DNA from: Elusimicrobiota bacterium
GTDB taxonomy: Bacteria; Elusimicrobiota; Elusimicrobia; UBA1565
Direction of reading: 5' to 3'
NCBI GenBank assembly: GCA_043819795.1
Contig: JBDREN010000120.1
Span: 25,681-89,680, forward strand
Length of the DNA: 64,000 nucleotides
This document shows, one piece after another, positions 1 to 64,000 of the stretch (the first letter of the stretch is position 1; each line of letters opens with the position of its first letter). Both the position numbers and the translations under genes were made by a program. The notes beneath the pieces were generated by a model, which was not told the DNA's origin, did no database searches, and saw only the letters and a list, made by a program, of their open reading frames with translations.

Positions 1-1
1 C

Positions 2-3000
2 GGCGGCTCGGGGCTGGCCCCGGACGCCTGCCCGGCCGCGAGGACGGTCACCGGCCAAGGCGCGGACCAGGACGACACCGCCGGCGTGAGCGACCTGGCC
101 GGCAATACGGGGACGGTCGAGTATGCCGTCAGCCTCGACAAGGAATCCCCCTCCGTCCTGATCACGGCGCCGTCGGGCGGCCAGTATGTGGCCACGCGCG
201 ATCCCATCAGGATCGACTTCACTCTCACCGACAACCTCGACCCCGCCCCGGCGTTCACGGCCACGCTGGAGCTCCGCGCGGCGGGGACCGGGGCCCCGGG
301 CAAGCCGACCCGGCGCACGGTGGAGAACGGCGAGACGCTGGAGCCCCTGGACCTCGCGGCCGGCCTATGGCGCCTGACGGTGAGCGCGACCGACCAGGCG
401 GACAACCCCGCGCTCGCGATCGGCGCGGAGTTCGAGATCATCCACGATATCATGGAGCCTCGCACGACGGTGAGCGTGGCGGAGCCGAGGTATCCTGACG
501 CTACGGAGCCTGAGCCGGCGGTGATCTACCTGACGGGAACGACGGATGTGACGGCGAGCTCGATAGACGACCTTGTGGCGGTGGACGGTCTAGGGCTCGG
601 AGTGGCGACGCAGACGATCACGGTGGGCGGAAACCCGCGCTTCGAGTACGTGAACCCGGCGCCGGCGATCGGACAGACGTACGCCAACACGTTCACGCTG
701 AGCGACACCGACGGCCCGCTGGCGCTCTTGGCGGAGGCCGTGGACACCTTGGGCAACGCGGAAACGGGCGTTCCGGTGAGCCTGCACGTAGACAACACGG
801 CGCCCGTGATGGACCGCGGTTTCAGCGCGGAGCCGGTGGTGCGCGAGCCCAAGAACGAGGAGTGGTTCGCGGCGGACTTCGAGATCATCTGGTCGGCGGG
901 GGACGGGATGGGGTCGGGGGTGGCGCATCTCGACGGGCCGACGCCGGTGACGGCGGAGGCGGCGGGGGCGGATTACACGGGCCGGTCGGTGGACAACGTG
1001 GACAACGAGCGGACGCTGACGGTGCGCGTGAACCTGGACAAGACGGCGCCGGTGGTGAACGCGGGCGCGGACTCCACTGTTGAGGAGGGCGCGGAGCTGG
1101 TCTTCTCGGCGACGGTGACGGACAACCTGGACGCGGCGGTGGTGTACGGCTGGACGTTCGGCGACGGCGGGATCGCGGGCCGGGAGCTGACGCCTGCGCA
1201 CGCGTATCTGGACGAGGGGACCTACGAGGTCACGCTGACGGCGACCGACCACGCGGCGCACCCCGCCTCGGACTCGCTGACGGTAACGGTGACGAACTCC
1301 GCGCCGATCGTGACGGCCGGCCCGGACCGGAGCACGAAGGAAGGGTCGCTCGTGGGCATCAGCGCGACGTTCACGGACGCGGGCATCCTGGACACCCATG
1401 CGGCGGAGGTGGACTGGGGCGACGGGACGACGTCGCCGGCGAGCCTGACGGAGACGGACGGTTCGGGCAGCCTGAGCGCGGAGCACGTGTACGCCGACGA
1501 CCGTGTGTACGCGGTGAAGATCACGGTGACCGACGACGACGGTGACGCGGGGGAGGCGACGCTGGCGGTCGCGGTGGAGAACGTTCGGCCCACGATCGAG
1601 GCGGGCGCTGATCAGACCGTGGACGAGGGCGCGCCCATCAGCCTGGCGCCGTCGACGTTCCGCGACCAGGGCGCGTTGGACACGCATACCGCCACCATAG
1701 ATTGGGGCGACGACACGGGCGTGCAGGCGGCCGCCGTGACCCAATCGCCGTTCGGCCCGCCGGGCGACACGGCGGGCCAGGGCGGGACGATAGCCGCCTC
1801 GCATGTCTACGCGGACAACGACGCCTACACGGTGACTGTGTGCGTCAAAGACGACGATGATGCCGAGAAGTGCGACACCCTGACCGCGAGCGTGAATAAT
1901 GTGGCCCCGACCATGGAGGCGGTCACGGACAAGATCGCGGCGGCGGACGGGCGCCTGATCGTGGGCGGCGGGATCCCGGTGCGGAGCATGGATGTCTGGC
2001 GGCTTGGGCAGAGCGGCCTGCAGAGCGTCGTGATCGGACCGGACGAGCCTGTGGCCGCTCCGCCGATCGAGTTCCACGACCAAGGCACGCTGGACACGCA
2101 CGGCGTGCTGATCGAGTGGGGCGACACCACGTCCGACGCGGCGACAGTGACCGAGTCGCCGTTCGGACCTCCGGGCTCGACGGGAGGCGCGGACGGGTCC
2201 GCGGTGGCGCCGCATCAGTATACGGCGAACGGATACTATCCGCTCAAGGCGACGGTGACCGACGACGACGGCGGCCAGACGGACGACGGGTACCTGGTGA
2301 CGGTGGATGTGGAGCCGCCGGTTACGACGATCTCGCACAGCGGGAACGTGAGCATGGGGGCGGGGACCCCGGCGCAGGTTTCGGTGTTCCTGGACGCGGG
2401 CGCGATGAACGCGCTGAGCGCGACGGACCCCATGATCAACGGGATCGCCTTCGGCGCGCAGTGGACCTTCCGCAGAGACCTGTCGTTCGAGGGCTCGAAC
2501 TCGACGTACACGGTGCATGAGGTGGCGTTCAACCTGGCGGAGGAAGGGGTGCACACCCTCGAGTACTTCAGCGTGGATAGGCGGGGAAACGAGGAGACGC
2601 ACAAGCTCATCACGATCGGGGTGGACCATACGCCTCCCATCCCGGCGCTGGCGGTGGGCGATCCGCATTTCATCCGGTTCGGGCTGACCATCATCGAGCC
2701 GGAGACGCCGATCATCCTGTCGGCGGAGGACCCGGTGACTTCCGACGTCGCTTCGGGATTGGACCGGATCACGTACCGGATCGACGGCGGGGAGCTCCTG
2801 ACCTACGCGGAGCCGTTCACGCTGGATGAGGGGACGCACGTCATCGACTACGGCGCGGTGGACAAGGTCGAGAACGAGGCGCGCGAGACGTTCACGGTGG
2901 CGGTGGCGGCGTTCCAAGTGACGGGAGTGGAGCGGGTGGACGGGACCGGGAGCTCGGACATCAAGGGCTTGCTGCGGTCGAACGGCCTGGTGGACCTAGG

Positions 3001-3958
3001 CGGGTCGAGCCGCGTGGACGGGGACGTGATCGCGGGGAACGTGACGCTGAAGGGCAAGGCGGAGGTGACGGGCACGATCACGGAGGGCGCGTCGCCGGTG
3101 CAGGCCGAGCCGATCGACCTGGAGTTGGCGGAGAGCCTGGCCTTGGCGATCAGCGCGACGTCGACGATCCCCGATGAGTTCATGTCGGGCGGAGAGATCG
3201 TTGTGAACTCGGGGCGGACGCTGACGCTGGCGACGGGGACCTACGTGGTCGAGGGTCTGCGTATCGCCGGCGGCGGCTCGATCGAGACGGCCGGCGCGGT
3301 GAACATCCTGGTGCGGGGCGAGGTTCGGGTGACCGGAGGCGGGAGCTTGAACGCGGCGGGCCACGCCTCGGAGCTGGCGGTGTTCACGAACACGTCGCAG
3401 CCGACGCACTTCTCGGGCGGGGCGCTGGTGGTGGGGATATTCTACGGACCTCGGGGCGAGCTGCAGGTCGCGGGCAACACGCGAGTGGGCGGACATCTGT
3501 TCGCGAAGACCGCGAAGTTCTCCGGGACGGCGAACGTGGTGGGGATCGGGGAGAGCCTGCCAGAGGAGCTGGAGGATCCGAACGGCGGCAAGGGCGGCAA
3601 GACGGCCGGATCGGGGTCCGCCGCTCTCTCCGGGACGGCCGACCCGGGCTTCGCGTTGCGCGCGGCCTACGTGTTCCCGAACCCGGCGGTGGGCGGCGCG
3701 AGGCCGACCGTCCACATCGCGGTCGGGATCGCCGACAAGGTGACGCTGCGCATCTATAACGTCGCGGGCCAGCAGGCGCATCAGGTCACGCTGGAGGGGA
3801 CGCCTCCCGTTATCGACGACGGTAGCGGGTCGAAGTTCGCCTACGAATACACCTGGGACGGACACATCCCCAGCGGCGTCTATCTCTACACCTTCGTCGC
3901 GGAGAAGGCCGGAGAGTCCGGCATCCGGCGAGCGGGCAAGTTCGCCGTCATCCGCTGA
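2..3958 (+). CDS. Large exported Ig-like/PKD-repeat surface protein with a C-terminal T9SS-A/FlgD-like sorting-type domain (5' end lies outside the window)
   Basis: Frame is open from base 2. Repeated PKD motifs (WTFGDG, DWGDG...H.Y.D...Y.V..TVTDDDG). C-terminus AYVFPNP...LRIYNVAG...WDG..PSGVYLY...GKFAVIR. Confidence 0.8.
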   Translation, partial: GGSGLAPDACPAARTVTGQGADQDDTAGVSDLAGNTGTVEYAVSLDKESPSVLITAPSGGQYVATRDPIRIDFTLTDNLDPAPAFTATLELRAAGTGAPGKPTRRTVENGETLEPLDLAAGLWRLTVSATDQADNPALAIGAEFEIIHDIMEPRTTVSVAEPRYPDATEPEPAVIYLTGTTDVTASSIDDLVAVDGLGLGVATQTITVGGNPRFEYVNPAPAIGQTYANTFTLSDTDGPLALLAEAVDTLGNAETGVPVSLHVDNTAPVMDRGFSAEPVVREPKNEEWFAADFEIIWSAGDGMGSGVAHLDGPTPVTAEAAGADYTGRSVDNVDNERTLTVRVNLDKTAPVVNAGADSTVEEGAELVFSATVTDNLDAAVVYGWTFGDGGIAGRELTPAHAYLDEGTYEVTLTATDHAAHPASDSLTVTVTNSAPIVTAGPDRSTKEGSLVGISATFTDAGILDTHAAEVDWGDGTTSPASLTETDGSGSLSAEHVYADDRVYAVKITVTDDDGDAGEATLAVAVENVRPTIEAGADQTVDEGAPISLAPSTFRDQGALDTHTATIDWGDDTGVQAAAVTQSPFGPPGDTAGQGGTIAASHVYADNDAYTVTVCVKDDDDAEKCDTLTASVNNVAPTMEAVTDKIAAADGRLIVGGGIPVRSMDVWRLGQSGLQSVVIGPDEPVAAPPIEFHDQGTLDTHGVLIEWGDTTSDAATVTESPFGPPGSTGGADGSAVAPHQYTANGYYPLKATVTDDDGGQTDDGYLVTVDVEPPVTTISHSGNVSMGAGTPAQVSVFLDAGAMNALSATDPMINGIAFGAQWTFRRDLSFEGSNSTYTVHEVAFNLAEEGVHTLEYFSVDRRGNEETHKLITIGVDHTPPIPALAVGDPHFIRFGLTIIEPETPIILSAEDPVTSDVASGLDRITYRIDGGELLTYAEPFTLDEGTHVIDYGAVDKVENEARETFTVAVAAFQVTGVERVDGTGSSDIKGLLRSNGLVDLGGSSRVDGDVIAGNVTLKGKAEVTGTITEGASPVQAEPIDLELAESLALAISATSTIPDEFMSGGEIVVNSGRTLTLATGTYVVEGLRIAGGGSIETAGAVNILVRGEVRVTGGGSLNAAGHASELAVFTNTSQPTHFSGGALVVGIFYGPRGELQVAGNTRVGGHLFAKTAKFSGTANVVGIGESLPEELEDPNGGKGGKTAGSGSAALSGTADPGFALRAAYVFPNPAVGGARPTVHIAVGIADKVTLRIYNVAGQQAHQVTLEGTPPVIDDGSGSKFAYEYTWDGHIPSGVYLYTFVAEKAGESGIRRAGKFAVIR

Positions 3959-4070
3959 CGGCGCCTCGATCGACCTTCCTTCCGAATGACAAGACGATAG
4001 ACCCGTGTCCGGGCTCCGCTGGGGCCCTGTCCTTGACTTTCGGGAGGCTTTTGGGGCAGACTACCCGTGC

Positions 4071-5276
4071 GTGAACCGAACCACCGAGCATTTTCGGAGC
4101 GCGGGCGCTCCGGCGTCGGCCTTGGCCGCGCTGCTCCTTCTGGCGCCTCTCGTCGCGGGACAGCAAGCCCGAACGGACGAATCCCGGCCGAGGGCCCGCG
4201 ACCTGGGCATCATCATCGGGCGCTACCCGCCGGGCCGGCTCAACGCCATCACCGACGTGCGGGGCGTTCGCGTCGGCCATCTGACGCTGGTCTCCGGGGA
4301 AGGCAAGCTGCGGCCCGGCAAGGGCCCGGTCCGCACAGGCGTCACCGTGATCGTGCCCGCGGAAGGGGACTTCTGGAACCTGAAGGTCCAGGCCGGCAGC
4401 TTCGTGCTCAACGGCAACGGCTCGGCCACCGGCCTCATGTGGATTGGGGAGTCCGGGAACCTCGAGGTCCCCATCGCCCTCACAAACACCCTCAGCGTCA
4501 GCGACGTCCACCGCGGCGTCATCGACTGGATGCTGAATAAGTATCCCGCGGTGGGCGTCTCGGACGACACCGTGGTCCCGGTGGTCCTCGAGTGCGACGA
4601 CAGCACCCTCAACGACATCCGCGGCCGCCACGTCAAGCCGGAGCACGTGCTCCAGGCCCTGGAGAAGGCCTCATCGGGGCCGGTCCCGGAGGGCGCGGTC
4701 GGAGCCGGAACCGGAATGATGGCCTATGAGTTCAAGGGCGGCATCGGCACCGCCTCGCGCCTGCTGCCAAAGAAGGTCGGGAGCTATACCGTCGGCGTCC
4801 TCGTCAACGCCAACCACGGGGAAAGGCACACGCTCCGGGTGCTCGGGGTGCCCGTCGGCAAGGAGATCAAGGACCTCATGCCGGTCGAGCGCAAGGACGG
4901 CTCCATCATCCTCATCGCGGCGACCGACGCGCCCCTCACCGCGCGCCAGCTCAACCGCGTGGCCAAGCGCGTCATGCTGGGGCTGGCACGGACCGGGGCG
5001 GTCGCGCACCACGGAAGCGGGGACGTGGCCGTGGCCTTCTCGACGGCCAACCGCATCCCGCATTACCCCAAGGAGCCCCTCGTGGAGCTCAAGGTCCTCT
5101 CCGACGCGTGGCTCGATGACCTTTTCGAGGCCGCCGAGGACGCCGCCGAGGAGGCGGTCCTGAACGCCCTCCTGGCCGCCGACACCGTCGTGGGGCGGGA
5201 CGGCAATACGGCCTACGCGCTTCCCCACGACCGCCTCACGTCCCTGCTCCGCGAGCGCGGCGCGCTCGGGCGGTGA
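4071..5276 (+). CDS. DmpA/BapA-family (peptidase S58/P1) aminopeptidase with probable signal peptide
   Basis: NAITDVRGVRVGH, TGVTVI, EGAVGAGTGM, FKGGIGTASR, G|S autoprocessing site KDGSIILIAATDAPL, SGDVAVAFSTAN. Start placed at GTG 4071 (uncertain). Confidence 0.9.
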   Translation: MNRTTEHFRSAGAPASALAALLLLAPLVAGQQARTDESRPRARDLGIIIGRYPPGRLNAITDVRGVRVGHLTLVSGEGKLRPGKGPVRTGVTVIVPAEGDFWNLKVQAGSFVLNGNGSATGLMWIGESGNLEVPIALTNTLSVSDVHRGVIDWMLNKYPAVGVSDDTVVPVVLECDDSTLNDIRGRHVKPEHVLQALEKASSGPVPEGAVGAGTGMMAYEFKGGIGTASRLLPKKVGSYTVGVLVNANHGERHTLRVLGVPVGKEIKDLMPVERKDGSIILIAATDAPLTARQLNRVAKRVMLGLARTGAVAHHGSGDVAVAFSTANRIPHYPKEPLVELKVLSDAWLDDLFEAAEDAAEEAVLNALLAADTVVGRDGNTAYALPHDRLTSLLRERGALGR

Positions 5277-5277
5277 C

Positions 5278-6648
5278 ATGGCCTTCGTCGACCGCTTCTT
5301 CGCCGTCGCCGTAGACTACGCCTGGGGCTGGCCGCTCATCATCCTTCTGATCGGCGGCGGAGCCTACCTGACCTTCCTCTCGCGCTTCATGCCGTTCTTC
5401 GGCGCCCGCCACGCCGTTCAGATCATCCGAGGCAAATGGGACGACCCCAACGACCCCGGCGAGATCAACCACTTCCAGGCGCTCACCACGGCCCTCTCGG
5501 CCACCATCGGCGTCGGCAACATCGCGGGCGTGGCCATCGCCATCACCCAGGGCGGGCCCGGGGCCGTCTTCTGGATGTGGGTCGCCGCCGTCGTGGGGAT
5601 GGCCACGAAGTTCTTCGAGTGCACGCTCTCCATCATGTACCGCGAGGAGGACGAGACCGGCAACCCGCAAGGCGGGCCCATGTACTACATCGAGGCGGGG
5701 TTGGGCAGGCGCTTCCGGTTCATGGCGGTCCTGTTCTCGGTCTGCGGGCTCATCGGGTGCCTGTCTCTTTTCCAGGCCAACCAGCTCGCCAAGGTCCTCA
5801 GCGAGAACCACGCCGTCAATCCCTGGGTGACGGGCTTCGCCATGGCGGCGATCGTCGCGGTGGTGATCCTGGGGGGCATCCGCAGGATCGGGCGGTTCAC
5901 CGAGAAGCTGGTGCCCTTCATGTGCGCGCTCTACGTTCTCGCCTCCCTCTACATCCTGGCGACCCGGGCGGACATAATCCCCTCGATCCTGTATCGCATC
6001 GTCCACGACGCCTTCACCGGGACCGCCGCCGCCGGAGGAGCGGCCGGGATCGCGGTGCGCGAGGTCATCACGACCGGCGTCAAGCGCGCGGCCTTCTCCA
6101 ACGAGGCCGGCATCGGCACCGCGCCCATGGCGCACGGAGCCGCCAAGACCAAGGAGCCGGTGCGCGAGGGCCTGGTCGCGATGGTGGGGCCCTTCATCGA
6201 CACGGTCGTCATCTGCTCGATGACGGCCCTCATCATCCTTTCCACCGACCATTGGCAGCAGGGCGCGATCCGGGGGGTGGCGCTCACCACGCAGGTCTTC
6301 GAGTCGGCCCTGGGCGGCTTCGGGCGCCTGCTCATCACGATCTCGGTGGCGCTCTTCGCGATCTCGACCATGGTCGGCTACTCCTACTACGGGAAGAAGT
6401 GCTTCGCGTACCTTTTCGGGCAGCGCCGGGGGCCGCTCTACAACTACTTCTACATCGCGTCGCTCATCGTGGGGGCGGTCTGGTCCGTCGGGACCGTGGT
6501 CAACGTCCTGGACACCGCCTTCGCCCTGATGGCCTTCCCCAATATGATCGCGACGCTGCTTCTGGCCCCCCGCGTGATGCGGGCCGTGCGCGACTACTTC
6601 TCCCGCTACCAGGTGCTGCGGGGCCCATTCGCGGCCGGCGGGCGCTAG
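5278..6648 (+). CDS. Alanine/glycine:cation symporter (AGCS/AlsT family)
   Basis: FQAL.TALSATIG.GNI.GVAIAI..GGPGAVFWMW, GGPMYYI, FSNEAGIG, GPFIDT..ICSMTA, LMAFPN motifs. Confidence 0.95.
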   Translation: MAFVDRFFAVAVDYAWGWPLIILLIGGGAYLTFLSRFMPFFGARHAVQIIRGKWDDPNDPGEINHFQALTTALSATIGVGNIAGVAIAITQGGPGAVFWMWVAAVVGMATKFFECTLSIMYREEDETGNPQGGPMYYIEAGLGRRFRFMAVLFSVCGLIGCLSLFQANQLAKVLSENHAVNPWVTGFAMAAIVAVVILGGIRRIGRFTEKLVPFMCALYVLASLYILATRADIIPSILYRIVHDAFTGTAAAGGAAGIAVREVITTGVKRAAFSNEAGIGTAPMAHGAAKTKEPVREGLVAMVGPFIDTVVICSMTALIILSTDHWQQGAIRGVALTTQVFESALGGFGRLLITISVALFAISTMVGYSYYGKKCFAYLFGQRRGPLYNYFYIASLIVGAVWSVGTVVNVLDTAFALMAFPNMIATLLLAPRVMRAVRDYFSRYQVLRGPFAAGGR

Positions 6649-6706
6649 CCCGGAACCAGTCCGGAGGTATTGCGCGTCATCCTGCTTAAATCTATACTAG
6701 TCCTCC

Positions 6707-7174
6707 ATGCTGCTCGCAAGAGTCCGCAAATTGCCAGTCGGCACCAAGGAGATGCGCTGGCTCGGCCTCACCCTGAGATCGTCGGAGGTCTTCGGCCACC
6801 TGAGGGTGGGACAGGTCGAGGAGATCCTCAACGGATTCGTCCTGTACCGCTACCCGAGGGACTGCGTGGTCATCGAGCAGGGCGATAAGGATCAGGCCCT
6901 TTACGTGCTCTTCAAGGGCCGCGTGGTCGTCACCCGCAGACGCTGGGGACTGTTTTCGACGCCCATCCGGAGCCTCCTGCCAGGGGACGTCTTCGGGGAG
7001 ATGGCTCTGATCTACCGGGCGCCCCGCTTCGCCACGGTGACCACCACGGAGCCCTCCGATGTATTCATGCTCTCCGCGGCCGATTTCACGAAGATGCTGG
7101 ACAAAAGCCCGAAGTTCAAGGACTATCTGACGAAGAAGGCGGAACAAAGAAAAGTGGAGCTCGAAAAATGGTGA
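6707..7174 (+). CDS. Stand-alone cyclic-nucleotide-binding domain protein
   Basis: EQGD...LYVLFKGRV; phosphate-binding cassette GDVFGEMALIYRAPRFATV. Confidence 0.85.
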   Translation: MLLARVRKLPVGTKEMRWLGLTLRSSEVFGHLRVGQVEEILNGFVLYRYPRDCVVIEQGDKDQALYVLFKGRVVVTRRRWGLFSTPIRSLLPGDVFGEMALIYRAPRFATVTTTEPSDVFMLSAADFTKMLDKSPKFKDYLTKKAEQRKVELEKW

Positions 7175-7737
7175 AGGCGATAAGACCCGTCAGCGAGAAG
7201 AAGCCGGTCCATTTCACCTGGCTGGATTCGGGCGAGCGGTCCCACCGCAAGCCCAAGACCGCGACGAGGGGCAACGAGGTCCGCCTCGATGAGAAGGAGT
7301 ACCTCTGGCTCGAGAAGGGCATGCGCTCGCTGGGCTTGTTCGCCAAACTGAACCTGCGGAACCTGGCCACCCTTCTGCCCTACATGAGGCTCTTTTCCTT
7401 CCCCAAGGGAAGCGTCGTGTGCCGGGAGGGTGACCCGGGAGACAGCTTCTTCCTGATCTACCGGGGCGGGGTGGACGTGACCAAATCCACCGGCATCTTC
7501 AGCGGCTCCCCGATCCGCCTGGCGAGGCTGCAGTCGGGAGATTTCTTCGGCGAGCTCGCCCTCCTGCTGAACCAGCCGCGCTCGGCGACCTGCGTCGCGA
7601 CCAAGGAGTCGAGGATATTCGTCCTCAAGTACGACGACTTCCGCCGCATCCTGGAGAAGCATCCCGTGGTCTTGCGAAAGGTGCGCAAGGTGGGCGAGCA
7701 GCGGATGAGGCAGTTGACCAAGGCCTGGGCGCATTAA
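7168..7737 (+). CDS. Stand-alone cyclic-nucleotide-binding domain protein
   Basis: REGDPGDSFFLI..G.V; GDFFGELALLLNQPRSATC. Overlaps the upstream paralog by 7 nt. Confidence 0.85.
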   Translation: MVKAIRPVSEKKPVHFTWLDSGERSHRKPKTATRGNEVRLDEKEYLWLEKGMRSLGLFAKLNLRNLATLLPYMRLFSFPKGSVVCREGDPGDSFFLIYRGGVDVTKSTGIFSGSPIRLARLQSGDFFGELALLLNQPRSATCVATKESRIFVLKYDDFRRILEKHPVVLRKVRKVGEQRMRQLTKAWAH

Positions 7738-7783
7738 CCCGGATTCCTCACCTCGTCTCCTGTCCGATGGGCCCACTCGGGCC

Positions 7784-7952
7784 CTAGCAGTCCGTGGCAA
7801 AAGTCTTCCGGGGCCTGCAATCGCCTGGAAGCGGCCTGCGCCTGCGTTGCTCCTCGGTCACATCCCGTCGAGGGATGCTCCCTCGTCGCGCCTTGGCTCG
7901 ACTCGCTCCAGACGATTTCGCCATCCGAAATACTTTTGCCACGGACTGCTAG
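7784..7952. mobile_element. MITE-like element, family A, copy 1
   Basis: Terminal inverted repeat CTAGCAGTCCGTGGCAAAAGT ... ACTTTTGCCACGGACTGCTAG. Near-identical inverted copy at 38265-38432. Confidence 0.8.
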
Positions 7953-8026
7953 GCCCCCCGGGCCGTGATTTTGCTAAAATAAGCCCGGTACCGGTAGTCC
8001 CACGCGATTAACGAGGGAGAACCTAA

Positions 8027-9244
8027 ATGAGATATTTCTGGGTGGTGGCAGCGTGGTCGTTGTTGTTCGCGGCGCGGCCGGCGCAGGCGGGCGTGGCGCT
8101 CTCCGCGGCGGGGGTGCAAGACCGACTGATGATCGTATTCAAGCCCGGCGTGACGGAAACCCAGCAAAGGCAGATGGCCGCGGCCTACGGCCTAGAGGTC
8201 CTGAGGGTCTTCCGGCCGATGCGGGCCCTCGTAGTCCGGGCCAAGCCCAACCAGGCACGCATGATGACGATCCGTCTCGGCTACGAGCCCAGCGTCCTAC
8301 TCACCGGAAGGGATTTCTACACCAAGTGGATCGAGTCGTCTCCGGAGTCCCTGCAGGCGCGGCCCATGCCGACTTTGGGGTCGGTCATGGAGCGGCTTCC
8401 CGAGCTAAGCCCCGACCTGGGGAAGAAGCCCTCCGAGGTCCAGTGGGGCGTGCAGCGGGTCAACGCTCCCGCCGCCTGGGCCGCGAACCAGGGCAAGGGC
8501 GTGAAAGTGGCGATCGTGGACACGGGGATCGACCCGAGCCACCCCGAGTTCGCGGGCCGCATCATGGGAGGCTACAACGCCATCGACGAGGACTCTCCGT
8601 GGCATGACGACCACTTCCACGGCACGCACGTGGCCGGCATCGTGGCCGCCGCCCGCGACGGCCAGGGCGTGGTGGGAGTGGCTCCGGAGGCCCACCTCTA
8701 CGCGGTGAAGGTCCTGACCAAGGACGGCTCCGGGTCGCTCTTCGGCATCATGGGCGGCATCATGTGGTGCGTCGAGAACGGGATGCAGGTGGTCAATATG
8801 AGCCTCGGCGCCGCGCAGGGCCACCCCTTGTTCGAGCACGCCGTCAACGCCCTGGCCGACGCCGACATCCCCCTGATAGCGGCGGCCGGAAACGACGGCA
8901 AGGCCGTCAACTTCCCCGCCAAGTACGCGGCGGCGATCGCGATCTCGGCCCTCGACGAGAAGGACGGCATCGCGAAGTTCTCCAGCCGGGGGCCGGAGAT
9001 CGAGTTCATCGCCCCTGGAGTGAAGGTCCCCTCCACCATCACGGGAGGCGGGATCAAGGCCTACTCCGGGACCTCGATGGCGACGCCGCACGTCACGGGT
9101 CTCGCGGCCCTAGCCATCGCCGCCGGCGCCCAAGGGCAGGCGGGGGTGCGCCAGGCGCTCAGCTCGGCGGCCGTGAAGATCGAGGGGCTAAGCCCCACGG
9201 AGCAGGGCTCCGGAGTGACCGACGCGGGGCAACTGGTCCGCTAA
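8027..9244 (+). CDS. Exported subtilisin-family (S8) serine protease with propeptide
   Basis: Signal peptide (AQA|G). Catalytic triad motifs VAIVDTGID, HGTHVAGIVAA, SGTSMATPHV; oxyanion motif AAAGN. Confidence 0.95.
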   Translation: MRYFWVVAAWSLLFAARPAQAGVALSAAGVQDRLMIVFKPGVTETQQRQMAAAYGLEVLRVFRPMRALVVRAKPNQARMMTIRLGYEPSVLLTGRDFYTKWIESSPESLQARPMPTLGSVMERLPELSPDLGKKPSEVQWGVQRVNAPAAWAANQGKGVKVAIVDTGIDPSHPEFAGRIMGGYNAIDEDSPWHDDHFHGTHVAGIVAAARDGQGVVGVAPEAHLYAVKVLTKDGSGSLFGIMGGIMWCVENGMQVVNMSLGAAQGHPLFEHAVNALADADIPLIAAAGNDGKAVNFPAKYAAAIAISALDEKDGIAKFSSRGPEIEFIAPGVKVPSTITGGGIKAYSGTSMATPHVTGLAALAIAAGAQGQAGVRQALSSAAVKIEGLSPTEQGSGVTDAGQLVR

Positions 9245-9255
9245 ACGTTATCTGA

Positions 9256-9297
9256 AAGAAAAGACCCGCCGTCCTCCGGGACGGCGGGTCTTTTCTT
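9256..9297. terminator. Bidirectional intrinsic terminator
   Basis: AAGAAAAGACCCGCCGTCC-loop-GGACGGCGGGTCTTTTCTT between convergent genes. Confidence 0.8.
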
Positions 9298-9306
9298 CCC
9301 CCCTCG

Positions 9307-10548
9307 TCACTCCTCCAGGCGGGCCCCCTTGAAAGCCAAAGGCCAGAAAATCCGCTGCCATCGGTCCCGGCGGAATGTGATCTTATTCGGGTCCGAGGAC
9401 TGGTACTTCCACCCGTCGAGCACGACGCCGCTCTCCTTCCAGTCCGCGCCCTTGGGATAGACCACGACCGCGTGATGCTCCAGCCCCCAGCCGATCTTGA
9501 CGCGCTTGACCTCCAGCGATCCGTCCTTCGGGATGGCGTCGTAGGTCTCGTTCTGATGGCTGATGCAGCCCCTCTTGAGCTGATACTTGCCACGAGAGAA
9601 CACCCACTTGGCGCTGTCCTCGATGTTGGTCATCGTCCCGCCGCCGTAAGCGTGCGCCACGGCGCTGGGGTATTCCTCGTGAAGCTTACGGATCGCTTTG
9701 CTGCCCTTGTCGATCGCGACGCTCAGATCCGAGAGGTTGTCCGGGCTCCAGCCGGACGCGGCAAGGCCTTTGGGGTCCAGGCCGCCGAACTGCTCGGCCT
9801 TCATCCCCGCCGGGGCGGCCTCCCCGATCCGCCCGGCCGAGGGAACGGGCTTGATCCTCGCGGAAACGTTCGACTGAGCCGCGGGGAGCGCGTTGAGGCG
9901 CGCGAGCTCCGCGCGCGTGAGCCCTCCCGCCGCGGGCAATCCCCGACCGCTCGCGGCGGGCAGATCCCGGCCGCGCCTCAATGAGCCGAGGAGGGCTTGA
10001 CCGGTCCTCCTCGCCGCCGAGCCGGTCCGCTCCAGATGCTTGGGGGCGAGGGCTCCCTTCGCCAGCTTCTCCCGCGCCTCTTTGAGCGCGCGCGCCGGCG
10101 CCTTTGCCCCCGCGCGCGCGGCCGTCCCCGCTGCCGGCGGGATCTTAAGCCGGCCGGAGTACAAGAGTAGCGCCGGCTCCGCGTCGACCCGCAATCCCTC
10201 CGCGGCCCGGCGGATCGAGGACCGGAACTCGGAGGCCGTCGCTCCCGCCGCCCGCCCGGTCTGGATCGCCCGCGCCCGCTCCAAGAGACCGCGGACAGCG
10301 CCGATCCTGGCCTGGGCCGCGCCCCTGGCGGGCTCGGCCTCGGGCACGCTGCCGTCCAACTCCGGCTCCGGGAGAGCCTTGTCTTGGAGGAAGGCGTCCC
10401 CGGCTTTCTTAAGGAAAGACGCGTAGGCTTGGTCGAAAGAAGGCTGCGCCCCCGCCGCCTCGGGTTCGCCCTCCGCGGCCCAGCCCGCGCAGACGCCCAG
10501 GTGGAGCGTCAACGCGGCGATCATCCCCAATCGCAGGAAAAAATTCAT
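9307..10548 (-). CDS. Exported protein: Ala-rich N-terminal region plus putative papain/transglutaminase-like Cys-His-Asp C-terminal domain
   Basis: Signal peptide (GWA|AE). C-terminal RGCISHQ...EHHAVVVY...VVLDGW. Confidence 0.6.
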   Translation of the reverse strand: MNFFLRLGMIAALTLHLGVCAGWAAEGEPEAAGAQPSFDQAYASFLKKAGDAFLQDKALPEPELDGSVPEAEPARGAAQARIGAVRGLLERARAIQTGRAAGATASEFRSSIRRAAEGLRVDAEPALLLYSGRLKIPPAAGTAARAGAKAPARALKEAREKLAKGALAPKHLERTGSAARRTGQALLGSLRRGRDLPAASGRGLPAAGGLTRAELARLNALPAAQSNVSARIKPVPSAGRIGEAAPAGMKAEQFGGLDPKGLAASGWSPDNLSDLSVAIDKGSKAIRKLHEEYPSAVAHAYGGGTMTNIEDSAKWVFSRGKYQLKRGCISHQNETYDAIPKDGSLEVKRVKIGWGLEHHAVVVYPKGADWKESGVVLDGWKYQSSDPNKITFRRDRWQRIFWPLAFKGARLEE

Positions 10549-10644
10549 GGCGCCCTAAGTGTAGACGGGAAACGGGGAATTGTCCAGGGACCCCCCTTTG
10601 TCGCACCCCTCGCTGCGCTCGGGGCCTGAAGGCTCGCGCGGTTC

Positions 10645-11901
10645 TCAACTGGCGTTGATGGAGGTCATGATGTCCTGGGCCGCGACACTCAGGGCGTCCG
10701 CCTGCTGCTCCGTGAGCTTCTTGCCCCGCTGGGCCCGGACATGGTTCAAGAAAGCGCCCAGCTTGTCCAGCGCGTCAGCCTCGTCGCCGGCCATCAGGCT
10801 GACGAGAGCATTGTCGATCTTCGTACGGAGGGCGTTCTTGATCCCCTTGTTGGGCAGGTCCATCGCGCCGATCGCGTCGCTCAGCTCGGCGAGCGCCCCC
10901 TCCGGCGTCTTGACCGTCATAATGGCCGTGTCCTCGCCGGCGGCCCCGTCGTCGTCGGCGACCGTGAGCGTCACCGTGTAGGTCCCCGGCTCCGCGTAGG
11001 CGTGCGTCGCGGAAGCACCGCTCGCGATCGAGTCGTCGCCAAAGTCCCACTCATAAGAGACGATCTCGCCGTCCGGGTCCTCGGAACCGCCCCCGTCGAA
11101 GGCCAGCTCGAGTCCCGTGAGGGTCTCCTGGTCCGGGCCCGCATCGGCGGCCGGCGGCAGGTTCGACGGTCCCGCCACGCACTCGTAGACGTCGCGGATT
11201 TCACCGTCGGCCAAGGCCCGGTTGTAGATCCGTATCTCGTCGAGCTTCCCGTGGAACTGGTACGCGGGATCGTACCACCACAGCCCGAGAGCGCCGGACC
11301 AGAAGACGCTGTTCCGGGTGAGGCCGTTGCACTGGGCCATGCTGCCCGTTCCCGCAAGCTCGCCGTCCACGTAGGTCTTGGCCTCGTCGGCGGACCAGTC
11401 CACGCTCACGGCGACATGGTGCCATTGGCCCGGCACGATCACGTCGCTGGGGGTGCCGACGCCCCATCTGTTCGAGGCGTTGTTGCATCGTCCGCCGAAA
11501 CTCATGCCGCCGGCCCAGTTGAGCGAGAAATGGTACCCGTAATACTGATCCGTGCCGCGGCCTTCGATGAGCGGCGCCCAGGCCGCGGGCAGCCTGTCCG
11601 CGTTGACCCACATCTCGATCGTGAAATCCGAGCCGCGCGCGAAGCGGTAGGGACTGCCCGCCTGGAACCGGCCGCCGTTGTATTGGGCCGCGTCGCCGAT
11701 GAGTCCCTGCGCGATCCCGACGTTCTGGAAGAACCAGCCGTTGTTGGCGCCCGCGGTGTCGAGCACCGTGCCGCCGCTCCGGCTGTCGAACGTCCACTCG
11801 CCGATCCCGCCGGACGGACGCGGGCAGGAGCCCGCGGGAAGGGAGTAGGCCCTGCCCGCGGTCATAAGAGTAAGCGCTGTGACGAATATGGTCAATCTCA
11901 T
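10645..11901 (-). CDS. Exported LamG-like jellyroll + PKD + C-terminal helical (FIMAH-like) domain protein
   Basis: W.FD, FTIEMWV, WHHVAV, F.GKLDEIRIYNRAL (LamG); ADAGPDQ...YEWDFGD...HAY.EPGTYTVTLTV (PKD); L.AFLNHVRAQRGKKLT. Confidence 0.8.
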   Translation of the reverse strand: MRLTIFVTALTLMTAGRAYSLPAGSCPRPSGGIGEWTFDSRSGGTVLDTAGANNGWFFQNVGIAQGLIGDAAQYNGGRFQAGSPYRFARGSDFTIEMWVNADRLPAAWAPLIEGRGTDQYYGYHFSLNWAGGMSFGGRCNNASNRWGVGTPSDVIVPGQWHHVAVSVDWSADEAKTYVDGELAGTGSMAQCNGLTRNSVFWSGALGLWWYDPAYQFHGKLDEIRIYNRALADGEIRDVYECVAGPSNLPPAADAGPDQETLTGLELAFDGGGSEDPDGEIVSYEWDFGDDSIASGASATHAYAEPGTYTVTLTVADDDGAAGEDTAIMTVKTPEGALAELSDAIGAMDLPNKGIKNALRTKIDNALVSLMAGDEADALDKLGAFLNHVRAQRGKKLTEQQADALSVAAQDIMTSINAS

Positions 11902-12120
11902 GGCGACACCTCCAACGATGGCATAGTATGGCTCGTATGCGCCGACATTTCAAGGACAACGGCCTGACAGAAGAGTGATAAATACACATAAGAAATAAGT
12001 GGTTTTTATATTGGTCAGAAAAGTGAGGCCCCTCTGGGAAAACTCTCTCTAAGTTCATAGTATTTATTGATGCAAAGTCCTTTCCCGTCCATGGTGAAGA
12101 CGGGAGAGAGGAGGCATGTT

Positions 12121-13350
12121 ATGGGAAGAATTCGCGTTGTCATGCTGATCGCGGTCGCCGCGCTGGCGCTGCCGGCCGCGACCACGGCTTCCACGGGTTG
12201 TCCGAGCGACCTGGTGGGCTACTGGGCGTTCGACAACGGAAACGCCGACGATTCCGCGGGCGCCAACAACGGCACGGTCCTCGGCGCGCAGCCGACCGCC
12301 GGCGCCGTGGGGCAAGCGTTCGACTTCGACGGGATCGACGACTACATCACGATACCGGGCAATCCGACCCCGACGAACGATTTCACGGCGGTCTTCTGGA
12401 TCTATTCGCGTAATGACGGCTCCGTGAGGACCCCGCTCATGATCGCGACCGTTCCCGGGAGCTACACGTTCCATGGGTTCTACTTCGAGCACCATGGCGG
12501 CAACTTTTACGTGAACTACGACGAGGACGGCGTATCGCCGTGGGTATGCTGGGATGGAACCGTCCTGTGCGGGATATCCCCGAGCGGCGATATCCTCAAC
12601 GGCTGGCACCAAGTGGCCGCGGTCAAGTCCTCGACGCTGGGGCTGATGACCTATCTCGACGGCGAGCTGACCAACTCCTATCCCGCCAGGACGGAGAACG
12701 TCTACTTCGGGTCCGGCGAGCCGATCGAGATCGGAAGGCACAACCCGGCGCATAGACGCTATTTCGACGGGAAGATCGACGAAGTGGCCATCTTCGATAA
12801 AGCGCTCACGGGAGACGAAATAGGGGAATACTACCGCCGAGCGCTCGCCGGGGTGGGCTACTGCGGCCCCGCGGACGCGGACGGCGACGGCATCGAGGAC
12901 GATCTGGACCGGTGCGACGGGACCCCGGCCGAGGAGACCGGGGACGTGGTGCAGGACCCCGCCTCCCCCTTCTACGGCTGCGGCCCCTCAGAGAGGGACC
13001 TGGACGGCGACGGCATCAAGGACAACCTGGACGCCTGCCCGAACAACCTGCCCGAAGAGATTCCGGAGGTCCTGGCCGGCCTGGGCTGCGTGCCCGCGAG
13101 CCCGTGCGATCCGAACGAGACGGACGCTGACGGCGATGGATTCGTGGACGCCGTGGACGTCTGCCCGTGGACGGACGCTGCCAAGGCCCCGGCCTCGCCG
13201 GTGATCGCCGGCTGCTCCTGCTACCAGATCCTGCAGTGGAAGCCGGGCAACAACAAGGGCGAGCTCAAGAAGGGCTGCTCCCAGGACACCCTGGACGAGT
13301 TCTCGGGCCGCAACGGCTGGGCCAAGGAGGTCCCGCTGCCTCCGCGGTAA
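12121..13350 (+). CDS. Exported LamG-like + thrombospondin type-3-like repeat protein
   Basis: RBS GAGGAGG before ATG 12121; signal peptide; LVGYWAFD...FDGKIDEVAIFDKAL; D.DGDG..D..D.C repeats; C-terminal GCSC..GCS motif. Confidence 0.8.
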   Translation: MGRIRVVMLIAVAALALPAATTASTGCPSDLVGYWAFDNGNADDSAGANNGTVLGAQPTAGAVGQAFDFDGIDDYITIPGNPTPTNDFTAVFWIYSRNDGSVRTPLMIATVPGSYTFHGFYFEHHGGNFYVNYDEDGVSPWVCWDGTVLCGISPSGDILNGWHQVAAVKSSTLGLMTYLDGELTNSYPARTENVYFGSGEPIEIGRHNPAHRRYFDGKIDEVAIFDKALTGDEIGEYYRRALAGVGYCGPADADGDGIEDDLDRCDGTPAEETGDVVQDPASPFYGCGPSERDLDGDGIKDNLDACPNNLPEEIPEVLAGLGCVPASPCDPNETDADGDGFVDAVDVCPWTDAAKAPASPVIAGCSCYQILQWKPGNNKGELKKGCSQDTLDEFSGRNGWAKEVPLPPR

Positions 13351-13374
13351 GTCCCGCCCGGACAGGACCGACAG

Positions 13375-13410
13375 AGAAGCCCGCCGTCGGCAGACGGCGG
13401 GCTTCTTCTC
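13375..13410. terminator. Intrinsic terminator-like hairpin
   Basis: AGAAGCCCGCCGTC-GGCA-GACGGCGGGCTTCTTCTC between convergent ORFs. Confidence 0.65.
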
Positions 13411-13425
13411 GGCACGCAGGCGCCT

Positions 13426-14127
13426 TCAGTCCAGCCCGGCGCGGCGCACCCGGAACGGCCCGGGATCGTCGAAATCGGTCGGGGGCAGGGGCGGTTCGAG
13501 GCCCGGCAGGCGGGCTCTGGCAAGGTACCGCTCTACGGGGTCTTCGTCGCGGAGGAGGGTCGCGACGGGAAGAAACCTCACGCGGGAGCGAGGTCTGAAG
13601 GCGGGGTTGATGCGATCGCCCACTTGCGACCCCGACGGCATCGCCGGCACGGGCTCGAGCGGGAAGACCTCCGCTCCGGGAGCCTCGGCCCGATCCCCTC
13701 TCCTGATTGCGCCCGCCGCCAGCCACCGGCCGCCGGTCCGCGCGGAGGTCCACACCGACCTCGCATACCTCTCTTGAACCCCGCGGCAACGCCCGCCGGG
13801 AGACCGTCGGACGCACGCGGCGACAAGATCGGCCCCAAGCGGCGGCTGTACGGGAACGCTTTCGATCTCCAGCAGATCCGGCCTTCCGGCCGCCAAGGGG
13901 AGCAAGGACTCATCGACGACGTTCAAGATCGCCCCCAGCGTGCCCTCGTACCAGTGCGCCAATCCCACGTAGATCACGGGAACGGCGAAATCCGCCAGGA
14001 CATAGAACGCGCGCTCTCCTCTCTCACCGCCCGAAGTGACGTATACCGCGCTCGAGGCGACCGCTGCGAAGAGGAACGCCTTTGGGAACCATACGCCCAC
14101 GCCCCCATGGTGACGCGGAATCGTCAC
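13426..14127 (-). CDS. Hypothetical protein, possibly membrane-associated
   Basis: Longest plausible ORF in the gap, with N-terminal hydrophobic stretches. No family recognised. Confidence 0.35.
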   Translation of the reverse strand: MTIPRHHGGVGVWFPKAFLFAAVASSAVYVTSGGERGERAFYVLADFAVPVIYVGLAHWYEGTLGAILNVVDESLLPLAAGRPDLLEIESVPVQPPLGADLVAACVRRSPGGRCRGVQERYARSVWTSARTGGRWLAAGAIRRGDRAEAPGAEVFPLEPVPAMPSGSQVGDRINPAFRPRSRVRFLPVATLLRDEDPVERYLARARLPGLEPPLPPTDFDDPGPFRVRRAGLD

Positions 14128-14238
14128 GCGGATGTTGCGGGAGATTAAATGAACGGCAAATTCCCAGGTCCCAAGAGCGCTGGGAAGGAGGGAGATGAGC
14201 GCTTTGGTCGATGGCCCCGGGGCTGGCCTCGATCAGGA

Positions 14239-14278
14239 CCGCTTGCGCCGCTGGAAGTCGAGCACGACCCGGGCCGGA
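14239..14278 (+). repeat. 40-bp direct repeat, copy 1 (duplicate of the 3' end of gene 18529-20754)
   Basis: CCGCTTGCGCCGCTGGAAGTCGAGCACGACCCGGGCCGGA is identical to 18535-18574. Confidence 0.9.
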
Positions 14279-14529
14279 GACTCTGAGAAGCATGAGGTCC
14301 CGGTCGCATCAGCGGGCCCGCGGCTCGCCTGGGAAGAGGACCTTCAGCCCCGATGCCCAGCGCTTCCGTTCTTCTGGCTGACAAATAATAAAAGAGGGTA
14401 TTTTACATATATTATTTCTACATCAATGTCAGCGATCTGTCCGTGACATGACGGCGGGTTCCTGCTATCATAATCATACCGACCACGATGCCGCGCCAAG
14501 GACGCTTCCCATATGAGGAGATATCCCCG

Positions 14530-17500
14530 ATGAAAAAGATACTTTGCGCATTCCGGGCAGGGCTCGCGACAGCTTCGCTGGCGGGCTTCATGCTCATCGG
14601 CGGCGGTCCGGCGTTCGCGGATGCGGACGGCGACGGCGTTCCCGACGGGACCGATAACTGCCCGTCGGTCCCCAATCCGGGCCTGGGCTTGCCCGGCTTC
14701 TCCGACCCCGTGGCCTACTGGACATTCGACTCCGGAAGCGCCGACGACTCGGCCGGCGCTCATGACGGCAGCGTCCACGGAGCGTCGCCCGTCTCCGGGC
14801 AGGCGGGCGGCGCCCTGAGCTTCGACGGCGCGGACGATTACGTGCTCGTACCGAACGCCGCGGGGCTCGATCTGACGGGCGCGCACACCCTGGAGGCGTG
14901 GGTCTATTTCCGTTCACTCCCGCCCGTCTGGGCTCCGCTCGGGATCGTGAAGACCGAGGCGTTCGGTCTTTTCTACTACAGCCCCGCGGGCATCGTCAGG
15001 CCGCACGTCTATTCCGGCGGGGCGTGGCGGTACTACAACTCCTACGTCACCCTCTCGCCCGGCGAGTGGTATCACTTTGTGCAGGTGTTCGATCCGCCGG
15101 TCCTGAAGTGGTATCTCAACGGCCAACGCAAAGGGCTGCAGGACGTCGGCGTCTCCGCCGCGGACTCGTCTTCCCACGACCTCGCCATCGGGCGGGGCTG
15201 GGCGCCGACGGGAGGATACAAGGTCGACGGGGTGATCGATGAGGTCGCCCTCCACGGCCGCGCGCTGACGGGGGAGGAGGTCCGGCGGCACTATCAGCAC
15301 GGGCTCCAAGCCCTAGGGTATTACCCGGGCCAGGCCGACAGCGACGGCGACGGAGTCGGAGACGTCTGCGACAACTGCATGGCCGCCGCGAACCTCCTCC
15401 AGGAGGACGCCGATTCGGACGGCGCGGGGGACGTGTGCGACAATTGCCCCCAGTCCCCGAATCCCGGGCAGGAGCCCTCGGCCTGCGTGGACACCGACGG
15501 GGATTCCGCGTTCGACCTCTTCGACAACTGCCCGGACGTCCCGAACGCGGGCCAGGAGGATGCGGACGCCCCGGACGCGATCTCCTATTGGAGCTTCGAC
15601 GACGGGACCGCGGCCGACGCCCTCGGCTCGAACCACGGCGCGATCCAAGGCGGCGCGTACGCGGTGCCCGGGATGAACGGGCAGGCGCTCCGCTTCGACG
15701 GCGTCGACGACATGATCACGGTGCCCTTCGACATGTCCCTCAACCCGGAACATGTGACCATCGAGGCCTGGGTCAAGAGGGAACCCGGCTCCGTAGGGCG
15801 GCTGGTCGAGAAGGACGGCGCCTACATCGGCGGATACGACCTGCTGATCCTCTACGGCACCGGGGTGTACGGGCACGCCGAACCCGGGCATCTGTCCGCC
15901 AGCTTCGGACATCACTTGTGGGGCAACACCTGGGGCGACGAGTACTACGACCACGGCGAAGAAGACCCCGACCCGATGCCGGAGGAGCAATGGCAGCATG
16001 TCGCGGTCACCTACAGCGGCGACTATGCCCGGCTCTTCCGCAACGGCGTCGTCGTGGCCGAAGGCCGGACGCGCGGCTACCAGTACTTTTCGAAGCGCAA
16101 CGGCGCCCTGCACATCGGCAGCAAGACGTTCGCCGGTGAGATCGACGAGGTCATCCTCTACGGCAGGGCGCTCTCGCCCGACGAGGTCCAAGGGCATTAC
16201 CTGCGGAGCCTGGAAGGCGCGGGCTACCGGGGAGACGGCGTGGGAGAGGTCTGCGACAACGCGCCGGGGGTCTACAACCCGGACCAGGCGGACACCGACG
16301 GCGACGGGATCGGCGATGCCGGAGACAACTGCCCGGAGACCGCCAACGTCCAGCAGGAGGATTCCGACGGAGACGGCGTGGGTGACGCCTGCGACAACTG
16401 CGTGGCTCTCCCCAACCCGGAGCAGGAGGACGGCGACGGGGCGGGGCTCGGGGACGCCTGCGACAACTGCCCGCTCGTCCCCAATCCCGGCCAGGAGGAC
16501 GCCGACGCCGACGGGGTGGGCGACGCCTGCGACAACTGCCCCGCGGCCGCGAATCCCGACCAGGCCGACGACGACGGAGCCGTGGCGGAGGGGCTCGTCG
16601 CCCGCTGGAAGCTGGACGAGGGGGCCGGCGCGGCGGCGGGCGATCAGACGGAGGCGCACGACGGAGCGATCCACGGCGCGACGTGGACCGACGGGGCCGA
16701 GGGCGGCGCCCTCGAGTTCGACGGCCTCAACGATTACGTGAGCGTCCCCCATCACCCCGACTTCAACATCGGGACCACGGGGGAGATGACTTTCTGCGCG
16801 CGGGTCAACCTCAAGTCCTACCCGGTCAGCTCCCAGTTCCGCTGTCCCATCGTGGAGAAAGGCGACGGCGGGCGCTGGGAGTACGCCTTATACATCAGCG
16901 CCGAAGGCTACCCTTACATGAACCTGTGGCCCTGCTCGGGCTCCTACGACCGCAGCACCACGGGGATGTTTGACCAACCGCTCGAGCTGGGGCGGTGGTA
17001 CGCTTTGTGCGCGACCGTCAAAGACGGGGTGGAGGCCAGGCTCTATCTGGACGGGCGGATCGTGGGGGAGAACACCGGCTTCGCGGGCGTCCAGTGCGAC
17101 GGGGACGCGCCGTTCCTGATCGGGACCCGCACCAGCGGCTCCCAGTATCTCAACGCCGTGATCGACGAAGTCACGGTCCACGGCAGGGCCCTCTCCGCCG
17201 AGGAGATCGCGGCGCAGTACGGAGACGGCGTCGGAGACGCCTGCGACGCCTGCCCCGGCGCCTTCGACCCGGACCAGGCCGACTCGGACGGCGACGGCAT
17301 CGGGGACGCCTGCGATAACTGCCCGGCGGCCCCCAATCCCGATCAAAGCGACACGGACGGAGACCAGGAAGGGGACGCCTGCGACTGCGACGACGGCTTC
17401 TGCGACGGACGGGAGCCGCAGTTCTGCTCGGACCTGGGACGCCCCGATCCCACCTGCTGCGTGGATGGCGACGGGGACGGCTACGGCCAAGAAGGATTCA

Positions 17501-18522
17501 CGTCCGGCTGCGCTTTCTCCGGGGCCGACTGCGACGATGGCGACGCGGCCGTGCATCCGGGAGCGACGGAAGCCTGCAATGGGACCGACGACGACTGCGA
17601 CGGCTTCGTTGACGAGGGCTTCCCGGACACGGACTCAGACACGATCGCGGACTGCGTGGACCCCGACGACGACGACGACGGGGACCTAGACGAGGCCGAT
17701 AACTGCCCGCTGACGGCCAATCCCGACCAAGCCGACCTGGACGAGGACGGGGTCGGGGACGCCTGCGACGACGACCTCGACGGCGACGGCACGCCGAACG
17801 CGGAGGACGACGACGCCAGCCAGGTCATCGGCGAGGAGGGCGGCACCGTGGAGACCGACAACGCGGTCGTCACGATACCGCCCGATTCCTTCGAGGAGCC
17901 GGCCACGGTCACGGTGATCAGCACCACGGGCAGCTTCAAGGTCTCGACCAATAAGGGCGAGGCCTTCGCCCTGGCGGACTACGCGATCACGCCGGAGGGG
18001 GCGATCTTCGGCGAGCCGGTGACGATCGTGTTCACCTACGACGACACCATGCTAAAGAACCCGCGGCAGGAAGAGAAGATGGACGTCTTCTGGTTCAACC
18101 CCGCGACGGAGTCGTGGGAGGCCCAAAACGCCGAGCTCGACATGGAAGCCAACACCCTGACCCTGCATACCCATCACTTCAGCAACTTCGCGGTGTTCGC
18201 GCCGGAGGACGCCGACGCCGACGGAGTTTACGACGGCTTCGGGGAGGAGGCGGACGCGTGTCCGGGCTCGACGGCGGACGGCATCGCGCTCAACCCGAAC
18301 CAGTACGCCCAGAACTCGGGCTTCGGTCCCTTCGAAATCGGCCCGGACAACACCCAGAGCGCGGTCTACGACATGCTCGCGACCAGGGGCTGCACCTGCC
18401 GGCAGATCGTGGCGGCCTCGGGCGCGGGCAAGGGCCACCTGAAGAAGGGGTGCTCGCCAGGCCTCATGGAGGAGTGGACGGGTTTGAGCGGCGAGGCGGA
18501 CCGGGGCGGCAAGGTCAAATAG
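14530..18522 (+). CDS. Large exported Ca-binding protein: 3 LamG-like domains, many TSP3-like repeats, a DCDD/CNG.DDDCDG motif and a ZU5-like domain
   Basis: RBS GAGGAG before ATG 14530; signal peptide (AFA|D); [16 protein letters not shown] repeats; three W.FD/LD...IDEV.L.GRAL domains; IG.EGG...IPP...HFS.FA. Confidence 0.85.
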
Positions 18523-18528
18523 CGCCGG

Positions 18529-20754
18529 TCACGGCCGCTTGCGCCGCTGGAAGTCGAGCACGACCCGGGCCGGATTCTCGGGGAAGGCGGCGGGGTCCTC
18601 GTTCGGGCTATCGAGGACCTCGTAGACCGTGAGCCAGCGGGGGTTCTCCCCGCCGTCTTCCCGATCCTCGAAGAGCTTCTTGAGGCGGCGGCGCCAGAAC
18701 TCCCCGAAGACCTCCCCGCGGATGAGGTCCTTGGGCATCACGGCCTCGGCGTCGGCGCGGTAGAGCATCTGCCGCGCGCTCAGGAAGACGTGCGTGACGC
18801 CCAGACCCCTGACCGCGGCGTGGAGCTCATCGGCGCTCCTTGCCGCGCGCACGGCGACCCAGAACGGGTTATGGTCGAAGACGGTCGCAGCGATGAAATC
18901 CCGCTCGCAGTAGTAGGCCCGCGACTCGCCCAGGAAGAGCACCTTCGCGTCCAGGGGCAGGCTCTCGTTGACGAACTCCATGGCCGCGTAGTACGGCAGC
19001 CCGTAGGTTACGTGCTGGCGCTTCAGGTATTCGGCGCGCTCCAGGCGCCCGCGCAACACGTCCCATTGCCCGATCATCTCCCCCTGCCGCAGGACGACCT
19101 GAAGGTCGAACAGGCAGGCCATGATGGCGAGCGTCCATCCGGCGCGGCGCAGCCAGCCGGGGAAAGCCCCCCGCTGCACGGCCAGGGCCACCACGCCGGC
19201 CAGAAGCGGCAGAACGGGCAGCACGAAGCGGACCAGCCGGCTGGCCAGGCACCAGGACAAGTAGCCCGCCGCGGCGAGCACGGCCACGGCCGTCCATGCG
19301 GCGGTGTGCGGGCGTCCGGGCGCCGGGGTCCACTTGAGGAAGAACGCCCAGGGGATGAGCAGGAGAAACGCGGGACCCGCCCAATCGCCGGCGGGCCAGT
19401 CCCCCACCGAGTAGGTCCAGGGATGCGTGAGGAAGGCCTTCCACCCGTCGGCCGAACCGAACGTGGCCGCGAGGTCCCGGGAGCCGGCCGCTTCCATGAA
19501 CGCGCTCCAGTGCGCCGGGGCGGCCCAGCCCAAGGCCTGATGGAAGAACGGGTAGACCGGGTTCCCGTAGAACACTAGGTTCTTGACGAGCCAAGGGGCG
19601 AAGGCCAAGGCCGCGGCCGCCGCCATCCAGAAGGTCTCGCGCGCGGGACGGCCCGCTCTCCGTCCCAGCCAAAAACGGACCAGGACGAAGGCGGCGCCCA
19701 CCGGCAGGACGTTGTACTTCACTCCCATCGCGAAGCCGGCGAGAAGGCCCGCGGCGAGGGGCCAGGCCAGCGGCCTTTCCACCTGCCTGCCCGCCAGCCC
19801 TTGCGGCAGGGCGACGAGAGCGAGCGCGATGTAGAAGCTGGCGCCCAAGTCCACCCCGCAGTGCCAGGACGCGTAGAGCGCGACGGGGCACAGGTAGAAG
19901 ACCAGCGCCGCGAGCAGGCCGGCCGCGTCCGAGGCGTGCCTGCGCATCCATGCCCACAGCGCCGCGGCCGCCCCCAGCCCGAAGGAGCAATGCAGGAGCG
20001 CGGCCAGCCCCTCGCCGGAGAGGGCCAGAGCCAGGCCGTAGAGGGACTGCAGCCCGAGCGGCGTCCCGGAGAAAACATTCCCGGGCGTCGCCATGATCTC
20101 CCCGCGCAGCAGAAAGAGCTTGGGAAGCGCCAGGTGATAGACCAGCGAGTCGTAGAAGATCTCGGGCGCGGCCGTGGTCACCACGTTCAGAAGAGCCGCG
20201 ACGGCGATCAGGACGACGGCCGCGTTCTCCCATAGGCCGCGGCGGGCTACTTGCGGGAGCGCGACGTCGGTCTCCTCGGCGGGCGCGGAGCCGCCCGCCT
20301 TCCGGCGGCGCCGCCAGCGCCGAATGGCGGACGCGGCCAAGACGGCGAGCCCTCCGAAGAAAAGCCCGCGAAGCAGCTCCGGACTCCAGAGCCCGGCCAT
20401 ACCCAGGCCCAGCAGGATCAAGGAGACGGTCCCGGCGCCGAGCCCCGCCGAGAGCAGGCGGCGCTCCGCTCGGGTCATGCCGGCGAGACCGATCCAGCGT
20501 GCGAGGACCCCTCCCACGCCCCCGAACAGAAGCCACATCGCGGCGACCCAAAGCAGGTCCCGGCCCAGGCCCGCGTGCAGGATGCGCGGAAGGTCCGACA
20601 GCAGCCCCAGGAAGCTCCGCCAGTCGGACGGCACGAACGTCACGCCCTGGCGCCTGAACGCCACCGCGGCCCACACCGTCCAGACGCACAAGACGGTGGA
20701 TGCCGCGAGCGCGGGGACCGAGAGCGGGAGGGAGCTGGCCGGCCGGCGCTTCAA
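18529..20754 (-). CDS. Polytopic GT-C-fold (ArnT/PMT-like) membrane glycosyltransferase
   Basis: Many TM segments; P.IFYDSLVYHL.LPK, G.AMGVKY, PWLVKN...GNPVYPF, RF.LP..P motifs. Confidence 0.7.
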   Translation of the reverse strand: MKRRPASSLPLSVPALAASTVLCVWTVWAAVAFRRQGVTFVPSDWRSFLGLLSDLPRILHAGLGRDLLWVAAMWLLFGGVGGVLARWIGLAGMTRAERRLLSAGLGAGTVSLILLGLGMAGLWSPELLRGLFFGGLAVLAASAIRRWRRRRKAGGSAPAEETDVALPQVARRGLWENAAVVLIAVAALLNVVTTAAPEIFYDSLVYHLALPKLFLLRGEIMATPGNVFSGTPLGLQSLYGLALALSGEGLAALLHCSFGLGAAAALWAWMRRHASDAAGLLAALVFYLCPVALYASWHCGVDLGASFYIALALVALPQGLAGRQVERPLAWPLAAGLLAGFAMGVKYNVLPVGAAFVLVRFWLGRRAGRPARETFWMAAAAALAFAPWLVKNLVFYGNPVYPFFHQALGWAAPAHWSAFMEAAGSRDLAATFGSADGWKAFLTHPWTYSVGDWPAGDWAGPAFLLLIPWAFFLKWTPAPGRPHTAAWTAVAVLAAAGYLSWCLASRLVRFVLPVLPLLAGVVALAVQRGAFPGWLRRAGWTLAIMACLFDLQVVLRQGEMIGQWDVLRGRLERAEYLKRQHVTYGLPYYAAMEFVNESLPLDAKVLFLGESRAYYCERDFIAATVFDHNPFWVAVRAARSADELHAAVRGLGVTHVFLSARQMLYRADAEAVMPKDLIRGEVFGEFWRRRLKKLFEDREDGGENPRWLTVYEVLDSPNEDPAAFPENPARVVLDFQRRKRP
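18535..18574 (+). repeat. 40-bp direct repeat, copy 2 (within the 3' end of the GT-C gene)
   Basis: Identical to 14239-14278. Confidence 0.9.
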
Positions 20755-22028
20755 AGGTTCTTGAAGGCCCGTGCCGCCGCCTCGAGCGTGCGCTCGAGGT
20801 CGAGGTTCGTGTGCTTGACGCTGAGCATGGCGGCCTCGAACTGGGACGGCGGGAAGTAGACGCCGCGCTTGAGCAGGGCGTGGAAGAACCGGGCGTAGGC
20901 GCGCGCGTCGGCCGTCTTGGCGGAGGCGAAGTCGCGCACCGGCTGCTCGGTGAAGAACACCGTGAACATCGAGGCCACGTGGTTAACCTGGACCGGCACG
21001 CTCGCGAAGCGCGCTAGGCCGCGCAGCTCGGTGACCAGGACCGCCGTCCTCTCGGCCAGGTCCGCGTAGGTATTCTTCCGCTTGAGGACCTTCAGCGTCG
21101 CCAGCCCCGCCGCCATGGCCACGGGGTTGCCCGAGAGGGTCCCGGCCTGGTAGACGGGCCCGAGCGGAGCGACGGTCTCCATGATCCGCCTTGTTCCGCC
21201 GTAAGCTCCGACCGGGAAGCCGCCGCCGATGATCTTGCCCAGGCAGGTGAGGTCGGGGCGGATTCCCATCGTGGTCTGGGCCCCGCCGTAGAACATCCGG
21301 AAGCCGGTGATGACCTCGTCGAAGACGAGGAGGCTGCCGCTCTTGCGGGTGACCTCGCGCAGCGTCTCGAGGAAGCCCTCCCGCGGCGGCACCACGCCCA
21401 TGTTCGCCGCGACCGGCTCCACCACGGCCGCCGCGATCCGGCGGCCATAGCGCCGGAACGCGCGCTCCACGGCCTCGACGTCGTTGTAGGGAAGGATCAG
21501 CGTCGTCTTCGCCCAGGACGCGGGCACCCCCGCCGAGTCCGGACGCCCGAGAGTCGCGGCGCCCGAGCCCGCGGCCACGAGCAGGCAGTCGGCATGGCCG
21601 TGGTAGCCCCCGGCGAACTTCACGATGAGGTCCCGTCCCGTGAAAGCCCGCGCCACGCGCAGCGCGCTCATCACGGCCTCGGTGCCCGAGCTCGTGAAGC
21701 GCACCCGCTCCATCGACGGAAGGGCTTCGCGCACGGCCTCGCCCAGGCGCAGCTCCGACTCGGTCGGGGCCCCGAAGCTCGAGCCCTTCTTGAGCGCCGC
21801 GGCGGCCGCGGACGTCACCTCCGGATGGGCGTGACCCAAAATCAACGGCCCCCAGGAAAGGCAGTAATCGATGTAGGTCCTGCCGTCGGCGTCCGTGATG
21901 CGCGCGCCCTTGCCCGAGCGGATGAACAGGGGGGTCCCGCCCACGGCCCGGAAGGCCCGCACCGGCGAGTTAACGCCTCCGACGAGGACCTTCTGCGAGT
22001 CGCGGAAGAGGGACTTCGAGCGCCTCAT
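20751..22028 (-). CDS. hemL: Glutamate-1-semialdehyde 2,1-aminomutase
   Basis: GGVNSPVRAF, SWGPLILGHA, SGTEA.MSA.R.AR, FDEVITGFR, GKIIGGGFPVGA, YQAGTLSGNP, PSQFEA. Confidence 0.98.
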   Translation of the reverse strand: MRRSKSLFRDSQKVLVGGVNSPVRAFRAVGGTPLFIRSGKGARITDADGRTYIDYCLSWGPLILGHAHPEVTSAAAAALKKGSSFGAPTESELRLGEAVREALPSMERVRFTSSGTEAVMSALRVARAFTGRDLIVKFAGGYHGHADCLLVAAGSGAATLGRPDSAGVPASWAKTTLILPYNDVEAVERAFRRYGRRIAAAVVEPVAANMGVVPPREGFLETLREVTRKSGSLLVFDEVITGFRMFYGGAQTTMGIRPDLTCLGKIIGGGFPVGAYGGTRRIMETVAPLGPVYQAGTLSGNPVAMAAGLATLKVLKRKNTYADLAERTAVLVTELRGLARFASVPVQVNHVASMFTVFFTEQPVRDFASAKTADARAYARFFHALLKRGVYFPPSQFEAAMLSVKHTNLDLERTLEAAARAFKNL

Positions 22029-22077
22029 GCTCCCTCCCGGCAAAGGCCCCGGAAACAGCCGGTTATAGCCGAAATGA

Positions 22078-23064
22078 TCATTCCCCGAGCCAGCGGGCCG
22101 CGTCCAGCGCGTGGTAGGTGATGATGAAGTCGGCCCCGGCGCGCTTGATGGCCGTGAGCGCCTCGAGCGCCGTCTTGCGCTCGTTCATCCAGCCCCGCTC
22201 CGCGGCGGCCCGGATCATCGAGAACTCGCCCGAGACGCTGTAGGCGGCCGTCGGAAGACCGAAGCGCTCGCGCACGGCCGCGAGCACGTCCAGATATGCC
22301 AAAGCGGGCTTGACCATGACCATGTCGGCGCCCTCTTCCACGTCGAGCGCCACCTCGCGCAAGGCCTCGCGCACGTTGGCCGGATCCATCTGGTAAGTGG
22401 AGCGGTCGCCGAACTGGGGAGGGGACTCGGCCGCGTCGCGAAACGGGCCGTAGAACGCGCTGGAATACTTCGCCGAGTAGGCGAGGATCGCCGTGTCGCG
22501 CAGGCCCGCGCCGTCGAGGGCGCCGCGGATCGTCGCGACCTGGCCGTCGATCATGCCGCTCGGGGCCACCACGTCGGCGCCGGCCTTGGCCTGGCTCACG
22601 GCCGTCTTGGCGACGAGGTCGAGCGTGGCGTCGTTGTCGAGGATGAAGCCGCCGCCCGCCCGCCGCACGACCCCGCAGTGGCCGTGGTCGGTGTACTCGC
22701 AGAAACAGAGGTCGGCGACGGCGACCAGGTCCGGGGCCGCTTCCTTGACGGCTCGCAGAGCCTCCTGGACGATCCCCTTGGGCGCGTAGGCCCCCGAGGC
22801 GTGCTCGTCTTTGCGATCCGGGATACCGAAGAGGATGACGGCCGGCACACCGAGGCCCTCCACCTCGGGGACGACCTTGGCCAGCTCGTCCACGGAGTAT
22901 TGGAAATGCCCCGGCATGGAGGAGATCGGCTTCTTCACCCCTTTCCCGGGACGGACGAAGAAGGGCATCACGAAGTCGGCCGGGGTGAGGACCGTCTCGC
23001 GCACCAAGGCGCGCATCCCGGGCGTGACGCGAAGACGGCGCGGGCGGTGGGTGGGGAATGGCAT
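22078..23064 (-). CDS. hemB: Porphobilinogen synthase (Zn-binding type)
   Basis: RPRRLR, DLCFCEYTDHGHCG, YSAKYSSAFYGPFRDAA, GDRSTYQMDP.N, MVKPALAYLD. Confidence 0.98.
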   Translation of the reverse strand: MPFPTHRPRRLRVTPGMRALVRETVLTPADFVMPFFVRPGKGVKKPISSMPGHFQYSVDELAKVVPEVEGLGVPAVILFGIPDRKDEHASGAYAPKGIVQEALRAVKEAAPDLVAVADLCFCEYTDHGHCGVVRRAGGGFILDNDATLDLVAKTAVSQAKAGADVVAPSGMIDGQVATIRGALDGAGLRDTAILAYSAKYSSAFYGPFRDAAESPPQFGDRSTYQMDPANVREALREVALDVEEGADMVMVKPALAYLDVLAAVRERFGLPTAAYSVSGEFSMIRAAAERGWMNERKTALEALTAIKRAGADFIITYHALDAARWLGE

Positions 23065-23144
23065 GGGCCCATTCTACAAAAATGCCGGGCTCAACGGCCT
23101 CTATCCGACTCGCGCGGGCCATCAGGCCCCGAGACGCAGTCGAG

Positions 23145-23263
23145 GTGCGACGTATTGGACGGCGGCATGGTCCGCCGACCTTAGTGGGGGTGACCCGCAA
23201 GGCCCACTCAGGCGATGTGGGTCTTGCGGGCCCGAGGGGGCGGCAGCCCCCAGGGGGAGCACC
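23145..23263. repeat. Structured intergenic repeat, family B, copy 1
   Basis: ~119 bp, same orientation as 25506-25624. Core CCTTAGTGGGGGTGACCCGCAAGGCCCACTC.GGCGA.GTGGGTCTTGCGGGCCCGAGGGGGCG. Confidence 0.8.
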
Positions 23264-23337
23264 CGCGCGAGCACGAAACCTCTCTCGCGCGGGCCATCAG
23301 GCCCCGAGCGTCAGCGAGGGGTGCGACAGAGAGACCC

Positions 23338-23380
23338 TTGACGCTCTAACATAGTCCCACTATCCTTGCTAATAGGATAG
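23338..23380 (+). promoter_or_regulatory. Putative sigma70 promoter with overlapping inverted repeat
   Basis: TTGACG-17 nt-TATCCT. Palindrome CTATCCT-N7-AGGATAG (23360-23380) covers the -10. Confidence 0.5.
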
Positions 23381-23427
23381 CCCGATCGGCCGCCCGGAGA
23401 ATACCCCTCCGGTCTCCGAGCCGACGC

Positions 23428-24426
23428 GTGAACATGACCGGCCCATCAGGCGGCCCCCCGGGGGGCCTTGGCGACGGATCCTGGGTAGACCTCATGCAGG
23501 TCTGCCGGAACGGCCATAAGATCACCGCCTTCGGGAAGAGCAAGCCCAAGCAACTGGCCGATGCATGCGTCGTCTGCGGCCAGCCCACTTTGACGGCCTG
23601 CGGGAAGTGCGGCGCCTGGATCCCGGGATACCACCATATGCCGGGCAAGCCCGAGAACGACAAGACCCGCCCCCCGGACTTCTGCTCCGCATGCGGCGCG
23701 CGCTTCCCCTGGCAGGGCGTCCGGTGGGTGGCCAAGCTCCCCCCTAGGCCGGAGGACGTCCCCCTGGTCCCGCCGCAATTCAGGGAACGGCTCGCCAAGA
23801 CCGCGTCGCGTCTGCGGGGGCTCATGCCCCGGCCGGCCTACCTCGTCATGGGGCTCCTGCTGGCCTCGACCTGCGCGGCGGCGAGCATCGGCGCGCACGG
23901 CTATCTCGAGCGCCCGGCCGTCAAGCTGGACGTCTCCATGCCGGCCTACGGCAAGCTCATGCGGGGCGTCCACCAGGTGTATATGGTCGTCGGGATGCGC
24001 AACAGCGGCGGAAGCCCGGCCCTGGACCACAAGGTCTATCACGCCTTCCTGAGGCCGCGGGGAGACATCGAGGATTTCCAGTGGAGCCTCGCCGACAGCC
24101 TGGAGCCCGGCCAAGCCGGCAGCCTGCTTCTCCGCAACAAGATCGCGACCGAGGACGTGGCCTCCTCCCTGAAGGCTTTGGGCCGCCAGGAGCTCCTGAT
24201 CGTCTCCCAGTTCAAATGCAAATGGCCGATCCTCGGCGCGGCGACCTTCCACCACGTGCTGCGGCTCGGCATGTCCTACCCGCTCGAAGAGACCCCGATC
24301 GAGACGCTGGGCAGCGCGCGTTTTACGACATGGTTCCGGAGCGACGAAGACGCCGCGAGGAAAGCGATCGAGTCCATGGTTGATGCCGAGAGCGCGCCCA
24401 CGCGCGACCCCGGGACGGAAGGATAG
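23428..24426 (+). CDS. DUF2321-like Zn-binding N-terminal domain fused to a TM segment and an unknown C-terminal domain
   Basis: QVCRNGH, C..CG, C.KC...IPG, P.FC..CG..FPW, followed by hydrophobic YLVMGLLLASTCAAASIG. Confidence 0.65.
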   Translation: MNMTGPSGGPPGGLGDGSWVDLMQVCRNGHKITAFGKSKPKQLADACVVCGQPTLTACGKCGAWIPGYHHMPGKPENDKTRPPDFCSACGARFPWQGVRWVAKLPPRPEDVPLVPPQFRERLAKTASRLRGLMPRPAYLVMGLLLASTCAAASIGAHGYLERPAVKLDVSMPAYGKLMRGVHQVYMVVGMRNSGGSPALDHKVYHAFLRPRGDIEDFQWSLADSLEPGQAGSLLLRNKIATEDVASSLKALGRQELLIVSQFKCKWPILGAATFHHVLRLGMSYPLEETPIETLGSARFTTWFRSDEDAARKAIESMVDAESAPTRDPGTEG

Positions 24427-24654
24427 CCCGGGATCCGCCCTCCGCGAAGAGCCGAGCCCTCTCCGGCAGGATACGTCCGGCGGCGCCGGCGCGCGCCAAG
24501 CCGGATTTTGTCGCCGATAGCCTACTTTGCTATCATTGTGCCGCACGCACGCTGCGGCCGTGGGTCCTGTCCATCCTCACCGGACTGAAAAGATGGCCGC
24601 TCAGGCATTCGGCAGCAAACACGTCCATTGTTGGCTGTCGACGGGAGGAAAGCG

Positions 24655-25062
24655 ATGGCGCGATATCGTAAACGGCGGCGGATCGTCGGCGCAAGCAAAA
24701 ACGAGAAGAAGGTTCAGCGCAGGCGTGTCGCGGGATTCGAGCCCGCCAACGCGTCTCTCCTGCGGGAGATCCACCCCTCCGTCACCCGTCTGACGATCCA
24801 GTTGCGCTTCATCAGCCCGGAACAACAGCTGGTGGGGGAGGAGACCCGGACGTTCTCCCCCCAGGATCCGTGCAACTTCGCCTCCGCGTGCCCCGGCTCG
24901 TGCGGTACCGGCGCCTTCGACGTCGAGGCCAAGATCGGGGAGATGGTGGAGACCAACGAGACCCATGCGGAGAGCACCGGACGGTGCGAGCGGGAGCGCT
25001 TCGGGGGCATCCCGCAGCCTTGCGGCTACGAGCTTCACTGCGAGATCGATATCGCCTACTAG
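24655..25062 (+). CDS. Small Cys-rich hypothetical protein
   Basis: RBS GGAGG before ATG; basic N-terminus; CPGSCG...C...CG..L.C. Confidence 0.7.
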   Translation: MARYRKRRRIVGASKNEKKVQRRRVAGFEPANASLLREIHPSVTRLTIQLRFISPEQQLVGEETRTFSPQDPCNFASACPGSCGTGAFDVEAKIGEMVETNETHAESTGRCERERFGGIPQPCGYELHCEIDIAY

Positions 25063-25090
25063 ATAGCCCGGGACATCCGGCAGGTGATCG

Positions 25091-25123
25091 GAAGGGCCCG
25101 CGACCCAAGGTCGCGGGCCCTTC
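25091..25123. terminator. Hairpin terminator between convergent genes
   Basis: GAAGGGCCCGCGACC-CAA-GGTCGCGGGCCCTTC. Confidence 0.7.
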
Positions 25124-25143
25124 GGTTTCGACGACGCGGCCGC

Positions 25144-25347
25144 CTATCCTAAAGGCTTGACGTTCCCCGCGCGCGGCCCCTTCGGAGAATCCTCCACGTC
25201 GAACTCGACCTCCTGGTTCTCGCGGAGACTCTTGAATCCATCGGCCATGATCGAGCTGTGGTGCACAAAGAGATCCTTCGAGCCGTCCTCAGGCGTGATG
25301 AATCCAAAGCCCTTCTGATCGTTGAACCACTTCACCGTACCTTTCAT
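25144..25347 (-). CDS. cspA: Cold-shock domain protein
   Basis: [17 protein letters not shown]...DLFVHHS (RNP1/RNP2), 67 aa. Confidence 0.95.
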
Positions 25348-25505
25348 GAATCGCCTCTCCGTACCTGCCGTAAGTTTCGGTTTTGAAGCCGCGACCGAGC
25401 CGATGTCGCAAGATTCAAGCTTACGCCGTCCATCATACCAAGAATTCGCCTCAAGGAACAGAATTTCTTCTCCCACATGTCAGCGCCGGTTGCGCGAAGC
25501 GCGGA

Positions 25506-25624
25506 GTGCGACATATTAGTGCGCCGCATGGGCGGCGCGCCTTAGTGGGGGTGACCCGCAAGGCCCACTCTGGCGACGTGGGTCTTGCGGGCCCGAGGGG
25601 GCGCAAGCCCCCAGGGCGAGCACC
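25506..25624. repeat. Structured intergenic repeat, family B, copy 2
   Basis: Matches 23145-23263. Confidence 0.8.
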
Positions 25625-25688
25625 GAGCGGAGGACTTTTCCTCTCGGAGCGAGGCTTCAGTCCTGAGCGCAGCGAAGGATGCGAAAAA

Positions 25689-26054
25689 GGGGCGGCCTGT
25701 ACCCCGAATTCTGTCCCCCATCCCGAAAGACGGGGGGAGGATCATTTCTCTGATGCAGCTACCGGGCGGTTCCCATCTATCGATGGGGCGCGGACAACGC
25801 GTCCCGCCCTATGCCTTGCTCCCGGTGGGGTTTACCTAGCCCCCGGGGTCGCCCCCGGAGCGGTGAGCTCTTACCTCGCCTTTTCACCCTTACCCTCGGC
25901 CCGAAGGCCGAAGGCGGTGTGTTTTCTGTGGCACTTTCCATGGCGGCGGGCTTTGGCCCGCCGCCTCCCGCCTTTCAACGGGCACCGCGTCCTGCGGAGT
26001 TCGGAAGTTCCTCCCCCCCGCCCGGAAGGCGGGAAGGCGACCCTCCGGCCGCCC
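25689..26054 (-). ncRNA. rnpB: RNase P RNA, bacterial class A
   Basis: Minus strand: P1 GGGCGGCC/GGCCGCCC, GAGGAACUUCCGAACUCC, GGAAAGUGCCACAGAAA, GGGUGAAA..GGUAAGAGC, GGUAAACCCC..GAGCAAG, AGAAAUGAU, ACAGAAUUCGGGGUAC. Follows the zinc-ribbon and RNase H genes. Confidence 0.93.
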
Positions 26055-26060
26055 AAAATC

Positions 26061-26549
26061 TTACTTCAGGAGCTCGCGCGAGACCTCGAAGCGGCGGATG
26101 ACATCGGGAGCCGCTCCGTCAAGCTTGCCCGGGCGGAATACCGGGCTTTTTTTTACGGCGTCGAGGGCGTCGTTGGCGAGACGATCGGCCCGCTTGTTCT
26201 GCTCGCGCGAGATGTGGACGACCTCCACGGTCTTGAACTGCTTGCGGAGGTTCCGGATCTGAAGCATGTACTTGAAAAGGCGCTCGTTCTTGACCCGGTA
26301 CTCGCCGCTCAGCTGCCGCACGAGCAGCTGGGAATCGGAATGCACCGTGATCTCGTCGGCCTTCATCTCGCCGGCGAGGCGCAAGGCGTCGAGCATCGCC
26401 GTGTACTCCGCGACGTTGTTCGTCGTCTCGCCGATATAGCGGTGGTACTCCTTGACGGGACGGCCGGAGGCGTCCTGCAGCACGACCCCCACGGAGGCCG
26501 GCCCCGGGTTGCCCCGGCTGGCGCCGTCGATGTAGATGCTCAGCTTCAT
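26061..26549 (-). CDS. rnhA: Ribonuclease HI (RNase_HI-like type)
   Basis: IDGASRGNPGPA, TNNVAEY, DSQL.V.Q..G.Y.VK, H..RE.N.RAD.LAN. ATG at 26549 overlaps the upstream stop (ATGA). Confidence 0.92.
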   Translation of the reverse strand: MKLSIYIDGASRGNPGPASVGVVLQDASGRPVKEYHRYIGETTNNVAEYTAMLDALRLAGEMKADEITVHSDSQLLVRQLSGEYRVKNERLFKYMLQIRNLRKQFKTVEVVHISREQNKRADRLANDALDAVKKSPVFRPGKLDGAAPDVIRRFEVSRELLK

Positions 26550-27286
26550 GTCCCGGTCTTTTCCGCCGCCCTCGGCTCGATCTCGTAGAGGATGCGCTGG
26601 CAACTGTCGCAGACCGATATCAACTTCCCCTTCTTCGCATGGATCAGGACCTGCACGGGCAGCGTCATGTGGCATTCGCTGCAGGTCTCGCCTTTTACGC
26701 GGGCCAACGCGATGCCGTCGCGGCGCTCGCGCGTGGCGTCGTAGAGCTCCACGATGTCCTCGCGGATCCCGCCGACGTACTCCTTCCGCTTGGCCTCGGC
26801 TCCGGGGACCTGCTTCTCGAGGTCGGACCTGCGATCTTCGAGGGTCTTGATCCACGCGTTGCGCTCGCCCTCGAACGCCTTGAGGCTCTCCTTGACCGCC
26901 TTCTCTTCCGTCAAGACCGCGTCCGCGTCGTCCATCAGCGTCAGGATCGCGGTCTCGAAGTCGCTGACGGCGGCCTTCTCGCCGTCGATCTCCTTGAGCA
27001 GAGCCTTGAAAGCCTCGTTGGTCTTGATCTGGTTGAGCTCCGTCTGATGCTTCTTGATCGCCTCCTCCTTCTCGGCCATCGCGAGCTCTTTCTCCTTCTT
27101 GTCGGCCTGTAACCGCTTGGTCTTCTCGTGGATCTCGTGGAGGCGGGTATTCTCCTGCTCGATCTCGGCGCGCAGGGCCGCGATCTCGCCGGGCACCGAG
27201 GCTATAGATTTTCTGAGGGAGTCCAGGAGATTGTCCTGTTCCTGCAAGAGCAGCAGCTTCTCTAGATCTTCTTTGCTGATCGCCAT
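26546..27286 (-). CDS. Coiled-coil protein with C4-type zinc ribbon (DUF164/CdsZ-like)
   Basis: L..LQ..D N-terminus, long coiled coil, C..CH...P...C..C.RILY. Confidence 0.88.
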   Translation of the reverse strand: MAISKEDLEKLLLLQEQDNLLDSLRKSIASVPGEIAALRAEIEQENTRLHEIHEKTKRLQADKKEKELAMAEKEEAIKKHQTELNQIKTNEAFKALLKEIDGEKAAVSDFETAILTLMDDADAVLTEEKAVKESLKAFEGERNAWIKTLEDRRSDLEKQVPGAEAKRKEYVGGIREDIVELYDATRERRDGIALARVKGETCSECHMTLPVQVLIHAKKGKLISVCDSCQRILYEIEPRAAEKTGT

Positions 27287-27530
27287 AGGAGGAAAGCCAT
27301 TTAGATTATACAAAAAACCCCGCCGAGGCGGCTGCGCCATGCGCATGGATCGCGTTCGGAGGCCAATCGTCCGATCACGGCGGTCACGGCCGGGTCGTCA
27401 TCCGCTGCTAAGGGTCCGGGATACGAGACCTCCTACGATAAGCAGGAACGGGCGGGGCCTGGGACGGGTAGGCGCAGCGACGGCGTAGGCGCGGGCGGAT
27501 GGGAGCGGCGACGCGGAAGGCCCTTCCCGC

Positions 27531-28136
27531 TTACCGGCCGTAGCGCCCGACCAGCTCGGCCTGGGCCAGTATGTGCCCTTCCATGGCTTGCAGAAGCCAT
27601 GCCTTGTCGGCCTTCGGTGAGAGGTCAAGGGCCGTATCCAGGGCGTAAAGCTTGAAGTAGTAGCGGTGCGGTTTCCCAGGCGGCGGGCAGGGACCGTAGT
27701 AGCCGACCCGACTGAAGCTCTCCACCCCCCAGCAGGCGCCCTGCTTCGCGCCTCCGGCGAGGGTCTCCTTCTTCTCCACGCCCTCGGGAAGGCCCTTGGC
27801 CTCGCCCGGCATGTCGTAGAGCACCCAGTGGACCCAAGCGCCGGAAGGCGCGTCCGGGTCGTCCATGATCAGCGCGAGGCTCTTCGTCCCTTCCGGCACG
27901 CCGGTCCAGGTCAGCTGAGGGGACGCGTCGTCTCCGTCACAGGTGTACTTCTTCGGTATCGTCCCGTTGTTTTGGAAGGCGACACTCCGAATATCCATGG
28001 GCATGTGGGCGGCCTCCGTCCCGCTCTCGGTCCGGGCGGCCGGCTCGAGCGCGCTCCGGCTCGCTGGGGGAATCCGTTCCCCGCAGGAGACGAATACGAG
28101 CGCTCCGACGGCCACGACAACCTGGCGGTTCAGCAT
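27531..28136 (-). CDS. YbhB/YbcL-family (PEBP/RKIP-like) protein, probable lipoprotein
   Basis: IP.KYTCDG.D.SP.L.W, DDPDAP.G.WVHW, Y.GPCPP.G..HRY.F.LYALD; lipobox-like FVSC. Confidence 0.92.
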   Translation of the reverse strand: MLNRQVVVAVGALVFVSCGERIPPASRSALEPAARTESGTEAAHMPMDIRSVAFQNNGTIPKKYTCDGDDASPQLTWTGVPEGTKSLALIMDDPDAPSGAWVHWVLYDMPGEAKGLPEGVEKKETLAGGAKQGACWGVESFSRVGYYGPCPPPGKPHRYYFKLYALDTALDLSPKADKAWLLQAMEGHILAQAELVGRYGR

Positions 28137-28204
28137 GACGACATTATATAACCCTTTGCCGGGGAACGCGATGCTCTCTTGCCACCGCGCGCCGCGCGCT
28201 TCGC

Positions 28205-28233
28205 TTGACAGGCCCCGCAGCGCGGACTAAACT
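28205..28233 (+). promoter_or_regulatory. Putative sigma70 promoter
   Basis: TTGACA-17 nt-TAAACT, ending 16 nt upstream of ATG 28250. Confidence 0.6.
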
Positions 28234-28249
28234 GCCCGAAGAAGGGTTC

Positions 28250-30142
28250 ATGAGCATGGAAGGGCTTCTCTGGATCGAATTCGCGGCACGCCAGTTCGTC
28301 GAGGTATTCCTGCATCCTTTGCTGCTCGGGCATCTCTACGGCATCCTAGCCTTTACCTTCCTGTCCCGGAAAGCCGTCCGGCACGGCTTCCAGGGCCTAT
28401 CGTGGAAGGCATGGACCGCCTGGGGGCTCTGCGCTCTTCTGCCCAGCGTGATCCTAGCGTGGCTCTGGCCCGCGCCGTTCCTCGGCGCCGGCGACGCCTG
28501 GGAGGAGCTTTGGATGGCCCGCCTTCTGGCCGACGGCGAGGTCGCGCGCTTCCTCGCCGAGCACCGCCACGGCGCGCTGTTCCCCTATCTGGGCTCCTGG
28601 CTGATCCCGGTCTTCGGCGAGTCTCCCGCCGTCTCGAGCGCGCTCACCCACGCGGCCGGGTTCGGCAACGTCCTGGTGATCTTCCTCCTGACCTACTCAT
28701 GCTTCCGCGACGAAGCGGCCTCGGTGTGGGCCGCGACGCTATACGTCTTCTCCCAGTCCTACTTCCGCTTCGTCTTGGCCCTCAAGGGGGCGCCCACGGT
28801 CTCCCTGTTCGTCATCGCGTCCGCGGTCCTTCTCTGGACGATCGCCTACCGGTCGCGCGAGATCCGCCTGCACCTGGCCGCGCTCTGGGCGGCCGCGCTG
28901 CTCGTGAACGTGCGAGTGGAATTCGGGGTCTACCTCCCGCTCTTCGCGGCCGGATGGTTCCTGCTCTCGGGACCGAAGGAACTGGGCCCGCTCCTGGCGC
29001 GGCGCCCGAAGACGGGCGCGGTGGGGCTGGGGCTTCTTCTCGTGCTCCTGGCGCCGGCGTGCACCAACCTGCTGCCGGGCCTACGGCTCTTTCAAGGCCC
29101 CTCGGTGATCGAGAACCTCGAGGCCTACGGCTGGGGCTCGGCCGGCTACGCGTTCTATTTCGCGCGTCGTGTGCCTGATTGGCTCCGGTATTGGTTCGGC
29201 GGGCCCCGCCTTCTACTGCTCGGCGCGCTGGCCGTCTGCTTCCTGCGTCTCAGGCCCGAGCACCGCAGAACGGCCCTGTGGCTGCTGGGGGGCTTTCTGC
29301 TCCACAACGCGGTCTATATCGCCTTCGTGAACGGGCTCGAAAGGCGATATCTGGTGACCACCTGCGCCCTTCTGCTGCCGCTCCTCGGATACGGCATGGC
29401 CCGCGTATGGGACCTCCGAAGCCGCCTGGCGAAGGCCTTCCTGGTCGCGGCATTCGTCTTTTCCGTGAGCAAGGACCTCCGCCCGTTCTTCCATCCCTCG
29501 GACGACCCCAGCGAGCACTCCTGGAGGCGGCACCAAAACGTGGCGCGCGCCGAAGCCGCCATCAAGGTGCACGCGCGTCACGCGGGAAGGAATGATCCGA
29601 TCCCCATCCTGGTAGGTAAAGAGGAGTTTCGCTACTCCTGGCTATTCCTCACCGACCGGACGGTGCTGTCCTTGCAGGACGCGCTCATCTCCGAGCTGGA
29701 CGCCCGCCGGGAGGAATCCGCGGGGACGGATCGCCGGAAGACCGCGTTGCCCTCGCTGGCGGGAGAATCGGTCTACTACGTGCGCACGCCGGACAACGGC
29801 GATGCCGCGCGCTTGGACGTGCATCCGTTCGACCGGATGATAAGCGAAGCCTGCCGGGCGGAGCGCGTGGCTCTCGTCGACGATTGGGAGGTCCTGCTGC
29901 TCTCCGGCTGCGGCGATCCGAGAACAAAGAGGAAGTCCCCGCCCCGCAGGCCCTTCAGCTCCGAGATCCGCCACCGCCTCGGCCTCGCGCACCTGCGCCA
30001 GAGACGCTTCGCTAAAGCCATCGAAGCGTTCCGGGAGGCGCTCCGGCTCGATCCTCGCCACCCTATGGCCCGTCGCGACCTCGGCTTGGCTTACCGCCTG
30101 GCCGGGCGGCCCGACGAAGCGCCGGCCGCGAACGAAGAATAG
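28250..30142 (+). CDS. GT-C-like polytopic membrane protein with C-terminal TPR
   Basis: About 12 TM segments, GDAWEE loop, R.EF and RY motifs; TPR HRLGLAHLRQRRFAKAIEAFREALRLDP. Confidence 0.6.
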   Translation: MSMEGLLWIEFAARQFVEVFLHPLLLGHLYGILAFTFLSRKAVRHGFQGLSWKAWTAWGLCALLPSVILAWLWPAPFLGAGDAWEELWMARLLADGEVARFLAEHRHGALFPYLGSWLIPVFGESPAVSSALTHAAGFGNVLVIFLLTYSCFRDEAASVWAATLYVFSQSYFRFVLALKGAPTVSLFVIASAVLLWTIAYRSREIRLHLAALWAAALLVNVRVEFGVYLPLFAAGWFLLSGPKELGPLLARRPKTGAVGLGLLLVLLAPACTNLLPGLRLFQGPSVIENLEAYGWGSAGYAFYFARRVPDWLRYWFGGPRLLLLGALAVCFLRLRPEHRRTALWLLGGFLLHNAVYIAFVNGLERRYLVTTCALLLPLLGYGMARVWDLRSRLAKAFLVAAFVFSVSKDLRPFFHPSDDPSEHSWRRHQNVARAEAAIKVHARHAGRNDPIPILVGKEEFRYSWLFLTDRTVLSLQDALISELDARREESAGTDRRKTALPSLAGESVYYVRTPDNGDAARLDVHPFDRMISEACRAERVALVDDWEVLLLSGCGDPRTKRKSPPRRPFSSEIRHRLGLAHLRQRRFAKAIEAFREALRLDPRHPMARRDLGLAYRLAGRPDEAPAANEE

Positions 30143-30209
30143 TCTTGGGCATAGCGCGGGTTTTTCATACCATCTCCCATCGCTTGAGCACATCCCCGGG
30201 AGATACATC

Positions 30210-33200
30210 ATGACGCGACTGACCCTATCGCTCGGCCTTCTCGCCACGCAGGCCGCCGCCGAGCCCGCGCTCGCCGATCCGAGAGACTTCACGAAGGACG
30301 CCGAGATCGAAGGCTACCGCGTGATCAGCCTATACCTCGACGTCCAAGGCCAGCCCATGGGGGCCCGCTTCCGCCACGGCAACGGCATGCCGGTCGATAT
30401 CATCCGGGTTCCCTCGGTCCCGCAAGTCTCGCTCAACGTGGCCACGCCGCCCGATTCGGACAAGGGGGAGCCCCACACCCAGGAGCATCTCATCCTGGGC
30501 AAGGGGAAGACCGGCATCTATCTCAACAGCCTGTTCTCTATGAGCCTGGCCGACCACACCGCCGCCACGTACGCGGACGTGACCAACTACCAGTTCCATA
30601 CCGCGGCCGACAAGGAGACGTTCTACCGCCTCCTTCACCAGTTCTTCAAGGCCTTGATCCGTCCCGACTACACCGACGAGGAGATCCGCCGGGAGGTGGC
30701 GAACCTAGGCGTGGTCGAGGATCCGAAGTCCGGGCTGCTGCGTCCCGAAGAGAAAGGGACCGTCTACAACGAGATGGTCTCCACGATGGAGAAATCGGAC
30801 AGCGTCAACTGGTATCAGATGACGCCTCTCATCTTCGGGAAGGACAACCCCATGGCGCGCAACCAAGGGGGGCTGCCCTCCGCGATCCGCGAGATGACCC
30901 CGCGGGACATCCGGCGCTTCCACCGGATCCGCTACCACTTCGGGAGCAACATGGCGCTGATCGCCGCTCTCCCGGCCAGCTATCCCTTCCGCGAGTTCCT
31001 CTCGCGCCTCAACGGCGTCATGAAAGCCGTCGAGCCCGAGGCGCTCGACGCGGCGCCCGGCTGCCTGCCGCGGACCGGAGGCGGGACCGGTGAGCGGTGC
31101 GCCCGCTATCCCGCGATCCCCCCGTATAAGCCGGCGAAGGGAGCCCCCATCGTCATCGGCTCGTATCCCGGAGAGGACCCGAACCTCCCGCAAAGCGTCG
31201 CCTTCTCCTGGAAGCCCCTGAAACGAGCGCTCTCTCCCCGGGAATCGGTGGAGCTGGGCCTGCTGTTGTCGGTCCTGGCCGACGGCGAGACCTCATTCCT
31301 CTATCGGGACCTCATCGATGAGAAGACGCGCGCGATGGGGTCGGGCGCGACCAACGTGGGCTCCTACTTCCTGGAGGCTCCCGCGAACGTCCCGATGGTA
31401 TTCCTCTCGGGCCTGCCCCCCTCCGACCTGACCCGGGACAAGCTGGGCGAGATCCGGAAGGCGGTCATGAACCGCGTCCGTTCCCTCCGCGAGGCGCGGC
31501 GGCGCTCCCCCGTGCTCAAGGAGCTCAACGACAAGGCGGCCTCGCTGCTCTCGTCCCACCGGCGCAGCGCGCTCAAGTTCATCGACGCGCCGCCCGGCTT
31601 CGGCCGCCGCCATTCCGGGATATCCTGGCACCAGCATCTCGACACCCTGCACCAAGCGCCGGGGTTCCGCAAAGCGTTGGCCATGACCCCCTGGTTCGAC
31701 GCGGTGGAGAAGAAGCTCAAGAGCGGAGACAACTTCTGGGAGTCGGTGATCCTGCGAAACGGCCTCGATAAGGAGCCGATCGTCAGCGCGGTCAGGCCGG
31801 ACAAGTCCCTTTTGGAGTCCGACAGGAAGGCCAAGGCCGAGCGCCTCAAGGCGCATGAAGCCCGTCTTCTGCGGAAGTTCGGGACCAAGGACGCGCAGCG
31901 GGCGCTCGCCCGCCACAAGACGGAGCAGGAAAAGAAGACCGCCGAGCTCAAAGAGCAGGAAGAGTCCGTTAAGCGGCCCCGCTTCGTGGGCGATCCGCCC
32001 TTGACCCTGGACGAGATGATAGACTGGGAGGAAGGCGTCCTGAGCGGCCCGGTCCGGGTGGTGACCAGCCGCTTCCCCTCGACGCCGTTCACCGACGTCC
32101 ACGTGCTTTTCGACCTGCGGAGGCTTCCGGAGGAGGACCTCCCCTACCTGCCGGTCCTGCCCCCGCTGCTAACGGAGCTCGGCGCGACCACCCGGGACGG
32201 CGAGCGCCTCGACTACGTCGCGATGCGGGAGCGCTGGCGCGCGGAGATCTACGGCCTGAGCGCCAGCCTTTCCGAGAACCCCCGTACCGGGCGGCTCGAG
32301 CTCTCGCTCGCCGCCTCCGGCTCCGGCCCGCGGGAGAACGTGAAGGCCGTCGAGTGGCTCGAGAACTGCCTCTTTCGGGCGGACGTTTCCAGCCGTACGA
32401 CCGGCCGCCTGCGGGCGGTCCTCCGCGACCGGATCCGCGGCTTGCGCCAGATATTCCAGCTCTCGGAGGAACGCTGGGTGCGGCAGGCCGCCGACGCCTA
32501 CGCCTATCAGGACGATGCCCGCTGGATGAGCGTGAAGAGTCCCTTCACGCGTCTTCAGCACTTCAACCGCGTCTATTTCCGCCTTGCGGGTTATCCCGAC
32601 GCCGGGACCCGGGCCCTCGTCGAAGAGACCCTGCGGGACCTGGCCCGCGAGACGCGCGAGGGGACCCGCGCGCGGATCATGGAGCGGATCGACGGCCTGG
32701 CCTCGGGGGCGGGGCTGCGGCCCGAAAACCCCGAAACGCCGATCCTCGTCGACTTCGGCCAGTACCTGCAGGCCGAGCTGGCTTGGCTGCCCGAAGGAAG
32801 CTGGCGCAGGGACCTCGCGCGGATGATCCGGCAGACCGCGGCCGACCTGGCCCGCGACCCCGCCGCCGAGATGCGCCATATGAAGAATATCCTGTCCGAC
32901 ACGCTCACCAGGCGGAACGCGCGCGCGGCGCTGACCGGGAACCCGAAGGACACGAGGGACATCCTCCCGGCGCTGCGCTCCTTGGCGGAGGCTCTTCCGA
33001 AGGGCAAAAGGCCCTCGTCCCGCCGAGGACGGACCGGGTCCGTGGTCCTGGCCCGGCTCCGGGAGCGCCATCCGGGCCTCAAGAGGCCGGTCCACGTCGG
33101 ACTCGTCAACAACAGCACGAAATCCGGCGTCTATGTGCTCTCCGCGGCGGCCCCTTCTTATTGGGACCGCGGCGAGGACGCGGCGCTGGATTACCTGGCA

Positions 33201-33788
33201 CTGGAGGCGTTCTCCGGAGCCGCGCCCCACTCGTTCTTCATGCAGACCTGGGCGGCCGGCCTGGCCTACTCGAACGGCGTCAGCCCCTCCCTGGACCGGG
33301 GGCGCGTGGCCTACTACGCGGAGCGCTGCCCGGACCTGACGGCGACGATGCGGTTCGTGACGGAGCTGGTGCGCGACACAGAGATGGATGATGTTTCCTT
33401 CCTGGATTTCGCCGTGGCGAACTCCTTCGGGGACTACCGCGGAGCCGCCGGCTTCTCCACGCGAGGCTCCGCCATGGCGACCGACATCGCCGATGGGAAG
33501 ACGCCCGAGGTCGTGCGCCGCTTCAAGCGCGGCCTCTTGCGAGCCGCGCTCGTTCCCGGCGCCCTGAAGAGCCTGCGAAAGCGGCTGCCGTCGACTTTGG
33601 GCTCGGTGCTGATCGGCTACGGGAAGAAGATGGCCAAGGCCCTGCGGGCCGCGGGCGTCGTCATCGGCCCGGACCGGCTCCTCGACCGCTACGCGGATTT
33701 CCTCAAGGAGAACGGCGAGGCCCGGCGCCTGATCAAGCTCTATCCCCGGGACTTCTGGTTCTTCGACGCCGAGCGGGGAGCGCGTTAA
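30210..33788 (+). CDS. M16 (inverzincin, PreP/M16C-like) metallopeptidase
   Basis: D.GEPHTQEH (HxxEH), GTVYNEM, GG.P.AI, FH...YH..N; signal-like N-terminus. Confidence 0.85.
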   Translation: MTRLTLSLGLLATQAAAEPALADPRDFTKDAEIEGYRVISLYLDVQGQPMGARFRHGNGMPVDIIRVPSVPQVSLNVATPPDSDKGEPHTQEHLILGKGKTGIYLNSLFSMSLADHTAATYADVTNYQFHTAADKETFYRLLHQFFKALIRPDYTDEEIRREVANLGVVEDPKSGLLRPEEKGTVYNEMVSTMEKSDSVNWYQMTPLIFGKDNPMARNQGGLPSAIREMTPRDIRRFHRIRYHFGSNMALIAALPASYPFREFLSRLNGVMKAVEPEALDAAPGCLPRTGGGTGERCARYPAIPPYKPAKGAPIVIGSYPGEDPNLPQSVAFSWKPLKRALSPRESVELGLLLSVLADGETSFLYRDLIDEKTRAMGSGATNVGSYFLEAPANVPMVFLSGLPPSDLTRDKLGEIRKAVMNRVRSLREARRRSPVLKELNDKAASLLSSHRRSALKFIDAPPGFGRRHSGISWHQHLDTLHQAPGFRKALAMTPWFDAVEKKLKSGDNFWESVILRNGLDKEPIVSAVRPDKSLLESDRKAKAERLKAHEARLLRKFGTKDAQRALARHKTEQEKKTAELKEQEESVKRPRFVGDPPLTLDEMIDWEEGVLSGPVRVVTSRFPSTPFTDVHVLFDLRRLPEEDLPYLPVLPPLLTELGATTRDGERLDYVAMRERWRAEIYGLSASLSENPRTGRLELSLAASGSGPRENVKAVEWLENCLFRADVSSRTTGRLRAVLRDRIRGLRQIFQLSEERWVRQAADAYAYQDDARWMSVKSPFTRLQHFNRVYFRLAGYPDAGTRALVEETLRDLARETREGTRARIMERIDGLASGAGLRPENPETPILVDFGQYLQAELAWLPEGSWRRDLARMIRQTAADLARDPAAEMRHMKNILSDTLTRRNARAALTGNPKDTRDILPALRSLAEALPKGKRPSSRRGRTGSVVLARLRERHPGLKRPVHVGLVNNSTKSGVYVLSAAAPSYWDRGEDAALDYLALEAFSGAAPHSFFMQTWAAGLAYSNGVSPSLDRGRVAYYAERCPDLTATMRFVTELVRDTEMDDVSFLDFAVANSFGDYRGAAGFSTRGSAMATDIADGKTPEVVRRFKRGLLRAALVPGALKSLRKRLPSTLGSVLIGYGKKMAKALRAAGVVIGPDRLLDRYADFLKENGEARRLIKLYPRDFWFFDAERGAR

Positions 33789-33833
33789 GCGCCCCCGGCT
33801 GCAAAGGCGACGGCGTCTCAACGGCGTCAACGA

Positions 33834-33890
33834 CGTTGAGTTTGTTGACTAACTGGCGACCACATGCGGACTTACTCGACAAACTCAACG
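33834..33890. repeat. Imperfect inverted repeat (20-bp arms)
   Basis: CGTTGAGTTTGTTGACTAAC ... CTTACTCGACAAACTCAACG. Confidence 0.6.
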
Positions 33891-33954
33891 CCCACTGTCT
33901 TCTTCGATTGACCGCGAAACCGATCGGGGCTATACTCCCCGGGGGGGGATCATT

Positions 33955-34320
33955 ATGCTCTGTCCAAAGTGCGAGAAGTCCGAACTGACGGCCCACCGGG
34001 TCAATATGCTGCTGGAGACCGACCATTGCGCCAGGTGCGGCGGGGTCTGGTTCGACCAGCAGGAAGTGTACGCCCGGATCAAGCGGCCCGCGCAGTTCTT
34101 TGAGGTATTCAAGGCGGCCTACGCCGATTCGACCGACACGAAATACGCCTGTCCCCGGGACGGCAAGCCCATGATCCAAGCGACGATCGAGGCCGCGGAA
34201 CTGCCCTTCGAGGCCTGCACTCAATGCGGCGGGATGTGGTTCGACGAGGGCGAGGTCGAGAAGCTCAATCGCTACCTCGATGACTGGGACGCCTGCTCGG
34301 CGGAAGGCCCCAAGCCCTGA
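33955..34320 (+). CDS. Double zf-TFIIB-like zinc-ribbon protein
   Basis: CPKC...D.C..CGGVWFD..E and CPRD...C..CGGMWFD.GE. Confidence 0.85.
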   Translation: MLCPKCEKSELTAHRVNMLLETDHCARCGGVWFDQQEVYARIKRPAQFFEVFKAAYADSTDTKYACPRDGKPMIQATIEAAELPFEACTQCGGMWFDEGEVEKLNRYLDDWDACSAEGPKP

Positions 34321-34404
34321 CCCCCATCCACGCCCTCGCTGAAAGGCACGCATGATCGAGAATGCGCGGCATTATGTGCTCGCGGCGGGGCTGACCGAAA
34401 AGAA

Positions 34405-34980
34405 TCAGGCGGGACCTTGCTCGGACCTCTCGCGCGGCCGATCCCCGGCATTTCGCGCGCGCCTCAAGTAATACAGGCCCGCGTAGATCCTCGGATCCAC
34501 GAGGAGCCCCTTGGCTTGCTGCCGCCTGAGCCAATCATCCACATCCGGGACCGGCACTTCATGGACGGATATCGATTCAGTATGATCGCCGCCCCCCTCT
34601 CCCGCTTTTTCCAAGCCCGTCGCATGGAAGAAAGAGAGGATATCGGATGTCGAGGCTTGAGAAGACGGCCCCTCAAAGATCAACTCGGCGTCGGCCGCCG
34701 CGTACCCGGTCTCCTCCAGGAGCTCGCGTTTCGCGGCCTCCTGCAAGGTTTCACGCGGACCTGTCGCGGAATCGTTGGCAAGTCCCGCCGGGAATTCGAT
34801 CACCTTGCCGCGGACCGGGATACGGTGCTGTTCCACCAAGACAAGCTTGTCCTCATCCGTCACCCCGATGATGACCGCGATCCCCGTGCAATTCACTCGC
34901 TCCGTATATTCCCACCCATCACGGCAAACGAAACGCCGGTACTTCCCTTCATATAGGACCATCTTCCCTGTGTTTCCCAT
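34405..34980 (-). CDS. NUDIX hydrolase (ADP-ribose pyrophosphatase-like)
   Basis: LVEQ.R.P...IEFPAGL...E....AA.RELLEETGY Nudix box. Confidence 0.92.
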   Translation of the reverse strand: MGNTGKMVLYEGKYRRFVCRDGWEYTERVNCTGIAVIIGVTDEDKLVLVEQHRIPVRGKVIEFPAGLANDSATGPRETLQEAAKRELLEETGYAAADAELIFEGPSSQASTSDILSFFHATGLEKAGEGGGDHTESISVHEVPVPDVDDWLRRQQAKGLLVDPRIYAGLYYLRRARNAGDRPRERSEQGPA

Positions 34981-34995
34981 AACCCGGTTCTTAGA

Positions 34996-36939
34996 CTATC
35001 CGGGACGCTCCGGCCTGTGGGTGAAGAAGCGCCCCTGCGCGTAAGTCATGCGCATCCGGGCGTTGATCGCCCACCCGGAGGCCTCCAGGATGGCCGCGAG
35101 GTCGCGCCGCCGGAGCTTGAAGAAGGCCGCGGCGATCGCGGGCAGGACCACGGCGAAGACCGCGCCCGCGGTCCCCGCGAGGACTTTGTAGAGGGCCACC
35201 CCCGCGAGGGTCTTGGTGATGAACGCGGCCGCCGACCCGAGGGCAGCCGTTCCCATCATGATGCCGCCGATGGCCACCGCCGGCGAGGCGCCGCCCGAGA
35301 TGAGGGAATCGAGCTTCTTCTCGGCGCCGCCCGTGATGGACTCGATCTTGCCCATCAGGGTGCGGCCCAGCCGCCCGAACGGGGCCACGATCGCCTCCCC
35401 GAACCCGATGGGGTTCTCGATGATGTGAACGACCCTCGCGTCGCGCTCCCGGCCCTGGAGGTCCCAAAACAGCCCGCGCTTGCCCACGCAGAGGTTGCCG
35501 CGCCCGCCCGAGGTCACGGGGATGGCGACCTCGTAAGCTCCCCCGTCCTGCTTGGCGTCCACCTCGACGTACATCACGAACATCTGGCTCGCCTCCGCGA
35601 CCTTGACATGCCCGGCGCGTTCGCGCACCCGCACCGCCAAGCAGAAGCGGCGGCCGTCCATCACCAGGGTCCCCGCCTCGAAGAGCGCCCGCCGGTCGTT
35701 GACGTAGAGGTCCGGGAAACTCACGAAGTTGTTCGCCAGAGACAACAGATGGGCCTGGTACAGGATGAGCTTCTCGATCAGCCGGACATCGTCCATCGCG
35801 GCAGCCATCGCCCGCCCGCGCGCGATCAGCTTCCGTACGCCCTCGGCCTGCTTGCCGCCGAGGTAAGCGCGCAGCTTCTCGAGCCCGAGCGGCTCGACGA
35901 CGGCTCCCGCCTTCTTCTCCTCCCACGTCCCGTGCTCGGCGAAGAAGGCCCGCACGGCCCGCCAGTCTCCCTCGGAAAGCTCTTCGACCGCACGCCCGAG
36001 CGCCGGCTCGATCGCCCGCTTGCGCAGCTGGAGCAAGTCCGGCTCGAAATGGGGGTTCAGCGGCTCCGCGAAAGCGAGTATCCGTTCCGGCCTCGGCCGC
36101 GAGAGCGGCGCCTTCTTGAGCAGATCCTCGAGCACCGAGCGGTCCGCGAGGTCGAGCTTCTCCAGCTCGCCGGGACGCGCGCCGAAATGCCCGTCCACGC
36201 CGCCGTCAAGGACAAGGAACCGGCACTGGGCGAAGTACTGGTCCACCTTCTCGCCGAGCGTCCGGAGCAAGGCGTAGGCGGGCGCGGTATCCGGCCCGAG
36301 CGGCATGATCCCCGAGCGCTTGTCTCCGTCGGCCAGCGTCCCCCGCTCCTGCCAGCCGAGGTAGGCCTTGGCCTCGTCGAGGAACTTCGCGAGCTGCTCC
36401 TCGCCCACGCCCTGCTTGCCGCCCGGGTGAGCGGCCCCTCCCACGGTCGCGAGCACGTCGGCCAGAAACGCCTTGAGCTCGGGGGTCTCGGCGGCCTCCT
36501 CCAAGACCACGCCCTCCTCGCTGACCGGAAACTTCTCCATCCCGGCCTTGATCCCGCGGACCTGCTCGAGAGCGATCTCCTTGTCCCCGTCCCGGCCCAT
36601 CCGCGAGAGCAGCCTCGCGGCCGCGTCCCGAGCCCGGCGCCCCTCCTCCGACCCGCCGTCGATATGGGCCAACGACAGGGTCCGGCTTCCGGCCACCACG
36701 CCCGCTTCCTCGCGCAGGCACGCGAGGGTCCATTCGATCGCCTGCCTGATGTCGCCGCAGAGCAGGCGACCGTCGCCGTCAGCGTCCACCAGACGGAGGA
36801 AGGTCTTGTCGCAGTAGATGGCCTCGACCGGAGCGCCGGTGGCCACCCAGTGCGCCTCATTGAGCTTGAGCACGGACCGCAGGTCCGCGACCGACTCGAT
36901 CACCAGATGCCGCGTGCGGCCGTAGCGCCGGAATCTCAT
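34996..36939 (-). CDS. Hypothetical protein with an N-terminal EF-hand-like loop and C-terminal TM helices
   Basis: DADGDGRL loop; C-terminal hydrophobic helices followed by KLRRRDL..ILEASGWAIN. Confidence 0.65.
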   Translation of the reverse strand: MRFRRYGRTRHLVIESVADLRSVLKLNEAHWVATGAPVEAIYCDKTFLRLVDADGDGRLLCGDIRQAIEWTLACLREEAGVVAGSRTLSLAHIDGGSEEGRRARDAAARLLSRMGRDGDKEIALEQVRGIKAGMEKFPVSEEGVVLEEAAETPELKAFLADVLATVGGAAHPGGKQGVGEEQLAKFLDEAKAYLGWQERGTLADGDKRSGIMPLGPDTAPAYALLRTLGEKVDQYFAQCRFLVLDGGVDGHFGARPGELEKLDLADRSVLEDLLKKAPLSRPRPERILAFAEPLNPHFEPDLLQLRKRAIEPALGRAVEELSEGDWRAVRAFFAEHGTWEEKKAGAVVEPLGLEKLRAYLGGKQAEGVRKLIARGRAMAAAMDDVRLIEKLILYQAHLLSLANNFVSFPDLYVNDRRALFEAGTLVMDGRRFCLAVRVRERAGHVKVAEASQMFVMYVEVDAKQDGGAYEVAIPVTSGGRGNLCVGKRGLFWDLQGRERDARVVHIIENPIGFGEAIVAPFGRLGRTLMGKIESITGGAEKKLDSLISGGASPAVAIGGIMMGTAALGSAAAFITKTLAGVALYKVLAGTAGAVFAVVLPAIAAAFFKLRRRDLAAILEASGWAINARMRMTYAQGRFFTHRPERPG

Positions 36940-37067
36940 GGCTCTAGCTCCTCAATGGGGGTCTACGGCAAGGCAAATCATACCCAAATAGGCCATTCTC
37001 ATTATTACATTTTTTCAGACGGCAAGCCGCGCACTCCGGCCGGCATCCCCGTCTCCCCGGAGGATTA

Positions 37068-38219
37068 TTGCATAATACCGCGATGAACGGCCCCATGGCG
37101 ATGGCACTCTTCCTCGCGACCGTCATATCCATCTACCTCGGGATGCAGTACTACGTCGCCTTCTGGGTGATACGGTATTTCCCGGGGTTCCCCGTCCACC
37201 CCGCCATCATACGGTGCGCGGTTTTGCTCATCGCCCTTTCGTCCCCCTTTTCTCTCTTTTGGCTGAGGCGTCATGGCGGGCCGGCGGCCGAGGCCTTCGC
37301 CTTCGCGGCCTGCGTATGGCTGGGAGTCTCTTTCGTATGGCTGGTGTGGGGCCTGCTCGGAGACCTGGTCTGGGTCATCGCGCGCATCGCGGGGACGTCC
37401 ACCTCGGTCAAACGGATCATCGGCCAGACGGTGCTCGCGGTCGTCGCGGCCCTGTGCCTCTACGCCTTCTGGAGCGCCTCCCGGCCGCCAGAGCTCAAGC
37501 GGATCGAGCTAGCCGTCCCCGGCCTGCCCGCGGCATTGGACGGCTTCTCCATCGTACAGATATCGGACCTGCACCTCGACACCACCATCCCGCTGAAGAG
37601 GCTCGAGCAGGCGGCCGCCATGATCGCCGCCATAGGCCCGGACCTTATCGCCTTCACCGGCGACATCGTGGAGCCGGGATTCCGCAAGAAAGCGCGGCTC
37701 AAGGAGCTGGGATCCCGTATGCGCGCGAAGTACGGCGCGGTAGCGGTCTTGGGCAACCACGAGTTCTATCTTGGGACGAAGACCGCGATCGAATGCCACG
37801 AGAGCCTTGGGGCGCGCCTGCTGAGAGACGAGGTCATCGAGCTACCCGCCGGCATCCAGGTCGCGGGGGTGGACGACATACGCACGTCCCGGATGACCCG
37901 GGAGGAGGTCCGGCAGGTCCTCCGGAAACTCGATCCGGACAAGCCGTCCGTCTTCCTCTCCCATCAACCCATGATGTTCGACCTGGCCGCGGAGCACGGA
38001 GTGGACCTGATGCTGTCGGGGCATACGCACCGGGGACAGATATTCCCCTTCCACGCTTTCGTCAAGATGTCCCACCCATACTTCCACGGGCTCTACCACA
38101 TCGGAGACTCCCGCCTCTATGTGACATCGGGCGCCGGCCATTGGGGACCGCCCATGCGCCTCTTCGCCCCCTCGGAGGTGGTCCACATCACGCTGCGCTC
38201 CAAATCCTCGCGCCCATGA
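37068..38219 (+). CDS. Membrane-anchored calcineurin-like metallophosphoesterase (YkuE-like)
   Basis: SDLH, TGD, GNHE, SHQP, SGHTH.GQ motifs after 4 TM segments. Start uncertain. Confidence 0.92.
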   Translation: MHNTAMNGPMAMALFLATVISIYLGMQYYVAFWVIRYFPGFPVHPAIIRCAVLLIALSSPFSLFWLRRHGGPAAEAFAFAACVWLGVSFVWLVWGLLGDLVWVIARIAGTSTSVKRIIGQTVLAVVAALCLYAFWSASRPPELKRIELAVPGLPAALDGFSIVQISDLHLDTTIPLKRLEQAAAMIAAIGPDLIAFTGDIVEPGFRKKARLKELGSRMRAKYGAVAVLGNHEFYLGTKTAIECHESLGARLLRDEVIELPAGIQVAGVDDIRTSRMTREEVRQVLRKLDPDKPSVFLSHQPMMFDLAAEHGVDLMLSGHTHRGQIFPFHAFVKMSHPYFHGLYHIGDSRLYVTSGAGHWGPPMRLFAPSEVVHITLRSKSSRP

Positions 38220-38264
38220 TCGCCTCGCGGTGAGCCGCGGCGGCCCTCAGGACTGTTTGCGGCC

Positions 38265-38432
38265 CTAGCAGCCCGTGGCAAAAGTATTTCGGACGGCGAA
38301 ATCGCCTGGAGCGAGCCGAGCCAAGGCGCGACGAGGGAGCATCCCTGACGGGATGTGACCGAGGAGCAACGCAGGCGCAGGCCGCTTCCAGGCGATTGCA
38401 GGCCCCGGAAGACTTTTGCCACGGGCTGCTAG
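38265..38432. mobile_element. MITE-like element, family A, copy 2 (inverted relative to copy 1)
   Basis: TIR CTAGCAGCCCGTGGCAAAAGT ... ACTTTTGCCACGGGCTGCTAG; interior is the near-exact reverse complement of 7784-7952. Confidence 0.8.
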
Positions 38433-38585
38433 CAGCGGAAAGGATCGGCGATGGACAGCCTGACCGCGGGACCTTTGCCCGTTTTTCCCTAGGCCTTTTC
38501 CCATGGCGCCCATGGGCCTTCCGCCCCCTGCGCGGACGCATGGACACGGCCATACTATCCCAGCGGCGGACACGCCGTCGAACGC

Positions 38586-41500
38586 ATGCTACGGCATACG
38601 CATACTCTTTTAAGGAAAGGCATCGCCTCGGCCCTGGCCGCGACGCTGGTCATGGTCGCGCCGGGCACCGGCTGCTACCAAGCCCTGGCCGGCGCCGTCG
38701 CGGTGAACGTGGGGACGCAGATCAACGCGGTCCCGGGCGCGCAGGCGGCGGCCGGCGTCGCCCGGATCGCCGCCGGCGGCGCGCAGGGATCTCTTTCGGT
38801 TTCGCCGCGCGCGCTCAGCCTCCAGGGCGCTCTGCGGCTGACGCCCTCGGTCCGGCCTTCGCTTTGGACATCTCCCGAAACGGCGGCCATGGCGCTGCCG
38901 CTTCCCGCCGCGGCTCCGACGCCGATCCAGAGCGAGCCGGGCACGGCGGGTTTCCACGCGCCGCTGAGCGGCGCCGCGGACGCGGTCCGGTCGCGTGGGC
39001 CGGCCCAAGCGGCGGATCCGGGCGCGCCGTCTCTCAATAAGCTCCTCTCCGCCCGGCGGGACCTCGCTCCGCCGGCCGCCGAGATATCCCGCATGTCCGT
39101 CGGCGGCGCGCGGCATCTCGGGCAGGCCGTGATGGACCGTATTCTGGGCCGCCGGGGCGCCGGCAGCGCGCATTTCGAGGCCGAGGCGGCGGATGTCCGG
39201 CCGCTGGGTCACGGCGTCGGCGATCCGAACGGGAGATTGGAGCCGTACGCTCCCCGGGCGGGCTTCGCGCGGGAGACCGCGGCCGTCCCTGAGCCGAGCA
39301 AGCCCGGCCCGAAGGCCAGCGACCTGCCGGGCGGGGACAGCGAGGCCTTCAGCCCGACGACCGCCGGCGGCCAGTTCCTGGCGGGCGTGACGCACGCCGG
39401 GCTGGCGGTCGGGGCCTATCACTCGGCGCAGACCCTCCTCGGATTCACCGGCTGGGCCGCCTACGCCGCGTGGGGCATGTTCGGGCTCTCCGCGGTGCTC
39501 GGCGTGGGCGCGGCCGGCTTCGCGCTCCTCGCGTTCCGGATCGCCCTATCGAGAGGCGGCGAGACGGAGGCCGGCCGGCCGCGGGTGCTCAAGCCTCCGT
39601 ACACGTTCTTCCAGAAGGGGGGATTCCGGAGGATCTTCCTCACGGCGCCGGTGGGACGGCCGCCGGTCTACATCACGAAGGCCGCGGCCCGCCCCCTGCA
39701 GTTCCACAAGAGGGTCAGCGAGCGCTTCGGGCATTTCGCGGCGTACTCCCTGCAGGGCTTCTCCCACATCAGGTACATCATCGGCGAAACCGCCGGCCTC
39801 GTGCGGGCCGTCGCCGGCTTCGGTATGCTGATCCGGGACATGTTCCGCGGCAACCCCGAGGTAGCCCCGTTCGTCCAGCGGCACAAGAAGCACGTGCACG
39901 TGCTTCGCGGCATCAACATCGTCCAGGCGGCGATCGGCGTGGGGACGAGCTACATCGCGGGCTCCCTGGTGGATACGGCGCTGGCGAAGAACGCCGGCAT
40001 GGGCTGGGTGCTGGGCGGAGCGCTGGTGGGCATCGCCGTGGCGAACCTCGTCATGAATACGGCCTACGCCTGGCTCAAAGGCCGCCTTAACGGCCAGGTG
40101 CTGCGGGACTTCCGGCTGCGCGTCTTCCGGCACGTCCTCACGCTGCCCTTCGGCTTCTTCGCCAAGGAGAAACCGTCGAAGGTCGCGGCGCGCCTCAGCG
40201 AGGACGTCGACCAACTCGCCGCCAAAAACATCGACATCCCGGTCCTGCTCCCCTATTACGCCGCCATGGCGGCCGTGGCCGGAGTCATGATGGCGATCAC
40301 CAGCTGGCAGGTGACGCTGATCGTGACCGCCGTCGTGCCCCTGATGGGGCTCATCTCGCTGATCTACGGCAACAAGGCCGAGAAGCTGAACGAAGCCCAG
40401 ATGAACGCCCGGGTCGAGGTGATCAGCGCGGCCGAGGAGTCCCTCGCGAACATCCGCGACGTCCGGGGCTTCTCCGCCGAGAACAAGGAGGGGGAGCGCT
40501 ACGGGAAGCGGGCGGAGCACTATCTCGGCATCGTCTTGAAGAGGGAGCGTCTGGCGGCGGGCTACAACGGAGCGATGGGCCAGATGTACCGGTTCGCCTT
40601 CTACCTCACCGTCCTTTTGATCGGGCTCTTCTCCTATATCTACACGGGCGCGCCGAGCGTCGGGCAGACCACGGCGATGGTGGGATACGCGGGCTTCCTT
40701 CAGCAGGCTCTGGCCGGGTTCCTGAACCTGTACACGCGATACCGCGAGACGACCGGCGCGGCGCGGCAGGTCCTCGACTATCTGAAACAGAAGCCCGCGG
40801 TGAACGAGGCGCCCGACGCCGTCGATCCCGGCCCGCTGAAGGGCCGCGTCGAGTTCAAGGGCGTCTCATTCTCCTACGACGAGAACACTCCCGCCCTTGA
40901 GGACGTATCCTTCTCCGTCCAGCCCGGCCAGAGGGTCGCCATCGTGGGCGAGGCCGGCGTGGGCAAGAGCGCCATGCTCGACCTGATCCTCAGGCTGCAC
41001 GACCCCGACATGGGAGGCGTCGCCTTCGACGGCAAGGACGCGCGGGCGCTACGCCTGAGCCCCCTGCGCCGACAGATCGCCATGCTCCACGACAAGGGCA
41101 TCTGGATGGACGGCACCCTGCGGGAGAACCTGCTCTACGGGGTATCGGAGGGCACCACGGACGCGGACATTCTCGACGCCCTTCGCCGGGTCGACGCCGA
41201 CTTCGTCGACGACAGGTCCCAGTTCCCCGAGGGGCTGGACCCGCGCGTGGAAAGGAGCGACCGCCGGCTGACGGAGGCCCGCCGCAGGCACCTGGAGGCG
41301 GCCCGAGCCCTGTTGACGAAGCCGGGGATCGTGCTCCTCGATCGCCCCACCGCGGGCCTCGACAGCAAGGAGGAGGGGAAGCTGCGCCGGGGTCTGCAAG
41401 CGGTCCAGCGAGGCAAGACGACCTTCATCGTGGACCAGCGCATCAGCTCCGCGAGGAACGCCGACGTGATCCTCGTCCTTGAGGGCGGACGTATCGTGGA

Positions 41501-41591
41501 GAAGGGGACCCACGCGGAGCTGATGGCGGCGAACGGCCTCTACCAAAGGCTCTGGAACGCCGAGATGTCCAAGCGGTCCTCCTCGAAATAG
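38586..41591 (+). CDS. ABC exporter (TMD+NBD half-transporter) with long Ala/Pro-rich N-terminal extension and degenerate ATPase motifs
   Basis: 6-TM ABC membrane domain; V.F..VSFSY; Walker A GEAGVGKS. Signature, Walker B Glu and H-switch are altered. Confidence 0.85.
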   Translation: MLRHTHTLLRKGIASALAATLVMVAPGTGCYQALAGAVAVNVGTQINAVPGAQAAAGVARIAAGGAQGSLSVSPRALSLQGALRLTPSVRPSLWTSPETAAMALPLPAAAPTPIQSEPGTAGFHAPLSGAADAVRSRGPAQAADPGAPSLNKLLSARRDLAPPAAEISRMSVGGARHLGQAVMDRILGRRGAGSAHFEAEAADVRPLGHGVGDPNGRLEPYAPRAGFARETAAVPEPSKPGPKASDLPGGDSEAFSPTTAGGQFLAGVTHAGLAVGAYHSAQTLLGFTGWAAYAAWGMFGLSAVLGVGAAGFALLAFRIALSRGGETEAGRPRVLKPPYTFFQKGGFRRIFLTAPVGRPPVYITKAAARPLQFHKRVSERFGHFAAYSLQGFSHIRYIIGETAGLVRAVAGFGMLIRDMFRGNPEVAPFVQRHKKHVHVLRGINIVQAAIGVGTSYIAGSLVDTALAKNAGMGWVLGGALVGIAVANLVMNTAYAWLKGRLNGQVLRDFRLRVFRHVLTLPFGFFAKEKPSKVAARLSEDVDQLAAKNIDIPVLLPYYAAMAAVAGVMMAITSWQVTLIVTAVVPLMGLISLIYGNKAEKLNEAQMNARVEVISAAEESLANIRDVRGFSAENKEGERYGKRAEHYLGIVLKRERLAAGYNGAMGQMYRFAFYLTVLLIGLFSYIYTGAPSVGQTTAMVGYAGFLQQALAGFLNLYTRYRETTGAARQVLDYLKQKPAVNEAPDAVDPGPLKGRVEFKGVSFSYDENTPALEDVSFSVQPGQRVAIVGEAGVGKSAMLDLILRLHDPDMGGVAFDGKDARALRLSPLRRQIAMLHDKGIWMDGTLRENLLYGVSEGTTDADILDALRRVDADFVDDRSQFPEGLDPRVERSDRRLTEARRRHLEAARALLTKPGIVLLDRPTAGLDSKEEGKLRRGLQAVQRGKTTFIVDQRISSARNADVILVLEGGRIVEKGTHAELMAANGLYQRLWNAEMSKRSSSK

Positions 41592-41598
41592 CCGCCCG

Positions 41599-42813
41599 TC
41601 ACTCGCGACGACGCCGCGCCTGACTCCCCAGGTTCTTCCAGATCCCCAAGCCCTTGGCCCCCATCCTCAGCGCGGCCCGGCGCAGCCTCTCAGCCAAGGA
41701 GGCCTGATGTCCCCAGAGCGCCGCCTTGTCCAGATCCTCCAGGCAGCCGGCGCCGTCGCCCAAGGCGAGCCGCACCTCGGCGCGGAGCCGGTGATGCCAG
41801 CCGGGCTCGGGATGAAGCCGCGCGCAGCGGTCCAGGTCCCGCAGGGCGGGCTCGAGCCGCTTCAGGCTCAAGAGGCACCGCGCGCGCCACGCTAAAGCCT
41901 GCCCCCAATCCCCCCGTTCGGCGACAAGCCGCGAGAAATGCCGCTCGGCCTCCTCGAAATCCCCCCCCTCGCACAGGCGTCTGCCGGTCTCGAGCGCGGA
42001 ATCCATCCCATCGGGACCCGTCACGTCCGTCCCGGCGGCCGCGGCCGGCGCTCGGGGATCGGTCGGCTCCGAGGCCGCCGGCGGGATATAAAGCGTGTTG
42101 AACTCGTTCGGGCTCTTCAGCGCTTGGGCGAGCCCGCTCAACGGCAACGTGCGCTTGCTCCCTTCCGGGTTGGCGATCCAAGGGCACTCGACCAGGGTCA
42201 CCGGATGCTCGGGCGGGTAGAAGCGCCCCAAGTGGTCGGCCAGAAGGCGTAGGCGGCCCTCCTGCTCCTCTTTTTGCAGGTAGCCGATCTTGACGATCAG
42301 GGTGGGCACCGAGGGCTGAAGGGGCGTGACGCTGATGAGCCCCGAGAACCCGTCGGCGTCGTAGACGTGCAGGCCGCTCCAGAGCGCGGTCAGCTCAAGG
42401 AAGCTCAAGACCGCGTCCAAAGAGGACACCGCGTTGAGTATCCGGTAGCCGATACCGCGCCTCCGGCAGGCCGCGATCAGGCCCTGAGAAAGGCTTGAGA
42501 GGAAAGTGGCGTGCCCGTAGTTGAGCACCGCGACGCGGCGGCCATCTTCCACGACGCGAAGGACCTCCTCCACCTTCCGCGACGCCACCTCGTCATAGGA
42601 GCCGCTTCCGGCCAGATCGTTGAGGTCCCTCACGTCCCCGCAGAGGCGCAGCACCAGGCCGGAAGTCTTGTCATCCAAGGCGTCGGTGAAGACGACCGTC
42701 GCGTCCTTGAGGGCCTGGCTGGTCTCCAGAGTCATTTGGGGCAGGTCCAGCCCGAACCCGCAGATCGTCAGCGAACCCTCCCGGCCGCCGCGCGAGGGGC
42801 TTCCTTTACCCAT
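41599..42813 (-). CDS. Tetrapyrrole-methylase-fold SAM-dependent methyltransferase, borosin-like, with C-terminal TPRs
   Basis: GSLTICGFG...QMTLE...L..A..VF, V..G.RVA...YGHA.F, AVSSLD, G...YDA, L...YPPEHPV; TPR-like helices in the C-terminal third. Confidence 0.7.
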   Translation of the reverse strand: MGKGSPSRGGREGSLTICGFGLDLPQMTLETSQALKDATVVFTDALDDKTSGLVLRLCGDVRDLNDLAGSGSYDEVASRKVEEVLRVVEDGRRVAVLNYGHATFLSSLSQGLIAACRRRGIGYRILNAVSSLDAVLSFLELTALWSGLHVYDADGFSGLISVTPLQPSVPTLIVKIGYLQKEEQEGRLRLLADHLGRFYPPEHPVTLVECPWIANPEGSKRTLPLSGLAQALKSPNEFNTLYIPPAASEPTDPRAPAAAAGTDVTGPDGMDSALETGRRLCEGGDFEEAERHFSRLVAERGDWGQALAWRARCLLSLKRLEPALRDLDRCARLHPEPGWHHRLRAEVRLALGDGAGCLEDLDKAALWGHQASLAERLRRAALRMGAKGLGIWKNLGSQARRRRE

Positions 42814-44215
42814 ATCGGCCGCCCCACAGCGCCAGCGTCAGGACGTCCCGCCGCAGCAGCACGGTAAGCACCGCGCCGAGGAATATCCAGAAAGCGAACG
42901 GCCTGGTCTTCTTGAACGCCACGACCTGCAGCGCGCGGCTCCGGCACCAATGCTTGAACGCGCCGGTCTGCTCCGGCGTCAGCCCGTCCGGATAGAGGCG
43001 GTCGAAGTGGTCCCTGAAATACTCCGGGTCCTGCCTCAGGGCTCCGATGGTCTCCTCGGCGGGCACGAGGTACGGATGCACCTTTTTGAGAGGGAGATAG
43101 ACGACGTCCTGCTCCAAGAATGAGGAGACCAGGAAGTAGGCCAGCCCGCAGAGCGTCCCCCACAGGGCCCAGCCCAACAGGCCCGACGCGCCGGCGTAGC
43201 CGAGGCGGGCGAGGACCGCGCCGGGGCCGATGATCGAGAGGATCAGGGACCCGATCCAAAGCAGCGCGAGGAAACGCTCCCGCACTCCCAGAAAGACTCG
43301 AACCATGGCCTTGCCGGCATCCATGGCCGCCATGAAGAAGAGCCATTCCCACCAGTTGCCCCAGAAACGCGGCCAGTCGCCCGGAGCCGCCTGGTACGCG
43401 GCCGCCGCGAGAGCCGCCAGGCAGAGCCCCCACGCGACGCGCTCGCCGGCGGCGCGCCGGAGGAGGTCCCAGACCAGGAAGACCCCGATAAAGAGCGCCG
43501 GCTCCGGCATCCCGACGAAGGCGCGCGCGCCGTCCAGCCAGGTGGCGGCGGCGGCGCCCACCACGGTGAAACCCATCCTGCCGGCCAGGCCGTAGGCGGA
43601 GGCGCGCGGGTCCCGGCGCAGCCCGGTCCAAGACTCCGCCAGCCTCCGCGAGACTTCGGCGCGCAGCTCGGCCTGGCTCTTAATCAAGTAGGGAAGCAGG
43701 CGGAAGAGGCCCAATTCCCGGAGGAACCCCGCCCCGTGCCTCAGCTTGAACCTCCATACCCACCACATGGTGCGCGCGACCACGAAGAGCGCGGCCGGAA
43801 TGAAGATGTTCATCAGGAAAGCCAACGCCAAACGACCCGGCAGGAGCGCGCTGCCGGGATCGACGATAGGCAGCCACAGGCACAGAAGCAGAAAGAGCTT
43901 GGCGTCGCCCGCCGGCCACAGGCCGAGCCGCCAGATCAGCACGCCGGCCGCGACGGCCGCGGCCATATGGACGAGGATCGCGGGATAGAACGACCATGCG
44001 GGGTAGGCCCGGAGGAAGGGAGCGGGGAGCAGGCCCTTCGAGGCCAGGGCCGTCCATCCGATATACGCCGCGTAGGCGAGCCCCACGACCTTCAGGCAGG
44101 CCAGCAGCATGCGGTTGGGGATCCTCTTGTACTTGTGATCGGTGTAGAGGACGACGACAGCCGCCGCGAGAGTGAGCGCCGCCAGCGGCCAGCGCACCGC
44201 CTCCGCCACGCTCAT
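42806..44215 (-). CDS. A24-family prepilin/preflagellin-type aspartic peptidase
   Basis: Two catalytic Asp motifs, YTD...KRIPN and AGDAKL; multiple TMs; C-terminal GLT.EQ...PFA.WIFLG. Confidence 0.82.
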   Translation of the reverse strand: MSVAEAVRWPLAALTLAAAVVVLYTDHKYKRIPNRMLLACLKVVGLAYAAYIGWTALASKGLLPAPFLRAYPAWSFYPAILVHMAAAVAAGVLIWRLGLWPAGDAKLFLLLCLWLPIVDPGSALLPGRLALAFLMNIFIPAALFVVARTMWWVWRFKLRHGAGFLRELGLFRLLPYLIKSQAELRAEVSRRLAESWTGLRRDPRASAYGLAGRMGFTVVGAAAATWLDGARAFVGMPEPALFIGVFLVWDLLRRAAGERVAWGLCLAALAAAAYQAAPGDWPRFWGNWWEWLFFMAAMDAGKAMVRVFLGVRERFLALLWIGSLILSIIGPGAVLARLGYAGASGLLGWALWGTLCGLAYFLVSSFLEQDVVYLPLKKVHPYLVPAEETIGALRQDPEYFRDHFDRLYPDGLTPEQTGAFKHWCRSRALQVVAFKKTRPFAFWIFLGAVLTVLLRRDVLTLALWGGRYG

Positions 44216-44285
44216 CCGCTCATCTTCTCTGCAAAAAGCAGGAAGCCGAGCGCCCGGGAATCCCCGCCTGAGCGGGCCGGGGGCC

Positions 44286-44642
44286 TCATGTGCCGCTGCC
44301 GTGCGAGCCGTGGGAGCCGTGGGAGCCGTGGGAGCCGTGCGAGCCGTGCGAGCCGTGCGAGCCGTGCGAGCCGTGGGAGCCGTGCGAGCCGTGGCTCGTA
44401 TGGCTCCCCACGCCCCCGGAATTGTGCAGCCAATTGTTATGGTAGGGCGTCGCGGCCAAAGCCACGTCCACGGCCGAGCCTATCAAGCCGAGGGCGATCG
44501 CGGTCTTGACCACGTCCTGCTCCACGATCTTGCCCTCCTCGCTGCTGAGGAATACGGAGGCGTCCTTGGCCGCCTTCGCGATCAGCTTCTTGCCTTTCGT
44601 CCTCGATGTCTTCTTCCGCTTCTTCTTTTTCGGCCCGGCCAT
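44286..44642 (-). CDS. His-Xaa-Ser repeat RiPP precursor (HxsA-like)
   Basis: RBS GAGGGG; Lys-rich N-terminus, FLSSEEG, hydrophobic segment, then HNS...HTS(HGS)11GT. Confidence 0.88.
   Translation of the reverse strand: MAGPKKKKRKKTSRTKGKKLIAKAAKDASVFLSSEEGKIVEQDVVKTAIALGLIGSAVDVALAATPYHNNWLHNSGGVGSHTSHGSHGSHGSHGSHGSHGSHGSHGSHGSHGSHGSGT
44295..44393 (-). repeat. 9-bp tandem repeat x11 encoding His-Gly-Ser
   Basis: CAC-GGC-TC(C/G) units; variation is confined to the Ser codon (TCC/TCG/AGC). Confidence 0.95.
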
Positions 44643-44652
44643 GGCTATCCCC

Positions 44653-46929
44653 TCAGGCTGTCTCTACGGCTTTTTCTTTCCGCCCCTTCTCAGGAGCCCC
44701 GCCGCCGGCGGGTACCGCCTGAAAAAACGTCCAGGTGACCTTCTTATTGAGCTTCCCCGCGGCGCTCAGGGAAACCGGCTCAGCCGACAGCTCCCAACCG
44801 GCTTCGCGCAGGTCCCGGGCCACATGCGCTCCGATCTCGGCGGGCTTGTCCGGCTCCCCGCTCCCTTGGCCCCGCCTCCCGATAAATTCGAGGTCCGCCA
44901 GCCCCACCGAGTCCATCCACATCACGAGCCGGCCGTCCTTCACCGGGTTGCGCTCCCGGAGCCAGCGCAGGACCAGGACGCGCAGGGAGGGCGGGATCGC
45001 GCGATAGACGTTCGAGAGGACCGTGGCTTCGAACGGACGCCCGGGGGACGGGAAGAGCCGCTCCCAGCGCTCCGCGCGCGTCTCCTCTAGGTGGATATGC
45101 CCGCTCCCCTGCGCCTGACAGATCTCGAAGGTGTCGTCCTGAATCGTCGATAGGACATGGATCATATGGGAACCGCGGCAGAACTGCTGCTCCCCTTCCA
45201 CCTTCTCCCACCCCATCCAGCGCATCCGGCCGCTGCCGAAACGGACTCCGCCCAGAAGCTTGAGAAGGATCGGCCGGAACGCCCGGACGCCCAGTACCCG
45301 ATCCCACAAGACCCGGCTCTCCTGAGAGCGGAAAAAATGGCGCAGCGCGGGCCACTCGTCCGAGCGGCCCGCGGCCTCGAGCTCGGCCCGGGTGAACGCG
45401 GCCAGGGATTCCAGGTACTTAAGGCGTTGCTCGGCCGCGAGCCCCTCCCACGCGACCGGCTCCCGGACCATCACCTTCCCGAGGGCGTCATAGCTGGCGT
45501 ACCACGAGCGGTTGAGCCTCAGGACGTCCCCCCCTCCGTCCATATGCCTATAGACCCTCTCGTACATGTCGACCCAGGGCGTGCGGGGGACGGAAGCCGA
45601 ATCCTGCGGACGCCCGACCTCGCCGACAGTCTCCAAGGCCCGCCGCACGGGCCCGTACTTGTGGACGGTGAGCACGCGGATAGTCAACCAGTCGCATTTC
45701 TCGATATCCTCTTCCGAAAAACTCTCAGTCGAGACGATCCGATAGGGCGGCTCCTTCTGCGCCCGCGTGATGCCGTAGATCTCCGGATGCCTGCCGTATT
45801 CGGCCCCGGGCAGCGCGAGAGCGCGCGGAAGGAACATGGACTTGGGCTTCTTTGCGAGCACCCATTCGAGCGAACGCCGGTACCCGGCCGCGTCGTCGTC
45901 CGGAAGGCCGTGGATGAGCTGAAGATGCGTGCTGGCCTGCGGCGCGAGCTTGCGTAGGTTCCGGAGGGAGCGCTCCGCGCCGCGAAGGCTGAAGCCCCGC
46001 GCCATGCGCTTGAGCGCCTTGGGCTGGATGGTCTCGACGCCGGCGCCCAGAGAGAACTTGAGAGAGTCCAGACTGCGGGCCAGATCCTCATCGATATTCG
46101 TCAGGTTCGTCTGGAAATGCCAGTGCACGCTGGCGTCGCCCGTAGCCCGGTCGAACTCCTCCAGCAGGTAGGCCGCGCGGCCCTTATCGCTGAAGACGTC
46201 CGCGTCCGTGACGAAATAATACATCCCGGTGGCCTGGCGATGGACGGCCTCCACCTCGCGAACGGCGCGCTCCTTGGGGAACCAGCGGGTCTTCTGCCCG
46301 TTATGCCAATCGCAGTACCGGCACCGTTTGGGGCAGCCCCTAGAAGTCTCGAGCGCGAGGCAAGCGTCGTCCTCCCGGATCTCGAAAGTCCCGTCCAGAT
46401 AGGGCGAGGGGATGACGGACAAATCCTCGATGAGCGGCCGCTCGGGCGTCTCGACGGGACGGCCGGCCTCGCGGTACGCGAGGCCGGGAACCCGGCCCAA
46501 GGAGCGGCCCCGCGCCCAGGCCTTGAGGATCTCGGCGAACGTGACCTCTCCCTCGCCGCGGACGACGACGTCCGCCTCGGGGATATCGCGCAGGACCGCG
46601 GCGGCGCGAACGCTCACCTCAGGACCCCCGAGCACGATGCGCAAGCCGGGCCGGTCCTTCTTGAGCTCCCGGCAAATCGCCGCGACGCGGGCCATGTTCC
46701 ACAGGTAGCAGGAGAAACCCACGACGTCCGGCTCCTCCTCGAGCACCGCGCCGCCGACCACATCCGGTTTCGATTGCACGCTGTGCTCCAGGAGCGTCGT
46801 ACGCACGAGGCCCTTGAGCTCCCGCAGCGAGTCCGCATAGGCCTTCAGATAGCCCAAAGACAGCGTATGGCGGTAGTAGTCATGGTAGCGTAGGCCGACC
46901 AGTACCGCGGACAATCTCGCCTTAGCCAT
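44653..46929 (-). CDS. B12-binding radical SAM protein (class B methyltransferase-like) with a C-terminal class I MTase-like extension
   Basis: LSLGYLKAY, PDVVGFSCYLWN, VLGGPEV, GEGE.TF, IPSPYL, ETSRGCPKRCRYC, LIHGLP.D. Confidence 0.88.
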   Translation of the reverse strand: MAKARLSAVLVGLRYHDYYRHTLSLGYLKAYADSLRELKGLVRTTLLEHSVQSKPDVVGGAVLEEEPDVVGFSCYLWNMARVAAICRELKKDRPGLRIVLGGPEVSVRAAAVLRDIPEADVVVRGEGEVTFAEILKAWARGRSLGRVPGLAYREAGRPVETPERPLIEDLSVIPSPYLDGTFEIREDDACLALETSRGCPKRCRYCDWHNGQKTRWFPKERAVREVEAVHRQATGMYYFVTDADVFSDKGRAAYLLEEFDRATGDASVHWHFQTNLTNIDEDLARSLDSLKFSLGAGVETIQPKALKRMARGFSLRGAERSLRNLRKLAPQASTHLQLIHGLPDDDAAGYRRSLEWVLAKKPKSMFLPRALALPGAEYGRHPEIYGITRAQKEPPYRIVSTESFSEEDIEKCDWLTIRVLTVHKYGPVRRALETVGEVGRPQDSASVPRTPWVDMYERVYRHMDGGGDVLRLNRSWYASYDALGKVMVREPVAWEGLAAEQRLKYLESLAAFTRAELEAAGRSDEWPALRHFFRSQESRVLWDRVLGVRAFRPILLKLLGGVRFGSGRMRWMGWEKVEGEQQFCRGSHMIHVLSTIQDDTFEICQAQGSGHIHLEETRAERWERLFPSPGRPFEATVLSNVYRAIPPSLRVLVLRWLRERNPVKDGRLVMWMDSVGLADLEFIGRRGQGSGEPDKPAEIGAHVARDLREAGWELSAEPVSLSAAGKLNKKVTWTFFQAVPAGGGAPEKGRKEKAVETA

Positions 46930-46965
46930 GTTCGGATCTCCCCGGAGCGCCCCGGACCGGCCGGC

Positions 46966-49181
46966 TCATGCGGCCTCCGTCGAAAAGACCGTCCAGCGGC
47001 TCCCCGCGGCCGAAAGGGACTCGGGCTCGGCCCGGAGCCTCCAGCCGCAGCGGCCCAGCTCCCCAGCCAGCTCTCGAGCCCGGATGGGGGACGCCTCCGG
47101 AGCGCTCCCTCCGGAGGACAGCCAGAACCGGTCCCTTTCCAGGAGCGAGGGCGCCGCCAGATCGTCGAAGACGGCCAGCCGCGCGCCCCGCCCAGCGCGC
47201 CGGCGCAGTCCCGAGAAGAACCGCTCCCGTTGGGACGGAGTGAGAGAACGGCACACCTGGGAGACCACCGCCCGCCTCAGGTCCCGGGAGCCCGCCCCCG
47301 CGGGACGGCCCTTCTCGAGGACCCCGCGCTCCACTCCCCGCTCGAGATCGTCCGCCCTGAAATGGAAGCCGTCCGCGCAGTGGTCGTCGAACTTCACGAG
47401 CGGAGATACCCAGTGCAGGCGCCGCGCGCCGGGCAGGAAGCGCCCTCGGCCGCCGAGAACTCCTCGCACCCGATCCAGCAGTCCTCCGCCGCGGGGCCGC
47501 GTCCGTTCGCGGAGCCTCCGACGAGCTTCTCCACGAGGCGATGGAATGCGACCGTCCGCGTCAGGTCCTTCCACAATAGGACGCGGCGCTGGCGCTCCAA
47601 AAAAGCGTCGAGCGGCGGCCAGGCGTCCGCGCGGCCGGACTCCTCCAGGGCCCGGCGCGCGTAGGCGCGGAGCCGGTCGACGAACTCCCGGCCGTGGGCC
47701 CGCAGGAAATCGTGTCCCCAGGGCTCCTCGTCGAAGGTGACGAAGCCCAGCAGGTCCTTGCGGGCCCGGCGATAGAGCTCGCTCAGATCCAGAGGCGTCC
47801 CCTCCAGCGAGCGCGCGAAACCCTTGAGCGAGCGGACATAGCTCATGGGAACCCCGCCCGCGAGGCTGGCCCCCAGATAGCGCAGCGCCCGCGCGACGAA
47901 GCCCGCTCCCTGGAATGTGAAGTTCCAGAAGGCCAGCATGTCGGCGGCGCGCAGGTCCCGCGCGCTGAAGGAATCCGAGGACAGGACGCGGTACGGCGGC
48001 TCCTTCTGGCAACGGAGCCCGTAACGCTCGGGGTCGTCCCCCATGCCGGAGCCGGGAAGCGCCAGCGCCGGGAACAGCATGAGGGTATCGGGCCACAAAG
48101 ACAAGGCGTACTCGATGGAAGCCTCGAAGCCTTCCAGGTCGTCTCCGGGGAGGCCGTAGATCAGCTGCGCGTTGAGCTTGGCCCGCGGCGCCAGGCGGCG
48201 CAGGAGAGCGGCGTTGGCCCGGGTCTTGGCGTCGTCGAAGAATCGGGTGAGCCCCCGCAGGACGTGAGGGTTGACGGACTGGATGCCCACGGCCAGGGTG
48301 AACTTCTCCGAGTCCAGAGACGCCATGAGCTCCTCGTCCATCCCGAGGTTCGGCAGGTAGGTATGCAGCTCCCAGACGCAGCGCTTGCCCTCGCCGGCGC
48401 GCCGGAAGCCGCGGATGAGCCGCCGGCCCCGCTCGCGGTCGAGGAACATGTCCGCGTCGCACATGAACACTTTGGCCCGGGGAAGCTTCTCGAGCAGGAG
48501 GCGAGTCTCCGAGAGGACCCTCTCTTCGTCGAAGGTCCGGACCCGGCGCTTGTTCTTCCAGTCGCAGAACTTGCAGTCGAACGGACAGCCGCGGTCGGAC
48601 TCGAAGCAGAGGTGGGGATAGCCGCCGAGCGGCAGTATGCCCTCGAGAAAAGGAGAGGGGATCTCCCCGAGATCATCGACAAGGGGACGGGCCTCATTGA
48701 GCCGGACTCCCTGTCCCCCGCGCCAAGCGAGGCCGGCCACGCGCTCCAGGCGCTCGCTTCCCCCGCCCGACAGGAGCGCCCGCAGCAGGTCCGCGAACGT
48801 CGCTTCCCCCTCCCCGACGACGATGAAGTCGGCCTCCGGGCATGCGTCCATGTAGCGCAGAGGGCGCGCAGAGACTTCGGGACCGCCGAGGACGACCATC
48901 AACTCCGGCCTCGCGCTCTTGAGACGGCGCGCCAGGGCCGCGATCCAGCGGACGTTCCAGAGGTAGCACGAAAGACCCACCATGCCGGGAGAGGAGCTCA
49001 GGACGCGGTCGGCGGCGGCGGCGACCGCGTCCGAGGTCGAAAATACCTCGATCCCGATGGAGAGCCGCCGCTTGAGCCCGGGGCGCGACTGGGCGTAAGC
49101 TTGGAGATAGCCCAGAGCCAGGCCGCAGTCGTACGCGCAGTGGCGGACCCCGACCAAGCGGACGCCGAGGCGTTCCGTCAT
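46966..49181 (-). pseudogene. B12-binding radical SAM paralog interrupted by a 1-nt frameshift near 47443-47445 (595-aa N-terminal ORF 47394-49181; C-terminal domain in another frame to 46966)
   Basis: GLSCYLWN, VLGGPEV, GEGE.TF, ESDRGCPFDCKFC. The shifted frame continues ...GWRLRAEPESLSAAG, matching the paralog's GWELSAEPVSLSAAG. Confidence 0.8.
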
Positions 49182-49184
49182 TCG

Positions 49185-50357
49185 TTAGCGCTCCTCCTCG
49201 ACATCTTCCCCGACCTCTTGCAGCCTTTCTTCCCATGTCTTCGGCGCCGACTTCTCGGGAGTCCCTTTCCCCTTGCCGCTCCCCGCTTCGCGCTTCCGCA
49301 TCTCCTCTCGATGCCGGCGGCGCCACTCCTTCTGCGTCTTCTTCTCCTCTTTCTCGATCCGCCGCCGCTCCCGCTCCTCGGCCTCATCCTGCCGAAGGCC
49401 GCCCGTGGCCTTACGCCTGTCGCAGAACAGGCGGGTCCAATACCGCGCCGCGGCCCGGCATTCCGCCATGGGCGCCTTGGCGAACGCGGCCCGGCACGCC
49501 ATTCTGTGCCGCTTGTCCTTGGGGCAGAGCCTCCGGTCCTTCTCGGCCAAGGCCGCGATGAAAGCGCGGCGCACGTCACAGAGCCTCGACTCCTCCTTCA
49601 TGGCGCTCTCGTACCGGGCGAAGCGTTGCTTGTCGAACTTCAATGAGCGCTCTTGCGAGAATCCCTCGACGGCCCGCATAAAGTCGCCTTCCTTCATCTG
49701 CGGCTGCCCGCAGGTCTCGCGCGAGGGCGCTATCGTTAAGGTGCAGTACATCTTGAACACCCGGGAGATCCCGGCCGGGACGACCTCCGACATCTCCCGG
49801 CAGGCCGAGCCGGAACCGGTGCGGATGACGTCGACCCCCGTCTTACAGAGCCTGGGGCAGTCCAGACGGAATTGCGCCTGGACATAATCCTCGCACCAGC
49901 GCCGGCAATGCCGGTCCGCGTCGGGATAGTCCTTGTGTTCAAGGGCGCTGTGCAGCCTGAGCAAATGGTGATCCCTGCGGCAGTCGGCATCCAGCAGGTT
50001 GGCGACGGAAAGGCCGTCGATCCCGCCAAGCGGGGCGCACGCGTCCTCATCGTCCTCCACGAAGGCCTTGCACTGGTAATAGCCGGCTAGCAGGTTGACG
50101 GCGTCCGCGCCCTGCTCCGGAGAAAAGCCCCAATGCTTGGCGCCGGCCTCGACCAGCATGGGGAACGTCGCGGTGGACATGCACGCCTCGTAGGTGGTGG
50201 GAAGCTGGGACCCAAAACCGCCATCGCCTCCTTGGGCCTGTGCCGCCGGCGCCGGAAGCGCCAGGATGAATCCCGCCGCGAGCGCTCTCAAAAAAAGCCT
50301 CCCGCCAGGAACGGCGGCGGCGCCTGCCCCTCCCTCCACGGGGACGGAGCGGCCCAC
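49185..50357 (-). CDS. Exported Cys-rich protein with charged C-terminal tail
   Basis: Signal peptide (AQA|QG); about 16 Cys; embedded in the operon. Confidence 0.7.
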   Translation of the reverse strand: MGRSVPVEGGAGAAAVPGGRLFLRALAAGFILALPAPAAQAQGGDGGFGSQLPTTYEACMSTATFPMLVEAGAKHWGFSPEQGADAVNLLAGYYQCKAFVEDDEDACAPLGGIDGLSVANLLDADCRRDHHLLRLHSALEHKDYPDADRHCRRWCEDYVQAQFRLDCPRLCKTGVDVIRTGSGSACREMSEVVPAGISRVFKMYCTLTIAPSRETCGQPQMKEGDFMRAVEGFSQERSLKFDKQRFARYESAMKEESRLCDVRRAFIAALAEKDRRLCPKDKRHRMACRAAFAKAPMAECRAAARYWTRLFCDRRKATGGLRQDEAEERERRRIEKEEKKTQKEWRRRHREEMRKREAGSGKGKGTPEKSAPKTWEERLQEVGEDVEEER

Positions 50358-51850
50358 CTCTCGAATATCACGCGCGTGCCCGGATCACGGAGATGCTCGA
50401 AAATCAGGTCGAAATAGCCCATATACATCGCGCAGCGGTCGCTGGTGGGATTCCGGCCCCATATCGAGCCCTGAGCCGCGTAGTTGTAGACGGGCGAGAC
50501 CCCGCAGAACGGCTTGTAGGCGCACTGAGAACAGAGGGGCTGGGCGCCCAGGTCCGAGGCGATGGTCGCCGCCTTGACCGTGGGGTGGTGCACAAGGTCC
50601 AGGAACCGCTCGTCGACGCTGCCGATCCGGAAGAAATCGTCCCCCTCCAGGTCGGCCAGCCCCCTCCCCTCGTCGCTAAGGAACACGTCCCCGTTGTGGT
50701 CGTAGCAGAGCTGGGCCAGACCGCCGCCGCAGGGAGAGCGCAGCTCCGTGTGGCCGGGGTCCTCGCCCCGGAGGATCTTGGTCAAAAGCAGGGCGGCGTT
50801 GCCCTCCATGAGATCGCATCCCGCGCGGTTGAGTTCCAGCACCCGCCGCAGGCAGTCGGCGTAGAACCCCAAGTACTCCTCGGCCGAGTAGCCAAGCTTC
50901 CGCCAGCGCTCCCGCGCCGCGCCCGCGGGAAACAGGGGCCGCGGGAACACCGCCGGCAGCTTCAAACGGGCGCATTCGGCGACGATGTCGCCCGCACGCG
51001 AGAGTGAGTCTCTTGTCACGGATAGCCACGCCTCCGGCGGCGCGGCGTGGGGGTAGCGCTCGGCGATGACCGCCAGCCAACGCGCCGCCTCCCCGTGGCC
51101 GCTCCGATCCCGGCGCGGCACGTCGTTCGTGGGCGGGAGGCGTCCACCGAGGAAGGGGCGGTGCCGGTCGTGCAGGTCCGCGGGACCGTCCAGGGGTACG
51201 CACAGACGGACCTCGTTCTCCATCAGGAAGGCCAGCTTATCGTCGTCCAGGAGGCTGAGGTTGGACACCATCGCCAGACGCAGGCTGCGTCTGGCGAATT
51301 CGGCGAACGAACGCGCATGGCTCACGATGAATTCCACCGCCGGCCAGTTCAGCAACGGCTCCCCCCCGCGCAGCTCGATCGTTATCTCGGAGGCTTGGCT
51401 GTCGAAGATGGATTTCACCACTCGGCGCGCGACCGCCAGCCTCATGTCGGGCCGGTCGTCTTCCGGAGGCTTGCGGGACGCGGGCTGGTAGGGAGAACCC
51501 TGGTTGCGCCGCCGCGTCACCGCGACGACGTGCAGCCCCGGGGCGCTCCGCAGGTAGGCGGTGCGCCTCTTGTATCGCTCGATCAGCAGGGGGAAATCCA
51601 GGTGGTCGCGCAGGAAGCCCTCGCCGCAAAGAGCGTTCCACAGGGGCGTCTCCTTGGCGATCCCGCCGGAGATGAACCGGCGGAAGTCCTCCGGCTCCAG
51701 CCACAAATGCCCGCCCCACTCGTTGGTCAGCTGATAGCCGCCGGCCAGGCGGCGGAACAGGCAGGGCCCGACGGAGCCTGGCAACTTCCTACCGATCAGG
51801 GGCTTCAGGGTCGCCGATACCGAGTTCGTCCAAGACCTTGAGTCTTTCAT
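50288..51850 (-). CDS. HxsB-like radical SAM/SPASM protein lacking the CxxxCxxC motif
   Basis: F.R....Y.LTNE.G N-terminus, GGEPLLN, LDGP..LHD.HR, ELRSPCG, Y..NGDV..SDEGR, CSQCAYKPFCG..PV.NY..QG. Confidence 0.8.
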   Translation of the reverse strand: MKDSRSWTNSVSATLKPLIGRKLPGSVGPCLFRRLAGGYQLTNEWGGHLWLEPEDFRRFISGGIAKETPLWNALCGEGFLRDHLDFPLLIERYKRRTAYLRSAPGLHVVAVTRRRNQGSPYQPASRKPPEDDRPDMRLAVARRVVKSIFDSQASEITIELRGGEPLLNWPAVEFIVSHARSFAEFARRSLRLAMVSNLSLLDDDKLAFLMENEVRLCVPLDGPADLHDRHRPFLGGRLPPTNDVPRRDRSGHGEAARWLAVIAERYPHAAPPEAWLSVTRDSLSRAGDIVAECARLKLPAVFPRPLFPAGAARERWRKLGYSAEEYLGFYADCLRRVLELNRAGCDLMEGNAALLLTKILRGEDPGHTELRSPCGGGLAQLCYDHNGDVFLSDEGRGLADLEGDDFFRIGSVDERFLDLVHHPTVKAATIASDLGAQPLCSQCAYKPFCGVSPVYNYAAQGSIWGRNPTSDRCAMYMGYFDLIFEHLRDPGTRVIFERWAAPSPWREGQAPPPFLAGGFF

Positions 51851-52307
51851 TGAGGTCCACCGCTCCGCCCCGTCCTTCCACTTCGTCCTTCCCGGAGCCC
51901 ACGTTGAGCTCCCATTCCGCCTCCCGGATCAGCTCTTGGATCTCGTTCTGTTCGTTCCCGGAAGGGCCGGCCGACCGGGCCGGATCCGGCCGCTCGCCGC
52001 GCTCTCCCGCGGCGGCCAGCAGCGCCTGGGTGATGATGAATTCCCGGACGGAGCGGTTGTCCGCCGCGATGCGGCGGCGCAGCTCCTGGGCGATGGCCTC
52101 CTCCGAGAACTCCTCGGCCAGCGCCTCGAGCGCCCGCCGGCTGGAGCGCTTCTTGGGCCTGAGGGTGAGTCCGTTCTTCCGGACCCAGACCTCGGCCTTG
52201 CGCGTAAGGACCTGCGCGGCGCCCAGGACCGCGTCGGGATGGATCGCCCCGGGATCGAGGGTCACCGAGACCGTCTGGTCCTTCTCGTTGAGCTTTCGCT
52301 TTGACAT
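51789..52307 (-). CDS. HxsD-like His-Xaa-Ser system accessory protein
   Basis: RBS GGAGAAGG; A...AA..L...A.V and EF.EE...QELR..I......VRE.II..AL pattern; first gene of the operon. Confidence 0.65.
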   Translation of the reverse strand: MSKRKLNEKDQTVSVTLDPGAIHPDAVLGAAQVLTRKAEVWVRKNGLTLRPKKRSSRRALEALAEEFSEEAIAQELRRRIAADNRSVREFIITQALLAAAGERGERPDPARSAGPSGNEQNEIQELIREAEWELNVGSGKDEVEGRGGAVDLNERLKVLDELGIGDPEAPDR

Positions 52308-52459
52308 GCCTTCTCCCCGCTCTCCGCCTCCTCGCCCATGGAGGCCCCGGGCGGATACCTCAGCATGAAAGGGACGATTCAGGCACGCTCCGCCTGCGGG
52401 CATGGAGCCCCGAAACGGTGAGGCCTGGCGCTCCATAATGGCGCGGACACCCGGTTCTT

Positions 52460-52488
52460 ATTTAGTCATTTATCACCAGCGTTGTCAA
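52460..52488 (-). promoter_or_regulatory. Possible promoter of the His-Xaa-Ser operon
   Basis: Perfect TTGACA (52488-52483, minus strand) followed by an AT-rich stretch; weak -10 match. Confidence 0.4.
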
Positions 52489-52495
52489 CGCGCGC

Positions 52496-52547
52496 GATGT
52501 CGCGTGCGCGATGTCGCGTGTCGTGCGATGTCGCGTGATGTCGCGTG
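52496..52547 (+). repeat. Four copies of GATGTCGCGTG
   Basis: At 52496, 52510, 52527 and 52537, in the divergent intergenic region. Confidence 0.8.
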
Positions 52548-52697
52548 CGACCCTGACGCAGGGCGCCCGATCCGGCTATGATACAATCAGGGCAGGTGGA
52601 CTCGATGAGGCGGCAGCTTCCTCGGGCCGGCCGCCCGGGGAAGCTGTGTCGGTGGCCAGTGCTGGGAGAGCGTCAAAGGTCCAAGGAATCCGATTAG

Positions 52698-54053
52698 ATG
52701 CGGATAACGCGCGAAGGAGAGCCCCGTTTTCCTTTCAGCGGCTTTTGGCATATGCGGCGGCTCGTCGATATCCACATCCCTCCGCGACTCCGCTACTGCC
52801 TTGCCCTAGGTGTCATCATTCGGATCATAATCGCTTGCCATATCCCATTTCAGACAGACCCGGGGAGCCACTCGTATATCGCGTTGGCTCAGGAGTGGAT
52901 TGACACCGGCCGATACGCTTCTCTAGGCACCATCCAACGCCCTCCGGCATACGTAACGTTTCTCTTCGTCCTGAAGAAGCTGAGCATATCGCACCACGGC
53001 ACGATTCTCATTCAGCACCTGCTCGGCCTATTGTCTATCGGCCTCCTCTATTGGACCGCCAGGCTGGCGTGGAGCGACAAGAGCGTCTCTCTTGCGGCGG
53101 GCCTTTTGTTCGCCGCGCACGCGCACCAGGCCTACCGAGAGCGCTGGATCATGCCCGAGACCCTCTTCGTAGCGCTCTCATGCCTAAGCCTTCTCTGCGT
53201 GCTTTCACTAGTCAGATCGAGAGACAAACCGCTCGGCGCATACGCGGCTATCGGAAGCCTATGCGGCCTGACGGCGTTGTGCCGCTTTGAGTTTTCGTTG
53301 TTTTTCTTGTTTCCGGCCTGGCTCATCTGGAAATCAAGCCCCCTAAAGAAACGTCTCGCACGGTCTGGCCTCTTCAGCGTCTGTGCAGCCTCGATTCTAT
53401 TGGCCTGGACATTAAGAAACGGAGCGCTCTTCGGCTATTTTGGCCTTTCACCTGTGGGCAAGATCAGCATGATGAGCCATGCCGCCCCCCTCGTTCCCTT
53501 CGACAAACCGACGTACGCCGAGGCAAAAAAGGCATATCAAACCGCGAGGGAGCGCGACCCGTACTCAAACAACAGCGGCATCGCGAACAGAACGGTACTC
53601 CACCTCTGCGTTGATTACGGATACCGACTCCAACAAGCTTGGAAAGAGGTCGGGGGCATGGCATTGGAGGGGCTCCGCGCTCACCCAGCGCGCTATTTCG
53701 CCGGCGTCTTGAAGATATTCGCTTCCTACTGGCTGATCGACGTCTGGGACCCCCCGATAGGAGCCGGTGGGAAGGCGCTTGATTTCTGGAGGGTGGCGGA
53801 CGCGATCCTTGGGAGCGTCGCGGGCGCCGTCGCCGTTTTCGGTGTTTGCTGCATTGTCTTCTCAAGAAATGAGCGGGCCAGCCCGGCGGCCATCGTCGTC
53901 TGGACCGCTGTCGTGCTCATCCTGTCGGTGGCCGCCTGCGACGACCGGATCAACCGCATCCGATCCGCGCTGGAACCGCCCTTGTTCTTGCTGGCTGCGT
54001 TCGGTTTGTCGCGGCTGCGACGTCCGGCGCTCGGTTTCAAGATTCCTCGTTAA
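52698..54053 (+). CDS. GT-C (ArnT/PMT-like) membrane glycosyltransferase with lower GC than its flanks
   Basis: D..SY..LA, RPPAY..FL, I.PETL, L.R.E, W..RN...G motifs. Start uncertain. Confidence 0.75.
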   Translation: MRITREGEPRFPFSGFWHMRRLVDIHIPPRLRYCLALGVIIRIIIACHIPFQTDPGSHSYIALAQEWIDTGRYASLGTIQRPPAYVTFLFVLKKLSISHHGTILIQHLLGLLSIGLLYWTARLAWSDKSVSLAAGLLFAAHAHQAYRERWIMPETLFVALSCLSLLCVLSLVRSRDKPLGAYAAIGSLCGLTALCRFEFSLFFLFPAWLIWKSSPLKKRLARSGLFSVCAASILLAWTLRNGALFGYFGLSPVGKISMMSHAAPLVPFDKPTYAEAKKAYQTARERDPYSNNSGIANRTVLHLCVDYGYRLQQAWKEVGGMALEGLRAHPARYFAGVLKIFASYWLIDVWDPPIGAGGKALDFWRVADAILGSVAGAVAVFGVCCIVFSRNERASPAAIVVWTAVVLILSVAACDDRINRIRSALEPPLFLLAAFGLSRLRRPALGFKIPR

Positions 54054-54230
54054 GGCGACGCAATAACAGCCTCCGATAAATCCTATGGGGGGGGCACGTC
54101 AGCCTCTCCCACCGGGACAGACGCTTTTTGTGGTGGGCCTTTAGGCCTGATTCCGCAGGGGCCGGTATCCCGCCGCCGGCTTCCCCGTAAGGCCCTCGCT
54201 GCCGCGCCGCAAACTTCCTATCCTGGTAGT

Positions 54231-55859
54231 ATGCGCGGCGCTTGGCTCGCCTTCGGCGTTCCGTTCGCTTTGGCCTCGGTAGCGGCCGTTCCCGGGCACG
54301 CCCGGGGACCATCGAGCCTCGAGCGGGACTGGGCCCGCGGGACGGAGATATTCGACGGAGGACGCCTGCTGCCGAGGGCCGTCCCGGTCCGCGGGGCCCT
54401 CTCGGGCGCCGCCGACGCCCGCCCGGCCCGGCGGCTCGACCCGCGCGTCTCCCTCCTGCTGCGGGCCGAAGCCTTCAACCGGAAAGAGCCGGTCTGGCCG
54501 GGGTATTCCGTACTGGGTCAGCCGATCCTGCTCTACGAGGGGGGCGAGCGCTCGACCTTGATCGGCCATCCCTCTCCGCCCCCCGGATACCGGACCGTGC
54601 GCGGACGTCCGGCCGCGATCTACCAGAAAGAGGGTCCGGTCCCCGGTCTGCAGGGGGCCTTCAACTTCCATCGCGACGTGAACGGCGTGGACACCTTCGC
54701 GTACCGCTTCGAAAGCGGCAGCGCCCCCGCCGAGGACCTGGCGACCATCATCCACGAGCGTTTCCATGTCCATCAGGAAACGAGTTTCTCGCAATTCCCC
54801 TACGGGCATTATTACGGAGTCGCCGACGCGCGGGACCTGGCCCTGGCCAAACTGGAGCACAGTGTTCTTGGGCGCGCCCTCCTCGCCTCCGACAACGCGG
54901 TCTCGGCCCGCTACGCGAGGATGTTCGTCGCCGTACGGCGCGCGCGCTACGCCGAGCACGGCGACGCGGCCCGGCCGGTGGAGGACTCCCAGGAGCAGAG
55001 CGAGGGGATGGCCCGCTATGTCGAGCTGAAGCTGACCGCTCCTCCCGGCCTCGGGGGCCGCGGGCGCGCGTGGCTCATCGGCGACCTCGACAGACCGGTC
55101 ACGCTCAAGGACATGGGCAAGTGGCGCCTCTACGCGACCGGAGCGGCGCAGGGCTACCTGCTGGACCGCGCCCGGCTCGACGGCTGGAAGGAGGCTGTCC
55201 AGGACGGCACGTCCCTCTTCTACGTGACCACTTTGGCCTATCCGGTGGACCCGTCCCGGGAGCCCGGCCTGGTCCAGTCGGCCAAGCGGGAGTTCGACTA
55301 CCCCGCTCTCCTTGCCGAGGCTGAAGACGAAATCGAGGGCCACTCTCGCGAAAAGCAGGCGGCGGTCCGCATGTACGAGTCCCAGCCGGGCCTGGAGCTG
55401 ATTCTTCCGCACGGCCCTCGTCCGATCCCCACCTATTTCTCGGGGGGCGGCGAGACGTACTCTTTCGACGACGGCTCCTCGCTCATCACGAGAATGAAGG
55501 TGATCGAACAACGCGGGACGGACTACTCGCTGATCGTCGAGGACCGGCCCGCCATCCTCGGCCCCCAAGGGATGACCCGGTTCCACATCCCGGAGACCGC
55601 CTCCCTCGTCATCGACGGACGGGCATCCGTCCTGGCGCCGGGCGTCTATCCGTTCAGGTCCCTCCGGATGTCCGCCCCGGGATTCGAGCTATCGGCCGAC
55701 ATCCCGGGGACCCTCACCGTGGACGACGATCGGGTCCGGGTGGAGTGGCAGGGACGGCACCAAGGCAGATACGCCCGCCGTCCGCCTCCGGCGGACGACA
55801 CATTCCCAATAACTCAGTGGTACAAGCGACCGGTTGGCGCTTCGCGCAACCGGCGCTGA
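54231..55859 (+). CDS. Exported putative zinc metallopeptidase (gluzincin-like)
   Basis: Signal peptide; IIHERFHVHQ (HExxH) and downstream EGMARYVE. Confidence 0.65.
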   Translation: MRGAWLAFGVPFALASVAAVPGHARGPSSLERDWARGTEIFDGGRLLPRAVPVRGALSGAADARPARRLDPRVSLLLRAEAFNRKEPVWPGYSVLGQPILLYEGGERSTLIGHPSPPPGYRTVRGRPAAIYQKEGPVPGLQGAFNFHRDVNGVDTFAYRFESGSAPAEDLATIIHERFHVHQETSFSQFPYGHYYGVADARDLALAKLEHSVLGRALLASDNAVSARYARMFVAVRRARYAEHGDAARPVEDSQEQSEGMARYVELKLTAPPGLGGRGRAWLIGDLDRPVTLKDMGKWRLYATGAAQGYLLDRARLDGWKEAVQDGTSLFYVTTLAYPVDPSREPGLVQSAKREFDYPALLAEAEDEIEGHSREKQAAVRMYESQPGLELILPHGPRPIPTYFSGGGETYSFDDGSSLITRMKVIEQRGTDYSLIVEDRPAILGPQGMTRFHIPETASLVIDGRASVLAPGVYPFRSLRMSAPGFELSADIPGTLTVDDDRVRVEWQGRHQGRYARRPPPADDTFPITQWYKRPVGASRNRR

Positions 55860-55867
55860 CTCCCCGG

Positions 55868-56338
55868 CTACCAGCTGCTCGCCAGAGGGCCCCGCACCGC
55901 GGTCCGGCATGCCTCCGGAGGGCGCGTCTTGAGTATCCGGTGCAGGCCCGGTCCGAAAACCGCGGGCCTGACCGGCTTCTCCACGAAATCGATGACGTTG
56001 GACTCCTCGCGGATCATGTCGGCCGTCTGCCGGTCGATCCGCCGCCCCGTGATGATGACTACGGGGACTCCGCGCGCCTCGCCCATCTGAAGCTCCTTGA
56101 CGACCTCGTATCCCCCGATGCCGGGGAGCATGAAGTCGAGCACGATGAGGTCCGGCGTCCGCTCCTCGACCTTGCGGAGCGCCTCCTGCCCGTCTGAGGC
56201 CCGCTCGCAGCGGAAGCCTTCCCGCTTGACCATATGCTCCAGCAGGTCGAGAAGGCTCTCGTCGTCGTCGACGATGAGGATCAGCTTCTGTCTTGGATCG
56301 GCGAACTCCGGCAAACGCGGCAGCCCTTCTTCTTGCAT
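55868..56338 (-). CDS. Single-domain response regulator (receiver)
   Basis: ILIVDDD, PDLIVLDFMLPG..G, PVVIITG, KP. Confidence 0.92.
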   Translation of the reverse strand: MQEEGLPRLPEFADPRQKLILIVDDDESLLDLLEHMVKREGFRCERASDGQEALRKVEERTPDLIVLDFMLPGIGGYEVVKELQMGEARGVPVVIITGRRIDRQTADMIREESNVIDFVEKPVRPAVFGPGLHRILKTRPPEACRTAVRGPLASSW

Positions 56339-56486
56339 CCCGTTCCCCCTTCTCGGCGCGAGCACGATTCGCAATGAGTATAGGACCCGCGTATGTCCTT
56401 TTTTTTAACGCGCCGCGCGCTGGACGGACCCGCAAAAATACTAGAATACCTTGACGGTCCATAGTCGAGACCACCGGAGCTTCCCC

Positions 56487-59210
<2,724 letters not shown>

Positions 59211-59280
59211 CCGCCGCCGGAGACGACGCGGAACGCGAGCCGGCGGCTCGTCTACCCGGCGCCCAAGGCCGCGATCCGCG

Positions 59281-59595
59281 CTAGTGTAGTGTCCCGTAAA
59301 TAACTGGCCATTTGGCTGGCCGATTTTGGCTTCTGGCTAGGCGTGAGGAACGAGCATACCTGTAGGTATGTGAGTGACGAACAACGACGCCAGAAGCCAA
59401 AAGCGACCAGCCCTCCCTTAAAAGGATTTCGCAATTTTATTGCGAAATCCTAAGTCGGGAAGGGAGGCCCGATCCTGGACGATTTCTGCGTTGCTCCTCG
59501 CTTGCATAGCTACAGCTATGCGCGCTCGTCGCGCCTTGAAATCATCTCAGGCTCGGACCTCCAAATGGCCAGTTATTTACGGGACACTACACTAG
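59281..59595. mobile_element. MITE-like element, family C, 315 bp with perfect 35-bp terminal inverted repeats
   Basis: CTAGTGTAGTGTCCCGTAAATAACTGGCCATTTGG ... CCAAATGGCCAGTTATTTACGGGACACTACACTAG; several internal hairpins; no credible ORF. Confidence 0.85.
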
Positions 59596-59810
59596 CAGCC
59601 CGCGCATGTGGAGACAAGACAAGACGGAGACGGAAGACTATGTTAGGCTATGATTACTTGGCTTTTGGAACTCTTGCCTTAAACGCTTACCTCGCGAAAA
59701 GTCCGACAAATCATAAAGTCACAGCCTGACACCTGGCTCAGGCATATTAAGAGAAGCGGTAGCACGCGAAAGAATGACGTCCTTCCCGGGTTACCAGCCG
59801 ACTTGACGGA

Positions 59811-60596
59811 TCACTCGATCCAGGAATCGACGATATAATCCAGCTTCGGGAAGCCCTGCCTGAGATAGGCGTTTCCATTCATCTGGAACGGCCCTTGCTC
59901 GGGGCCGCGTCCTCCACTCGAGGCGGATTCCCCGTAGCCGCTGTAAAGGCTGTCCACGACCTCCATGCCGCTGACGACCTTGCCAAAAGGCGGGAAGCCC
60001 ATCGAATCGAGCCTCGAGTTGTCGGCGAAGTTGATGAAGACCTGCGTGGTGCGGGTGTTGGGCCCGGCCATGGCGAACGTGACATAGCCGCGCAGATTGG
60101 ACGCTTTCCCTACGGGATCGTCCGGGATCCCGGCGGGACGCCACTTCGCCATGATCTCGGGCGATCCGTGGATGCCGAACTGGGCCATGAACCCGCCGAT
60201 GATGCGGAAGAAGGCGATATCCTTGAAGAACCCGAGCCGGACCAGGTTGTAGAAGCGGTCGGCTCCCCGCGGAGCCCAGGATCGGCGGACCTCGACCACA
60301 AAGTCGCCCTTGGTGGTCTTGAAGTGAGCCTTGAACACCTCGGGGGCCGTAGCGGTGGCGTACTCCGGGAGAGGCTTGCCGGCCGCCTCCCTCCTCGCCG
60401 GGACCGCGGGCTCCTCGCTCCTGATGGGGGCCGCGGGCTTCTCCACCCGAGAGGGCGGGGCCTCGGCGGGAGGGGCCTGAACGGCCGGTTCTTCCTTTCC
60501 GTTCTGCATGCAGCCCGTCTGGCCGAGGACAGCCAGGAAAAGGGCCGCGGCCGCGACGGCCGGCACGGCGTACGAGATCGCTTGATGTCTCTTCAT
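59811..60596 (-). CDS. Cyclophilin-type peptidyl-prolyl isomerase with N-terminal signal/lipoprotein-like segment
   Basis: TTKG.F..E....WAP.G..RF..LV, FFR...FMAQFG, GY.TFAMAGPNTRTTQ.FIN, PFG.V..GM.VVD. Confidence 0.92.
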   Translation of the reverse strand: MKRHQAISYAVPAVAAAALFLAVLGQTGCMQNGKEEPAVQAPPAEAPPSRVEKPAAPIRSEEPAVPARREAAGKPLPEYATATAPEVFKAHFKTTKGDFVVEVRRSWAPRGADRFYNLVRLGFFKDIAFFRIIGGFMAQFGIHGSPEIMAKWRPAGIPDDPVGKASNLRGYVTFAMAGPNTRTTQVFINFADNSRLDSMGFPPFGKVVSGMEVVDSLYSGYGESASSGGRGPEQGPFQMNGNAYLRQGFPKLDYIVDSWIE

Positions 60597-60810
60597 AAAG
60601 GGAAGTTTAGCCGAATCGGCCGCCTTCCGCCAGGGCTTGCTACAGGGCTTGCTACAGGGCCGCGCCCCGATATCGCGCGGCCTTGGTCGAAAGGGAGACT
60701 CCTTGAGCGCCCCGGCCCACCCACGGATCGACGTCTGCTCGCCGAAGATGAAATGCTATCATCACTGGGCAGCGACACCGTTGATCCCACGGTCCTATTG
60801 CGGAGGCCCC

Positions 60811-62475
60811 ATGAAGCTCCCCACCTGTCTGGCGGCGGCTCTATTGACTCTGACGCTCTTCCCCGACGCTTCGGCGCTAGAGAACAAAGACATCGACGCG
60901 AGCATCGCGGAGCTGCGACAGACCGCGGAGACGCTCCTGGCGGGCGAAGCCGGACTTATGGTACGCACCGCCGCGAAGGGGGACCCGCAAGAGGATGACT
61001 GGTCCGAGCCCCGGGCCTTGTCCCGGGAGCGGTCCTTGGAGTTCGTGTATCACCAGCTGGCCGGCCTCGAGTATCAGAAGGCCCTCGACACCGGACGACT
61101 GCCCGACGGCGAGCATCAGAAGGCCTTGACCTCTCTGGAGGACGCCATTCGAAGCGAGAAGACCCTTTTTGATGACGCCGAGGCGGTGTCCATAGACCCC
61201 GCGCAGCTCGAGAGCGCGAGTTGGTGGGGCTTGGCCTCGGCCTACGCCGACCGGCTCCAAATGCGCCGTTACGAGTTCCGCACCCCGACCGTCTCGCCGG
61301 CCGTCCGGGGCGGAAGGAAGCTCGACAAGAGCCTCGACGAGAATATCTCGAAGCTGGACGACCGGGCGGTGTCCGTCTCCCGCGATATCGATTCCGCCGC
61401 CGATCCCGAGGAGAAGGCCCGCTTGCTCTTGGAGAGCGCCAGGATATACGAGCGGATGGCCTCAGCGGCCGCGTCCGCGGCGAAGCCGGCCGCCAAGGCC
61501 GAAGGTTCGCCCACGAGCAAGGAGCCGGAGAGGGAGGTCGCCGCGCTGGAGCTTGAGGACCCCGCGCCCCCCATCGTGGAGCTGACCCCGCGCGAGATCT
61601 ACCAGCGCGCGGGACCCGCCGTGGTGTTGATCATCTGCCGCGGCGCGGGCCGCGATGGAGAATTGGGGACCGGGAGCGTCATAGACGAGCGGGGACATGT
61701 CCTGACCAATGCCCACGTGGTGATCTCAGACTCCACCGGGAGACCGTTCAAGGACATCCGAGTGTACTTCAAGCCGGCCAAGCTCACGGGCGACCCGAAG
61801 AAGGACCTCTCCGATCCGGTGACCGCGCGGGTCGTCAAGAGCGACCGGGATCTGGACCTCGCCCTGCTCGAGCTATCCAAGATCCCCTCTCTCAAGGCCG
61901 CCCTCCCCATAGACGACGCGGACGACGTCCAGCCGGGAGACCCGGTGGTGGCCATCGGACACCCGGAGCAGGGAGGCCTGTGGACGCTCACGTCGGGAGT
62001 GGTGAGCACCGTGGTCGCGGACCATGGGGGAGTGCCCGGCAAGCATGTGTTCCAGACCGACGCATCCATCAACCGGGGCAACTCCGGCGGCCCGCTGATC
62101 AACCTAAGGGGGAGCATGATCGGCGTGAACACCTCCATGGCGCGCAGGGCCGCCGACGGCATCGCCATCACCGCGGTCAATTTCTCCTTGAAGTCCAGCG
62201 TCGTCAAGACGTGGCTTTCCGACGCGCGCGTCGACATCCCTGAAGCCCCGGCCGAGACTCCCCCCCAACCCGCGGCGAAGCCCATGCCGATGCCCGCGCC
62301 CGGGTCGAGGCCCGCGGCGAGGCCCGCGTCCCCGGCGGAAAGCGAGCCCCGCATGCTCACTCCGGCCAGGCCCTACAAACGCGACATGCTGATCGAGGGG
62401 ATGACGGAGATGGAGGACATGATGGAGGATATGCGCCGGATGCTCGACAGACGCCGCCGGCGCCCCCGGCGCTGA
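60811..62475 (+). CDS. Exported trypsin-like (S1C/HtrA-type, no PDZ) serine protease with helical N-terminal domain
   Basis: RBS GGAGG; GTGSVI, LTNAHVV, DLALL, QTDASINRGNSGGPL. Confidence 0.9.
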   Translation: MKLPTCLAAALLTLTLFPDASALENKDIDASIAELRQTAETLLAGEAGLMVRTAAKGDPQEDDWSEPRALSRERSLEFVYHQLAGLEYQKALDTGRLPDGEHQKALTSLEDAIRSEKTLFDDAEAVSIDPAQLESASWWGLASAYADRLQMRRYEFRTPTVSPAVRGGRKLDKSLDENISKLDDRAVSVSRDIDSAADPEEKARLLLESARIYERMASAAASAAKPAAKAEGSPTSKEPEREVAALELEDPAPPIVELTPREIYQRAGPAVVLIICRGAGRDGELGTGSVIDERGHVLTNAHVVISDSTGRPFKDIRVYFKPAKLTGDPKKDLSDPVTARVVKSDRDLDLALLELSKIPSLKAALPIDDADDVQPGDPVVAIGHPEQGGLWTLTSGVVSTVVADHGGVPGKHVFQTDASINRGNSGGPLINLRGSMIGVNTSMARRAADGIAITAVNFSLKSSVVKTWLSDARVDIPEAPAETPPQPAAKPMPMPAPGSRPAARPASPAESEPRMLTPARPYKRDMLIEGMTEMEDMMEDMRRMLDRRRRRPRR

Positions 62476-62517
62476 AGCCCCTGCTGCTTCTACTCCTTAA
62501 TCCTGCCGACGAAGCCT

Positions 62518-62845
62518 TTAAAGACCCGCGATCGAATTCGCGGCGAACTCGATCAGCTGCCGCGCTTCTTCCTCGGTCAACTTCTTCTTGCCCGCCTGAG
62601 CCTCCACCTGATTGATGAACGCCTTCAGGATGTTCTGCGCGGCCTTGCGGCTGCCCCTTTCCGCCGCGTCCGCGGCGTTCCCGGCCTTCCCGGTCAGCGA
62701 GGATTCCACCCCGGCGGGCAAGTCCAGGGACTCGATCGTCTCCGCCAGGTCCTCCACGGAGTCCGCGCACCCGTTCTGGTCCGCGTCGCGGCTGGAGGCG
62801 TCCTCGTCCGGGCAGTTGTCGGAGGCGTTCGGGACCCCGTCGCGG
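62518..62845 (-). pseudogene. Gene remnant: one TSP3-like repeat plus a FIMAH-like C-terminal domain
   Basis: DGVPNASDNCP...D.NGC and LDLP...L.AFINQV.AQ.GKK.LT resemble the C-terminus of 10645-11901. No signal peptide or credible start. Confidence 0.6.
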
Positions 62846-62902
62846 CCGGTGCGGAGCTGCGCGCGGATCAGGCCGGCGAGCTCCCGGGCGATGATATCAG
62901 CG

Positions 62903-63041
62903 TCAGGTGTCAACTTGTCAACTAACTCCCGGGAGAGGCCCGGTTAGTTAACAAGTTAACATCTGATAATCATCTAGAGGTCCCCTCCCGCAGGTTGTAT
63001 TGTTTCGTTGCGAGACGAACATTCCAACCCGAGGAGGGGAC
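62903..63041 (+). other. Structured non-coding region upstream of the IS110 recombinase (two hairpins)
   Basis: 24-bp-arm imperfect inverted repeat 62903-62966; hairpin GTCCCCTCC...GGAGGGGAC (62980-63041) covering the RBS. Confidence 0.6.
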
Positions 63042-63043
63042 AG

Positions 63044-64000
63044 ATGAAATTATACGCAGGAATCGACCTGCATTCCAACAACAACGTGCTGGTGATCTTG
63101 GATGAACGCGATCGGATCGCATACGAGCGTCGTCTGCGAAACGATCTTCCGTTCGTCTTGGCGCAGTTGGCGCCGTATCGGGAGAACCTGGAGGCCATCG
63201 CCGTTGAGTCGACGTTCAACTGGTACTGGCTGGTTGATGGGCTCATGGAGGCGGGCTATACCGTGAAGCTGGTGAACACGGCGGCAGTGAAGACCTACGA
63301 CGGGCTTAAGTACACGGCGGATGAGCATGATGCCCGTCATTTGGCTCACCTGCTGCGGCTGGGGGTTCTGCCGACGGGGCACATCTATCCGAAAGAAGAG
63401 CGCGCCGTGCGCGACCTATTGCGCAAGCGTGCCCAACTAGTGCGGTGTCGCACCGCGCAGATCTTGAGCATCCAGAACTTGGTCAGCCGCAATAGCGGGA
63501 AGAAGATCTCGGTGGCAGATATTCGCCGGCTCGACGAAGAGGTGATCGACCGGATGAATGGTGGTGATGGCACCCGGGCGTTGGCGATACAAAGCAACCT
63601 GGCGGTATTGCGCTGTCTGGATGAGCAGATCCGAGGACTCGAGCGCGTGGTGCTGGCGCAGGCAAGGCTTAAGCCGGCCTTCAAGAAGCTCTTGACCGTC
63701 GCTGGCATTGGGAACATCCTCGGCATGACCATTATGTGCGAGGCTGGAACCATGGATCGCTTTGCAAAGGTTGGGCAGTTCGCATCCTATGCGCGTTGCG
63801 TGGGCAGCTCACGCTGGAGTAATGGCAAGAAGAAGGGTGAGGGCAACCGGAAGAACGGGAACAAATACTTGGCCTGGGCGTTTTTCGAAGCGGCGCATTT
63901 TGCCGTGCGCTACAACGAACGCAGCCGGCGATTTTATCAGCGGAAGAAGGCCAAGACCAACGGGATCGTTGCCATCAAGGCGGTCGCCCACAAGCTGGCT
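63044..64000 (+). mobile_element. IS110-family (DEDD) transposase/recombinase, cut off by the window end
   Basis: Not in the ORF track because it has no stop. Manual translation gives MKLYAGIDLHSNN...AVESTFNWYW...KYTADEHDA...LL.VAGIG...ASYARCV...SNGKKK...KNGNKYLAWAFFEAA. Confidence 0.92.

Follow-up and report, generated by a model that had tools for sequence, protein, structure and literature searches.

The window, a stretch of 64,000 nucleotides from an Elusimicrobiota bacterium, contains a RiPP locus on its minus strand with the following features:

41599..42813, minus strand: borosin-like methyltransferase domain with TPR (PF00590 over cut-off), overlapping the stop of the peptidase gene
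42806..44215, minus strand: A24 (FlaK-type) membrane aspartic peptidase of the WPAGDxK family, 469 aa (PF01478, invariant Asp, model, fold match)
43904..43906, minus strand: codon of catalytic Asp104, in the GD of WPAGDAK (sequence; invariant)
44138..44140, minus strand: codon of catalytic Asp26 (sequence; invariant)
44286..44642, minus strand: HxsA4 His-Xaa-Ser precursor, 118 aa (NF038313, 79.8 bits, cut-off 55; translation)
44295..44402, minus strand: core repeats, HTS plus 11 HGS (sequence)
44454..44531, minus strand: signal-like segment K38-A63 (n-region with charges, 12 uncharged residues, ALA at the end), with a putative role in export (sequence, position counts, hydropathy, A-x-A enrichment)
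44532..44552, minus strand: leader motif F31-L-S-S-E-E-G37, with a predicted A24 cut behind G37 (homolog conservation and predicted interface)
44653..46929, minus strand: B12-dependent radical SAM enzyme, 758 aa (PF02310 and PF04055)
46966..47397, minus strand: 143-aa ORF, homolog of the 758-aa enzyme's C-terminal tail (115 aa aligned at 32% identity, E 2e-7)
47394..49181, minus strand: B12-dependent radical SAM enzyme, 595 aa (PF02310 and PF04055), 39% identical to its 758-aa paralog
49185..50291, minus strand: Cys-rich protein (16 Cys) of no family, putatively secreted, with a signal-peptide-like N terminus (sequence)
50288..51850, minus strand: HxsB-like protein without the CxxxCxxC motif (TIGR03978, 352 bits, cut-off 370)
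51789..52307, minus strand: HxsD-like protein (TIGR03976, E 9e-7, 29 bits, cut-off 50)

The initial annotation had reported a RiPP precursor next to a gene with both A24 aspartate motifs. Both genes were confirmed on the minus strand, with the peptidase gene starting 70 bases past the precursor stop, and the motifs were found at D26 (YTD) and D104 (WPAGDAK). The precursor is a member of NCBIfam HxsA4 (NF038313), scoring above the curated cut-off. The initial annotation did not give this family name; the name itself gives no processing route, and the link to the peptidase is added here. The precursor layout described earlier held for the basic N terminus, FLSSEEG37, and the His-rich core, with 13 HxS units, 12 of them in tandem. 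It did not hold for the intervening "hydrophobic" stretch, K38-A63, which contains K46 and D59 and has an uncharged run of only 12 residues (T47-V58). The residues after G37 read K38-I-V-E-Q-D-V-V-K-T-A-I-A-L-G-L-I-G-S-A-V-D-V-A-L-A63|A. The family spans at least 690 sequence clusters from Elusimicrobiota, CPR bacteria, and DPANN archaea; an Atlas search with the leader returned only unnamed clusters, all below 0.9.

The locus resembles the HXS antiphage system HxsD-HxsB-HxsC-HxsA of Pseudomonadota (PMC13128918; TIGR03976-03979), which is further marked by a +8 Da modification, in its His-Xaa-Ser precursor and its HxsB- and HxsD-like genes, and its precursor would likewise be processed at the N terminus and exported. 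It differs from that system in that the precursor is short and has an EEG leader and its own A24 peptidase, and in that the locus contains two B12 radical SAM enzymes, a borosin-like methyltransferase, and an HxsB without CxxxCxxC. Among the 13 ORFs scanned, no match to HxsC (TIGR03977) was found in the best 25 families listed for each protein. The complete HxsB copies of this genome lie on contigs C32 and C96, not at this locus, and additional radical SAM genes are found on other contigs. C32 has a Cys-rich ORF in the equivalent place, to which the Cys-rich ORF of this locus had no significant match (E 0.07). The borosin-like gene is also directly downstream of the peptidase gene in three other genomes (G382, G267, and G278). 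Its best solved relatives were dbOphM, OphMA, and SonM (full-domain match, E 3e-9). Borosin enzymes have catalytic residues in YGH and in a Tyr/Arg-rich segment; in the alignment of the protein encoded at 41599-42813, YGH was kept and the preceding Tyr/Arg-rich segment was not conserved.

The Pfam profile PF01478 matched the peptidase with an E value of 3e-4 and 21.5 bits (hmmscan) against a gathering score of 26.5, or with 27.6 bits summed over the frame. It matched 49 of 80 peptidase homologs at E<=0.01, Arc_PepC matched 15 of the 80, and D26 and D104 were invariant in all of them. The protein lacks the methylase domain of PilD and carries a large insertion of membrane type. When the peptidase model (pLDDT 90) was compared with 48,161 chains, the top fold match was FlaK (3s0x; 173/186 residues, rmsd 3.6) with a Z score of 10.3, which is in the range that the structural-search tool calls ambiguous for helical proteins; the runner-up row had a Z score of 8.2 and an rmsd of 8.1. 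Foldseek gave no match to the model, and a profile search of solved structures with the peptidase did not find FlaK. The fold, the two catalytic Asp residues, and the absence of a methylase domain are shared with FlaK, PibD, and EppA. The FlaK motif is GGGD. The peptidase differs from these enzymes in having WPAGDxK and the large membrane insertion, in lying among radical SAM genes and not pilus genes, and in a candidate substrate with Lys at +1 and charged residues from +1 to +9. PMC4390842 presents EppA as a precedent for a second A24 peptidase with its own substrates.

According to the initial annotation, its reading would be refuted if EEG were not conserved among homologous precursors, and the reading withstood this check. 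The motif was found family-wide as F-x-x-x-E-x-G, with F(-7), E(-3), and G/A(-1) kept in 46/46 and 149/150 homologs in two sets. Position -1 was G in 144 and A in 5 of 149 homologs, and G in 44 and A in 2 of the smaller set of 46. When loci were fetched by the peptidase alone, the motif was present in 21/21 distinct complete HxS-repeat precursors, including nine archaeal ones that read E-[RK]-G|, as do the archaeal homologs in general. This K/R at -2 is common to the archaeal precursors and the prepilins of this genome. Class III leaders end in Gly or Ala (PMC10191384), and the leader here is hydrophilic and ends in the same way. Within the first 60 residues, F[LIV]xxEEGK occurred in 2 of 4,724 coding-like ORFs of the genome, both HxsA4 precursors, and the looser [FY][LIV]xxEx[GA] occurred in 29 of them. 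The FLSSEEGK match in the precursor exceeds chance. The +1 residue was Lys in 119/149 homologs, and +5, usually though not universally Glu in prepilins and Gln in this precursor, was Glu in 27/149. The Glu at +4, read earlier as a shifted pilin Glu5, was incidental: the position was Glu in 5/46 and 8/149 homologs and mostly Lys, which rules out a displaced Glu5. The conserved Gly after EE is probably the A24 cut, G37|K38.

Co-occurrence of the two genes was surveyed in 401 genomes of the phylum, of which 80 contained both, 309 neither, 5 the precursor only, and 7 the peptidase only. Both genes were on the same contig in 54 genomes and within 30 kb in 48; they were adjacent (<=500 bases) in only two. 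Two peptidases were present in 11/13 genomes with two precursors, and one peptidase in 66/67 genomes with one precursor; the surveyed genomes are kin, and any gene passed on together with the cluster would show such a match in copy number. The genome studied here has two precursor-peptidase pairs, one on C120 and one divided between C32 and C4. The Tad marker CpaB was present in 326/401 genomes. In family f4, CpaB was found in 114/118 genomes versus 1/118 for the peptidase, and in family f16 the counts were 61/89 versus 0/89. Tad pili do not track the distribution of the peptidase. As an HXS control, genomes G258, G111, and G140, which had top-scoring HxsB, contained no HxsA4 and no copy of the peptidase; two precursors, found in G258 and G140, were without the leader motif. 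Radical SAM or Hxs genes were present in 53 of 69 peptidase loci and pilus genes in 3; no radical SAM or Hxs gene lay in the covered stretch of 16. For loci fetched by the leader, a peptidase was in reach of 9/50 distinct precursors, counted in covered stretches and not whole contigs, and in 4/16 loci with at least 10 kb covered. In one peptidase sub-clade (tree by FastTree), the neighbors are TPR genes and others, and the covered stretch contains no Hxs gene.

The predicted complex of precursor and peptidase scored 0.63, compared with 0.02 for the best of three controls, and passed a mark reached by 116/157 solved pairs and 2/215 mismatched pairs. At least 84% of contacts agreed between runs, and the partner pLDDT was at least 64. 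The predicted interface includes D26, D104, and precursor residues 30-49 without interruption. The most confident predicted contacts involve the hydrophobic helix of the precursor (residues 43-52) and not EEG, and one predicted contact joins D43 to L99, beside the WPAGD104 loop. In the model, this short helix is predicted to pack against the peptidase helix at about 131-146 and the EEG region to lie at the face bearing Asp26 and Asp104; the output names no bond closest to the two Asp. Because co-occurrence, copy number, the two negative controls, and the complex prediction agree, the A24 peptidase is very likely a dedicated partner of the HxsA4 precursor family.

In prepilins, a hydrophobic run follows the cut (PMC10191384). 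Unlike a class III signal peptide, the precursor has no 20 to 25 mainly hydrophobic residues directly behind the cut. The homologs have a median of 4 charged residues in +1 to +9, and their uncharged run (median, 15 residues) begins only at +10. Mean hydropathy over +1 to +21 was 0.91 in homologs and 1.08 in this precursor, versus 1.82, 2.33, and 2.79 in three prepilins of this genome. The segment behind the Gly carries charges and has a short hydrophobic stretch, and Glu5 is not conserved; therefore, the product is not a pilin, and the polymerizing, Flp-like, or stably anchored peptide envisaged earlier was not borne out. The ALA|A site noted earlier as an alternative for signal peptidase I is present. 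A-x-A occurred before the first His in 56/135 precursors by the strict definition, compared with 30.8 expected from shuffles (79/135 were without it), and in 114 by the loose definition, compared with 74.1 expected. Because A-x-A is enriched across the family, a second step is more likely than an alternative one. The product is probably exported and not built into a pilus.

Behind the Gly, the family consensus is S/T-K-K-x-[IVL]-[LVI]-K, then a moderately hydrophobic stretch and A-x-A. This resembles the Tat motif S-R-R-x-F-L-K (PMC5539426), with KK instead of RR. The twin position was RR in 0/149 homologs, KK in 59, KE in 27, and KQ in 27. The n-region of this precursor after the cut, KIVEQDVVK, is charge-neutral and a weak export signal. 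TatC is present in this genome and was not found in 5/5 sampled CPR/DPANN host genomes, which are incomplete. Export by Tat is disfavored by the lack of RR and by the five small-genome hosts.

A search of the genome for pilus machinery, suggested in the initial annotation, found both Tad and type IV machinery. The Tad locus lies on contig C216, away from the precursor, and encodes an Flp-like pilin with the sequence SEKG|QNTVEY. This Tad locus showed no TadV-like gene, and Flp_Fap (PF04964) had no match in the genome. A leader ending in E-x-G is common to the precursor and the substrates of TadV/CpaA, the Flp prepilins. Unlike Flp prepilins, the precursor lacks E5/Y6, a long hydrophobic helix from +1, and Tad neighbors, and unlike TadV/CpaA, the peptidase is distributed independently of Tad. 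The idea that it is the missing TadV is disfavored by this distribution across genomes.

The peptidase could nevertheless be a passenger of the island, or a processor of another substrate such as the Flp/Tad pilins, with the precursor cut by signal peptidase I alone. The Tad locus without a TadV-like gene and the sub-clade without Hxs genes speak for this, as does canonical HxsA, which is processed with only HxsB, HxsC, and HxsD (PMC13128918). We consider it distinctly improbable, since most Tad-bearing genomes lack the peptidase, it is also missing from HxsB systems whose precursors are of other kinds, copy numbers of precursor and peptidase match, each of five sampled CPR/DPANN genomes has another A24 besides the WPAGDxK peptidase, and the complex prediction passes. 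Alternatively, the peptidase might act on the precursor away from EEG, cutting near the hydrophobic helix or clearing the signal-like remnant from the membrane once signal peptidase I has acted, with FLxxEEG serving mainly as a handle. The D43-L99 contact at the helix, where predicted contacts are strongest, and a +1 Lys atypical for A24 substrates are in keeping with such a cut, and the co-occurrence data suit any cut site. It is nonetheless unlikely, given that -1 is solely Gly or Ala, as in class III leaders (PMC10191384), that the archaeal -2 K/R matches the prepilins of this genome, and that the predicted interface is unbroken over residues 30-49 with both Asp included. A cut at EEG could also leave a membrane-anchored product or an Flp-like polymer displaying modified His-Xaa-Ser repeats, an outcome to which the class III-like leader and the pilus machinery of the genome would lend themselves; PMC4390842 describes archaeal PibD as cutting sugar-binding proteins, which are not pilins, as well. 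This outcome is very unlikely in view of the missing Glu5, the late uncharged run, the low hydropathy, the enriched A-x-A, the absence of an Flp_Fap match in the genome, and pilus genes in so few peptidase loci; these observations leave some room for simple anchoring in which no polymer forms.

On balance, we favor a reading from the sequence and the model in which the FlaK-type A24 peptidase beside the HxsA4 precursor binds it and cuts the leader after G37. The earlier proposal of leader removal by a prepilin peptidase thus stands as to a dedicated A24 and a likely cut at Gly, and falls as to a pilin-like product. In the favored reading, the basic N-terminal helix and FLxxEE would be a handle for the modifying enzymes, here the two B12 radical SAM enzymes, the HxsB-like protein, HxsD, and the borosin-like methyltransferase. 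The predicted cut at G37|K38 would fall on the cytoplasmic side and bare the signal-like K38-A63 segment, and the peptide would be exported. Signal peptidase I would then cut at A-x-A and free the modified His-Xaa-Ser core outside the membrane; we give this second cut and release an even chance. By analogy with HXS, the product would work in the periplasm and might counter the entry of phage DNA.

The role known for A24 peptidases is the processing of type IV pilins and of a few proteins that resemble pilins. We know of none that is a RiPP leader peptidase, and a literature search found no paper on the pairing of HxsA4 with A24. If the cut is real, a protease class is added to RiPP biosynthesis and A24 specificity is widened to a charged P1' side. 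The HXS antiphage paper terms HxsA processing and export non-canonical and names no protease (PMC13128918); for this step, which that paper left open, the locus would offer a defined enzyme, site, and set of mutants. More tentatively, and with some doubt, the prepilin-type protease may be a licensing switch for RiPP export, removing the handle after modification and unmasking a hidden twin-lysine Tat-like signal. The radical SAM enzymes would finish first, and A24 would then remove the handle. If true, this would establish RiPP leader peptidases of a new class and an A24 with P1' Lys, in the service of a likely antiphage peptide family. Eight pattern matches to the peptidase in viral contigs included none confirmed as a relative, and plasmids yielded no relative with one archaeal query. 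When the interface columns were compared by eye for a charge swap that would match E versus K/R at -2 of the precursor, archaeal peptidases differed around the YxDGL loop, a difference confounded with lineage.

The precursor and the A24 peptidase described in the initial annotation were both found as described, on the minus strand, and the precursor belongs to the HxsA4 His-Xaa-Ser family. They lie in a closely spaced cluster in the order HxsD-like, HxsB-like, Cys-rich protein, B12 radical SAM, 143-aa ORF, second B12 radical SAM, HxsA4, peptidase, and borosin-like methyltransferase.

Selected features of the cluster (window coordinates)
50288-51850, minus strand: HxsB-like protein without CxxxCxxC; C-terminal Cys cluster kept in this copy
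49185-50291, minus strand: Cys-rich protein of no family, apparently secreted, after HxsB
46966-49181, minus strand: 595-aa B12 radical SAM gene and 143-aa ORF, together matching a 758-aa paralog
44286-44642, minus strand: HxsA4 precursor, 118 aa; NCBIfam HxsA4 79.8 bits (cut-off 55)
42806-44215, minus strand: A24 peptidase, 469 aa, starting 70 bases downstream of the precursor; PF01478 21.5 bits (cut-off 26.5)
41599-42813, minus strand: borosin-like methyltransferase with TPR, directly downstream of the peptidase

Across 401 genomes of the phylum, HxsA4 was present in 85 and the peptidase in 87, with both in 80 and neither in 309; the genomes are kin, and no P value is given for these counts. 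The two genes shared a contig in 54 genomes, lay within 30 kb in 48 and within 15 kb in 37, and were adjacent in only 2. Among the matches listed for the 80 genomes, 11 of the 13 with two precursors had two peptidases and 66 of the 67 with one precursor had one, a count that left out two C-terminal peptidase halves and four repeat-only precursor fragments (three at contig starts and one on contig C28 of genome G317, which shares its contig with a peptidase). The source genome agrees with this pattern, having two precursors (on C120, the window contig, and C32) and two peptidases (C120 and C4), besides PilD near type IV pilus genes. HxsA4 and the peptidase are a real, well supported gene partnership; cleavage of one by the other is a proposed reaction.

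The precursor consists of a basic N-terminus, FLSSEEG37, KIVEQDVVK, an uncharged 12-residue run, ALA63, and 13 HxS motifs, with the predicted cut between G37 and K38. Conservation of the EEG motif, on which the initial annotation had staked its proposal, was borne out in the sense that all 46 distinct precursors from fetched loci have F or Y at -7, E at -3, and G (44) or A (2) at -1. Glu at +4, noted for the window precursor, is not a feature of the family, being present in only 5 of the 46 (+1 K, 35; +5 E, 11). Four ORFs with repeats but no motif were excluded, three of them lying in a wrong frame or on the wrong strand and one truncated at a contig end. For part of the set, the HMM used in the search itself covered the leader. 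The unbiased subset, retrieved only through the peptidase, comprises 21 distinct complete precursors, every one of which carried the motif. Among these 21, the 9 archaeal precursors have E-[RK]-G with S, G, Q, or A as the next residue; archaeal class III leaders show a basic residue at -2. The Flp-like pilin of the source genome reads EKG, and one major pilin reads KRG, before the cut.

A leader profile gave 690 clusters at 50% identity. The motif was present in 149 of the best 150, a set selected by the leader itself (G 144, A 5 at -1; one reads EEC), and these 149 had K at +1 (119), +4 (127), and +9 (108), and E at +5 (27). The same EEG leader precedes His-Gly-Asn rather than His-Xaa-Ser repeats at one locus (L135:7503-7922), and 63 of the 149 matches, some of them fragments, have fewer than three HxS repeats, which suggests that the leader serves varied cores. 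The three genomes with the highest-scoring HxsB (G258, G111, and G140) had neither HxsA4 nor the peptidase; in G258 and G140 a precursor without the motif lies next to HxsB, and no precursor was found in the stretch fetched from G111. The G258 HxsA (L216:7752-8105) has a similar basic helix with QDQD at the EEG position and is possibly a form that lost both EEG and peptidase.

Both A24 aspartate motifs noticed initially were confirmed: all 80 aligned homologs carry D26 and W-P-A-G-D104-x-K. WPAGDxK was the selection pattern for most rows, and D26 was located by a looser pattern that lost 3 rows, with 1 further row left out for length. Pfam matches at E of 0.01 or less were to Peptidase_A24 (49 homologs), Arc_PepC (15), and Arc_PepC_II (5). 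The structure model has a pLDDT of 90. In a wide structural search, FlaK (3s0x) ranked top of 48,161 chains (Z 10.3, 173 of 186 residues, rmsd 3.6), a Z value near which helical proteins can match by chance according to the tool's own caution; a Foldseek search with the model gave no match, and FlaK was not among the hits when solved structures were searched by profile. Since the FlaK match spans the whole target and agrees with the Pfam and Atlas matches, we accept the A24 fold despite the ambiguous Z and take the modeled protein as an archaeal-type A24 peptidase that has a large membrane insertion and lacks a methylase domain. In a FastTree tree, it groups with the peptidases of G182, G382, and G342, and a GSGT ending is common to the window precursor and those at matching loci L067, L068, and L070.

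A complex was predicted from an 80-row peptidase alignment and precursor residues 18-72 (40 rows). Its score, a prediction rather than a measurement, was 0.63 versus 0.02 for the best control; the mark is attained by 116 of 157 solved pairs and by 2 of 215 mismatched ones, figures that hold only roughly with these alignments. Runs agreed in at least 84% of contacts, with partner pLDDT of at least 64. The predicted interface comprises D26, residues 98-105 including D104, and precursor residues 30-49 unbroken, and the top-confidence contacts join the precursor hydrophobic helix to peptidase residues 131-146; the output names no bond at the active site. Foldseek, profile, and wide structure searches found no solved complex of this peptidase-precursor kind; a pilin-peptidase likeness may remain.

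In a class III signal, Gly or Ala closes the leader and 20 to 25 residues of largely hydrophobic character follow, Glu5 often among them (PMC10191384); the precursor family shares only the first of these features. The polymerising product envisaged at the outset finds no support in the segment after Gly: the median number of charged residues from +1 to +9 is 4, the uncharged run (median length 15) begins only at +10, and mean hydropathy over +1 to +21 is 0.91 versus 1.82-2.79 for three prepilins of the genome. Strict A-x-A before the first His occurred in 56 of 135 precursors versus 30.8 expected. Given this charge, low hydropathy, and A-x-A enrichment, the segment resembles an internal export signal closing with a signal peptidase I site rather than the helix of a pilin. 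Its family consensus, S/T-K-K-x-[IVL]-[LVI]-K, is similar in layout to the Tat motif S-R-R-x-F-L-K. RR, however, was present in 0 of 149 precursors, and a Tat signal with KK, KH, or KQ is active only if its h-region is given greater hydrophobicity (PMC5539426). TatC was not found in any of five sampled CPR/DPANN hosts, all incomplete genomes.

We think a two-step route more probable than not, with an A24 cut at G37/K38 followed by signal peptidase I release. Modifying enzymes would recognize the N-terminal handle, the hydrophobic helix is predicted to dock on the peptidase, and Asp26 and Asp104 would cut G37/K38; the exposed signal would then drive export, and signal peptidase I would free the core, the least certain step. 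Canonical HxsA is matured by HxsB, HxsC, and HxsD, ends up in the periplasm, and keeps phage DNA from entering, and the text on this system makes no mention of a peptidase or protease (PMC13128918). A function for the window product can be likened to that of canonical HxsA only by analogy. Unlike the canonical system, the window locus lacks HxsC among the 13 ORFs scanned, and its HxsB has lost CxxxCxxC. The modifications may therefore be made by the two B12 enzymes or by complete HxsB on C32 and C96. A search of mostly open literature, judged in part by titles, found no paper on the HxsA4-A24 peptidase pairing.

The peptidase might instead serve Tad. The search for Tad and type IV pilus machinery suggested initially located, besides PilD, a Tad locus with a Flp-like pilin in the source genome (C216:31566-38920), and the fact that no TadV-like gene is visible there favors this alternative. 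However, 326 of the 401 genomes have the Tad marker CpaB. In family f4 it is present in 114 of 118 genomes, with the peptidase found in one, and in family f16 in 61 of 89, with the peptidase found in none. With CpaB this frequent, Flp pilins of the phylum are probably processed by PilD, and HxsA4 remains our preferred substrate. Among 69 peptidase loci retrieved across the whole of GTDB (from Elusimicrobiota, Moranbacteria, Omnitrophota, and DPANN), radical SAM or Hxs genes accompanied 53, a precursor 25, and a pilus gene 3; against our reading, the other 16 had no radical SAM or Hxs gene in the stretch covered, many being from one Elusimicrobiota sub-clade, among TPR genes. Also against it, a peptidase was within reach of 9 of 50 distinct precursors at metagenome loci fetched by leader (best 80 of 113), and of 4 of the 16 for which 10 kb or more was covered, a rate that does not equal absence, since clusters often exceed the 10-kb flank.

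Several neighbors were also inspected. CxxxCxxC is missing from three of five HxsB-like paralogs of the source genome (the window copy, C32:26830-28272, and C32:29366-30652), and such proteins may be leader-binding scaffolds. A borosin-like methyltransferase with TPR also lies directly 3' of the peptidase in G382, G267, and G278; its active-site residues appear kept only in part, and it could methylate the backbone of the core or, like PilD, the newly formed N-terminus. From the joint match to the paralog, the 595-aa gene and 143-aa ORF are read as a split gene or frameshift. A similar-looking Cys-rich protein lies between HxsB and HxsA4 on C32 (L002:398-1420), with no significant pairwise match to the window protein. 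More His-Xaa-Ser-type clusters with many radical SAM genes occur in the source genome (C32:23996-42926, C96:21294-26224, and C4:1066-24568); they include the second HxsA4 and second peptidase and, judging by a motif, what we take to be a possible flavin-dependent halogenase-like gene. On the plus strand, a 1001-aa ABC exporter (permease plus ATPase) that is much extended at its N-terminus lies convergent to the cluster (38586-41591). Upstream of hxsD, an imperfect short tandem repeat (52518-52560; unit of about 10 bases, CGCGACATCG-like) lies near a promoter-like match at 52553-52582.

Follow-up and report, generated by a model that had tools for sequence, protein, structure and literature searches.

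Can a homolog of the radical-SAM enzyme HxsB that lacks the cysteines of its catalytic cluster still have a part in a peptide-modification pathway? The question is raised by an operon in an Elusimicrobiota genome, located in a window (the whole stretch of DNA analysed, 64,000 nucleotides of contig C120) and arranged in the order hxsD, dead hxsB, Cys-rich gene, two B12 radical-SAM genes, HxsA4, A24-like peptidase, and N-methyltransferase with TPR. Its members are:

51789..52304, minus strand: hxsD homolog, 171 aa; the start of the motif-less gene lies within it (TIGR03976, E 8.7e-7, 29.2 bits, cut-off 50)
50288..51850, minus strand: motif-less HxsB homolog, 520 aa, open frame from the ATG at 51850
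49185..50357, minus strand: Cys-rich protein of no known family, directly downstream of the motif-less gene (synteny)
46966..49181 (ORF 47394-49181), minus strand: B12-dependent radical-SAM enzyme A, CxxxCxxC intact (PF02310 and PF04055)
44653..46929, minus strand: B12-dependent radical-SAM enzyme B, CxxxCxxC intact (Pfam, synteny)
44286..44642, minus strand: precursor HxsA4, 118 aa (NF038313, 79.8 bits, cut-off 55)
42806..44215, minus strand: membrane protein that weakly matches the A24 (prepilin) peptidases (PF01478, E 3.3e-4, under the cut-off)
41599..42813, minus strand: borosin-like peptide N-methyltransferase domain with TPR (PF00590)

The database call for the motif-less gene starts 22 codons later and gives a product of 498 aa. 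In a profile search of NCBIfam the product of 50288-51850 matches HxsB (TIGR03978) with E 3.5e-105 and 352.4 bits, below the cut-off of 370, and this genome's two intact HxsB score 480 and 474 bits; in a Pfam search of the 520-aa product, neither Radical_SAM nor any other domain was found. A preliminary description of this DNA had reported an intact frame of 520 aa that keeps GGEPLLN, with all three radical-SAM cysteines replaced in frame at exact spacing, and we found the same. R115, S119 and Q122 align without gaps to the C-x3-C-x2-C of intact homologs (LHVVAVTRRRNQGSPYQPAS versus LHIAVLTLRCNHRCAYCQAS), and the three columns are Cys in all 12 intact sisters in the alignment. The sites and domains considered below are:

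51563..51763, minus strand: candidate RRE-like N-terminal domain, residues 30-96 (predicted secondary structure)
51485..51508, minus strand: former CxxxCxxC site, now R115-x3-S119-x2-Q122, with the aromatic Y121 kept (alignment with intact homologs)
51356..51376, minus strand: ELRGGEP, with GGE kept and F-Q replaced by L-R (R161) in 14/14 clade members (alignment)
51158..51196, minus strand: SAM ribose motif, with Ser replaced by P219 and R231 kept (alignment)
50495..50731, minus strand: AuxI ligand positions C374 (SPC), S392 and S452 (mapped on PapB AC1)
50432..50533, minus strand: AuxII ligands C440, C443, C449 and C473, CxxC-x5-C...C (mapped on PapB AC2)

The codons at the former motif are CGC for R115 (51508-51506), TCT for S119 (51496-51494) and CAG for Q122 (51487-51485), all on the minus strand. 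That the first two are one base from a Cys codon had been pointed out, but this is a coincidence, because residues vary at all three sites across the 14 members of the motif-less clade described below: N, S, G, T, A or R at the first, T (11 members) or S (three) at the second, and G, A, R, Q, T or L at the third. None of the 14 has an alternative three-cysteine motif of the form Cx14CxxC or CxxCx4C. Without the three-cysteine cluster a protein cannot cleave SAM; since an ancestor lost both AuxI and the SAM-cleaving cluster, no 5'-deoxyadenosyl radical can be formed, as follows from this established chemistry. The delta-RS variant of PapB likewise made no 5'-deoxyadenosine (PMC10470005).

The loss is not peculiar to this genome. 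Among the best 120 of the 432 matches in a homolog search, 13 lack CxxxCxxC (the window protein included), all of them within the best 20, and the motif-less set has derived neighbours in common: L-R for F-Q before GGE, Pro for Ser in SLDG, and Ser for two SPASM cysteines. Sequencing error is ruled out, as 12 of the 119 other homologs among these best 120 share both the loss and the derived neighbours. In public sequence runs, small identical pieces of the contig occur in two studies; among the pieces listed none extends across 51485-51508, and there is no RNA run among the matches listed. With one more sequence from genome G011, the 13 form a clade of 14 distinct, full-length sequences, the other members being approximately 50-57% identical to the window protein. 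An IQ-TREE tree was built from 39 rows, leaving out an intended outgroup row that was a duplicate, and the columns of the motif and of AuxI were masked; on it the 14 motif-less sequences are one branch (support 100/100) nested among intact HxsB. The 28-row group that holds the clade among intact HxsB has support of 99/97, and this genome's own copy, on contig C96, is one of the 12 nearest intact sisters. Thus, the motif was lost once, in an ancestor, and not by three recent point mutations. The earlier view that the three substitutions are not sequencing error is borne out by the shared loss, but their reading as separate, recent events is not.

All named members of the clade are Elusimicrobiota. 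In a phylum-wide search of 301 genomes the clade was found only in this genome (G000) and G002, at more than 800 bits against 631 for the next best match, and in a sample of 41 genomes of relatives it was found in three (G000, G002 and G011). We also examined recurrence across 384 distinct HxsB-like sequences, of which 25 were dropped for low coverage. The motif is missing in 33 of the remaining 359, 14 belonging to this clade and 19 lying elsewhere; on a FastTree tree these 19 occupy some six other positions, a number made uncertain by long branches, and two of them are on contig C32 of this genome. This recurrence of motif loss in other HxsB lineages (19/359) suggests that HxsB has a role apart from catalysis.

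We fitted a GY-type codon model to the four distinct clade genes with DNA (477 codons) and found that the motif-less clade is under purifying selection. Its omega is 0.052 (F3x4) or 0.026 (F61), values that are rough because dS is saturated; neutrality is still excluded, as omega = 1 is rejected for the clade (2dL 885 with F3x4, 905 with F61) and also on this genome's own branch (2dL 70 and 45). Under the same model the omega of four intact sisters is approximately 0.007, again a rough value at saturated dS, and NG86 pairwise dN/dS is 0.04-0.36 in the clade and 0.30-0.42 among intact sisters, with dS saturated and GC3 between 0.56 and 0.96. Recent decay of a redundant gene, or a sequencing error in one, is very improbable. 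The existence of intact paralogs, a rate of evolution twice that of the sisters (root-to-tip 0.97 versus 0.47) and a frameshift in a neighbouring gene would suit it, but the loss is shared by 14 diverged, full-length proteins and neutrality is rejected on both the clade and this branch, although a very recent relaxation in this genome alone would show only against a close relative. Judged from its sequence, the product of 50288-51850 is a retained radical-SAM pseudo-enzyme and not the outcome of decay or error; monophyly, purifying selection and the lack of a replacement cysteine motif agree with the earlier description of it as such.

What the emptied active site might now do was assessed from the residues around it. 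In SkfB, SAM is contacted by GGE, by S211 of the ribose motif, by R223 and by the aromatic residue of CX3CXphiC (PMC6231123). In the motif-less clade GG[E/D] is kept, and the window protein retains GGEPLLN; the ribose-motif Ser (SLDG), which is Ser in 99% of intact homologs, is Pro in 14/14 members. The site may have been reshaped so that it binds SAM, the peptide core or some other ligand and carries out or senses something different, a function without radicals that we consider unlikely. R161 and P219 are fixed in all 14 members, T/S-P-Y stands in the old motif, GG[E/D], Y121 and R231 are kept, and the stem branch of the clade measures 0.22 substitutions per site. However, the ribose-motif Ser and the SAM-binding iron are gone, the second half of the barrel is the most relaxed part after AuxI, and there is no conserved new set of metal ligands, the invariant residues of the clade including only four Cys (all of AuxII) and two His.

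The two auxiliary clusters have fared differently. AC1 of PapB is held by C352/C370/C421 and AC2 by C408/C411/C417/C440 (PMC10470005). The window protein has lost two of the three corresponding AuxI ligands, which are Ser here, and the other 13 members have lost all three (the equivalent of C374 is Tyr in each), so AuxI is gone. The four AuxII cysteines are complete in 14/14 members and are the sole invariant Cys of the clade; judging from these ligands, AuxII would hold a 4Fe-4S cluster. The preliminary description had the SPASM cysteines as kept, which applies to C374 and to the AuxII set but not to AuxI positions 392 and 452. AuxI is also incomplete in many HxsB with an intact motif, all seven Cys being present in 208/347. 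Three motif-less HxsB homologs (P0126, P0178 and P0225, the first of which NCBI names a SPASM domain-containing protein) have both auxiliary cluster sets, the opposite AuxI pattern.

Rates of change divide the protein in the same way. The ratio of clade to sister distances is 1.63 for the N-terminal domain, 1.64 and 2.18 for the first and second barrel halves, 2.37 for the AuxI region and 1.21 (CI 0.92-1.55) for the AuxII region, where it is still 1.21 without the four Cys. The AuxII region is thus about as slow as in the active sisters, and the remainder evolves 1.6-2.4 times faster. This constraint, the invariance of the AuxII cysteines, and the finding that 28 of the 33 motif-less HxsB homologs keep all four of them and only three of the 33 keep AuxI, are what would be expected if the protein were a natural delta-RS delta-AuxI electron relay, with AuxII passing electrons to the active radical-SAM/cobalamin enzymes much as a ferredoxin does, possibly while docked on the same complex. 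For PapB it has been proposed that electrons pass from one radical-SAM enzyme to another through AC2 (PMC10470005). We regard the relay as the main alternative, a tentative one of low probability, and it may be combined with the platform reading given below. A fully ligated AuxII may be needed merely to fold the SPASM domain; a PapB variant without both RS and AC2 is unstable, and the PapB study concludes that no specific reductant is needed (PMC10470005). Moreover, the link to B12 enzymes is no stronger than that of intact sisters, and the whole barrel and N-terminal domain, unneeded for a relay, are kept.

Structure prediction gave a model of limited confidence (13-row alignment, mean pLDDT 61.6, SPASM part under 50), whose nearest fold is anSME (Z 21.4, rmsd 4.3, 339 residues aligned, a partial TIM-barrel), followed by CteB (Z 20.2). 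In this model of mean pLDDT 61.6, residues 30-96 are predicted to form three strands and then three helices, which is the RRE topology, and we treat them as a candidate RRE-like leader-binding domain. The Atlas match of this domain is weak (PqqD on 11% of one cluster, score 0.90), no credible match came from Pfam and PDB sequence searches with it, and RRE is absent from the fold-search lists of the whole model, which barrel matches fill. Profile comparison showed no relation between HxsD and the N-terminal domain. Designed PPR repeats, the domain's only PDB profile matches, were rejected as spurious, with per-repeat scores of about 5 bits. RRE domains bind the leader peptides in CteB, NisB and LynD, and SuiB binds its leader without its RRE (PMC6231123).

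An hxsD homolog lies directly upstream of the motif-less gene in 4/4 clade loci, and a precursor is present in the three clade loci long enough to show one. In the other clade loci (L047/L132, L049 and L048/L050) hxsD precedes the motif-less gene, which is followed by the Cys-rich gene and a B12 enzyme; L047/L132 and L050 each contain in addition three HxsC-like enzymes, a precursor and a gene of aminotransferase size (named as such for L047). At 3725-4960 and 9733-11034, L047 carries genes for a member of the aminotransferase family and for a SufS-like cysteine desulfurase. The Cys-rich gene directly follows hxsB in 7/7 loci of the subfamily, dead or intact, and does not follow the C96 copy; its product gave no Pfam or NCBIfam match and no usable Atlas match, and has a hydrophobic N-terminus and a charged tail. 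Two intact-sister loci (L129 and L130) show hxsD, intact hxsB, the Cys-rich gene and B12 enzymes, and the third (L128) ends too early to show downstream genes. Thus, the motif loss tracks neither the presence of B12 enzymes nor the absence of HxsC, both of which had been suggested: intact sisters L129 and L130 have the same gene order with B12 radical-SAM genes, and the motif-less loci L047/L132 and L050 contain HxsC-like enzymes. For hxsC itself (TIGR03977), there is no match on C120 and there are 22 elsewhere in the genome, none over the cut-off.

The window precursor, HxsA4, has a basic N-terminus, a conserved FLSSEEGK leader, a hydrophobic stretch and 12 His-Xaa-Ser repeats. Homologs of the membrane protein at 42806..44215 recur in HxsB loci, and it is a candidate leader peptidase. 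The product of 41599..42813 matches the borosin alpha-N-methyltransferases (MroMA at E 1.8e-12, also OphMA and SonM) and has a homolog in L132; a borosin-like gene in a His-Xaa-Ser cluster suggests backbone N-methylation of HxsA4. In enzyme A there is a frameshift near 47445, real or an assembly error, that puts its last ~155 residues (46966-47445) in another frame; in L129 and L130 its homologs read on into the ~155-residue tail without a change of frame. Elsewhere in the window we noted a short imperfect tandem repeat of period ~14 at 52494-52537, between hxsD and a divergent gene, a sigma-70-like site at 52553-52582 (plus strand), and an IS110-family transposase at 63008-64000 (plus strand) that runs off the window end.

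Each of the three genomes with a clade member (G000, G002 and G011) has at least two intact HxsB. On contig C96 of this genome (~20800-30700, L134) hxsD, an intact hxsB, HxsC-like, RlmN-like and B12-like radical-SAM genes lie together, with no precursor at that locus. The assembly, which is 90% complete, contains only two precursors, and the enzymes that the C96 ones match, at 44-65%, are encoded together in single loci of relatives. The system therefore seems to be divided between C120 and C96; the C96 locus resembles the half that the window's cluster lacks, and its enzymes may act in trans on the window precursor. Among the matches from G002 (95% complete) and G011 (83% complete) there is no intact sister-type HxsB, only more distant HxsB. 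A second His-Xaa-Ser supercluster with its own HxsA4 lies on C32 (~20400-42900, L135 and L136), with one intact and two motif-deleted HxsB, several hxsD, approximately seven HxsC-like genes and a flavin-dependent halogenase-like gene; similar layouts occur in G001, G010, G032 and G034. Coexistence with intact paralogs that have a precursor of their own in the same genome (C32) would allow the motif-less protein to act as a regulatory decoy, binding the precursor or HxsD and keeping them from intact HxsB so that the pattern of modification differs, and its place in the gene order is exactly that of intact HxsB in the related loci L128-L130. We find a decoy improbable, slightly more so than a remodelled site, as simple gene loss would have the same effect where leaders differ.

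Taken as a whole, the motif-less HxsB probably serves as a non-catalytic helper in the peptide-modification pathway. Our preferred reading, with a probability of roughly 0.5, is that it would be a non-catalytic platform that pairs with HxsD and binds the precursor. Radical chemistry would have ended when an ancestor lost, once, both AuxI and the SAM-cleaving cluster, and the protein would have persisted as the non-catalytic partner in an HxsD-HxsB module, the two presumably forming a complex. The HxsA4 leader would be bound via the RRE-like N-terminal domain, the emptied barrel or both, and the peptide presented to the tailoring enzymes (B12 radical-SAM, HxsC-like, N-methyltransferase and peptidase). 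The AuxII 4Fe-4S site would stay as a structural or interface element, and HxsB chemistry, if still needed, may be supplied in trans by an intact paralog elsewhere in the genome.

The platform reading accounts for the kept N-terminal domain, the fixed link to hxsD, the repeated losses and the intact paralogs, and it is favoured by the rates, the N-terminal domain being no more relaxed than the first barrel half and less so than the second half and the AuxI region. Several points weigh against it. The most constrained part is the AuxII region and not the RRE, a protein of 500 residues exceeds the needs of leader binding, and enzyme A of the same locus is frameshifted, unless this is an assembly error. 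The RRE call depends on a model of low pLDDT and a weak Atlas match, and the SuiB case shows leader binding without an RRE. In E. coli, HxsC and not HxsB pulled down HxsD, an HxsB-HxsC complex was not observed, and the HxsB cluster is essential, C98A/C101A having abolished processing (PMC13128918). A precursor-binding scaffold and an electron relay, both suggested in the preliminary description, are thus the two leading candidate roles, though with no special tie to the B12 enzymes. Joining the two ideas, HxsB may have been turned, once here and repeatedly in other lineages, into an AuxII-only redox and docking subunit that holds the precursor and feeds electrons, a proposal we hold as tentatively as the relay itself.

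Comparison with known systems shows where this protein belongs. It resembles HxsB (TIGR03978) in homology over the whole length, hxsD upstream, a His-Xaa-Ser precursor in the operon, GGE and the AuxII cysteines, and differs in lacking CxxxCxxC, AuxI and the ribose Ser and in scoring below the family cut-off. As it descends from HxsB but fails the score and motif tests, we file it as an HxsB-derived pseudo-enzyme. Unlike a typical HxsB locus, there is no HxsC on the window contig, and, unlike E. coli HXS, the locus adds B12 enzymes, a borosin-like methyltransferase and an A24-like peptidase. Dead paralogs in RiPP clusters have precedent, and the grasp-with-SPASM protein TIGR04193 of graspetide loci is described as a SPASM protein in a RiPP locus without the radical-SAM cluster; it belongs to another system and lineage, and is not among the 25 NCBIfam matches of the window protein. 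TIGR04193 is listed in Table 1 of PMC8939145, and that paper treats it as an ordinary SPASM enzyme. The locus is also not the four-gene HXS antiphage defence system (PMC13128918), which blocks the entry of phage DNA, its order here being D, dead B, Cys-rich, B12, B12, A4 and its 118-aa precursor ending in its repeats; neither Elusimicrobiota, HxsA4, B12 nor inactive copies come up in that paper's main text. The fold matches anSME and CteB and the Cys spacing maps onto AC1/AC2 of PapB, but these are active three-cluster enzymes and the window protein is a natural delta-RS delta-AC1 form. The accessible text of PMC9062424 and PMC8939145 mentions HxsB and TIGR04193 and describes no such motif-less protein, and we found no description of a motif-less HxsB in the main texts searched, which include few subscription journals.

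Although function is inferred here and the host clade is rare and uncultured, these results show that an HxsB-like annotation is no proof of activity. What the second auxiliary cluster does in SPASM enzymes has been called an enigma (PMC10470005). The clade offers stable natural proteins expected to carry AuxII alone, beside intact sisters that are 53-56% identical, and with both in hand the structural and redox roles of AuxII are separable, where engineered cluster-deletion variants are unstable. It also separates the catalytic role of HxsB from the non-catalytic one in His-Xaa-Ser systems, which include an antiphage defence. An AuxII-only docking and redox subunit, if that is what the protein is, would show a role of HxsB apart from catalysis and would provide a natural single-cluster protein for asking what AuxII does.
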